64,000 bases of DNA from Macrostomum lignano (GCA_002269645.1 NIVC01001556.1:240673-304672); one strand, 5' to 3'. Shown: positions 1 through 64,000, counted from the stretch's first letter. Notes: generated from the sequence alone by a model not told the origin. A program made the numbers and translations.

Positions 1-171
1 CACAATCTAGTTTTTCCATATTTCACGATTATTCGATACGCGTGTTGCAACTCTAAATTATACTGGCTTCCTGTTTCCTTCATCACGACTCCTTCATCAG
101 GTAGCTGCTTTAGTAGATTAGAGCCGAAAAAGGGGAACAGATCCTCGGTAACTTCGACTAGATTGCTTCAG

Positions 172-1020
172 GCTAATTCTTGACTGAATCTGAGCTAATT
201 ATTGACTGAATCTGGGCTAATTCTTTACTGAATTCAAGCTAGTTCTTGACTGAATTCTAAGCTAATTCTTGACTGTATCTGAGCTAATTCTTGACTGAAT
301 CTGGGCTAATTCTTTACTGAATTCAAGCTAGTTCTTGACTGAATTCTAAGCTAATTCTTGACTGAATTCTAAGCTAATTCTTGACTGTATCTGAGCTAAT
401 TCTTGACTGAATCTGGGCTAATTCTTGACTGTATCTGAGCTAATTCTTGACTGAATTCTAAGCTAATTCTTGACTGAAACTGAGCTAATTCTTGACTGAA
501 TCTGGGCTAATTCTTGACTGAATCTGGGCTAATTCTTGACTGAATCTGAGCTAATTCTTGACTCAATCTGAGCTAATTCTTGACTCAATTCTAAGCTAAT
601 TCTTAACTGTATCTGAGCTAATTATTGACTGAAACTGAGCTAATTCTTGACTGAATCTGAGCTAATTATTGACTGAATCTGAGCTAATTATTGACTGTAT
701 CTGAGCTAATTCTTGACTCAATTCTAAGCTAATTCTTAACTGTATCTGAGCTAATTATTGACTGAAACTGAGCTAATTCTTGACTGAATCTGAGCTAATT
801 ATTGACTGTATCTGAGCTAATTATTGACTGAATCTGAGCTAATTATTGACTGTATCTGAGCTAATTATTGACTTAATCTGAGCTAATTATTGACTGAATG
901 TGGGTTAATTCTTGACTGAATGTGGGCTAATTCTTGACTGAATCTGAGCTAATTCTTGACTGAATCTGGGCTAATTCCTGACTGAATCTGGGGTAACTCC
1001 CTGACGGAAATCTGAGCTAC
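172..1020. repeat. Minisatellite, 22-23 bp unit (CTAATTCTTGACTGAATCTGAG)
   Basis: About 38 tandem copies with point variants, read directly from the sequence. Confidence 0.95.
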
Positions 1021-1435
1021 TGCATGACGTAATAAATACAGATCAACGGCAGCTGCGTTTCCAGCCCAGTTTCCTAAAGGTCCCTGACTCTGTGTAAGTC
1101 TCAGGAACTCTGATCCAGCTTTATACTTACTAGTTCTGAACTCAATTTTCGAAACTATTTGTCGAAGGTAAGGCAGAACTTTACTTACCGTTCAGGATTT
1201 CCCGAATGCAAATAATTATGGGAATTTTCTGGAATTTTCCCAGCCGGAGATGCCCGTATAAATCCCTCCGCTGCACCAGATGGTCGCAGAAATGAGTTGG
1301 AGATTAGCTCAGTGAGGTCTTTTTAGATTAATGCACATTTGGCCTGACCAAACTGCCTTGATCAATGTTAAGGGATTTCACTATCGAGAAAAGGTGGGCA
1401 TTACTTTGCCCATATAAGCCCTGCATGCATGAGAA

Positions 1436-4400
1436 AATGGATTGCTAATTTACAGCCATCATGGATGAAGGTATAGAATGGATTGCTAATCTATAGCCAT
1501 CATGGATGAAGGTATAGAATGGATTGCTAATCTATAGCCATCGGGGATGAAGGAATAGAATGGATTGCTAATCTATAGCCATCGGGGATGAAGGTATAGA
1601 ATGGATTGCTAATCTATAGCCATCGGGAATGAAGGTATAGAATGGATTGCTAATCTATAGCCATCATGGATGAAGGTAAAAAATGGATTGCTAATCTATA
1701 GCCATCACGGATGAAGGTGTAGAATGGATTGCTAATCTATAGTCATTACGTATGAAGGTATAGAATGGATTGCTAATCTATAGCCATCACGGATGAAGGT
1801 GTAGAATGGATTGCTAATCTACAGCTTGAATGTATAAAATGGATTGCTAATCTATAGCCATCACGGATGAAGGTGTAGAATGGATTGCTAATCTATAGCC
1901 ATCATGGATGAAGGTATAGAATGGATTGCTAATTTACAGCCATCATGGATGCAGGTATAGAATGGATTGCTAATCTATAGCCATCATGGATGAAGGTATA
2001 GAATGGATTGCTAATCTATAGCCATCATGGATGAACGTATAGAATGGATTGCTAATCTATAGCCATCATGGATGAACGTATAGAATGGATTGCTAATCTA
2101 TAGCCATCATGGATGAACGTATAGAATGGATTGCTAATCTATAGCCATCATGGATGAAGGTAAAAAATGGATTGCTAATCTATAGCCATCACGGATGAAG
2201 GTGTAGAATGGATTGCTAATTTACAGCCATCATGGATGAAGGTATAGAATGGATTGCTAATTTACAGCCATCATGGATGCAGGTATAGAATGGATTGCTA
2301 ATCTATAGCCATCATGGATGAACGTATAGAATGGATTGCTAATCTATAGCCATCATGGATGAACGTATAGAATGGATTGCTAATCTATAGCCATCATGGA
2401 TGAAGGTAAAAAATGGATTGCTAATCTATAGCCATCACGGATGAAGGTGTAGAATGGATTGCTAATCTATAGTCATTACGTATGAAGGTATAGAATGGAT
2501 TGCTAATCTATAGCCATCATGGATGAAGGTGTAGAATGGATTGCTAATCTACAGCTTGAATGTATAAAATGGATTGCTAATCTATAGCCATCACGGATGA
2601 AGGTGTAGAATGGATTGCTAATCTATAGCCATCATGGATGAAGGTATACAATGGATTGCTAATCTATAGCCATCACGGATGAAGGTATAGAATGGATTGC
2701 TAATCTATAGCCATCGGGGATGAACGTATAGAATGGATTGCTAATCTATAGCCATCATGGATGAACGTATAGAATGGATTGCTAATCTATAGGCCATCAT
2801 GGATGAACGTATAGAATGGATTGCTAATCTATAGCCATCATGGATGAAGGTATAAAATGGATTGCTAATCTATAGCCATCATGGATAAACGTATAGAATG
2901 GATTGCTAATCTATAGCCATCATGGATGAACGTATAGAATGGATTGCTAATCTATAGCCATCATGGATGAACGTATAGAATGGATTGCTAATCTATAGCC
3001 ATCATGGATAAACGTATAGAATGGATTGCTAATCTATAGCCATCATGGATGAAGGTAAAAAATGGATTGCTAATCTATAGCCATCACGGATGAAGGTGTA
3101 GAATGGATTGCTAATTTACAGCCATCATGGATGAAGGTATAGAATGGATTGCTAATCTATAGCCATCATGGATGAACGTATAGAATGGATTGCTAATCTA
3201 TAGCCATCATGGATGAACGTATAGAATGGATTGCTAATCTATAGGCCATCATGGATGAACGTATAGAATGGATTGCTAATCTATAGCCATCATGGATGAA
3301 GGTATAAAATGGATTGCTAATCTATAGCCATCATGGATGCAGGTATAGAATGGATTGCTAATCTATAGCCATCATGGATGAACGTATAGAATGGATTGCT
3401 AATCTATAGCCATCATGGATGAACGTATAGAATGGATTGCTAATCTATAGCCATCATGGATGAAGGTAAAAAATGGATTGCTAATCTATAGCCATCACGG
3501 ATGAAGGTGTAGAATGGATTGCTAATCTATAGCCATCACGGATGAAGGTGTAGAATGGATTGCTAATCTACAGCTTGAATGTATAAAATGGATTGCTAAT
3601 CTATAGCCATCACGGATGAAGGTGTAGAATGGATTGCTAATCTATAGCCATCATGGATGAAGGTATACAATGGATTGCTAATCTATAGCCATCACGGATG
3701 AAGGTATAGAATGGATTGCTAATCTATAGCCATCGGGGATGAACGTATAGAATGGATTGCTAATCTATAGCCATCATGGATGAACGTATAGAATGGATTG
3801 CTAATCTATAGGCCATCATGGATGAACGTATAGAATGGATTGCTAATCTATAGCCATCATGGATGAAGGTATAAAATGGATTTCTAATCTATAGCCATCA
3901 TGGATAAACGTATAGAATGGATTGCTAATCTATAGCCATCATGGATGAACGTATAGAATGGATTTCTAATCTATAGCCATCATGGATGAACGTATAGAAT
4001 GGATTGCTAATCTATAGCCATCATGGATAAACGTATAGAATGGATTGCTAATCTATAGCCATCATGGATGAACGTATAGAATGGATTGCTAATTTACAGC
4101 CATCATGGATGAAGGTATAGAATGGATTGCTAATTTACAGCCATCATGGATGAAGGTATAGAATGGATTGCTAATCTATTGCCATCAGGATGAAGGTATA
4201 TAATGGATTGCTAATCTATAGCCATCATGAATGAAGGTGTAGAATGGATTGCTAATCTATAGCCATCATGGATGAACGTATAGAATGGATTGCTAATCTA
4301 TAGCCATCATGGATGAACGTATAGAATGGATTGCTAATCTATAGCCATCACGGATGAAGGTATAGAATGGATTGCTAATTTACAGCCATCATGGATGCAG

Positions 4401-5807
4401 GTATAGAATGGATTGCTAATCTATAGCCATCATGGATGAAGGTATAGAATGGATTGCTAATCTATAGCCATCATGGATGAACGTATAGAATGGATTGCTA
4501 ATCTATAGCCATCATGGATGAAGGTAAAAAATGGATTGCTAATCTATAGCCATCACGGATGAAGGTGTAGAATGGATTGCTAATCTATAGTCATTACGTA
4601 TGAAGGTATAGAATGGATTGCTAATCTATAGCCATCACGGATGAAGGTGTAGAATGGATTGCTAATCTACAGCTTGAATGTATAAAATGGATTGCTAATC
4701 TATAGCCATCACGGATGAAGGTGTAGAATGGATTGCTAATCTATAGCCATCATGGATGAAGGTATAGAATGGATTGCTAATTTACAGCCATCATGGATGC
4801 AGGTATAGAATGGATTGCTAATCTATAGCCATCATGGATGAAGGTATAGAATGGATTGCTAATCTATAGCCATCATGGATGAACGTATAGAATGGATTGC
4901 TAATCTATAGCCATCATGGATGAACGTATAGAATGGATTGCTAATCTATAGCCATCATGGATGAACGTATAGAATGGATTGCTAATCTATAGCCATCATG
5001 GATGAAGGTAAAAAATGGATTGCTAATCTATAGCCATCACGGATGAAGGTGTAGAATGGATTGCTAATTTACAGCCATCATGGATGAAGGTATAGAATGG
5101 ATTGCTAATTTACAGCCATCATGGATGCAGGTATAGAATGGATTGCTAATCTATAGCCATCATGGATGAACGTATAGAATGGATTGCTAATCTATAGCCA
5201 TCATGGATGAAGGTATAGAATGGATTGCTAATTTATAGCCATCAGGGATAAACGCATAGAATGGATTGCTAATCTATAAGCCATCAGGGATGAACGCATA
5301 GAATGGATTGCTAATCTATAGCCATCAGGGATGAAGGTAAAAAATGGATTGCTAATCTATAGCCATCACGGATGAAGGTGTAGAATGGATTGCTAATTTA
5401 CAGCCATCATGGATGAAGGTATAGAATGGATTGCTAATTTACAGCCATCATGGATGCAGGTATAGAATGGATTGCTAATCTATAGCCATCATGGATGAAC
5501 GTATAGAATGGATTGCTAATCTATAGCCATCATGGATGAAGGTATAGAATGGATTGCTAATTTATAGCCATCAGGGATAAACGCATAGAATGGATTGCTA
5601 ATCTATAAGCCATCAGGGATGAACGCATAGAATGGATTGCTAATCTATAGCCATCAGGGATGAACGCATAGAATGGATTGCTAATCTATAGGCCCTCATG
5701 GATGAACGTATAGAATGGATTGCTAATCTATAGGCCATCATGGATGAATGTATAGAATGGATTGCTAATCTATAGCCATCATGGATGAAGGTGTAGAATG
5801 GATTGCT
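1436..5807. repeat. Satellite array, 41 bp unit (AATGGATTGCTAATCTATAGCCATCATGGATGAAGGTATAG) with higher-order structure
   Basis: Period 41 (ATTGCTAAT at 1441 and 1482), about 105 copies. Diagnostic variant units recur at about 1820, 2550, 3570, 4670 and at 1741, 2471, 4590. Confidence 0.97.
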
Positions 5808-6321
5808 GACTCCCAGTTCTCCGTAAAGCAGCACCCCTCTAAGAGACTCCATTAGTGCAAAATTTGAGCTGCGTTGCTGGGAGCACGCATTGGACTTGGA
5901 CTTTCACCCTAGCAACAAAATCGCTGTAGGTAAAGCTCTTCCAAGTGAAGAAATTCCGCCTTCCCTGATCTTGGGCTGCAAGGGACAGCTTTTAGAAGTT
6001 GTCGGGCGATGTGGCTTAGAAAAATCGATAAACTTCCCCTCATGGGCCATTGTTCCCCCAGCAGCTGCCTCATCAACTCAGCTGTACACTGGTCCGTCAC
6101 ACTTTTTGTTAAAAAGTTTTCTTTTACTTGCTGCTGCTACCCGCGCTCTCCTAGCAGACTTTGCACAAACATATAATTGCTTTTCTGTCTCCAACTAGTG
6201 ATTTGCTTCAGCTGGTGAATGAGCTAGAAATGCTACTTGTAAAAGTTCAGTAGCATATTCTGCCTACTAAGCCGAAATATCTTTGTTTGAATATTATACC
6301 GTTTATTTAAAATAGACGCAA

Positions 6322-7340
6322 AATCAGTTCAGAATCAGTTCAGAATCAGTTCAGAATCAGTTCAGAATCAGATCAGAATCAGTTCAGAATCAGTTCAGAA
6401 TCAGTTCAGAATCAGATCAGAATCAGTTCAGAATCAGTTCAGAATCAGTTCAGAATCAGTTCAGAATCAGATCAGAATCAGTTCAGAATCAGATCAGAAT
6501 CAGTTCAGAATCAGATCAGAATCAGTTCAGAATCAGTTCAGAATCAGTTCAGAATCAGTCCAGAATCAGTTCATAATCAGTTCAGAATCAGTTCAGAATC
6601 AGTTCAGAATCAGTTCATAATCAGTTCAGAATCAGTTCAGAATCAGATCAGAATCAGTTCAGAATCAGTTCAGAATCAGTTCAGAATCAGTTCAGAATCA
6701 GTTCAGAATCAGATCAGAATCAGTTCAGAATCAGATCAGAATCAGTTCAGAATCAGTTCAGAATAAGTTCAGAATCAGTTCAGAATCAGTTCAGAATCAG
6801 ATCAGAATCAGTTCAGAATCAGTTCAGAATCAGATCAGAATCAGTTCAGAATCAGTTCAGAATCAGTTCAGAATCAGTCCAGAATCAGTTCAGAATCAGT
6901 TCAGAATCAGATCAGAATCAGTTCAGAATCAGTTCAGAATCAGTTCAGAATCAGTTCAGAATCAGATCAGAATCAGTTCAGAATCAGATCAGAATCAGTT
7001 CAGAATCAGATCAGAATCAGTTCAGAATCAGTTCAGAATCAGTTCAGAATCAGTCCAGAATCAGTTCAGAATCAGTTCAGAATCAGTTCAGAATCAGTTC
7101 AGAATCAGTTCATAATCAGTTCAGAATCAGTTCAGAATCAGATCAGAATCAGTTCAGAATCAGTTCAGAATCAGTTCAGAATCAGTTCAGAATCAGTTCA
7201 TAATCAGATCAGAATCAGTTCAGAATCAGTTCAGAATCAGTTCAGAATCAGATCAGAATCAGTTCAGAATAAGATCAGAATCAGTTCAGAATCAGTTCAG
7301 AATCAGATCAGAATCAGTTCAGAATCAGATCAGAATCAGT
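6322..7340. repeat. Minisatellite, 11 bp unit (TTCAGAATCAG)
   Basis: About 92 near-perfect copies with occasional GATCAG, TCCAG and TTCAT variants. Confidence 0.97.
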
Positions 7341-7562
7341 TTAGTTTAAATCCCTTCAGTTCATTACGAGTTAAAAGTGAGTTCAGAGCAAAAGTCATAA
7401 TTAGCAACCAGATTGAGTTCACAATCTCAGCGAACAATGCTGTCTGCACGAGTCAAGCCCGTATATTTGAGATGCTGTTTGGATTGAGTTCACCACGACT
7501 CTAACTGCAGACTCATGGCGTCACTAGTCTAGTGTTTTTATTTATTAAAAAGATTTTAAGAG

Positions 7563-7886
7563 TCAAGCAGCCGAACGCCACCAGATCCGTCTGAAGCGCT
7601 GACCCAGTCGCCCTTGCAGGCGTCTCTGCTGCCGCATCAGCAGCTGCCCGATGCCGCGGTCGCTGGTCCATCGTCGAGTCTCCCGCTCGCCTGGTGGTTC
7701 TCCCTCATCCTGCGGAGCAGCGGGCCGCCGCTTGCCCATGGCCGGGAAGCCGGGACTGATGACGCCGTGATGGCGCCTGCCTGATCCGGCGAAGAAGTCG
7801 AAGCCTCCGGCGTCGACCTCGGAGGGAGCCAAGCTGATGGCAGCCACCAGCAGCAGCAGCAGCACCTGCAGCCAGGTGAATCGCAT
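7563..7886 (-). CDS. Putative neuropeptide (prohormone) precursor, 107 aa, single coding exon
   Basis: Hydrophobic signal peptide MRFTWLQVLLLLLVAAISLAPSEVDA, then GGFDFFAGS-G-RR and HHGVISPGFPAM-G-KR(R), i.e. Gly plus dibasic amidation/cleavage sites. Stop TGA at 7565-7563; AATAAA (minus strand) at 7546-7541 and 7542-7537. An alternative ATG lies at 7895. Confidence 0.8.
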   Translation of the reverse strand: MRFTWLQVLLLLLVAAISLAPSEVDAGGFDFFAGSGRRHHGVISPGFPAMGKRRPAAPQDEGEPPGERETRRWTSDRGIGQLLMRQQRRLQGRLGQRFRRIWWRSAA

Positions 7887-7995
7887 TGAAATCATTATTA
7901 ACGCTTGACAGATAACAGCCTGATTTTGCTTTCGTATTTCCTGCACGGAATTATCGCAGGCAATGAGGCCTGAACGGACCGCCGTTCTGGCTTTG

Positions 7996-8003
7996 CTTTT
8001 ATA
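7996..8003 (-). promoter_or_regulatory. TATA box (TATAAAAG) of the neuropeptide gene
   Basis: Exact TATAWAWR match 110 nt upstream of the ATG at 7886, on the coding strand. Confidence 0.5.
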
Positions 8004-8364
8004 TCCTCGCTTAGCTGTCCGCATTCCTCATTAGTGGATCCATCAATCGCTTTGACAGGTTCTGATAATCAAAGACTGTCAAATGGGCTCGTGCCGAACT
8101 TGGCTTTGCCGTCTCTTTGAGCTCGAATGGATACGCAGATGCGCAACTGCGCACTCCGGCGACAACTTTGTGGAAATACAACAACGTGCCAACTGTCTGT
8201 AATTATCAAAGCCTGAAATTTTGTGTCCTGTGTGAATGAAACTAACGGTGAATTGAAAGCAATTATCTCTTATTTAGGCCGTGGGGTCTAAATTTAGCAC
8301 ACTTCATGCTGTACTGCAACTGGTAATCCGGTTCTGACTGGCTTATTCCGACCTTGAAGTTGTT

Positions 8365-9205
8365 AATCCAGAAGTTTTTATCCCTAAGCCTGAAGCTTCA
8401 TCCATGATCCTGAAGCTTTCATCCCTAATCCTGAAGCTTTCATCCATGATTCTGAAGCTTTCATCCATGATCCTGAAGCTTTCATCCATGATCCTGAAGC
8501 TTTCATCCATGATCCTGAAGCTTTTATCTATGATCCTGAAGCTTTCATCCATGATCCTGAAGCTTTTATTCATGATCCAGAAGTTTTTATCCCTAATCCT
8601 GAAGCTTTCATCCATGATCCTGAAGCTTTTATCTATGATCCTGAAGCTTTCATCCATGATCCTGAAGCTTTTATTCATGATCCTGAAGCTTTCATCCATG
8701 ATCCTGAAGCTTTCATCCATGATCCTGAAGCCTTTATTCATGATCCTGAAGCTTTCATCCCTGATCCTGAAGCTTTCATCCATGATCCTGAAGCTTTCAT
8801 CCATGATCCTTAAGCTTTCATCCATGATCCTGAAGCTTTCATCCCCAATCCTAAAGCTTTCATCCATGATCCTGAAGCTTTCATCCCTAATCCTGAAGCT
8901 TTCATCCCTAATCCTGAAGCTTTCATCCCCAATCCTAAAGCTTTCATCCATGATCCTGAAGCTTTCATCCCAATCCTAAAGCTTTCATCCATGATCCTGA
9001 AGCTTTCATCCCTAACCCTGAAGCTTTCATCCATGATCCTGAAGCTTTCATCCCTAACCCTGAAGCTTTCATCCATGATCCTGAAGCTTTCATCCCTAAT
9101 CCTGAAGTCATCATCCGTAATCCTGAAGTCATTCATCCCTAATCCTGAAGTTTTCAGCCTTAATCTTGAATGCTTCATTCTTAATCCTGAAGTTTTCACC
9201 ATCCT
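8365..9205. repeat. Minisatellite, 21 bp unit (ATCCTGAAGCTTTCATCCATG)
   Basis: About 40 copies; produces the spurious MDESFRI and MILKLSS repeat ORFs. Confidence 0.95.
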
Positions 9206-9477
9206 TAACATGAATTAATCTCTCCTATTCAGATATTACTTTATTATGCACTTATCGCGCAGAGTTCATGAAGTCAGCAGCCGATTCTGTACAAAATCTA
9301 CCGAATTCTTCTGCGTAAAACAGCCGCTAAAATCTGGCAAGGAATATTGAATATAGAGTTCGAGGTGGCAAAGTGTTCTCCATTGCCTTCTGTAGTCAAT
9401 TCGATATTAAATATAAATATAAACAAAAAATTAAACATGTAATTAGCAGTAGCAGAAAGCATTGGGTTGGTCTCTAG

Positions 9478-9655
<178 letters not shown>

Positions 9656-10048
9656 TCGCAGTTTTTATTTGTTTCTTGTTAGCAACGCACTGAATGGCAA
9701 GCAGGTATTTTCCTCTAATAGTGCAGCAGCAGTAACAGGCCGTGCTCAGTTCCTCGTCGGGAATCTGCATGAGCTTTGATCCCCTCTGTCTCTGGGATGA
9801 GCAATCGCACGGGCTCATCCCTCCACGCCCGCCATTGGCCCGCCAGCGGGTAGGATGTTAAAACTAAACAAAAATCCTTGCTGGCAGCTCACGCGCTAAA
9901 AACTTTTAAAAAATTCGATACCATTGAACTTGGACAGAATTTCTTTTTATCGAGCTATTTATCTCGCAACTCGCTCGAAAGATTTTGCTACTCAGCAGCT
10001 GAGCACGCCTCTCGAATTTCGGAAGTCTCTTCTTCAAGCAATTTTGCA

Positions 10049-13000
10049 ATGCCGTCTTTGCTTGGATGGCTGCTTATTGCCGTGCTGTTGCTTTCGGCTC
10101 CGGATTTCCCGAAAGCGGATGCTTCAAGCCTGAAGGTGGCTGTGGTGCTCGAGAGCTCCGGCGCATTGAATCGCAGCCTCATTGACAACGCCTTCGCCAG
10201 GCGGGTGGCTACCAACTGGCGACTGAGCAGCGGCCGCAGCCTCCAACCTGTTGTGCTGGACGCTTCATCCGCAACTCCAGCATCCCCGTCCTGCTCTGCT
10301 ACTGCGGCTGTGCGACTCCGTGAGTTATTCTATTCAGACATCCCCGACTCAGACATCCCGACTCAGACATCCCCGACTCAGACATCCCCGACTCAGATAT
10401 CCCGACTCAGATATCCCCGACTCAGACATCCCCGACTCAGATATCCCCGACTCAGACATCCCCGACTCAGACATCCCCGACTCAGACATACCCGACTCAG
10501 ACATCTCCGCCTCAGATATCCCAGACTTAGACATCCCCGACTCAGACATCCCCGACTCAGACATACCCGACTCAGACATCTCCGCCTCAGATATCCCCGA
10601 CTCAGACATCCCCGACTCAGACATCCCCGACTCAGACATACCCGACTCAGACATCTCCGCCTCAGATATCCCAGACTTAGACATACCGGACTCAGATATA
10701 TCCACGACTCAGTCATCTCCGACTCAGACATCCCCGACTCAGATATCCACGACTCAGACGTCATTGACTCAGACGTTCCGACTCAAAAAATGTCTCCGAC
10801 TCAGTCATTATTGAACCATTCTTAACCCACTCAAGCCCTTCACTCCACTAACTGATTCTTCCCTAATCCCCTGTCCCCCCACCCCACAGTGTGCTCCCAA
10901 TCGAACCTGTCGGCACTGCTCGCCATCGGACAGTGCAGCTTCCTTGCTCAGTTGAGATCGGCGGCGGCCAGCCTGCAGTTGCCGACCGTGGCTCTGCCGA
11001 CACAGCTGTGCAGCGGGCTGGAGTTTGGTGAGATCTTTGACGACTAATGAGAGACTTGTTAAACATTTGATGGACTTCATTTAATGATCCTGAAGCTCAT
11101 TAATTGATGGACTCCATTTGGGGGAGCTGTCCTTGGAGGAAGGTATCCTTGGAGGGAAGTGTCCTTGGAGGGAGGTATCCTTTGGAGGGAAGTGTCCTTG
11201 GAGGGAGGTATCCTTTGGAGGGAAGTGTCCTTGGAGGGAAGTGTCCTTGGAGGGAGGTATCCTTTGGAGGGAAGTGTCCTTGGAGGGAAGTGTCCTTGGA
11301 GGGAGGTATCCTTTGGAGGAAGTGTCCTTGGAGGGAGGTATCCTTTGAGAGAGGTATCCTTTGGAGGGAAGTGTCCTTGGAGGGAGGTATCCTTTGGAGG
11401 GAAGTGTCCTTGGAGGGAGGTATCCTTTGGAGGAAGTGTCCTTGGAGAGAAGTGTCCTTGGAGGGAGGTATCCTTTGGAGGGAAGTGTCCTTGGAGGGAG
11501 GTATCCTTTGGAGGGAGGTGTCCTTGAGGGAGGTATCCTTTGGAGAGAGGTATCCTTTGGAGGGAGGTATCCTTTGGAGGGAAGTGTCCTTGGAGGGAGG
11601 TATCCTTTGGAGAGAGGTATCCTTTGGAGGGAAGTGTCCTTGGAGGGAGGTATCCTTTGGAGAGAGGTATCCTTTGGAGGGAGGTATCCTTTGGAGGGAA
11701 GTGTCCTTGGAGGAGGTATCCTTTGGAGAGAGGTATCCTTTGGAGGGAAGTGTCCTTGGAGGGAGGGTATCCTTGGAGGAAGGTATCCTTGGAGGAAGTG
11801 TCCTTGGGGAAGGTGTCCTTGGAGGGAAGGTGTCCTTGGAGGGAAGTGTCCTTGGAGGGAGGGTATCCTTGGAGGGAGGTGTCCTTGGAGGGAAGGTGTC
11901 CTTGGAGGGAGGGTATCCTTGGAGGGAAGTGTCCTTAGAGGGAAGCGTCCTTGGAGGCAGATATCCTTGAAGGAGCTGTCCTTTGAGGGAGCTGTCCTTG
12001 AGTTAGCTCGTAATTCCTAAAGCATTTAAAACTACGCAGACTACGGCTTGACTGGCAGTCATCAGCCCACCAGCCAGTTGATGGCGGCAGCGGCGGCGGC
12101 TCTGGCGGAGAAAGGCGTCACCGAGGCCGTGGCAGTGCTGTTCGATGGACGCCAGGGTGAGCGCTGAGCAAAGATCTGCCTGATGCGCTTTCTTCGAATG
12201 TCAATTCATTCCAGTGTATCTGCTCTTCCGGGTTGTGTAGATTTTTATGGGATCCTAGCTGGATCGAAATGGGATTCTGAGTGGGATTGCGTGGGCGAAG
12301 TGGGCGAGTTGGAAAAGCATTTAGGATAGGGCCGGTGTGGGATTCGGATGGGGTTGGTGTGGGATTTGGATGGGATTGGTGTGGGACTCGGATGGGGTTG
12401 GTCTAAGTTCTGTGGTTGGTCTGGGATTTGGTTGGGTTTGGTATGGGATTCACAACAGGTTGGTGTCGGATTCCTAACCGGTTGGTGTGGGGTTCCTGAC
12501 AGGTTGGTGTGGGGTTCCTTACAGGTTGGTGTGGGATTCCTAACCGGTTGGTGTGGGATTCCCAACAGGTTGGTGTGGGATTCTTAACAGGTTAGTGTGG
12601 GATTCCCAACAGGTTGGTGTGGATTCCTAACATGTTGGTGTGGGATTCCTAACCGGTTGGTGTGGGATTCCCAACAAGTTGGTGTGGGATTCCTAAAAGG
12701 CCGGTTTGATGGCTCAGCGTCAGTTCAGAGCCTGGAAGCTGCTTCAAGCCAAGCTTTGATGTCGGCGCCCCACCCGCAGATTCCGCCGTGCTGCAGCAGC
12801 TGCAGGGCGCTCTGAGCAGTCGGCAACTCTCGTCCGTCACCCTCCAGATCGACAGCCCGGCCTCCGGGACCGGCGGCCCGCGGTCCGATCTCGCGCTGCT
12901 GCTCAGCCGCTTGATGAAGAAGCGGCTGCGCCACGCTGTCGTGCTGGCGGAGTCGGCTACCGCGCTGCAGCTGCTAGCCGTGGCCAACTCCAGCGGCCTG

Positions 13001-16000
13001 CTGCAGCAGAACTACTTCTGGCTGGTGCTGGACACTGGCGGACTCTGTCCGGGACAGCTCAAAGCGCTCCGCCTGCCGGTCTTCGCCAATGTAGCCCTGC
13101 TCAGGGGTGTCGCAACCGCCGCCTGCTCTGGCGAAGTGCTCGACGCCTTTGGCACCTGCGAAACGGACTGGATTAGGGTGGGTTGGTCAGAGTAGGCGTG
13201 TCACTTAGCGCGCCAGTTCATTTGAGTTTAGCGCGCCAGTTCATTTGAGTTTAGCGCGCCAGTTCATTTGAGTTTTGCGCGCCGTTTCATTTGAGTTTTG
13301 CGGCGCCTGTTCATTTATTTATACCAAATTCAGGACGCTTCCAGTTTTTTGCACTAAACTCACAATAGCTCGTATTTCACCTCCATGAAGCAAATGGCTT
13401 TCGTTCGCGGCGAAAATACACAATAGCAATAGAAACAAAGTGTCGGATTTCCATCCTCCGATTACTTTTACTTTCTGTTTTGCAATATTAGTTAACTGTC
13501 AACTTTAACACCAAGTTACATAGCCATTCAAGCCTCTTGACCCGGTCCCGCTCCCGAATCCTGCCAGACTGTCGACGCGAGATTTGTCGACGCCGTAGAA
13601 GCCATCGCCAAGGCGTTGAACGATTCGACTGGAGCAGTCGGCGGCTTCGAGCCAAGCAATGCCACCTGCGACAGCGGCCGCCTCCAGGCCTGGAGCTCCG
13701 GGCCGGCGGTGTTCGCCAGACTGGCCGGGGTAAGTCCGAGGTACAGAAGATGTAAGCACTCTGGAAGCCTGTCAACAGAGCGAGTCGTGGACAACTGTTG
13801 TAGAAAGACACTACCCTCGGTTTTCTTAGAAACGTAAATCTGCAGGGCGGTAAGGAACGGATATTTGTCGTATCGCTAGTACAATTAGTGCGCTCTCGCC
13901 AAATCGGATTTTTCTCGACCGAATTTGTCTATGGCAAATGCGCCCCTGCTACTGCAGTTGTTCATGGAAACGAGCTTGCTTAGTTGAGAATGACTGCAGC
14001 TCAACTGTCAGCACGTGACCCGACAAGAGTACTTGCAGCCCGGACTGCCGCCGACTTACAGAATAATTAATAACAAAGCTTATTCCTTTGTGCACCAAAA
14101 GGCTGTCGATCGTCAGTGCTCGCGTGTGATGCCCCCTTCCCCCTGCCAAAAGCTTATCCCTGCAGCCGTCCCGGAACGTACTTCCTCTCACACAGGCACC
14201 AACGCCATGCACTGAGTCTCTTTACCCGTTTTTTAACCATACAGCTCACAGACTACAATCCGGGCAGAGGTGTCATCAGCTTCAATCCGACCAGTCGACA
14301 TTTCGACGCTCAGGGCATTGAACTCGTTGGCGCGTTCAATGAGAACCGCGGCGCTCCGATGCAGTTCGTTCGGTCGGTTCTGTACAACCCGAAATCTGCT
14401 TCTCTGACGGTGCTGTTGCGTAGGCGCGGGATCAGCCTTGTGTTTCCCAACACCTTCGTTGGATTTAACAATGAAATTTTGGTTATTTGCTCGCCTGTGG
14501 TAAGTCATCTGACCGGTACAGTATCTGACCGGTACAGTATCTGACCGGTATAGTATCTGACCGGTATAGTATCTGACCGGTACAGTATCTGAACGGTACA
14601 GTATCTGACCGGTACAGTATCTGACCGGTACAATATCTGATTGGTACAGTATCTGACTGGTACAGTATCTGACCGGTACAATATCTGACCGGTACAGTAT
14701 CTGACCGGTACAATATCTGATTGGTACAGTATCTGATTGGTACAGTATCTGATTGGTACAGTATCTGACCGTACAATATCTGATTGGTACAGTATCTGAC
14801 CGGTACAGTATCTGACCGGTACAGTATCTGACCGGTACAGTATCTGACCGGTACAGTATCTGACCGGTACAGTATCTGACCGGTACAGTATCTGACCATT
14901 ACACTGTCTGAACAGTACAGGGTCTGACGAATGCAGTTTCTGACCAGTTGTATCGAAGGTCATAGAAGAATGACTATTTATATAAACGGTAGTTTTAACT
15001 GTTGAAACTGAACCCAGAAGAATCTTTGAACAAATCAAGACGTCACTAAACAAGTCAGTCTGATTAAACTTACTTAGTAACTTAGACTGCATTTTAAGTA
15101 AGAAGTAATATGCGCCAGTAAGTACTAGTTGTCTCAGTCCTTCCATAACTTGTTGACAGCAGATCTTTCCAACTGCCCCATCACCGCCTAGTACCCGCCA
15201 TTCACAAAGTTCGAATCAGTCTACCCGAACAACACCGTGACTGTTAGCGGGATGCTGCGCGACCTGCTTGACATCCTGGCCGAGAAGATGCAGTTCCGGT
15301 GCGTCTCAAACGCATGCACTGCATGCTCTTATGCCGATATAGGGGGATGCCAACTAGAGGCACTCAATTACTTTCAGGACCAGTTGACTACGAGCGTAGA
15401 AACACTGACACAGCCAGTTTCAAAGCAAAATACAGTTTGTGACGCCAAGTGGTTTCATGGAATGGGGTTAATGGACACACATGATGAAGTTGGCTTTGAC
15501 CCTTTTTGATCAACAACTCTGGATCGCGAAATCCTTGTGATTCTGCATGACCGTTGTGTAATCCTGGTATAGTGAGTCTTCTCAAACTTTGGGTTCTCAA
15601 GTTGACATGAAATCCAAATTTTGTCCCCTGTAAGTCCAAGTAAGGAACCTGGACAAGATTTCTAGTCGACTGGTCCGGAAAATTACCGATTTCCGTCGGT
15701 TTGTTCCTGAGCTCAACTGATTCTAAGAATAACTAAGAACCTATTCCTAGAATCTGCATGTCAACCCATTATTTCGTATAATCCTCAACAGGTACATCAC
15801 CAAGACACCGGACGATGGTCAATGGGGCGGCCCGCAGGCTGGCAAAGATTATTACACTGGTTGCGTTGGCGAGGTTCAGAGAGATGTAAGTTAACTGATT
15901 AGTTGAAATACGTATATGGTTGAATTCCATGGCATTTGATTTAACAATAATCTGTAGAATGCTCGTCTACGCCTAAACGATGTCTACGTCCTCGCGACAG

Positions 16001-18902
16001 TGCTCTAAGCCCTACAAACTATAGGCGTATCTGCAAACATATTCCAAGGTGAAACCCAACGCGTCGTTGTGAAACAACAACTCTTTATTGAATGATGACC
16101 CGTCCCTGTTTCGACTAACTCTAATTTGGTTCATTCTGTCTGAGTCAACTGACCCCAAAATCAACTCTAGTCTCCCCCTACCTGACACATCCAACACAGA
16201 TCTGCCAAATAGCAGGCGGCCCCTTTGTGAAGACCACCACCCGAGACCGAGTAATCGACTACGCTCCGCCGGTGTACCAGGAGTCCACCGCCATTCTGCT
16301 CCACGTCCGCCGCCGAAATCAAAGCTTTGGAATGTCTACTTGACCCTCAGCCTGGACGTCTGGCTGCTGACAATCGGCACCCTGGTCGCTTCAGCCCTGT
16401 GCATCTGGTTGTTGGCCTACTTTTCCCCGTTCAGTGCCTACAACCTCAAATTGCAGTACGCCATAGCTGACGAAATCTGGCTGCAGGAATATCTCTGGAG
16501 CCTAATGGGCAGCTTCTTTCAGCAGGGTCAGGATTTTTATCCATTTGCCGCGTCGCCAAGGACTGCTATGGCCTTCTGGTGGATGTTTACCGTGATATTC
16601 TATGCTTCCTACACCGGTAAGTGATCTCAACTCAGTAGTATTCAGGGCACCTCATTCCCAACAGCGGTCAGTCATCTTTTCTGACTCCTAAACCCATTAC
16701 AGGTGACTTAACCGCCCACCTGACAATTGCTGTTACTGACCTGCCAATTAAAACACTCGAAGGTTTGGCCGCTCAGACAGAAATCAAGCCGCAGGTACAA
16801 ATTGGCACTAATCACTACGCCCTACTCAAGGAGAGCACATCCGGCATCTACAGGAAGCTGGGAGATATGGTCACAGTGGTGAATAGCGCTTCAGACTGCT
16901 CTGGAATGGTAGGTTAAGTCGGTGAATTTATCGTCTTGACTGAGTTTAGCCATACTTTTAATTGATGATAGCAAGGTTTCAAGGGGATTTGTTTAAAGGT
17001 GCCCGCCACCTACAAACGATGATTAAAGATATGACCTTAAAACGACTGTTTGCATGTTAAAAGTCACTGCACATAAGCCTTATTTCTCAAGTCATTGTCT
17101 CTTACCTTGAATGATTTCAGTATAAATTTCTAAACGCAAAATGCCAGTCAGGAGTAAATGTAATTGGTTATTTATACTTTTCATTGGTTCTTTTTTGTTT
17201 AATATAAACTTGTGCTCAAAATCGCCAGGTGTTCACGGGCAAAACCGCCTGCATCGGTGGCTACTCCTACCTGGTGAACTTTGCCAAGCAGAACTGCAGC
17301 CAGGTCTACATGGCCGAGGAAATCTTCAACACGGCTACCGCGGCCTTTCTCTACGCTGACGACGCTTACTTTGCCGACCTGTTCGACTTCTAGTGAGTCC
17401 CAACTGGGGCAGGTGTAATCAGTTCTTAATTATTATTATTAGTGACTGCTAGGAGGAGCTTCGGTGGAGGCAGAACGAGCTTACGAGCTACTTAATTATA
17501 ATAATAAAAATTGATTCCACCTACCCTACTGGGCAGATGTGCAACCGACAGCTCAGCCGCAGCAATTGCGCGGCGCATCTGAAGGCTGCGTACGGCTGTT
17601 CAGTCCAAGGACTGGGGGGGTCGCCACTCACACCTTCAATTACCCCAGCTAATGCTGGCACCCATTTTACAGCTGGATGAACTGAAGAAATCCAAAGTTT
17701 AGTGCCTTGCTCAAGGACACAAATTGTTCCGAGTAGGTCGAGAACCGAACCTCCCGACCTTTGAGTCGCGAGTCCGATGCTCTGACCACAAGGCTGCGAG
17801 CTACAACCCTAGTCTTAACTGACCCTAGGCTGTCGCATTATTCAACGAGAATTGTATAAGAAGTCAATTTCTGCAGAAACATCACGAACTGAATCACGAA
17901 AAAGAGGCTTTAAGACTCCTGAAAAGGAGGAAATTCTCTGTTGGCTGCATTCAGAATACTCGATTTCATCAACACTGAAAGGCCATTCATTCATTGAAAT
18001 TCTTAATCCAGACTTACTTGGCAAAGTAGCCGAAATGTCGGCCGAATAATGCATGCATTGCCAGCTTCATCTGAGGCATTTGTTGAGCACAATTGCGGTA
18101 AAAACTTTATAATTATGCTTTCAAACTGGTTTGAATCTGAATGGAATGGATTTTGAAAAGCTTTTAGGAATCTAAAATCAGTAGCTAGCAGTAGCTGAAA
18201 CGTGTTAACATTTTCGGGTCTATGTCAAGGACGGCTTCAAGTGGACCCTGAGTGCTAAATACACTTGCCGCCCATGTCCTCTTCTCTATCCAGTATCCGC
18301 ACACATTTCACTGCAAACAGAATGTTGTCGCCTTCAATTCGCGCTGGTATTATGTTCTTCATCAGTCCGACGATGTCCCGTTATTAATTATGCACCAGAC
18401 CACTAGCATAGCATGAATTGTCTCTTTCCACTGACTTTCTCTGTACTCTCTGTACGCTTTTGCGTCCCTCTCTCTTTATCAGTTCTATGGGTTTTGGCCA
18501 TAGACAATCAAAAGCATAGGTCACGTCGGTCTTGACTGGGTCTTGAATTCCCAGTTATATAAGTAGAGGGGTTTCTGCGTTCTCGGACAATTCCGTTTTC
18601 AGAAACATTTTAACAAATATTGAGCAAAAAATAATCATAGCAAACTCTTCCTAATCGTTTCCAGCTTTCTCAAGCTGAGCGAGACGGGCATCTTGGACAA
18701 GCTATTCAAAAAGTACTGGTCCAGCGACACCGTCTGCTCAGTCGGCGCCGCTGCTGAGGCCGATTCCATCAACCTGGAAGGAGTCGGCGGCTGTTTCATA
18801 GTCGCTCTGGGATTGTACTGCATCGGTCTGATCATTCTGGCATTGGAACTGTTGTGGACCAAAGTACTCGGAAAGTCACCGATTGGCTGTGCGCTTTACT
18901 GA
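10049..18902 (+). CDS. Ionotropic glutamate receptor family subunit (ATD + S1 + M1-M3 + S2 + M4), about 855 aa, 12 exons, one apparent frameshift
   Basis: Exons 10049-10319, 10890-11027, 12040-12156, 12780-13177, 13568-13729, 14245-14499, 15192-15298, 15792-15885, 16200-16616, 16703-16908, 17229-17392, 18665-18902, all GT-AG with matching phases. Motifs: signal peptide; YPPF; DGQWG...GCVGEV; TTRDRVIDYAPP; WSLMGSFFQQG (pore loop); FWWMFTVIFYASYTGDLTAHLT (M3); ETGILDKLFKKYW; INLEGVGGCF (M4). One extra C at 16301-16302 is needed to keep frame. Confidence 0.92.
10337..10795. repeat. Minisatellite, 15 bp unit (CAGACATCCCCGACT), in iGluR intron 1
   Basis: About 30 copies starting 17 nt after the GTGAGT donor at 10320. 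Confidence 0.95.
11125..12000. repeat. Purine-rich minisatellite, 16-17 bp units (CCTTGGAGGGAAGTGT / CCTTTGGAGGGAGGTAT), in iGluR intron 2
   Basis: About 50 alternating variant units. Confidence 0.95.
12345..12695. repeat. Minisatellite, about 22 bp unit (GGTTGGTGTGGGATTCCTAACC), in iGluR intron 3
   Basis: About 15 copies, degenerate at the 5' end. Confidence 0.9.
13205..13318. repeat. Short tandem repeat, 23 bp unit (AGCGCGCCAGTTCATTTGAGTTT), in iGluR intron 4
   Basis: About 5 copies. Confidence 0.85.
14508..14897. repeat. Minisatellite, 16 bp unit (ATCTGACCGGTACAGT), in iGluR intron 6
   Basis: About 24 copies starting 8 nt after the GTAAGT donor at 14500. Confidence 0.95.
17490..17805 (-). 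mobile_element. tRNA-derived SINE with CORE-like domain, in iGluR intron 11
   Basis: Minus strand: tRNA-like head with A-box-like (GCAGCCTTGTGG) and B-box-like (GGTTCGGTTCTC) motifs, then TGTGTCCTTGAGCAAGGCACTAAAC...TTCAGTTCATCCAGCTGTAAAATGGG, which resembles the CORE domain of MIR-type SINEs, and an AT-rich tail. Confidence 0.7.
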
Positions 18903-21900
18903 AGACAAGGTGATATTCATTCTTCAGTCTAGTCCGAAAGCTATTTGCATTCCAGTCGTGGTAGTTTTATACTACTTTTATCAAATAGAGGAACGCTCTA
19001 ATTAGTAAACATCTTACTTTTCTGCTGCAAATCACGTTAGCTATCCATCAGTGACAAACTATATAATCCAAAGAACAATTTACTATTAGAAAACCAAACG
19101 AGATCAAACAATGAATTCTATGCTTGAACACATTTTCGTGAGGATGGGAATGCAATTATAATACCCAATATTTTTCGCTTTCTAGAAGTGCAAATTCGTC
19201 ACAAAACGTTTAACAATTGTCATAAATGAAAGCACAATCATACATTCTGAACATACAAAGCTTTCATCCCGTTGGTACTTTTGCCTCTTGTAAGTCAAAC
19301 AAATAATTACTCTGTTAGTCACAAAAAGGAGTTATATAGCTATTGCAGTACTGGATGAAAATACAGTCGTAGCGTTGCACATGTAAATCAATTGTTGATA
19401 ATTGTTTTCTAACACGCCTATTAATAATTAAAAGCTGCGATAGCGGATACAGGTATAGTTTGTGTCTGTGAATTAAATACACATGCTATGCAAAGCAAGA
19501 TGCGCGCAAAATTTATAACATATTTTTTAATTTTTACTGATTATAAATTAAGAAAGAATTATTAAATCGTTAACAGTGGATTTGCATGCATGGTCACCTT
19601 GGATCGGAGAGGGGCAAACGAATTTCATTGGAAGCCATTATTGCAACATACCTGGCTTGCATTATACTGTAAGGTCGGATGCTGAGAAGCGTCTACATTT
19701 ATACAATGTATAAAGTATCTCAAAATCATCGAGAACCTCCAGCTGCCTGCCTCATCACCCGCTGGCGTGCTGCATGTATTTAGAAGCGATAGTCAATCCT
19801 ACTCATTCTGCTTGATGCTGCAGCAATTAACCCATCTTTGATCTCCTATAGTCTTTGAAAAATACAGTTGTATATAAACGAAGCTACATATAAAACAAAA
19901 CTAAAAACTGGCTTATCTCTCTCGCCTCCGGCTGCGGTAAATGCGTCTATATAGCCAAAGTTTTGTTAGATTAGACTGATAACTTACATTTCTGTGGGTC
20001 ATTGATTAGCCGGTTTTCAGTCGATCTGCATGTCGTTCATAGAAAAAGCCCGTTTACACAAATGCAAATGTATAGATCAGGCCGAGGGCTGGTGCTGTGT
20101 GCCGCCTGTTCAGGGAGCACAATTTCTAGCCTGAATGATACTTTCTAAGAACACTGCTAGGATTAATATGCAAGGGGGGCAAGCTCATAGGAAATTCATA
20201 TAGCTAAAAAGACAGAATATTTAACTAGCTACCTTCATGATTTTCACAAGGTCGAAAACATCAGACATGCCATTCGCAATGTGTAAATATATGTATTCAT
20301 GTATATGTCTTTCATGCAGTACCATCAAGCGCTGCCACGCGCGTGGATTTGCTCTTTAATAATGTACGAGTACTACAAAGCTTTACGTTTTTGGATTGGC
20401 GTAGGTAGAAACAATCCGAAGTCGGAAACGTCGACAACGATGCTTCAAATTAACGCCTAGCGAAGTCGATGGCAAGCCCAATACTTAAGGCTACAATTGA
20501 CTTTCAGCTGACGTTTTGCAATTATTATACATTTATAATATCTTTTTAGTTTGCAAAATTAGAAAAAAGGAATTAGATACAGTATTGTACATCATCGTCA
20601 TCCATCAGGATAATGTAAAAGTACAGTGTGCTCAGTTTTAGTTATTAATTCTGAGAAACAAAGTTTAATATCTTCCTACATGTATTAGAGTCGTCGTCCG
20701 GCCTAATGTCAATCGACGTTGCATGGGAATGTATATGCGGGTACAAAATAATTGAAACGAACAAACAAAAGCAAGTTTATTCAAGATTTAAAATGAGTCT
20801 TAGGTATTAAAAGGAGTAGTACACGGCGTAGTAAATGTGTCAGCCAGTACAGAAAGTTGCCAAAGCTCTTTTTGGTAGGCCCCTATAGAGTCAGCGCAAG
20901 AGAAACTTGCTAAGGTGGGAGTCAAAAAGGTCGTCATTGGTGCCATGCTGACTACAAAACTTTGCCTTCACGGCCTTCAAAAGGCCCAGGTGCCTTCAAT
21001 GGTATTCTCAATGATTGATTTCAAGGTCACAGAGATCGGCCAATGGCCGCAAATTGGCAGGAGGTAGGATATTTACAGGCGCTCGAGGTTTTCCAGCCAT
21101 GATTTACGCTGAAAATAACGAAAATCGGGTCAAATAATTTAACGCGGGAAAGTAGGACATTGCCTTGGACGTGTTGCAGTGTTTCTGCATATGGATCAAA
21201 GGCTTTGCAAAAGACTTTTCCAAAATTTTCCAATCCAGTCGATACCACGAGTAAACTTACATTATCTAACAAGAGTGTATTAACCAAGGCAATTGCAAAC
21301 CCCCATGGTCGCGCTAATCCACTGAGCGTTTTTGATGGTCTAATCATCCACAAAAATCCATTATTTGAAAGCCATGGCTACTTCTCTCACTTCGCCAGTA
21401 TTTTGGCGAAAATTTGTAGCAGGCCCACTGGCAGCCTTTTCTAGATCTCTACAGAGGGGGTGACTTTGATTATGTCACTCCCACTAGTATTATAACTGAG
21501 CCAACCTACAGTGAGGTGTGAACTGTGAAACATGCAATTTCACAGCCTCACTTCAGGTAGGCCTACGTCTTAATAGATTTTACACAGAGCATCAAAGACA
21601 AGAGATGATCTCATACTAAACAAAAACCTGCTTTTGAGAGTAACATCTTATTTGAAAATAAAAATTTATGTCTTGGTATAGAGTAAATACCCATTTTTGC
21701 TTAAATTTGATTGTTATAAATTTTGGTCATTTTCAAAAATAGATAAGCACGCACGCCGAATGTCCTCTGAAGCCTTTTTCAGAATTATTATGAGGATGAT
21801 TGTATGATGGATGTCGGGAATATGCAACCCAGACTTACACTGACTGATTGATCAAATTTATGAAATAAAAATAATTAACTGTACATAAAACTTGATTTAT

Positions 21901-22859
21901 TATTAATAGTAGGGCTTGAGATCGCAGATAGGGCTAAAGCCATTCATTGCCTTTGCCATAGCGACAAACTAAATCCCTAATTAATGAGTAATGTAAGCCC
22001 CAAGGAGGCAGGCTAGACGGTTAACTTCATCAGTAGCAGTAGGGCCTACACTCAGATTTTTTATTAAAAAACAATGGTGCTACTTTTAAGTTGATTATTG
22101 ATTAATGATAAGTAGATTACTGATAGTGATAGAAGTTTTGTCAATCTTTATTCTTAAATCTTTGTTTTTAATTAAAACTCTTAATTCTAAGCTATTTTTA
22201 TAGGCAATGCTTAGCCTAACTTAGGGCTTAGTCCCATGGTCCAATGTCAATATCCCAATAACAAAAATATTATCTATTTACTATTACAATATATGGCCCT
22301 ATGCTAATTGCTAATAATGCCCTGCTTTCCAGTATTCCTATAATAGCTCTTATAATATAGTTGGCCTCCCAACCCTTAGCTGGCATATATGTTATGCCTA
22401 TATTAATACTAAAAGTATAATCTATATAGGCTAGTGCCATGCCAATATTGCTCAACTTATTCTTATAACTTGTTATAATAATAGGCCCTAGATACAATAC
22501 TGAAAGCCTAGATAGAACTTATATTTCAATATTTTGTCTATAATATATAGTTTTCTTTAACAATTTTTTTTAGATAACAGGCTATAGCCATAGGGCAGAG
22601 GTCTATACTAATTGTCATTAAGAAATTTAGGTTTTGCTATAGCTACAGATATGGCCATGGGAAGTTATAGATATACATATAGAGGTTTTTTGGCAAAAGC
22701 ATATGAATATGGATATGGTTATAGAAACTTTTATATCACATATTTAGCTGCCATAGGCCTATCTAGTAATATGAGTATCTCTTAATTAAGAATTAAAAAA
22801 CCATTAGAGCTATTGCTTTGATACGTTAGGATAGGCCTAATAGAAATCAATGAATTTTG

Positions 22860-23560
22860 CCAGTTTCAAAGTGAGGGGAACTCTTAAATCCATGGAATTT
22901 AAGATTCAATCATCAACATAGATAGATTGTTAATGCCATGTCCATATTGTGGTTGGGTAGTAAAGACTAAAGTTAAGTTGAATATTCATATTTTCAAAGG
23001 GGAACTCTTAAGTCCCTGCATGGATTTAGGGACTTAGCAACAGAGTTTCAATGCCACATGCAAATTGTGGTTGGGTAGTAGGTGGCTAATGTTAAGATAA
23101 ATGCTTTTACTTTCAAAAGGAGCTCTTAAGTCCCTAGGGTTAGGGACTTAAGCAATAGAGTTTTGATACCATGTGAATTGTAAACATTGGGGTTGGTTAG
23201 TTATGCTAAAGTTAAGATAAATGTTTTCACTTTCAAGGGAAACTTTTAAGTCCTTGGGGTTGGGGACTAGGATGGGGTTGAGATTTTGGGGGCTAAATTT
23301 AAGATGAATATTTTCAATTTCAATGTAAGGGCCAAGGAGCTCTTAAGTTCCTAGAATTGAGGACTCAAACAACAAAGACAAAAATGTTTGACACTGCACA
23401 CACATTAAGGCTGGAATAGGCCTGGGGGGTTAAAGTTAAGATATTTTTTCACTTTCAATACAAAGGGAGCTCAAGTCCTTAGGGCCAGGGACTCAAACAA
23501 CACATTTTTGACACCATATACATGTTGTAATTAGGATGGTAGGGGCTTAAACTAAGATGA
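22860..23560. repeat. Old diverged tandem repeat, about 120 bp unit
   Basis: Motif TTTCAAA(G)GGGAACTCTTAAGTCC recurs at about 22864, 22992, 23111, 23231, 23318 and 23452, with preceding AAAGTTAAGAT(G)AAT motifs. Confidence 0.7.
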
Positions 23561-23679
23561 ATGAAGCCAATAAGGAAGCCACCTAGCATCTGCCACTATC
23601 AAAGAAGGCTAGATTGCAAAACAGGCTTCTTGGAAACCAACTGATGAATAAGCTATCAACCTTTTATTTTTTTATTAGA

Positions 23680-24026
23680 GGCAGGGGGTTGTGTGCACCC
23701 TGGCGCACTTTAAGCAACATAGGCACACAACCGGCAAAAGGCATTGTTGCCCATTCCGCCAACTCCCTTGAGCAGGCATACAAGCACGCGGATATGTATG
23801 CAGGCACACACTCACACAGGAGTGTACAGCGGCCCTAACTTTATATTATCATTAGGCATGTACATTTCACTGCGCCTTGGGGGGTTGGCTCTCAAGGCCA
23901 TTAATTGCACAAGCAGAGCCAAGCCAAGAATTCCAATTCAGCCCCAAATTAATGTGACTGCACTTGGAATTGAGCCTGGGTTGCTAGCACACCAGAGCAG
24001 CTGTGCTACCACTAGGCTACGGCCCC
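23680..24026 (-). mobile_element. tRNA-derived SINE (second family), near full length
   Basis: Minus-strand head GGGGCCGTAGCCTAGTGGTAGCACAG...CCCAGGCTCAATTCCAAG has an A box (TAGCCTAGTGG) and a degenerate B box. The body is shared with copies at 25905-26045 and 32850-33985 (plus-strand CCCATTCCGC..., GTGTACAGCGGCC, GCGCCTTGGGGGGTTGGC, GCCCCAAATTAATGTG). Confidence 0.7.
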
Positions 24027-25041
24027 ACAGCCATCAACCTCAGTCCCTCATAAATCTTGTTAAGATTTTGGTCTTGCTGTCTAGATCGATACATACTCCA
24101 AATGCTGCATGCAGCATGGCTGCATATGCAATGTCTAGCTGTCTCTCCAAGGCATCTGTCAGGGTCTAGGTCTTAGCATTGTACAATAGTTATAGAAATT
24201 TTATTAGCTTTAAAATACAGAATAGATATGGATACAGATAGGCTATGAGAACATTTTTGAGATATGGCTATAGATATGGATGTGGGAAAAAATTGGTTAT
24301 AACGGAACTAAAGAAATTATATATATTTGAATAAGTTGCGATATTACAACTATTTTGTTTAAAATAACATATTCTAGTAAAAAATAATATAGGTATTCAT
24401 TGGTTTTAACATAATATTCTAAATGGCAACCTATTCTATTAGTTATTATCAAAATAAAAAGGGAATTATTAGTATAGGACCATGGTCAACAGTCTTAAGT
24501 ATTAGCATAGGATATACCATATATATATATATAAGATTTTTTATACCACTATCTAATTTTTCTTATAACCTATCTATATTTGTATCTATAGCTAATTATA
24601 AGTTAATTTTTTATTACTTCTTACTTTTATTGATAATAAATCCAATGGCAATTGTTTTTCTATTCATTTCCTACATAAAGAATGATCTAGCAATAGTTTA
24701 CCTTATCACTTAGTAATAGTTTTTGTTTATTTATTATATAAGAAAGAAAATTGGTGGTAGTGAATTCATATTAACTTTAAAAATATGCACAATATAATCA
24801 AGGACTTCAATGGTCTTTTTAAGTCTTAGTTAGCTAATATCACTAAATATGGTATGTTCCCATAACCATTAACCACAGCCACCTGATGCATAACTGGTGA
24901 TGCTATCAGTTAATGCACTAATAAAGGATTATATCAATATTTCTGGTGATTGCTGAAAGGTATAAAATTACAGTAGTTTACCATTGTAGTTAAGCATAAT
25001 ACCCTATTTAAAGTGCAAAAACTGTTGATGTCCAGTTGCCA

Positions 25042-28000
25042 ATGTCTATGTCCCTAGCCGAGGACGATGACAAGGAGCTCTACATTGATGACTCCGGCTG
25101 TACTGGCGCCTTCTACAATCCGCGCGCTTCCCTCAGCTTAGAGCAGCAGCGCCAAGCACTGCCAGTGTACAGAGTGCGTTCCCACCTGCTTTACCTGCTG
25201 GAGATCAAGCAGACACTTGTACTAGTTGGCGAGGCTGGTTCTGGCAAAAGCACACAGGTGTGAACATCCATGTTCGTTTTTTTTCCATTTCTAATATTTT
25301 TACTAACAGTAGCGTGTAACGTAAAGTTTTATTATAATTGCATTTGGCAACTCAAGTTTCGTTTGAAGTATCAAATTTGGATTCTTGGGATTTGCATACT
25401 TTTGAAATAAGTGAATATTAGTGGGTGTCTCATCAGCTCGAATTCGAAATCTCGAGATTAAAAACACAACTCGATAGCAAAATTAACTTTGATTTTTGTG
25501 TTTTGCATTTAAACAGCATTAAAAATGATAATTTAGTCGTAAGGTTTTGTCGTTTTCTTCTCGTCGGATCTTTCATCTGGTAAACTCTCCCGCTCGCCGC
25601 AGGTGCCACAGTACCTAGTTGAAACTGGCTGGACCTCGGACGGCCGGCAGGTGTGCGTCACTCAGCCCCGGCGCGTGTCGGCCGTCACCCTGGCGTCTCG
25701 GGTGTGCGACGAGGCCGGCTGGCGGCTTGGCGAACAGTGCGGCTACGCTGTGAGATTTGCCGACTGTCGCAGCCAGGCCACCCGGGTGCTGTTCGCCACT
25801 GACGGCGTGCTGGTGCGACTGCTGGCTAGGGATCCTCTGCTGCAGGACTTCTGCGTTGTTATGGTAATTCAGGTTTTTTTGTTATTGCTTCATTTTTGCT
25901 GACATCTCATCGCACAAACAGCGCTGACGGCAATTCTGCCCATTCCGCTGGCTCCTGGCTAAGGACCGCTGTACACTCTGTTCGAGCGCGTGTCTGCGTA
26001 CACCGTATCTGTGTGTTTGCTCAAAGGTCAGCGGAATGGACATGGACCTAGCTCGGTTTGCTCAATGCTCCTTGACCCTCACCCGATAGAGCCAGGTAAA
26101 TAAAATATGACCAAATTACGAGCGTAACTTTGACCCCGCCAGGTGGACGAAGCTCACGAGCGCACGTTTCACACTGACCTGGCGCTGTGCCTGCTTCGCA
26201 AAGTCCAACGCCGCCGACCGGATCTTCGTGTAATCGTCTCGTCTGCCACCATCGATGCCGACGCTTATTTAAAGTTCTTCGGCGATTCCGCAGCCTGCCT
26301 GTCTGTTGAGGGCCGGCAATATCCGGTTGATATTCACTATTCTGCCAGTCCCGTGCCCTGCTACATGGCTGCCGCTTTGGACACTGTATTGGCTATTCAC
26401 AGGCGCTGCGGCCCAGGCGGTGTGCTGGTGTTTCTCACCGGTCAGGAGGAGGTGCTCCGGCTGGTGCAACAGCTGCGCGAGGCCGCTATAAAGGTGCGTT
26501 CTAGGAGTCCACTGATGATTTGGAAACCAAGGGGTTGTCGTGTGATTTACACCCGTGAGGATTGTGGGACCCGCAGGATATCTAACTAAAATTTCTGACA
26601 GGAGCACATCTTTTGGAGTAAAAAAATTACATAAAACTGCACTTCGCCTTTCAAGAAACCTAAAACAATAAGCCACAGTATCACTATACACCCGAGTTGC
26701 TGACCGACTGATTTGTCCATACAAAAGATAATAATAATCTCAGTAAGTACATGTGGGAGCACGAGAATTTCCCGCCGAGATTTGGCCGCAATGCAATTTG
26801 CCCGCTATGCTGTTTTAATGCAGCGCATTTAGCCACTCGGCAGATCTTGTCTGCATTGCCCCCCCCCCAAATGCTTAGTACTGCATAAGTCTTAATAAAG
26901 AGATTTGTTGGGGGCCAAACCGGCATATATGCATCCCTACTGAATACCCTACAAGAAAAACATGCATTTGATATGCAGTTACTATCAAAACGTTTCGATC
27001 GCGTTAATCTCTTTATAAAGAACTTACCAAGACAAAATCTGCCACGTGGCTAAATGCGCTGCAGAATTGCAGCATTGCGGGCAATTCTTATGGACCCGGT
27101 ACATGTATACAGGAAAGTCTATGACGTACCACTAGTCGTTTCACAAACAAAATAGTGATGCTTCTTTAAAGATTTTATGTTGCTACTTTGTGCGCATACT
27201 TCTCAATTCGTCTTGTCGCTTGTAGCAGCAAAATGTTAAAACTTGCAACTTATTTTATTGTTATATGAAACATTCAGACATACCTGTATACAGGGTATAG
27301 GCATAAATATAGTTAATTCTATAAAGTTATTGCATTGAAAATAAAGCATAGGTCCATATCTGAGGCTCATACTTAGCGCGACGTAGACTCTTAAAAATTC
27401 TGAACAAGCATACTAACAATGCTGCTTAGAAACTGAAGCTGTAAAGAATAACAATGAGAAATAGAAGAAATGGATTCTGTTATACCAGTACTTCTGTAAA
27501 AATGAATATAATTAAACCAATTCATTCGCGGCGCCAGTATCGCTGAGACGGCTGCGCCCGACTATCCCTATAACGCGAGCGCCGCTCCTTGAACTGAACG
27601 GATTTGGGCGTCGGTGGCATCTGCTGATGCGTGTAGCGATGCCTATAACCTTCCTGGCTTCTGTCGGGCTCGTAGCCTCTGAAGTCGTCTCTGAACTGTC
27701 CCTCATCCAAGTCGGAATAATCAGTTTGAGTGTCCACTTCATCGCTAAGCCTACCAGTTGGCGCAGTGCGATGCTGGTCATGTTGAGTAAAACGTCTTCT
27801 GCTCCTGCTAGAGTCGTATGGTCGACTAGCCGGCGGAGGCCACCTGTCGAAATCTGAGGGCCCCATCGGGGCGCCTGTTTCATCGAAAGCTCTAGTTTGA
27901 AGATATCGCTGTTGACGGTGACGCTGTGGCGGCGGTGACGACGGCGGTGAAGCGAATTGAGCAGCAGAAGGCGTCTGCATAGTCCGCCGGGTTGATGGCC

Positions 28001-28834
28001 CTCGATGGGATCGTGTTTGCATTGAAACTGCAGGCGAATCGGGTGTCATCTTTACGGACGATAGTGATTGTTGGGCCGGAAAATTTGTCGAAAGACGGGC
28101 GCAACAGTTGCCACAGCGGCGGCACTCGAATGACCGAATTAGAAGCGACAGATCGACATGAGGACAGCTGAAGATGGGCTTTATTTGCTGCTTAGTTTCT
28201 CTCCAGCCGTCTCCGTCTCGAGGTGGCCCCTCGACTGACCCTGACGAAAATAATTCGTCGTCCAACTCGACTCTATCGTTGCGAACTGCTTGCTTATGCA
28301 GGCTACCCTTGTTAAGTGCCCGGCTGTTGAAGCGATAATCAATTGCGGGCGAGGCCTCGTTGCCGCTGCTGCCGCTAATGCTGGAATCGCTACCGTCGTA
28401 GTAATCATCTGGTGGGTAGTAAGAATGCGGTCGTCGATGCCGTCTTGGCTCTGGAACTGCGGAATCGCGATGGAAATCATTCAGCGGCCTTAGACGCTGT
28501 CTCCGGGCGGCTTCAGCGTCAGTCGATGATGCCATCGGCTCCGGCTCCGTAGGGAAGGCCCCGTAACTCCGACGTCGCCCAGAGTGGCGGCTATCGCCAG
28601 CAGAATCAGCAGCTAGTGGCGGTGGTGGCGGTGGCGCCGGTGGTGGTGGTGGGGGCGGTGGCGGTGGGGCCGACCGAGCTGCAGTGTGCCGTCTCGCATA
28701 ATGACTACGCTGCGGCGGACTCAAACCAATCGGAGCGAAACGCGAGTCTCCGCCTCGTTCCGATACTCTTGAACTGCTGCTCGTCCTCTGAGCAATGTCA
28801 GGTACCTGCCAGTCGGATTGGTGCTGCCTCTGTC

Positions 28835-28866
<32 letters not shown>

Positions 28867-31800
28867 AAATGTAATTGTTGTTGTTTCTGCTGGCTTCTTT
28901 GCTGTCGTGGTGTGTCACCTTCGCTTACATCGGACGGAAATTCGAGGACGCTGTCAGGGACGCGATAGTCGCCGAATACTGGCATCCGTTCGATCGGGCC
29001 AATTTGCCGTTGCGAAATATTTTTCATCCAGCTTGTCAATATTTTTTTAACTTGAACTGAAGCGTCAGCAACATACAAGGCGGAACATTTGGCCTTGTAT
29101 ATTTAAAGCTGTTACTATCCTTAGTACGCATCTTATGCCGACGCACATTCGGAATCCAATAAGTTGAGCCATAGACACTGCAGCTTATACGCGCAGCAGT
29201 TTTTCTCGACCATGGATAATACAAGGACTACTTTAGTAGATGGACGGGAAACTAAGTTTCTTGAAAAATTTTAGGAGACAAAAGGTTTCGGAAATACATT
29301 ACGGAGATTAGAAGGCAGACCCAATGTTCATATTTTGATGTCTTACCTACCTATTTTATCAATCTGTTACACATTTTGATACACAGTCAGCTAAGAATAA
29401 TAAAATAGATTCATAAACCAATGAGCCGAGCCATTTTTATGATTTTTAGGCACATGACGTACAATTGTACACACAGGATTTAAAATTAACATACAATCCT
29501 AATTTTCTAAACAAAAAGCTCTATCAATGTCAGCTATAAGAAATCCAAGACCTATCATAAGGTAAACATTGGGTCTGCCTCCTAAAAGTTTCCAAGAAAC
29601 GTAGTTTCCCGTCCATCTACTAAAGTAGTCCTTGGCATAAAATACTTTTTTGATAAGTCGCTCTGCAGCAATTCAAGACTTGCAGAGAATCAAAGCAATT
29701 TAACTGAATATAAGTAACTAATTAATATATACGTTAATATTAATATATGCCTTCACCTTCTGTACCCGAATCCTCCTCGTCTGCAGAGCTCCTCTGGACA
29801 ACAGTTGAAGGTGTTCGCCTTATACGGCGGCCAGAGTGCTCGCCAACAGTTGCGCGCCTTCGAGAATGTTGGCCAGGCCAATCGCAAGGTAGTGGTGGCC
29901 ACTAACTTGGCCGAGACCTCCGTCACCGTGCCCGGAATTCGCTATGTTGTCGATTGCGGATTTCAAAAACTGCGCGTATTCGATCCGCGCACCGGCTTAG
30001 AGTCTCTGGCCGTCTGTCCGGTGTCAGCCTCGGCCGCTGAGCAGCGGGCCGGCCGGGCTGGTCGCACCCAGTCCGGCGCGGTGTACCGCCTCTACCCGGA
30101 GTCTGAGGCGGCTCGCCAGCTGCCCCACACCCCGGCAGAGCTGGAGCGATGCGATCCCAGCCCTCTGCTTCTGCAGCTGCTGTCCATGGGCGTGCGCGAT
30201 TTGCGGCGATTCAACTTCCTAAGCGCTCCAGCACCCGGCGCTATGGCTCGCGCCTGCGAACTTCTGCGCGCGCTCGGCGCTCTCGATTCCGAGGCGCGTC
30301 TGACTTCGCTTGGCGCCAGAATGGCCGAACTGCCTGTGGCGCCGATGCTAGCGCGCAGTCTACTAGCTGGCGCGGAATTAGGCTGCGGCGCTGATATCTG
30401 CGGATTAGCCGCCTGTCTACAGGTAGATGTAGCTGATGTCTGCGGATTAGCCGCCTGTCTACAGGTAGATGTAGCTGATATCTGCGGATTAGCCGCCTGT
30501 CTACAGGTAGATGTAGCTGATATCTGCGGATTAGCTACAGGTAGATGTAGCTGATGTCTGCGGATTAGCCGCCTGTCTACAGGTAGATGTAGCTGATGTC
30601 TGCGGATTAGCCGCCTGTCTACAGGTAGATGTAGCTGATATCTGCGGATTAGCCGCCTGTCTACAGGTAGATGTAGCTGATATCTGCGGATTAGCCGCCT
30701 GTCTACAGGTAGATGTAGCTGATATCTGCGGATTAGCCGCCTGTCTACAGGTAGATGTAGCTGATATCTGCGGATTAGCTGTAGGTGTCTACAGGTAGAT
30801 GTAGCTGATTACTGCGGATTAGCTGTAGGTGTCTACAGGTAGATGTAGCTGATATCTGCGGATTAGCTGTAGGTGTCTACAGGTAGATGTAGCTGATATC
30901 TGCGGATTAGCTGTGGGTGTCTACAGGTAGATGTAGCTGATATCTGCGGATTAGCTGTAGGTGTCTACAGGTAGATGTAGCTGATTACTGCGGATTAGCA
31001 GTAGTTGTCTACAGGTAGATGTAGCTGATTACTGCGGATTAGCTGTAGTTGTCTACCGGTAGATGTAGCTGATTACTGCGGATTAGCTGTAGGTGTCTAC
31101 AGGTGGATGTAGCTGATTACTGCGGATTAGCAGTAGTTGTCTACAGGTAGATGTAGCTGATATCTGCGGATTAGCTGTAGGTGTCTACAGGTAGATGTAG
31201 CTGATATCTGCGGATTAGCTGTAGGTGTCTACAGGTAGATGTAGCTGATATCTGCGGATTAGCCATAGGTGTCTACAGGTAGATGTAGCTGATATCTGCG
31301 GATTAGCAGTAGGTGTCTACAGGTAGATGTAGCTGATTACTGCGGATTAGCAGTAGGTGTCTACAGGTAGATGTAGCTGATATCTGCGGATTAGCTGTAG
31401 GTGTCTACAGGTAGATGTAGCTGATATCTGCGGATTAGCAGTAGGTGTCTACAGGTAGATGTAGCTGATATCTGTGGATTAGCTGTAGGTGTCTACAGGT
31501 AGATGTAGCTGATTACTGCGGATTAGCAGTAGTTGTCTACAGGTAGATGTAGCTGATTACTGCGGATTAGCTGTAGTTGTCTACCGGTAGATGTAGCTGA
31601 TTACTGCGGATTAGCTGTAGGTGTCTACAGGTAGATGTAGCTGATTACTGCGGATTAGCAGTAGTTGTCTACAGGTAGATGTAGCTGATTACTGCGGATT
31701 AGCTGTAGTTGTCTACCGGTAGATGTAGCTGATTACTGCGGATTAGCTGTAGGTGTCTACAGGTAGATGTAGCTGATTACTGCGGATTAGCAGTAGTTGT

Positions 31801-32678
31801 CTACAGGTAGATGTAGCTGATTACTGCGGATTAGCTGTAGTTGTCTACCGGTAGATGTAGCTGATTACTGCGGATTAGCTGTAGGTGTCTACAGGTAGAT
31901 GTAGCTGATATCTGCGGATTAGCCATAGTTGTCTACAGGTAGATGTAGCTGATATCTGCGGATTAGCCATAGGATTTACTATACCTAGTTTTGTTTTGAG
32001 TAAACGGCTTGAGTAACCATTGCTGTAATATGATAAGCAAATGCTTCGTCATCTACTTAGAAAGAATTCCTACCTTGATTTAATTTACCTAATCAACCAT
32101 TACTTCTCCAAAAGGTGCGCGCCCTATTCCTGGTGCCGCAGCATCGCCGCAACGCGTCGAGACGGGCCAAGCGGACCTTCGCCTGCCAGGAGGGCGACCA
32201 TCTGACCATGCTGAATGCGTTGCGCGCCTACGAGAGTCGAGCAGCTACTCTGGCGCCTCAGCGGCTGTCGCAATGGTGCGCCAAGCATTTCCTTAGCCAG
32301 CGCGCCCTGTCCCGCGCCTCCGAGCTGCGTCGTCGAATTCAGCTGGCGCTCGGCCTGCCGGACGCGCAGAAAGTGTCCGATTATCGATTGATCCTGCGCG
32401 CCCTGGCAGCCGGACACTTCGCCCAGGCGGCCCGGCTGCTGCCTAGCGGCGAACGATACGAAAGTCTGAGAGGCGGGCACCCGCTCTACCTGCACCCGGG
32501 CTCAGTGTTGCACAGCGAGCGCTGGCCGCAATGCGTTGTATTCACCGATCTGGAGAGTGCCGGAGATAAATTCATGATGGAATCGGTTAGCTCTGTTGAG
32601 CCTGGCCTGCTGGTTGAACTGGCGCCGCATTACTATGCCTACGGCACCGAGGCTGAACGGCTTATGGGCTCCGTTTGA
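25042..32678 (+). CDS. DHX35: DEAH-box ATP-dependent RNA helicase DHX35 orthologue, about 675 aa, 5 exons
   Basis: Exons 25042-25257, 25603-25863, 26143-26493, 29787-30422, 32115-32678, all phase 0 GT-AG. Motifs: YNPRASLSLEQQRQALPV (DHX35-like N-terminus), GEAGSGKSTQ (Walker A), TQPRRVSA, VDEAHER, SSAT, FLTGQEE, ATNLAETSVTVPGI, QRAGRAGR, EGDHLTMLN, LHPGSVL. The 5' end may extend to the acceptor at 25034-25035. Confidence 0.93.
26755..27097. mobile_element. MITE-like element with long imperfect inverted repeats, in DHX35 intron 3
   Basis: Ends GGGAGCACGAGAATTTCCCGC and GCGGGCAATTCTTATGGACCC are inverted, and 26790-26845 is inverted relative to 27028-27085. A related partial copy lies at 43560-43742. 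No clear TSD. Confidence 0.65.
27522..29027 (-). CDS. Nested antisense gene in DHX35 intron 3: about 500-aa low-complexity Q/P/S/R-rich protein with a Cys cluster, function unknown
   Basis: Uninterrupted frame 29078-27522 with first ATG at 29027, GC-rich like the other exons. Contains poly-Gln, poly-Pro and CPH...CRRCGNCC. AATAAA on the minus strand at 27259-27254. No recognisable domain; start uncertain. Confidence 0.65.
29222..29634. mobile_element. MITE, about 413 bp, TIRs beginning CAAGGACTACTTTAGTAGATGGACGGGAAACTA
   Basis: 33-bp perfect inverted repeat (29222-29254 vs 29602-29634), extending to about 56 bp with few mismatches; AT-rich non-coding interior; no convincing TSD. Confidence 0.85.
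30391..31972 (+). repeat. Minisatellite (42 bp, then 44 bp unit) made of the DHX35 exon 4 / intron 4 junction
   Basis: Unit = last 32 nt of the exon (CTGATATCTGCGGATTAGCCGCCTGTCTACAG) + first 10 nt of the intron (GTAGATGTAG). About 36 donor-like sites from 30423 to 31939. Confidence 0.95.
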
Positions 32679-32849
32679 GCAAAATTTGCACTTTTAGCGC
32701 TAATTAGATGGCGAGGCATCTACCTTATGTAATACAGTCGCGTTTGTGTAAATACAAATACTGATTTTGTGGATATCCCAGTGAAACTTGTAAAACTTTT
32801 CTTCGTTTTTTTCTATCTTATTTCTATTAATAATGATAATTATTATTAG

Positions 32850-33985
32850 GTATTAGTGATATTGCAGGAAGGCTGCGGGCACCCGGCAGTGGCGTCGCCA
32901 GGAATTTCAAATGGGGGGGGCGGGTTGGCCTGGCTGGCCATGTCTTATGCCATTGCGACTTTTGGCGCCGCAGGCGCTCAGTTTAGCGCCGTAGGCACTC
33001 ATTTTGGCGCCGCAGGCACTCATTTTGGCGCCGCAGGCACTCATTTTGGCGCCGCAGGCACTCATTTTGGCGCCGCAGGCACTCATTTTGGCACCTCAAG
33101 CAAGCACTCATTTTGGCACCTCAAGCAAGCACTCATTTTGGCGCCGCAGGCACTCATTTTGGCGCCGCAGGCACTCATTTTGTCGCCGCAGGCACTCATT
33201 TTGGCACCTCAAGCAAGCACTCATTTTGGCACCTCAAGCAAGCACTCATTTTGGCGCCGCAGGCACTCATTTTGGCGCCGCAGGCACTCATTTTGGCGCC
33301 GCAGGCACTCATTTTGGCACCTCAAGCAAGCACTCATTTTGGCGCCGCAGGCACTCATTTTGGCGCCGCAGGCACTCATTTTGTCGCCGCAGGCACTCAT
33401 TTTGGCGCCGCAGGCACTCATTTTGGCACCTCAAGCAAGCACTCATTTTGGCACCTCAAGCAAGCACTCATTTTGGCGCCGCAGGCACTCATTTTGGCGC
33501 CGCAGGCACTCATTTTGGCGCCGCAGGCACTCATTTTGGCACCTCAAGCAAGCACTCATTTTGGCGCCGCAGGCACTCATTTTGGCGCCGCAGGCACTCA
33601 TTTTGGCGCCGCAGGCACTCATTTTGGCGCCGCAGGCACTCAATTGCCTCCTGGTTTTTTGGTATCCGCCGCGCCCAACCCCACCCAGGCGATTGAGGGG
33701 GGGGGGGGCGCCCCCCCCCCTGGCTACGCCACTGGCACCCGGGCACAACGCCCATCGTCCCACACGCCAGCGTTGACGGCCATTCTGCCCATTCCGCTGA
33801 CTCCTGAGCACATTCAAGCACGCACTCACACACACGCTCACACGGGTGTACAGCGGCCTGACTTTCTAATCGTCAGGCATGTACACTCTCTGCGCCTTGG
33901 GGGTTGGCCCTCATGGGTGTGAATCGTGAATCACACGACAACCCCAAACCGGCCCCAAATTAATGTGGTCGCGCCAAATGTCAAA
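32850..33985 (-). mobile_element. 5'-truncated copy of the second SINE family, split by the hAT MITE
   Basis: 33743-33985 aligns by eye with 23700-23960; 32850-32886 continues it on the other side of the insertion. Confidence 0.6.
32887..33734. mobile_element. Non-autonomous hAT-type DNA transposon (848 bp) with internal 21/25 bp minisatellite
   Basis: 16-bp TIRs CAGTGGCGTCGCCAGG and CCTGGCTACGCCACTG (1 mismatch); perfect 8-bp TSD GCACCCGG at 32879-32886 and 33735-33742. Interior array (GCACTCATTTTGGCGCCGCAG)n at about 32957-33645. Confidence 0.9.
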
Positions 33986-34111
33986 TGTAGTCAAATGTAC
34001 TACAAGCTAAATTAGCTAAGTAAGTGTTACTAGTAATCGAAAGTATTTGAAAATAATTTTTGCCAAGTCTTCGAACCTCTACACACTATTCGACCTCCTT
34101 CGCCATCCCAG

Positions 34112-36238
34112 TCGGACGAATCTTTGCCGTCAATTCGCATTCAATGCGGCGACGGCGAGGAGCTCATCGCCAGTCGGGCCGACCTTGTACTGTCCGGCGG
34201 CGCCTATTTCTCGGCCATGCTAGAGCGCAGCCGGATGTCCGAATCGCTGACCGGTTTAGTCCGGTTGCCCGACCTTCAGTTCGGCCAGGTGTCCGAGTTT
34301 CTTCGCGCGGCGCTGCACGCCGACTATAGCGAATCGGCTGGCCAGATTGACCGGCTGTGGCGGCTGCTGCGGCTGGCGATGAGGTTCCAGGCCGATCAGG
34401 TTCTGCAGGGCTGCTGCCAGCGCCTTGCCGACTGCGCCTTCGGCAGCGAGGATGAGCAGCAGCGGAAGGCGGACCCGGCAGAACCGGCAGTGCCGCTGGC
34501 CTGCGCGCTGGCCCGGCTGTCCGGCTGCCGCGTTACCGGCGCCGCTGCCGCTCTGGACCGCCTGCTAAGCCGCTTGGCCGGCGCTGATCTGTCCGAGCTG
34601 GCCGGCAGTCCCGCCTGGCTCCGCTGCTGCCGACGAAGCCTGCACGCCGAGGTGCTTCGACGCGCGGCAGTCGACTGGCCGGCCGACTGGCTGGCCGCCG
34701 CGTCCTCCTGGTCCGGCCGACATCTAGAATCGACGTCCGACTTCCTGATTGACTGCCTCCGTCCGACTGAGCGACCAGCCGGCGCCAATATCGACGCGTC
34801 TTTGGCATTTCAGCAGAGACTTTTGGCTAGCAGGAAATCGCCGCCAGTGCTGCTGACCGGCCACGCCAGGGCGCCGCGCAGGGCATCCAACTTCGGCCTC
34901 GTCGAAGTCGGCCGATTGATGCCGCTACGCTCCGCTGATTGGACCGCGTCGACGCCGTGTCACGTGATTGAGTCGCGCGACCTGCAAGAGATGCACGGCT
35001 ACTGCTTGTTGTCTATTGGCGATCGCTGGCTGATTGTCGGTGGCGAGAATGCCTACGGTCGGGGCATGTGGGTGCGCGAGGTGCGCGAGTTCACGACGCC
35101 GCCGTTGTCGTCGGAACTTTCGGCGACAAAGCCGGAGCTCGGCCGGCTATTGGCGGAGCTGCCCTACCCTGTGCGCGATCACTGCGTCTGCACGGACGGG
35201 CGTCGTCTGTTTGTTGCCGGCGGCGCCACCACCTATCGAAAGCTGTCTAATAAAGTCTGCTATTTGGATTTGGAAACTGGTAAATTGATGCATACGTGTA
35301 TTGTACTGATTTTTAACAGGTAACACTGCGTAGACCCTAGAATACCGCGGAGTGGGGTGGGTGTTTCGTAAACCCTAGAATACCGCGGAGTGGGGTGGGT
35401 GTTTTGTAGACCCTAAATAACCGCGGAGTGGGGTGGGTGTTTCGTAGACCCTAGAATACCGCGGAGTGGGGTGGGTGTTATGACTTGTTAAAAGCTTATT
35501 CCGATTGGCAGTTTCCATGCTATTTTTACTGTACCGTACATGCAACATAAGCTATTGATAAATGACAGCCGCACTATACACAGGCACCTGGACCAGTCTG
35601 CCGCCCCTGCCTAGCCGCATGTACGGCCTTCGATCTGCCGCAGTCGACGATCTGCTCATTGTGTACCACTGCCGCACTCCTCACATAGTGTTCTGCTGGG
35701 ACCTGCGCGGCCCTCCCGGCCAGATGTGGACCCAACTGTCCGCTATCGATCTGCTGTCGTTTCTATATTTCAATCGCAAATCCACCGGAGAGAAGGCCCT
35801 ACTCATTGATTTCCTGCAGGTGAAAAGTTTCTCCTTTGTCGGCTGCGGGCGTCACCTGTTGTTCGCATTCGACAACGCTGTGCGCGGCCCGTCGCCCTAT
35901 CCAGGCGCGATGGCGATGCATTTCGGCGATTTCCGCACCCTCCTGCGCTGCTTCCTGGATCATCGGGCCAAGCCGGAGCCAGGCGGGGATCCCGAGGCGC
36001 CATTTGCCAGGTGTGAGCACTGCTGCTTATAGTAGGCGGTATGGCTTTTTTCTATCAGTAGGACGCGATTGAAATTAAAGTTGAAAATAAATTTACCAGC
36101 TGTCTGTCTGTCTGTTGGTCTGTCTACATGTATCTATCTGTCTATCTATCTATCAATCTATCTATCTATCTATCAATCTATCTATCTATCTATCTATCTA
36201 TCTGTCTATTTATCTATTTATCTATCTATATATCTATC

Positions 36239-36269
<31 letters not shown>

Positions 36270-36391
36270 CTATCTGTCTATTTATCTATTTATCTATCTA
36301 TCTATCTATCTGTCTACCTATCTATTTATTTATCTATCTATCTATCTATCTATCTATATATCTATCTATCTATCTACATATCTATTTATCC

Positions 36392-36433
<42 letters not shown>

Positions 36434-36498
36434 TTATCTATTTATCTATCTATCTATCTATCTATCAATCTATCCATCTATCGATCTATCTATCTATC

Positions 36499-36529
<31 letters not shown>

Positions 36530-36989
36530 TTATTTATCTATCTATCGCAGGTTCACAGGCAGCAGAGAATTCCGCATCGACCTGTTGCTTGTCCGCGAGG
36601 CCGACGAGTTGGCCAGGTCCACCGCCGCGACCGGCACTTTCCTGGCCGGGCTGGCCTCGGCCGCGGCAACGCTGGTCACGGACAATCGGGACACCGTCTG
36701 GATGCTGGAAGCGACCGAGTCGGACGCTGTCCGGGTCACCGAGTGCCATCTGTCGAGGAGGCGAGACGAAGTGCTTTCAATGGAGTCGATGGTCGCGCCC
36801 TTGGATGCTTCAACTGATGGACACACGCTTGCAACCGGCATCAACGATGGCCGATTGACTCTGTTGCCAGTGACGGCCGCTGCTGGCGATGATCAGGTGG
36901 CGGATGGAGAACCAACACAGTATGACAATGATGCCGTCTGCTTGTGCGACTGTCCAGAGCACTATGGCTGGGAGTTGGACTCTTTTTGA
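34112..36989 (+). CDS. BTB/POZ + degenerate Kelch-repeat protein, at least 3 exons, no ATG upstream of the BTB domain
   Basis: Exons 34112-35279, 35584-36010, 36551-36989 with matching phases. BTB signature YFSAMLERSRMSESLTGLVRLPDL...LLRLAMRFQADQV...C; Kelch-like motifs IVGGE, LPYPVRDHCVC...LFVAGG, WTSLPPLP. In-frame stop at 34034; first in-frame ATG (34217) falls inside the BTB; strong acceptor CCCAG at 34107-34111. Confidence 0.8.
35330..35480. repeat. Tandem repeat, about 38 bp unit (GTAGACCCTAGAATACCGCGGAGTGGGGTGGGTGTTTC), in BTB-Kelch intron
   Basis: 4 copies. Confidence 0.85.
36103..36545. repeat. (TATC)n microsatellite filling a BTB-Kelch intron up to the acceptor
   Basis: About 110 units ending TCTATCGCAG at 36550. 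Confidence 0.97.
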
Positions 36990-37059
36990 GCTAGCGGAGC
37001 TAAATTTTTGTTGACTTTACGTTTACGTTTTGAGGAAGTAGTAAGCTGACGAATTTAGC

Positions 37060-37370
37060 CAGGAATGTGGCGGAGTGGGGTGGGTGGTTAGGGGCAGGAA
37101 TGTGGTGGAGTGGGGTGGGTGGTTAGGGGCAGGAATGTGGCGGAGTGGGGTGGGTGGTTAGGGCCAGGAATGTGGCGGAGTGGGGAGGGTGGTTAGGGCC
37201 AGGAATGTGGCGGAGTGGGGTGGGTGGTTAGAGGCAGGAATGTGGCGGAGTGGGGTGGGTGGTTAGGGCCAGGAATGTGGCGGAGTGAGGTGGGTGGTTA
37301 GGGCCAGGAATGTGGCGGAGTGAGGTGGGTGGTTAGGGCCAGGAATGTGGCGGAGTGGGGTGGGTGTTTT
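37060..37370. repeat. G-rich minisatellite, 35 bp unit (GGCCAGGAATGTGGCGGAGTGGGGTGGGTGGTTAG)
   Basis: About 9 copies downstream of the BTB-Kelch stop. Confidence 0.92.
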
Positions 37371-37759
37371 ATGCCATCTAGCGTTATCTGCTCTTCCAGT
37401 TATCTAACTTCATAGTAGAGGGTTAAACATTTTCTAAGCAAATTTTCTGCACATACTCTACTCTACCGTATAATTGAGTGAGTCAAACTGCATGCTTTAA
37501 ATTGCCATTTAATTGGCCTACGCTGTGATAAATCTTCATGCCATTCTCTATCAATCCCGAGGGCATTTTAACCTTAACTTTGCATCCTGACTGATTACGT
37601 AATCAAATATATGCTTTCAGCAACTGCCGCATGATATTTTAATTTCTGTAAAGCAGGGTAAAATCGTTTTTTTAAGAATTTTGTTGATTCTTTTATAGTA
37701 TCTTAATAAGTTCTATCTACCTGTGTCACCCTCCGTTGAATCCACCGGGAATCGCCATT

Positions 37760-38070
37760 GAACTCTATCAGGGAATTGCCACTGAACTCCATCATGAATC
37801 GCCACTGAACTCCATCATGAATCGCCACTGAACTCCATCAGGAATCGCCACTGAACTCCATCAGGAATCGCCACTGAACTACATCATGAATCGCCACTGA
37901 ACTCCATCATGAATCGCCACTGAACTCCATCAGGAATCGCCACTGAACTACATCATGAATCGCCACTGAACTCCATCAGGGAATCGCCACTGAACTCCAT
38001 CAGGACTTGCCACTGAACTCCATCAGGGAATCGCCATCGCCACTGAACTCCATCATGAATCACCACTGAG
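37760..38070. repeat. Minisatellite, 23 bp unit (GAATCGCCACTGAACTCCATCAT)
   Basis: About 13 copies. Confidence 0.92.
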
Positions 38071-39038
38071 CTTCACCTGGAGTCGCTCAACCCTGAAATT
38101 TTGAGTATGATATCACAACCTAGGTTTAGCCTTATTATTCTAAAGGTTTTGGTCACCAGCAGTCACTTCTAGTTTAGCGTACAGCTATTCCCGATAAAAA
38201 ATTCAAGGTTAAAATTAAAGCACTTTACAATTAGAAATCGAAGAAAGCCGAAGACCTGCAACAGCAGCTTGTGCCGTGCTCTTTTGTCAAGAGCGTAAAT
38301 TTCTTGCTCTGGGGGTGCCGCGTTTTTCAACAAGTCAAGTCAGAACTTTGCTCGCCACTTTCGCCAAGTATAAAATCTTAGCAAGGCAGAACACAGACTG
38401 GCGGCTACAGTGACTTTCATTCCTCTTCTAGGGGCAAGATCTGCGCCAATGCGCTACTGTACCAGTTCCAAAACTAGAGCCGCTTAATTGCATTCTAATA
38501 GCCCGTGTTATTCGAGCGAGCTTTGTGCGAACAGGCCATCAAAGCTAAATTGTCGATGTGTCGAAATTGTGGAGATGCTTCGAAAGTTGGGGGAGAGAGA
38601 GAAACATTTTCGACTAATAAGAGTTGCCTAATTATCATATTTTATGCTGATTTAAGGGCGGTGATTTATAAGCATTGCAGTATAAAAAAAAATTGAAATT
38701 CCAGAGAACTGGTTTTAACAGAATACTGGTAGGCGAAATGCGAAGTTGTAAATCAAATTTGAATTTATCTATATTTATTTTGCTAGTCAATCCAATAGCA
38801 GCTGAGCAGCTAGCCGTGCTCGATCTAGTTTACCACTGACTGCATAAAGTTTGTCTGAGTCTCGCCATACTCCGCCTAAGCGAAACTGCGCACCTGCTTT
38901 TAGGCTGAGAGAGACTTGACCGCCCTCCCAAATTTTCGTTGATAAATTCTGTAGCATTTTAATAGACTGCCAAAAGAGAGAGAGCTAACAGCGCCACTTT
39001 CGTAAGCCTAGTCTATCGACTTGACTGACTCAGTCGTC

Positions 39039-42000
39039 ATGAAACTAAACCAGCTTAGTCTGCGACCGAATGGAAGCAGCTCAGCCACCGCCGGACAGAG
39101 CACCCTGGCCGGACAGAAGCAGAAGCGAATGTCGCTGAACCGGCCAGAAAATGCTAGTCGCTTGGCCTGCTACTATGCCATGTTTCTCACACTGTGCGGT
39201 CTGGTGCTCACCATCTGCGTGCTGGAACACACCAATAACTCCAGGTTTAGTCAGGCCGCGCAATGGACTCAGCTCGTCTTCTTTCTGTGCGTGCTCACAG
39301 GTATGATGGCGAGGTTCTCTTTGCAATTGTGCTCACAGGTATGATGGCGAGGTTCTCTTTACAATTGTGCTCACAGGTATGATAGCGAGGTTCTCTTTGC
39401 AATTGTGCTCACAGGTATGATGGCGAGGTTCTCTTTGCAATTGTGCTCACAGGTATGATGGCGAGGTTCTCTTTGAAATTGTGCTCACAGGTATGATGGC
39501 GAGGTTCTCTTTGCAATTGTGCTCACAGGTATGATGGCAAGGTTCTCTTTGAAATTGTGCTCACAGGTATGATGGCGAGGTTCTCTTTGCAATTGTGCTC
39601 ACAGGTATGATAGCGAGGTTCTCTTTGCAATTGTGCTCACTGGTATGATGGCGAGGTTCTCTTTGCAATTGTGCTCACAGGTATGATGGCGAGGTTCTCT
39701 TTGCAATTGTGCTCACAGGTATGATGGCGAGGTTCTCTTTGCAATTGTGCTCACAGGTATGATGGCGAGGTTCTCTTTGCAATTGTGCTCACAGGTATGA
39801 TGGCGAGGTTCTCTTTGCAATTGTGCTCACAGGTATGATGGCGAGGTTCTCTTAGCTTGTGCTCACCAAGTGTGATGGCGAGGTTCTTTTAGCTTGTGCT
39901 CACAGGTATGATGGCGAGGTTCTTTTAGCTTGTGCTCAAAGGTATCATGGCGAGGTTTTTTTAGCTTGTGCTCACCAAGTGTGATGGCGAGGTTCTTTTA
40001 GCTTGTGCTCACAGGTATGATGGCGAGGTTTTTTTAGCTTGTGCTCACCAAGTGTGATGGCGAGGTTCTTTTAGCTTGTGCTCACAGGTATGATGGCGAG
40101 GTTCTTTTAGCTTGTGCTCACAGGTTTGATGGCGAGGTTCTCTTAGCTTGTGCTCAAAGGTATGATGGCGAGGTTTTTTATCTTGGAAAATTTGGACTCC
40201 AATATGGGATGGGAATATTTCTTCTGATGGTCCCAAGTACACTTTGGACAAACTTAGGTTTCCTATTCACAACTCTGCACCACAGTGGCTCTCGCCTTCC
40301 TGTTCTGGCTGATGGGTCACGTGATGCGCCTTCCGCCCCAGGCGGTGCCGCAGCGCCAGATCAGGGAGTTCCGAGGCAGGGCCAACTCCATCTCCGTGTA
40401 CGCCGGAGGCTGTGCAACCGCCCCCGCCGCCTCCACTACCTCCGCCGCCGTTCCCGGCCAGTCTGTCTACATGGGCCGCCGCAACTCCGACGACATGCAC
40501 GTGTACGACAACTTCCGCGATCCAAAGTACACCGTGCCCGAGGCCAGCCCGGAGGAGGAGGAGCGCGGCGATCAGGACGACGACGTAGAAACCGAGGCGG
40601 CGGCCGGCGGCAAGGCGGAGGGCAACGACAGCGGCGGCGGCGGGGTGGGCAACGCCGCTTACGTTGTTGACGAAGACGCGACCGCTCCGACGAGATCGAT
40701 CGTCGAGTCGTCGTCGTCTTCGTCAGCGCTGACCGCAACAACAACGGTTTCCTCGTCGCCGTCGCCAGCTCCGGCCGCGTCGATGCGACGACTGCAGATG
40801 CAACTGCCGAAGCCGCGGCCTCCTTCGGCGCCGTCGACCCTGTCTCCGACGCTGTCCAGATCGGAGCAGCAGCTGCACAGGAAGCACCGGCTGAACACCA
40901 TCACCATCAACAGCGCCCTGGACCTGCACATCACGGAGATCCCGCCCTACACCGTGCTAACCAAAGGCGAAGCTCATTCGCCCTCGTTTTTCTTGCGCAT
41001 CGCCGCCATCGTGTTCGGCTGCGCAGGCGTGGTGAACATGCTGGTGAAGGCGGTGGACGCCCTGCTTGGCCTGTCCAGCTCCAAGAGCCAAGCCCTAGAA
41101 GTTTTCACCGTCCTGCGCTGCTTGGTGAACATCGCCTTCAACTGCGTGCAAACATTTTTTCTGTTCAAATACAGCAAGATCTCCATCGCCTACAGACAGA
41201 AGGCCTGCCTGTTCGGCCTCATGCACCTGCTGGCCACCAACTTGTGCCTGTGGATCGGCGACCTCGGCGAGGAGAAGCTGCACAAGTACCACAAGCTGTA
41301 CAGCGGCGCCAAGAACGGCAGCAGCGGCAAGCACAGCGGCAGCCTGTCCAGCCTCATGTCGCCCTACCTGTACCCCTTCAACATCGAGTACAGCCTGATG
41401 GCGGCCTTCTTCTGCCACGCCCTGTTCCGCAACGTCGGCACCTTCATCAGCCTGCTGGAGGGCCGCGGCCTGCACGTCGAGCGAAAAAGCCTGTCGATGC
41501 GCAATCGAACGAAAACTCGATTCAGCGTCAGTTGTCACAAATCTACCAAGGGCCTGCTGCTCGGCATGGGTCTTGTACTGGCCGTTGTCTGCGTCTCAGC
41601 CTATGTGCTCAACCTCGAGGAGGTCAAAGGCAGCCGGGCTGACGATTCGCGGAAAGAGAAACGGTTGATCATCTCCAGCGTGATGCTGACCCTGCAGGCG
41701 GTTCTGCTGGCTATGGTGATCCCTGTGGTGATGGCGCTGCGTCGGCTGCCAAGCCAGCAGCAGCAGTGTCCGGTGGGCCACTCTGAGCAGCACTGCAGCG
41801 GCGGCGCCCTGGCCGACAAGCTCATGCTGCAGCTGGGACTCGCCGCCGTGATCGTCTCGCAGCTGTACGTCCTGCTGGAGGTGGCGGCCAGCTGCAGCAC
41901 CGACAAACCGATCGTGGATCAGGCTGGCCTGGCCATCAGGGTCTGCGAAGCCCTTGCCATCATGCTGCAGAGCGCTCTGCAGGTGCTGGTGCTGGACCTT

Positions 42001-42300
42001 GGCCTCGAGCGCAGCTTCCACCTGGCACCGCCGATCAGCCAGGGCCTGGTGACCGCCCTGATACCGGCTAACCTGGCCGTGTGGGTTCTGTACACCTTGA
42101 CCGGCCCCGTGAGCAGTCTGGACCAATCGGAGACGAGCAGAGTTATCTCCGCTCTCTGCCTGCCAGTTACTATCTTCTTTCGCTTCCATTCTGTTGGCTG
42201 TTTCGCCGAGCTGTGGAAAATTCTGCAACGGGCAAGCGAAAACAATGAGGTGGCATTTGAACTGAGCGGTGGGGTGATATCGACTGTAACTGGTCGTTGA
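39039..42300 (+). CDS. OTOP: Otopetrin-family proton channel, 758 aa, 2 exons
   Basis: Exons 39039-39300 and 40286-42300 (phase 1). Otopetrin motifs SFFLRIAAIVFG, VQTFFLF, FGLMHLLATNLCLW, YLYPFNIEYSLMAA, CHKSTKGLLLG, PANLAVW, IFFRFHS. Orthology within the family not assignable. Confidence 0.9.
39290..40175 (+). repeat. Minisatellite (38 bp, then 36 bp unit) containing the otopetrin exon 1 donor (GTGCTCACAG|GTATGA)
   Basis: About 23 copies; donors at 39301, 39339, 39377 and onward; distal units diverge. Confidence 0.95.
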
Positions 42301-42369
42301 GCGGATTTGAGGGTTAGCCTATCTCTCTATGAGCAAAGAGCAAGGCAGTAACGTTCGTGGAGTAGGAAG

Positions 42370-42870
42370 TGACGTGGGTGTCAAGAGGGGGCAGGGAGTG
42401 AGGTGGGTGTCAATAGGGGGTAGGGAGTGAGGTGGGTGTCAACAGGGGCAGGGAGTGAGGTGGGTATCAATAGGTGGTAGGGAGTGAGGTGGGTGTCAAT
42501 AGGGGGCAGGGAGTGAGGTGGGTGTCAATAGGGGGTAGGGAGTGAGGTGGGTATCAATAGGGGGTAGGGAGTGAGGTGGGTGTCAATAGGGGGCAGGGAG
42601 TGAGGTGGGTGTCAACAGGGGCAGGGAGTGAGGTGGGTATCAATAGGTGGTAGGGAGTGAGGTGGGTGTCAATAGGGGGCAGGGAGTGAGGTGGGTGTCA
42701 ATAGGGGGTAGGAGTGAGGTGGGTGTCAATAGGGGGTAGGGAGTGAGGTGGGTGTCAATAGGGGGTAGGGAGTGAGGTGGGTGTCAATAGGGGGCAGGGA
42801 GTGAGGTGGTTGTCAATAGGGGGTAGGGGAGTGAGGTGGGTGTCAATAGGGGGTAGGGAGTGAGGTGGGC
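42370..42870. repeat. G-rich minisatellite, 29 bp unit (GGGAGTGAGGTGGGTGTCAATAGGGGGTA)
   Basis: About 17 copies downstream of the otopetrin stop. Confidence 0.93.
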
Positions 42871-43499
42871 GTCCATGTTATTGGTATAGATAATTTTAAC
42901 TTTTCAGCTGTTCAACTTTATGCATGAGACAGAGAGAGTGATGCATGCGGTCCAAATTCATATTTAAAAAAATTAAATTGTAAATTTTGGCAGCGCCAAC
43001 TAAAAATGTGCTGATTAGTATTGAATTTCAATTTAATTACCGCTTTATAATAGTTAATTTGCACCTACGAATATTAGAGATTTGAGAGCTGAGCTGCACT
43101 CGCAAGTTTATCGAGCTGTTGTTTCATGAAATGCCACCGGAGACCGGCAGACAACCAAAGTTCGGGCGAAATCTCAGCTATCTCACCCTTGATTTTTTCT
43201 CAGCTTCTTTATTTTTTTAATTATTGCAAAACACTTTTTGCCGTGAAATAATCGCCTCTTGATGACCAAAGCCGAACTCTTATCTAAAAGCAATCTTTTT
43301 CTTCCGTCTAAGAGTACGTGCGTTATTATTCTATCACGCTACACCACATACTACTTACAGAAACTACTTACTTACGAGTAGTATTAAATAATCCGATCTT
43401 AAAAAATCTATTCGCTTTTCAATCGTATTGCAGCATCAGCGACTGTGTTTGTCTCCTATTCATTTATTAATTGACTTAGCCCTTAGCGGAGACTGCGTT

Positions 43500-44390
43500 C
43501 GAAGTGAGGGATGGGAAGAGGGGTGAGATAAGAGATGGAGAGAGAGGGAGATAGCGGGATATCAAAACGTTTTGATAGTAACTGCATATCAAATGCATTT
43601 TTTGGGGGGAGGCAATGCAGACAGAATCTAGCTGCCAAATGCGCTGCAGGAAAAAAGCATTGCGGGCAAATCTCCTGCGGGCAAATCTCCTGCGGGCAAA
43701 ACTCCTGCGGGCAATTCGTCTGCGGGAATTTCTCATGGACCCGGAGATAGCGGAAGGGGAGAGGGGGAAGATGGATGGGGAGAGGGGAGATGAGAGATAA
43801 GGGATGGGAGAGGGGGAGGTTGCGGAAGGGGAGAGTGGGAGATAATAGATGGGGAGAGAGGGAGATAATGGATGGGGAGAGGGGGAGATAATGGATGGGG
43901 AGAGTGGGAGATGGCGGAAGGGGATACGGGAGATAATGGATGGGGAGAGGGGGAGATGGCGGATGGGGAGAGGGGAAGATAATGGATGGGGAGAGGGGGA
44001 GATGGCGGAAGGGGATACGGGAGATAATGGATGGGGAGAGGGGGAGATGGCGGAAGGGGATACGGGAGATAATGGATGGGTAGAGGGGGAGATGGCGGAA
44101 AGGGATACGGGAGATAATGGATGGGTAGAGGGGGAGATGGCGGAAGGGGATACGGGAGATAATGGATGGGGAGAGGGGGAGATGGCGGAAAGGGATACGG
44201 GAGATAATGGATGGGTAGAGGGGGAGATGGCGGAAGGGGATACGGGAGATAATGGATGGGGAGAGGGGGAGATGGCGGAAAGGGATACGGGAGATAATGG
44301 ATGGGTAGAGGGGGAGAGAAATGGATTGTGAGAGGGGAAGAGAAATAGATGGGGAGAGGGGGAGATGGCGGAAGGGGAGATAGGGTGTGA
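43500..44390. repeat. GA-rich minisatellite (45 bp unit) interrupted by a MITE fragment (43560-43742)
   Basis: Unit GGAGATAATGGATGGGGAGAGGGGGAGATGGCGGAAGGGGATACG. The fragment matches 26755-27097 and has 15-bp subterminal repeats (CCTGCGGGCAAATCT). Confidence 0.85.
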
Positions 44391-44989
44391 TGGAGGATTC
44401 GGGTACCAGTTGAATACAGAAAATAATTGCTGGCTGATTTGCTTTATAAAAGATTTCGTTACCCAAAGTAGCGTCTATTTAAGGCAGTAAAAGTCTCAAA
44501 TCTTATCTCAAATCAGCAGAGCTAAGATTGCAATCCGTTATACTCGTAAAGACAAAGTTTAACAAATTTACGATTGTAATACACAACAGAGTTGATGAAG
44601 AATTAAAAACAGCAGAACAGATTTTAGTACTGCAAAACTGAATATTCTGCATTCTAGGAAATCGTGGATAGAAATTTCAGTTTAACCAGTGCGATTGCAC
44701 CTGAATAAGGGCCAGGATTTTTGTAGCGCGACTGAACTTGAAAACTGGATTTCGGTTTAAAAAATCGAAAACCTGAGCTAATAACGAGATGCACCGCTTT
44801 AAGGAATCAGAATTCAGGCCTAATTTGGTTCAACTGCGCTGCGAAGATTCTTGCCCTTAAATTGCAACATTAAAAATCTGAAGCTCTCCACGGGCCTTCT
44901 CTGTGTTTACCTAAGCGAAGTTTTAAAGTTTCATGAGCTTTCAGATTTCGCTATGGCTGCCTGTGCGCTCATGTAAAATTTAAGCCACT

Positions 44990-45312
44990 GATGCACTGCT
45001 CACCTGTGTGTCTGTGTGCACTGTGTCTATTGTACTCTGCATTGATGCACTGCTCACCTGTGTCTACATGTATGTGCACTGTGTCTATTGTACTCTGCAC
45101 TGATGCACTGCTCACCTGTGTGTGTGCACTGTGTCTATTGTACTCTGCATTGATGCACTGCTCACCTGTGTGTGTGCACTGTGTCTATTGTACTCTGCAT
45201 TGATGCACTGCTCACCTGTGTGTGTGCACTGTGTCTATTGTACTCTGCGGTGATGCACTGCTCACCTGTGTGTGTGCACTGTGTCTATTGTACTCTGCGG
45301 TGATTCACTGCT

Positions 45313-45367
<55 letters not shown>

Positions 45368-45470
45368 ACTGTGTCTATTGTACTCTGCGGTGATGCACTG
45401 CTCACCTGTGTGTGTGCACTGTGTCTATTGTACTCTGCGGTGATGCACTGCTCACCTGTGTGTGTGCACT
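44990..45470. repeat. Minisatellite, 50 bp unit, with embedded (TG)n, just downstream of the bZIP stop
   Basis: About 9 copies; each reads CACAG|GTGAG on the minus strand. Confidence 0.92.
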
Positions 45471-45562
45471 GATTTAGTTCTACTGTACAGCTCTGCATAG
45501 ATGCATCCAGATAGAGAGAAATACTACATGTAAAAACCAAGGCAAACTTGGGTTAAAATGAG

Positions 45563-48500
45563 TCAGTGGTGCTGCTGACTCGAACTGTTTACGTAGTGCA
45601 GAGCGTCCGAAACACGGCCGAACTCTGGCAGGGGCTCCGTCATGACTGACATCGCTTCCACTTCAACAAGCTGGTGCTGCTGCTGATGCTGCTGCCAAGA
45701 CGCCGCCGCGGCCGCTTGGTGCCTGGCGAATGTGGTGTACAGATCCGCCGACACTGGAAAATCCGACAAGTCGTTTGCCGCCATCGCCAACGAGCCGCCG
45801 TCTACAATGTCGGCGGCGGCGCCGATTCCGCTGGCCCCATCGTAGTAGCCAGCGTAGCCGCCATAGTAGTCCGTGACGCCATCGGCAGCCGGGTACGGGT
45901 GCGGGTAGGACGGGTACGGGTAGGTCGGGAACGACTCCTGCGGCCAATGGCTCTGTTGCGGCTGTACGTAGCTCTGCGGCTGCTGATATTGCTGCTGCTG
46001 CTGCTGCTGCTGCTGGCCGCTGTAGAAATGCAAGAACTGCTGTTGCTGCTGCTGCTGTTGTTGCTGCGACTGCTGCTGTTGCTGACTGTGGAACTGCACC
46101 AACTGTTGATGGCTCTGATGCTGCTGTTGCTGCTGCTGCAGTCTCAGCTGCTGGCTGGCGGCATAGTACCCGCTGTCGCCGCCGCCGCTGTCAGCGATAC
46201 CGCCATGCCGCCACGCTTCGTCGTCTGTTTTTAGGACGGCAGCGACTGCCGCTGCTGCAGCCGCCGCGGCGGCCGCCGATGCTGCCGCCGTCGCTGCCGA
46301 GGTCGACGTCGATAACGAAGCAGAAGCACCGCCGCCGACGCCACCGCGGCAGGATTTGCTGACAGTTCGCTGCTGCAGCCGCGCCGTTGTCCGCCCGGCT
46401 CCGGCGGCCGCGCAGTCGGTCCGAGTGGACGGCGCTGACGCCGGCAGAAGCGGCTCTAAATTTCCCGTTGATGCCAGCTTTGAGCTCGGCGGCTGCTGGC
46501 GAAGCTTTGGCAGCTCGAGGCGAGCTTCCTCCAGGGTGATCTCCTTCTGGTCGAGGCGCTTGAAGAGGGCTTTTAGCTGCGCGGAGGTGCAAGCACGAGT
46601 AGCTTGGTTAGAGAGCGGATGCTTACTGGTTAGATAGCGGATGTTTACTGGTTAGAGAGTGGATGCTTACTGGTTAGAGAGCGGATGTTTACTGGTTAGA
46701 GAGCGGATGCTTACTGGTTAGATAGCGGATGCTTAATGGTTAGAGAGCGGATGCTTACTGGTTAGATAGCGAATGCTTAATGGTTAGAGAGCGGATGCTT
46801 AATGGTTAGAGAGCGGATGCTTACTGGTTAGATAGCGGATGCTTACTGGTTAGAGAGCGGATGCTTACTGGTTAGATAGCGGATGCTTAATGGTTAGAGA
46901 GCGGATGCTTAATGGTTAGAGAGCGGATGCTTAATGGTTAGAGAGCGGATGCTTACTGGTTAGAGAGCGGATGCTTACTGGTTAGAGAGCGGATGTTAAA
47001 TGGTTAGAGAGCGGATGTTTACTGGTTAGAGAGCGGATGCTTAATGATTAGAGAGCGGATGTTTACTGGTTAGAGAGCGGATGTTAAATGGTTAGAGAGC
47101 GGATGCTTAATGGTTAGAGAGCGGATGCTTAATGGTTAGAGAGCGGATGCTTACTGGTTAGAGAGCGGATGCTTACTGGTTAGAGAGCGGATGTTAAATG
47201 GTTAGAGAGCGGATGTTTACTGGTTAGAGAGCGGATGCTTAATGATTAGAGAGCGGATGTTTACTGGTTAGAGAGCGGATGTTAAATGGTTAGAGAGCGG
47301 ATGTTTACTAATTAGAGAGCGGATGCTTACTGTTTAGAGAGCGGATGTTTACTAATTAGAGAGCGGATGCTTACTGGTTAGAGAGCGGATGTTTACTGGT
47401 TAGAGAGCGGATGCTTACTGGTTAGATAGCGGATGCTTAATGGTTAGATAGCGGATGCTTAATGGTTAGAGAGCGGATGCTTAATGGTTAGAGAGCGGAT
47501 ACTTAATGGTTAGAGAGCGGATGCTTACTGGTTAGAGAGCGGATGCTTAATGGTTAGAGAGTGGATGCTTACTGGTTAGAGAGCGGATTTTAAATGGTTA
47601 GAGAGCGGATGGTCAGAGGTTAGAGAGTGGATGTTTAATGGTTAGAGAGTGGATGTTAAATGGTTAGAGAGCGGATGGTCAGAGGTTAGAGAGTGGATGT
47701 TTAATGGTTAGAGAGTGGATGTTTAATGGTTAGAGAGCGGATGTTAAATGGTTAGAGAGCGGATGGTCAGAGGTTAGAGAGTGGATGTTAAATGGTTAGA
47801 GAGCGGATGGTCAGAGGTTAGAGAGCGGATGTTTACTGGTTGTAGAGTGAAAAATGGACCACGAAAATGAAAAAGTATTGAACAGGAACTATCAGTCTGT
47901 TGAGCTTAAAATTATTCATGAGAGAGAATTTGAGAATTAGCAAAATATTTATTACACATATCAGACTTGCACAGCCCGGGAACGCAATCTGCGCATTTTC
48001 AAATTCGCGATAACCTGCTAAAAGACAAACAGCCAACTCTGTGAAGGAGGCCCAGGCAATGTCCCTAGCCAGCCGTGAGTCACAGTGAAAGATTAGTGTA
48101 ATTCTCTTGGGCATTATACAACAATTTTAGGTAATATGCGCCATTTTGTTGAGGATCGAAGAGAGAGAGTGGAAGGACTTGCGAGGCGAGTGCTTCTTAA
48201 CAGCCTCTCTGGAATGGTCCCGAATCCAGTTTCAAAGGTGCTTGTTTGCGGCATCTACTTAACCTGGTGTAGAATCCAACTTCGCGTGTTAACGTGAACT
48301 AGCAGGTCCCTCTGGAAGATACCTGGACTGTTCCCGATGCTGCAGGCTCCCTATGGACTGCTAAATAATCTTTAACATTTTAGATCTAATCTTTGGAGTC
48401 TAGTAGATCTAATCCCCGAGATTTTTTTAATCTAATCCTCTGGATTTTGTAGATCTAATCCCTGAGATTTTGTAGATCTAGACCTACTGTAGACCTTCGG

Positions 48501-50865
48501 CAGCTTGCAGATCTAATTCTCGGTATCTTGTAGATCTAATTCTCGGTATCTTGTAGATCTAATCCTCGGTATCTTGTAGATCTAATCCTCGGTATCTTAT
48601 AGATCTAATCCTCGGTATCTTGTAGATCTAATCCTCGGTATCTTATAGATCTAATTCTCGGTATCTTTTAGATCTAATCCTCGGTATCTTGTAGATCTAA
48701 TCCTCGGTATCTTGTAGATCTAATCCTCGGTATCTTGTAGATCTAATTGTCGGTATCTTGTAGATCTAATTCTCGGTATCTTTTAGATTTAATCCTCGGT
48801 ATCTTATAGATCTAATCCTCGGTATCTTGTAGATCTAATCCTCGGTATCTTGTAGATCTAATTCTCGGTATCTTTTAGATCTAATCCTCGGTATCTTATA
48901 GATCTAATCCTCGGTATCTTTTAGATCTAATCCTCGGTATCTTATAGATCTAATCCTCGGTATCTTGTAGATCTAATCCTCGGTATCTTGTAGATCTAAT
49001 CCTCGGTATCTTGTAGATCTAATCCTCGGTATCTTATAGATCTAATCCTCGGTATCTTATAGATCTAATCCTCGGTATCTTATAGATCTAATCCTCGGTA
49101 TCTTATAGATCTAATTCTCGGTATCTTTTAGATCTAATCCTCGGTATCTTGTAGATCTAATCCTCGGTATCTTGTAGATCTAATCCTCGGTATCTTATAG
49201 ATCTAATCCTCGGTATCTTATAGATCTAATCCTCGGTATCTTATAGATCTAATCCTCGGTATCTTATAGATCTAATCCTCGGTATCTTATAGATCTAATC
49301 CTCGGTATCTTGTAGATCTAATTCTCGGTATCTTTTAGATCTAATCCTCGGTATCTTGTAGATCTAATCCTCGGTATCTTGTAGATCTAATCCTCGGTAT
49401 CTTGTAGATCTAATCCTCGGTATCTTGTAGATCTAATCCTCGGTATCTTATAGATCTAATCCTCGGTATCTTATAGATCTAATCCTCGGTATCTTATAGA
49501 TCTAATCCTCGGTATCTTATAGATCTAATCCTCGGTATCTTATAGATCTAATCCTCGGTATCTTGTAGATCTAATTCTCGGTATCTTTTAGATCTAATCC
49601 TCGGTATCTTGTAGATCTAATCCTCGGTATCTTGTAGATCTAATCCTCGGTATCTTGTAGATCTAATCCTCGGTATCTTGTAGATCTAATCTTCGGTATC
49701 TTGTAGATCTAATCTTCGGTATCTTATAGACCTAATCTTCGGTATCTTATAGATCTAATCCTCGGTATCGTATAGATCTAATCCTTGGTATCTTATAGAT
49801 CTAATCCTCGGTATCGTATAGATCTAATCCTTGGTATCTTATAGATCTAATCCTCGGTATCTTGTAGATCTAATCCTCGGTATCTTATAGATCTAATCCT
49901 CGGTATCTTATAGATCTAAGCCTCGGTATCTTGTAGATCTAATCCTCGGTATCTTATAGATCTAATCCTCGGTATCTTGTAGATCTAATCCTCGGTATCT
50001 TGTAGATCTAATCCTCGGTATCTTGTAGATCTAATCCTCGGTATCTTGTAGATCTAATCCTCAGTATCTTATAGATCTAAGCCTCGGTATCTTGTAGATC
50101 TAATCCTCGGTATCTTGTAGATTTAATTCTCGGTATCTTGTAGATCTAATCCTCGGTATCTTTTAGATCTAATCCTCGGTATCTTATAGATCTAATCCTC
50201 GGTATCTTGTAGATCTAATCCTCGGTATCTTGTAGATCTAATCCTCGGTATCTTGTAGATCTAATCCTCGGTATCTTATAGATCTAATCCTCGGTATCTT
50301 ATAGATCTAATTCTCGGTATCTTGTAGATCTAATCCTCGGTATCTTGTAGATTTAATCCTCGGTATCTTGTAGATCTAATCCTCGGTATCTTGTAGATCT
50401 AATCCTCAGTATCTTATAGATCTAAGCCTCGGTATCTTGTAGATCTAATCCTCGGTATCTTGTAGATCTAATCCTCGGTATCTTGTAGATCTAATCCTCA
50501 GTATCTTATAGATCTAAGCCTCGGTATCTTGTAGATCTAATCCTCGGTATCTTGTAGATCTAATTCTCGGTATCTTGTAGATCTAATCCTCGGTATCTTT
50601 TAGATCTAATCCTCGGTATCTGATAGATCTAATCTTACACACAGCAGCTCACCCTGTCCAGCTGCAGGTAGAGCACCTCGATGGCCCTCTCCTCCCGTCG
50701 AGCGGTTCTCTCCAGCGTCTGGTAGCGCAGCTTTTTTCTCTTGCGGCACTCCCTGGCCGATTGCTTGCTCTTCTCCTGCACCGCCGACTGCTCGCTGCCG
50801 CTGCTGCTGCTGTCCCGACTTCTGGCTCGCTCTGCCGACTGCAGACGCCCTGTTGAAGACGCCAT
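45563..50865 (-). CDS. CREBL2: CREBL2-like bZIP transcription factor with long poly-Ala / poly-Gln C-terminal extension, 408 aa, 2 exons
   Basis: Exons 50865-50653 and 46576-45563 (phase 0; AGG|GTGAG and GCGCAG|CTA). Basic region KSKQSARECRKRKKLRYQTLE...REERAI matches the CREBL2 signature RSRQSARECRARKKLRYQYLE...RERAI. The frame is continuous into ORF 45563-46102. Confidence 0.8.
46605..47835. repeat. Minisatellite, 22 bp unit (TGGTTAGAGAGCGGATGCTTAC), at the 3' end of the bZIP intron
   Basis: About 55 copies. Confidence 0.96.
48375..50635. repeat. Minisatellite, 23 bp unit (AGATCTAATCCTCGGTATCTTGT), at the 5' end of the bZIP intron
   Basis: About 92 homogeneous copies plus degenerate copies at 48375-48500. 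Confidence 0.97.
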
Positions 50866-51359
50866 CGCTCTGTCGAGCTCACCGGATGCCTCGCGGTGTG
50901 TCTCTCAGTTTCTGAAATTCCGAATGAAATTCTATATTTATCGTTTCATTTCTGTCAATTCGTGTGGCGCAACTGAGAGCGGACAGACTATGGTGCTGCG
51001 GGAGTGCTGAATTCTCTGAATTGAGGCTCGAATAATAGGAAGAGAGGGAGTGGGGGAGGTAAAGGTTGCGTGGGTCCTGCCTCGGGGTGGCGTCGGCGGC
51101 GGCTTCGGCCCGAAGCAAAGGACTCTCTCTTCTTTTTTTCATTTTTACTTCGCAGTTTGGACCCTCAAGCATTGGGACAAGTGCGCAATGGAATCCAGCA
51201 CGGGCCCCGTGCTTGCACACTTTATTATTGCTTAGCTATCCTTTTTTCGAGCTTAACTTTTAACCGCTGGATGATTCTTTTTGCGGTTCCGCCGGGTCGA
51301 TGAATTAACTGTTTCTATTAGTTAATTCCCGCGTTCACAGGGAAGCGGAGTTAAGGGAG

Positions 51360-52340
51360 CAGACAATGGTAGATTGTAGCTATGGTTTGGGAGGCAGGAA
51401 ATGGTAGATTGTGTCTTTGGTTTTTGTTTTGAGTCAGACAAAGTAGATTGTGTCTATGGTTTGGAGTCAGACAATGGTAGATTGTGTCTATGGTTTGGAG
51501 TCAGACAATGGTAGATGTGTCTATGGTTTTGGAGTAAGACAATGGTAAATTGTGTCTATGGTTTTGGAGTCAGACAATGGTAGATTGTGTCTATGGTTTT
51601 GGAGTCAGACAATGGTAGATTGTGTCTATGGATTTGGAGTAAGACAATGGTAAATTGTGTCTATGGTTTTGGAGTCAGACAATGGTAGATTGTGTCTATG
51701 GTTTTGGAGTCAGACAATGGTAGATTGTGTCTATGGTTTTGGAGTCAGACAATGGTAGATTGTGTCTATGGATTTGGAGTAAGACAATGGTAAATTGTGT
51801 CTATGGTTTTGGAGTCAGACAATGGTAGATTGTGTCTATGGTTTTGGAGTCAGACAATGGTAGATTGTGTCTATGGATTTGGAGTAAGACAATGGTAAAT
51901 TGTGTTTATGGTTTTGGAGTCAGACAATGGTAGATTGTGTCTATGGTTTTGGAGTCAGACAATGGTAGATTGTGTCTATGGATTTGGAGTAAGACAATGG
52001 TAAATTGTGTCTATGGTTTTGGAGTCAGACAATGGTAGATGTGTCTATGGTTTGGGGTCAGACAATGGTAGATTGTGTCTATGGCTTTGGAGTCAGACAA
52101 TGGTAGATTGTGTCTATGGTTTTGGGGGCAGACAATGGTAGATTGTGTCTATGGATTTGGAGTAAGACAATGGTAGATTGTGTCTATGGATCGTAGTCAG
52201 ACAATGGTAGATTGTGTCTTTGGATTTGGAGTCAGACAATGGTAGATTGTGTCTATAGATTCGTAGTCAGACAATGGTAGATTGTGTCTTTGATTTTGGT
52301 TTGGAGTCAGATAATGATTGATTTTTGTCTATGGTTTTGG
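51360..52340. repeat. Minisatellite, 35 bp unit (GGAGTCAGACAATGGTAGATTGTGTCTATGGTTTT)
   Basis: About 28 copies; each has a short internal inverted repeat AGACAAT...ATTGTGTCT. Confidence 0.95.
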
Positions 52341-52809
52341 CGTACAGCGTTGGACAATGGGTCCATTGAGAGAGGCAGACCCAACCACAGAATATACTGT
52401 ATATTCTGTGGACCCAACTATTGATAGTGAATAACTAAAGAAAATGCACTTACCGATTTTTAATCCTTTATAAAGTATATTTATTTATTAGTCTGTCCGT
52501 AACTCAGGTGCGTTCTGGAGCAGCAATTTCTGAATCATAGATGGAGCCTTGTCTATTTGGGACCCTCGCCAGTGCTTCAATTTCGGGTTTCTTCATCGAA
52601 AAGAAGCAGAAATTTTCTTTAAAAATCCGAAAATTAGCAGCCAATCGGGTTGGAGTTCGAGGGAGGCGGGTTGCGCTTTTAATTCGTTCGATTCGGCTCC
52701 TTAGAAAGCTGCAATGTAATGCAACTGAATAAACTCCATTTAGAAACAAAAATTTGCACTTAATAAATGGCTGAGATGATAGACAGAAGTGGCAGTTTGT
52801 GTCCACCAG

Positions 52810-53025
52810 CTGCTGCTAGAAAGGTGTGTGTCTGCTGCTAGACAGGTGTGTCTGCTGCTAGACAGGTGTGTCTGCTGCTAGACAGGTGTGTCTGCTGCTA
52901 GACAGGTGTGTCTGCTGCTAGACAGGTGTGTGTGTCTGCTGCTAGACAGGTGTGTGTCTGCTGCTAGACAGGTGTGTCTGCTGCTAGACAGATGTGTCTG
53001 CTACTAGACAGGTGTGTCTGCTAGA
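52810..53025. repeat. Minisatellite, 20 bp unit (CTGCTGCTAGACAGGTGTGT)
   Basis: About 10 copies. Confidence 0.92.
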
Positions 53026-53494
53026 CGGCAGTTAAGTTTACCTGTTAGACAGAATTAAAGCTAACAGTTTTATAATCAAACTCGAAGGTTAAAGTAAATT
53101 TTTTCGAACAATTAACATAAATAATCCTTTAACTTAAAGCTGGCGTGCATCTGTACACAAAAGCTTAGGGTGTGCTTGAACTTTGTGCATCCTTCGGATT
53201 GTCCCGAATACGCGACAAGCTACTAGTAAAAATGAAATTGGCTCAGTTCTAGCTTTAACCGAACGGCGTGCCTCTCTCAGTGGATTTTGCATTTTCTTGC
53301 TTTTATATACTTATTACTTTACATGCAACCTCCGGTGCTGCATCGGGACCAGCCAAGGCAGAGTGACGCATAGGTGCTGTTCAAGTGCGCCACAAGTTCT
53401 TCTACCCCCATTATGCTCGCAGTTCTTTGGCTTCTCTTCTCTGATTCTGCTTCTTCTCTGCAGGCGCCCGTGACTCCAAGGTACAATTGGCTCA

Positions 53495-53800
53495 GGAGGG
53501 TCATTGACTATTGGGGTCATAGGATCATTGACTATTGGGGTCATAGGATCATTGACTATTGGGGTCATAGGATCATCGACTATTGGGGTCATATGATCAT
53601 TGACTATTGGGGTCATAGGATCATAGACTATTGGGGTCATAGGGTCATTGACTATTGGGGTCATAGGATCATAGACTATTGGGGTCATAGGGTCATTGAC
53701 TATTTGGGTCATAGGATCATTGACTATTGCGGTCATGGGTCATTGACTAATGGGGTCATGGGTCACCGACTATTGTGGTAATGGTTCACTATTGGGGTTG
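53495..53800. repeat. Minisatellite, 24 bp unit (GACTATTGGGGTCATAGGATCATT)
   Basis: About 12 copies. Confidence 0.92.
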
Positions 53801-55152
53801 TGTGTAACTGACTATTAGGGTCATTGGTCGCCGACTTTCAGTCTTCGAGCAGATGCTAACAAAACCATAGTTGGAAGAATTAGGAATTGATTTGTGATGC
53901 CATATGATTATCATAAATCTTTTTTAATGTTTATATTATCTGAGAGTCAAGCATTTATTTCCTCCTGCTTAATCTTGCCCATAGATATCTTCATGACAAC
54001 CTGTGATTATATTGAGGTCTCCAAGGTGAGAAAATCTTTAATGCAAAAAAATGATTAATAAATTAACGACATTATCAATAATATCAATACTATAGGATTT
54101 CTAATCGAGGAAATAAAAGGCACATCTCTAAGTGAACAGGTACGGTATATTGGCAATGCACAGGTTAAGATGAAAATATAAAAAAATCTACTATGTGTGG
54201 CGATGGGCAAGGTGGATCCACGAGAGGACTTCTGAGGCAGTGCGACATCGAGGTTTAAAAAATCAGAGCTCACAGTTAATAGTGCCCACAAAATTGCGGG
54301 ATCCATTAGAATTAAAACTAAAGTTTCTTAGATAATTTTTATGACTTATTCACTGCGCAGCGACCATAGAGGCTCCCCCGCATTAACAGAGACAATAATT
54401 TTCCAAAAACTGTAAAGTATTAAAGAAAAGCTTTTAACAATCCTGGATTCCAACCAATTTGACAAGCATGATTGGCTAGGCAAAATATGCAAATTGTTAG
54501 TAGAATAGTTGATTTAAAACGCTCAATTTAGTACTTCAATAGCTATACATACACACTTAAAGAAGAAAAATCAATTACGTAGTTTAACAGTGTTCTGGGT
54601 TAGTTTCCTGCTAGTGGCTGTGTTTCGCTTAGACTAATATGGATTGATGTCCTGGGGTTGCAAAGTGGGAGAGAGGGCTGGGTAAGGTCAGTCACAGCCA
54701 ATCAATGGATGCCACACAGAGCCGCGGGGGTGAGTCACGGCGTTTCAGTCTGGGGAGGGGGCTAGGAAAATCGGGGTTTGGGTCACGTCATAGAAGTCGT
54801 AAAACGGCTAGGTAAGGCGTGAGGAGTGAGGTGGGCTGTAAGCAGGCCTGTCTTTGGAAAGACAAGGAATTGTCGCCTAATATGGTTGTACATGTAGATG
54901 CATTTAGCCATTTGGTAAGAAGTCGTAAAACGGACTGAGGAGTGAGGAGTGAGGTTGGGCTGTCCTTTGCCTGCGCCTGGCTTTGGAAAGATAAGAATCG
55001 GGTGTAGGGCTGCGTTAGTCATTAGTGAAAATCGTAAGACGGTTGGGAATGAGCAGCAGAGATGGTCTATCCTAGCTAGAGTTTTATTTAGCGTACATGT
55101 AACAAAATTCGACTGAGAGTTATGCTTTCCTTAATTTAACCTATTAGAGGTG

Positions 55153-63522
<8,370 letters not shown>

Positions 63523-64000
63523 CTAAAAATGATTTCCGCTTGTTTTGTCTGGAAAGTTTTTTGGGCATTTCACAATTTTAAAAAAAAATGTGATATTTTT
63601 CTTTTTCTGCCTACTACTACCAGTAAGTTATTGCACATAAAATTATATTTTTACACGCAGTTTCCGTCGTGTAACTACCTGTAAAAGTACGAATTACAAT
63701 AGATAAAGCTAAGAAAGCATTCTCAAGTTACGCTGTTAGTTGGGTGTTAGTTCTTGAGCATGATTAACCGCAGGCGTACATTGGTTTAGCAATGCAAATG
63801 AAGGGCACGGAGAAAAAAATTGCAAGCATAAAAGTACAAAGTTTTGAATTCCCCAAAAAGCATTGAAAGTCATTGTTGGATTCTCCCTAGTCTAACTGGT
63901 ATTACTCCTGATTGAGGTCATTGATTGACGCCTAATTGACCCTAATGATTAAAGTGCTAAAAAAACTTGGTCTAAGCAAAAAGGGGCGTATAAAGACAGC

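What the first reader, a model, noticed from the sequence alone, without database searches (positions are those of the whole stretch)
32678..34217. BTB-Kelch gene has no usable start codon: candidate spliced-leader-donated AUG and DHX35 / BTB-Kelch operon
Seen: the BTB frame is closed by TAA at 34034, and its first ATG (34217) lies inside the BTB fold after YFSA, so it cannot be the start. A strong pyrimidine-rich acceptor (CTCCTTCGCCATCCCAG|) opens the frame exactly in phase 0 at 34112 (TCG GAC GAA TCT...). The gene follows DHX35 on the same strand after 1.43 kb, of which about 1.1 kb is a hAT MITE plus a SINE; without these the gap is roughly 300 bp, and I see no convincing upstream coding exon there. 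DHX35 also starts at an in-phase acceptor (TCCAG|TTG CCA ATG, 25036). Known: flatworm spliced leaders end in a conserved AUG, shown in Schistosoma to act as initiator Met, and flatworms resolve polycistronic transcripts by SL trans-splicing. Inference: SL-AUG + TCG GAC GAA gives a natural N-terminus MSDESLPSIRIQC, so this protein could only be made after trans-splicing.
Basis: partly seen in the sequence, partly recalled or inferred. Interest (0 to 1): 0.75.

Follow-up and report, generated by a model that had tools for sequence, protein, structure and literature searches.

The report
Flatworm gene borrowing its start codon
A Kelch-repeat gene of the flatworm Macrostomum lignano has no start codon of its own and most likely gets its AUG from the spliced leader RNA added to its message, a mechanism already known from schistosomes.

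Summary
The window is Macrostomum lignano. In the window and in two paralogous loci, the reading frame is closed by TAA 78 nt upstream of a pyrimidine-rich CAG acceptor (34111|34112). The first in-frame ATG is 35 codons downstream (34217). The first ATG of any frame after the acceptor (34144) is out of frame.

The species has a single 35-nt spliced leader ending in ATG. Joined at 34112 it reads ATG TCG GAC GAA, which is in frame.

The public Mlig_3_7 annotation sets its gene boundaries from SL-containing reads. It starts the 5'-partial gene model within 0-3 nt of this acceptor in both paralogs. It also names DHX35 and this gene g1/g2 and g5/g6 of one transcriptional unit.

All three copies keep an intact 677-codon ORF under purifying selection (pN/pS 0.09-0.23). 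No credible upstream coding exon exists. I saw no reads, so trans-splicing and SL-AUG initiation are inferred, not shown.

The mechanism is known from Schistosoma (Cheng et al. 2006), so this is a new member of a known kind and mainly an annotation fix.

One thing is unexplained: the 199 bp upstream of the acceptor is as conserved as an exon.

The parts
25036..32678 (+). DHX35 gene with five phase-0 exons: 25036-25257, 25603-25863, 26143-26493, 29787-30422, 32115-32678. Its own ATGs are at 25042 and 25048. The stop is TGA 32676-32678.
   Evidence: The exon chain rebuilt gives 677 codons, with 2 aa differences from the L001 copy. The L001 copy rebuilt is an exact match to PAA71462.1 (BOX15_Mlig020814g1). 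The best PDB match is human DHX35, at 653 bits against 507 bits or less for other DEAH helicases.
25031..25035 (+). TCCAG acceptor in front of DHX35 exon 1, in phase with the ORF. In L001 and L002 the annotated 5' end instead implies TTGCAG|TC, 5 nt upstream. In the window that upstream site reads TTGATG.
   Evidence: The protein starts QLPMSMS, so the transcript start falls in the 3 nt right after TTGCAG|.
32679..34111 (+). DHX35 to BTB/Kelch spacer of 1433 bp. It is either an outron or an intercistronic region.
   Evidence: 60 + 146 + 376 bp are shared with L001 and L002. The paralogs' spacers are about 890 bp.
32887..33734 (.). Window-specific non-autonomous DNA transposon (hAT-like MITE). 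It has 16-nt TIRs and 8-bp TSDs (GCACCCGG) at 32879-32886 and 33735-33742. It carries a 21-bp tandem array at 32960-33642.
   Evidence: The empty site is present in L001 and L002.
33786..33916 (.). A second copy lies at 23748-23897 (76% identity).
   Evidence: There is no tRNA-like head.
33913..34111 (+). Unusually conserved non-coding block directly upstream of the acceptor. It includes a perfect GTAAGT at 34020-34025.
   Evidence: It has 1 variable column in 199, against 5.7-8.1% in the rest of the spacer and 3.3% in intron 1. There is no Rfam match. The RNA fold z-score is -3.2.
34034..34036 (+). In-frame TAA that closes the reading frame 78 nt upstream of the acceptor.
   Evidence: The same holds in L001 and L002.
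34095..34111 (+). Polypyrimidine tract plus CAG: the proposed SL trans-splice acceptor (CTCCTTCGCCATCCCAG|).
   Evidence: The 5'-partial CDS of PAA89358.1 starts at the first base after this CAG in L002, and that of PAA71464.1 starts 3 nt later in L001.
34112..35279 (+). BTB-like/Kelch gene, coding exon 1. It begins TCG GAC GAA (S-D-E) and has no in-frame ATG before 34217.
   Evidence: The rebuilt models reproduce P0001 and P0002 exactly.
34144..34146 (+). First genomic ATG downstream of the acceptor. It is out of frame (+2) and opens an 89-codon junk ORF.
34217..34219 (+). First in-frame ATG, at codon 36. It lies inside the weak BTB match (residues 9-105).
35584..36010 (+). BTB-like/Kelch gene, exon 2.
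36551..36989 (+). BTB-like/Kelch gene, exon 3, with stop TGA at 36987-36989.

Best explanation
The gene is the Macrostomum lignano BTB-like/Kelch gene of the Mlig020814.g2 / Mlig002147.g6 family. I propose that it is transcribed as part of a precursor that runs on from DHX35. That precursor is cut by SL trans-splicing at CCATCCCAG|TCG (34111|34112).

The 35-nt spliced leader ends in AUG. After splicing, the mRNA reads ...UUGCAUG-UCG-GAC-GAA. The leader's AUG is then the first AUG on the message and is in frame, giving M-SDESLPSIRIQC...

The genome encodes no in-frame AUG before codon 36, and the first genomic AUG is out of frame. So the full-length protein can only be made from the trans-spliced mRNA.

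Shown here: the sequence layout in three copies; the SL sequence (from the literature); gene-model 5' ends at the acceptor; shared transcriptional-unit names; purifying selection on the ORF.

Inferred: that SL is actually joined at this site; that ribosomes start at the SL AUG; that DHX35 and this gene share one promoter.
For: 1. Species and SL. The exon is 99.7% identical (1 of 389 aa; shown as 100) to M. lignano PAA71464.1. The SL is CGGTCTCTTACTGCGAAGACTCAATTTATTGCATG (PMC8629364; PMC5173321). It is not encoded in the window.

2. Layout conserved in three copies: TAA at -78 nt, first in-frame ATG at +35 codons, first ATG out of frame. The near-cognate TTG at 34124 is TCG in the paralogs.

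3. Annotation. Mlig_3_7 gene boundaries were cut at peaks of SL-containing reads by the TBONE pipeline, and ORFs were called by TransDecoder (PMC5730564). PAA89358.1 starts at the first base after the CAG and PAA71464.1 starts 3 nt later. Both are labelled 'partial'. An unspliced or cis-spliced model would have extended the ORF upstream.

4. Operon. DHX35 is Mlig020814g1 and Mlig002147g5. This gene is Mlig020814g2 and Mlig002147g6. The paper's own example of a two-gene unit is named the same way. The shared spacer is about 582 bp, below the published 1-kb repeat-adjusted threshold.

5. The gene is functional. The ORF is intact at 677 codons in all three copies, with pN/pS 0.09-0.23.

6. No conserved ATG-to-phase-0 donor with a good GTRAG motif exists in the spacer.

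7. Precedent. All flatworm SLs end in AUG. In S. mansoni more than 40 cDNAs need the SL AUG (Cheng et al. 2006, as cited in PMC9851317, and PMC12582326). A Macrostomum genome paper calls the SL ATG a translation start codon (PMC10468722).
Against: - No SL-joined read, cDNA or peptide was seen. The trans-splice site is inferred from CDS coordinates of the annotation.
- The acceptor hexamer TCCCAG does not match the enriched [T/C]TNCAG motif at its second position.
- The L001 model starts 3 nt after the junction, not exactly at it.
- The 199 bp upstream of the acceptor is as conserved as an exon. It could be an internal promoter, which would weaken the operon part.
- A perfect GTAAGT lies 92 nt upstream and could compete by cis-splicing.
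- The raw spacer is 1.43 kb, long for an operon.
- The SL AUG has a weak Kozak context (U at -3, U at +4).
Confidence: 0.68

Rival explanations
1. The start-codon mechanism is the same (SL trans-splicing, SL-donated AUG), but there is no operon. The gene has its own promoter in the conserved 199-bp block (33913-34111) and a short outron. The shared transcriptional unit in the annotation would then reflect DHX35 read-through or a long DHX35 3' UTR.
For: The block has 1 variable site in 199 among three copies, against 35 in 669 in the flanking spacer plus intron 1. About 60% of trans-spliced M. lignano genes are not in operons. Spacers of 0.9-1.4 kb are long compared with the roughly 100-bp mode.
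Against: The two genes carry consecutive gene numbers of one transcriptional unit in two independent paralogous loci. The repeat-adjusted spacer is under the 1-kb rule. The conserved block could equally hold DHX35 3'-end or intercistronic signals.
Confidence: 0.25
2. The acceptor at 34112 is used in cis, and an upstream exon supplies the AUG. One candidate is the conserved mini-exon ATG GGT|GTGAAT (33913-33918), which would give MG-SDES.... The other is any DHX35 exon. All DHX35 donors are phase 0, so a read-through DHX35-BTB fusion would be in frame.
For: ATG GGT|GTGAAT is conserved in all three copies. All DHX35 exon ends are phase 0. Flatworm acceptors are often shared between cis- and trans-splicing (PMC12582326).
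Against: The RNA-seq-based models in two paralogs end at the acceptor, with no upstream exon and a 5'-partial ORF. GTGAAT lacks the +5 G of the GT[G/A]AG motif. The strong GTAAGT donor at 34020 would end its exon on an in-frame TAA.
Confidence: 0.06
3. Translation starts inside the genomic sequence. It would start either at a near-cognate codon (TTG 34124, ATT 34133 or 34139, CTG 34190) or at the downstream AUGs 34217 or 34235, giving an N-terminally shortened protein. The SL AUG would be irrelevant.
For: The SL AUG has a weak context. UniProt models of the older assembly start even further downstream.
Against: The SL AUG would be the 5'-most AUG and it is in frame. TTG 34124 is TCG in both paralogs. 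A scanning ribosome that skips the SL AUG first meets the out-of-frame ATG at 34144. The UniProt models start with V, so they are themselves fragments.
Confidence: 0.08
4. The locus is a decaying or non-translated gene copy, so the missing start codon simply reflects loss of function.
For: No ortholog was found outside M. lignano in 1.84 billion representatives. The gene lies in a repeat-rich neighbourhood.
Against: The ORF is intact at 677 codons in three diverged copies. There are 12-16 synonymous against 4-8 non-synonymous differences, giving pN/pS 0.09-0.23. The gene is transcribed, according to the transcriptome-based annotation.
Confidence: 0.03

Closest known systems
SL-AUG-initiated mRNAs of Schistosoma mansoni (Cheng, Cohen, Ndegwa and Davis 2006, J Biol Chem 281:733; 'slORFs' in PMC9851317)
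   Same: The flatworm SL ends in AUG. The acceptor is in phase with the ORF. There is no genomic in-frame AUG upstream of the conserved part of the protein. The full-length protein depends on trans-splicing.
   Different: The species is different: a free-living, early-branching macrostomorph. The papers I could search hold no experimental or systematic analysis of SL-AUG use in this species. Here nothing is shown at the RNA or protein level.
Macrostomum lignano operons as defined by Ustyantsev and Berezikov 2021 (PMC8629364)
   Same: The two genes are adjacent on the same strand. The downstream gene is annotated from an SL site. The repeat-adjusted spacer is under 1 kb. Transposon insertions inflate the raw spacer, as that paper describes.
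   Different: The spacer is far from the roughly 100-bp mode. A 199-bp block next to the acceptor is under strong constraint, which that paper does not describe.
C. elegans operons with SL2 trans-splicing and the Ur element
   Same: A polycistronic precursor is resolved by trans-splicing. A conserved element may lie between the poly(A) site and the acceptor.
   Different: M. lignano has a single SL and no SL2-type specialisation. Nematode SLs do not end in AUG. The function of the conserved block here is unknown.
BTB-BACK-Kelch (KLHL) Cullin-3 substrate adaptors
   Same: An N-terminal beta-beta-helix segment gives a weak BTB profile match. Kelch motifs lie further downstream.
   Different: BTB is below Pfam's threshold. 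No BACK domain was detected. Only one Kelch motif passes its cut-off. There is no ortholog outside M. lignano.

Membership tests
Flatworm SL-AUG-initiated ORF (Cheng et al. 2006 type) | The host has a spliced leader whose 3' end is AUG. | tested here: met
   The species was identified as M. lignano. The SL ...TTGCATG is reported in PMC8629364 and PMC5173321.
Flatworm SL-AUG-initiated ORF (Cheng et al. 2006 type) | The mRNA is SL trans-spliced at the acceptor in question. | tested here: inconclusive
   The evidence is indirect only. The 5'-partial CDS models of two paralogs start 0-3 nt after the CAG, and the annotation's boundaries come from SL reads. I saw no reads.
Flatworm SL-AUG-initiated ORF (Cheng et al. 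2006 type) | The SL AUG is in frame with the main ORF. | tested here: met
   ATG|TCG GAC GAA is phase 0 in the window, L001 and L002.
Flatworm SL-AUG-initiated ORF (Cheng et al. 2006 type) | There is no genomic in-frame AUG that could give the full-length protein, and the frame is closed upstream in the outron. | tested here: met
   TAA lies at -78 nt. The first in-frame ATG is at codon 36. The first ATG of any frame is out of frame.
Flatworm SL-AUG-initiated ORF (Cheng et al. 2006 type) | Translation actually initiates at the SL AUG. | not testable with these tools
   This needs ribosome profiling, N-terminal proteomics or a reporter.
M. lignano operon (Ustyantsev and Berezikov 2021 criteria) | Adjacent same-strand genes, with no opposite-strand gene between them. 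| tested here: met
   DHX35 stops at 32678 and the acceptor is at 34112. The spacer holds only repeats.
M. lignano operon (Ustyantsev and Berezikov 2021 criteria) | The repeat-adjusted intergenic distance is below 1 kb, with the downstream gene trans-spliced. | tested here: met
   The raw spacer is 1433 bp. About 577 bp remain without the MITE, and 582 bp are shared by all copies. The trans-spliced status is indirect, as above.
M. lignano operon (Ustyantsev and Berezikov 2021 criteria) | One precursor transcript spans both genes. | tested here: inconclusive
   The annotation names put both genes in one transcriptional unit (Mlig020814 g1/g2; Mlig002147 g5/g6). I did not see the read coverage itself.
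M. lignano operon (Ustyantsev and Berezikov 2021 criteria) | There is no promoter between the two genes. | not testable with these tools
   The conserved block 33913-34111 could be a promoter. This needs RAMPAGE/CAGE data.
BTB-BACK-Kelch (KLHL) protein | BTB/POZ domain. | tested here: inconclusive
   Pfam BTB scores 17.5 bits against a cut-off of 20.5, E = 0.0047, over residues 9-105. There is no PDB sequence hit. The AF2 model has low confidence over residues 1-55, but it does show a strand-strand-helix start. Foldseek hits to Keap1-BTB and SKP1 have E > 0.1.
BTB-BACK-Kelch (KLHL) protein | BACK domain. | tested here: not met
   There is no BACK family among the Pfam hits at E <= 0.1.
BTB-BACK-Kelch (KLHL) protein | Six-bladed Kelch propeller. 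| tested here: inconclusive
   One Kelch motif passes its cut-off (Kelch_1 25.3/20.1; Kelch_6 28/25.3). The propeller-level model scores 30.5 bits against a cut-off of 50. Remote hits cover only residues of about 300-450.
DHX35 (DEAH-box helicase) | Best match to DHX35 over the other DEAH helicases, across the full length. | tested here: met
   Human DHX35 (9s2f) scores 653 bits over residues 12-670. The next best is 507 bits, and DHX8, DHX16 and DHX15 score 481 bits or less.
hAT-type MITE | Terminal inverted repeats, an 8-bp target-site duplication, no transposase ORF, and an empty site in paralogs. | tested here: met
   The TIR is 16 nt and 94% complementary. The TSD GCACCCGG is present twice. 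The interior is a 21-bp tandem array. L001 and L002 lack the element. The superfamily assignment rests on TSD length only.

The most novel reading that the evidence does not exclude
The 199-bp block next to the acceptor, conserved at exon level, is a cis element that couples 3'-end formation of the upstream gene to SL trans-splicing in flatworm operons. It would be a functional counterpart of the nematode Ur element in a single-SL system. Together with the obligatory SL-donated AUG, it would make this protein's synthesis strictly dependent on trans-splicing, a regulatory switch rather than a passive quirk.
Probability: 0.12. Interest if true: 0.55.

Novelty: new member of a known kind. Interest (0 to 1): 0.3.

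Why it matters
If confirmed, this is a clear example in a free-living, early-branching flatworm of a protein that cannot be made without the AUG donated by the spliced leader. That would extend the schistosome finding across the phylum.

The practical value is in annotation. GenBank lists this protein, and probably many other M. lignano proteins, as '5'-partial', when they are complete once the leader's AUG is added.

It also bears on transgene design in this model organism. A reporter built from such a gene needs either the acceptor or an artificial ATG.

Tried and rejected
- A word-indexed homology search with the last DHX35 exon returned nothing. I worked around this by rebuilding the 678-aa L001 protein and looking it up exactly.
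- Full HMMER search of 1.84 billion representatives. It found only M. lignano copies plus generic Kelch hits, so no orthologous N-termini were available to compare.
- PDB sequence search with the N-terminal 201 aa gave no hit.
- The single-sequence AF2 model had mean pLDDT 62, and below 50 over residues 1-55. Foldseek against the PDB found nothing below E = 0.1. The fold argument for BTB therefore stays weak.
- Full-text and supplement searches for Mlig020814 and Mlig002147 found nothing.
- Cheng et al. 2006 is not held in the library.
- Rfam found nothing, either on the whole window or permissively on 33700-34200.
- The SL sequence is not in the window, so there is no local SL gene and no genomically encoded leader.
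- I considered and rejected the strong GTAAGT at 34020 as a coding donor, because its exon would end on an in-frame TAA.
- I also rejected the 13-codon ATG...GGT|GT exon seen in L001. Its frame is broken in the window and in L002.

Full report
**Identity of the window.** The first coding exon (34112-35278) is essentially identical to GenBank PAA71464.1, 'hypothetical protein BOX15_Mlig020814g2, partial [Macrostomum lignano]'. Its 90% cluster also holds PAA89358.1 (Mlig002147g6, partial) and three shorter UniProt models named 'BTB domain-containing protein'. I fetched two paralogous loci of assembly Mlig_3_7, L001 and L002. The window is a third copy: residue 5 is L instead of S, and the transposon content differs.

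**The observation.** Reading the sequence gives these features:
- DHX35 ends at TGA 32676-32678.
- An in-frame TAA sits at 34034-34036.
- The acceptor is CTCCTTCGCCATCCCAG|TCG GAC GAA, with the junction at 34111|34112.
- The first in-frame ATG is at 34217, which is codon 36.
- The first ATG of any frame after the acceptor is 34144. It is out of frame and opens an 89-codon junk ORF.

L001 and L002 show the same layout. The only near-cognate codon close to the acceptor, TTG at 34124, is TCG in both paralogs, so it is not conserved.

**Is it a real, functional gene?** I rebuilt the three-exon CDS in all three copies. In the window the exons are 34112-35279, 35584-36010 and 36551-36989. The rebuilt L001 and L002 models translate exactly to P0001 and P0002. 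All three are 677 codons plus a stop. Pairwise pN/pS is 0.09-0.23, with pS 0.023-0.031. The ORF is therefore under purifying selection and is not a pseudogene.

**What the protein is.** The Pfam results are:

| Pfam model | Score (bits) | Cut-off (bits) | Region |
|---|---|---|---|
| Kelch_1 | 25.3 | 20.1 | residues 355-399 |
| Kelch_6 | 28 | 25.3 | residues 356-399 |
| BTB | 17.5 | 20.5 | residues 9-105 |
| BACK | not detected | | |

A full HMMER scan of 1.84 billion representatives found only M. lignano copies plus generic Kelch hits over residues of about 300-450. A PDB sequence search with the N-terminus found nothing. The single-sequence AlphaFold model is unreliable over residues 1-55, although it does start strand-strand-helix as a BTB would. 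Foldseek lists Keap1-BTB and SKP1 only at E > 0.1. 'BTB-Kelch' is therefore a reasonable label but not a proven one. The out-of-frame ATG at 34144 is a more robust argument against downstream initiation.

**The spliced leader.** M. lignano has one SL, CGGTCTCTTACTGCGAAGACTCAATTTATTGCATG (PMC8629364). The 3' end ...ATTGCATG was found independently in PMC5173321. Spliced at 34112 it gives ATG TCG GAC GAA, which is in frame. The SL is not encoded in the window.

All reported flatworm SLs end in AUG. [quoted passage not shown] 2006, as reported in PMC9851317, and PMC12582326). A Macrostomum genome paper labels the SL's ATG 'translation start codon' (PMC10468722). The papers I searched contain no M. 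lignano-specific analysis of SL-AUG use.

**Evidence that this acceptor is a trans-splice site.** I could not see reads, but the Mlig_3_7 annotation is informative. Its pipeline (TBONE) cuts assembled transcriptional units at peaks of SL-containing reads and at poly(A) sites, and then calls ORFs with TransDecoder (PMC5730564).

In L002 the 5'-partial CDS begins at the first base after CCATCCCAG. In L001 it begins 3 nt later. If the transcript ran further upstream unspliced, the open frame would extend back to the TAA and the protein would start SKVFENNF.... If it were cis-spliced, residues from an upstream exon would be present. Neither is the case. A model 5' end at an AG| in two loci is what an SL cut produces.

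**The operon.** I rebuilt the L001 DHX35 protein (678 aa, five phase-0 exons). An exact look-up shows it is PAA71462.1, BOX15_Mlig020814g1, and the L002 copy is Mlig002147g5. The downstream gene is Mlig020814g2 and Mlig002147g6. In that annotation, genes cut from one transcriptional unit share the prefix and are numbered g1, g2 and so on (Supplementary Fig. 5a legend of PMC5730564). So the two genes were assembled as one unit in two separate loci.

The spacer is made of these parts:
- 60 bp shared by all copies.
- A 320-bp insert found only in L001 and L002.
- 146 bp shared by all copies.
- A window-only MITE, 848 bp long, with 16-nt TIRs and an 8-bp TSD (GCACCCGG).
- 376 bp shared by all copies.

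The shared spacer is thus about 582 bp. That is under the 1-kb repeat-adjusted rule of PMC8629364, though well above its roughly 100-bp mode.

**DHX35 itself.** Its best PDB match is human DHX35, at 653 bits against 507 bits or less for other DEAH helicases. It has its own ATGs at 25042 and 25048. The paralogs' models start QLPMSMS, which places the transcript start just after TTGCAG|TC. There the SL AUG is out of frame and would open a 9-codon uORF. In the window that site reads TTGATG, so only the in-phase TCCAG| remains.

**Search for an upstream coding exon.** I scanned every ATG in the spacer for a phase-0 GT before a stop, in all three copies. Only ATG GGT|GTGAAT (33913-33918) is conserved. 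Its donor lacks the +5 G of the species' GT[G/A]AG motif. The perfect GTAAGT at 34020 would end its exon on an in-frame TAA. Because all DHX35 exons end in phase 0, a cis-spliced DHX35-BTB fusion would be in frame. The annotation shows no such product.

**An unexplained feature.** Among the three copies, the 199 bp immediately upstream of the acceptor (33913-34111) has 1 variable column. The rest of the spacer varies at 5.7-8.1%, intron 1 at 3.3% and exon 1 at 1.6%. Taking the flanks as the background rate, about 10 variable sites would be expected. The block has no Rfam match, and its RNA fold z-score is -3.2. It could be an internal promoter with a short outron, the DHX35 3'-end or intercistronic signals, or a non-coding exon plus a 92-nt intron. 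This is the main reason I keep the operon part at moderate confidence.

**Verdict.** The mechanism is known, so this is a new member of a known kind. Its main value is for annotation: the 'partial' GenBank proteins are complete once the SL's AUG is added. It is also a candidate for the first tested SL-AUG-dependent gene in M. lignano. My confidence is about 0.8 that the site is trans-spliced, about 0.7 that the SL AUG is the initiator, and about 0.55-0.6 that the two genes form a true operon.

Noticed in passing
window 33913-34111 (L001 9799-9997; L002 9802-10000): A 199-bp non-coding block directly upstream of the acceptor has 1 variable site among three copies, against 5-8% in the flanking spacer. 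It contains a perfect GTAAGT and several short uORFs. It has no Rfam match, and its RNA fold z-score is -3.2.
   Followed up: partly
window 30381-31967 (L001 about 7640-8370): A 42/44-bp minisatellite starts inside DHX35 exon 4 and copies its end together with the CAG|GTAGAT donor. The window has 31 donor copies. In L001 the first 8 donors stay in frame, each adding 14 aa. A UniProt model of 734 aa equals 678 + 4 x 14, so alternative donor choice or mis-annotation is likely.
   Followed up: partly
window 39291-39500: A 38-bp tandem array repeats the end of the first otopetrin exon together with its CACAG|GTATGA donor. This is the second case in the window of a minisatellite that duplicates a splice donor.
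   Followed up: no
window 27522-29078 (- strand): A 518-codon ORF lies antisense within DHX35 intron 3. It is low-complexity (poly-Q, poly-P) and has no Pfam hit. It is annotated as a gene of 524 and 501 aa in L001 and L002.
   Followed up: no
L002 600-960 versus 1390-1750: A tandem duplication in one paralog covers DHX35 exon 1 and its upstream region, including the acceptor. The extra copy is annotated as a 76-aa gene.
   Followed up: no
window 25024-25035 versus L001 2307-2317: The annotated DHX35 trans-splice acceptor TTGCAG| of the paralogs reads TTGATG in the window. This leaves only the in-phase TCCAG| 5 nt downstream. It also puts a genomic ATG exactly where the SL's ATG would sit in the paralogs.
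   Followed up: partly
L001 9169-9488; L002 9175-9493: An insert of about 320 bp lies 60 bp after the DHX35 stop in both paralogs and is absent from the window. The spacer was therefore hit independently by different insertions in different copies.
   Followed up: no
window 35329-35479, 36131-36546, 37058-37366, 37749-38069: Tandem arrays are dense in and around the BTB/Kelch gene: 38-bp x 4 in intron 1, (TATC)n x 104 filling intron 2, and 35-bp x 9 and 23-bp x 14 downstream of the stop. The 38-bp and 35-bp units share the motif GCGGAGTGGGGTGGGTG.
   Followed up: no
window 40285-42300 (+), 16088-16624 (+), 56393-57301 (-): The neighbouring genes are an otopetrin, a ligand-gated ion channel (glutamate-receptor type) and a glycine cleavage P-protein fragment.
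   Followed up: no
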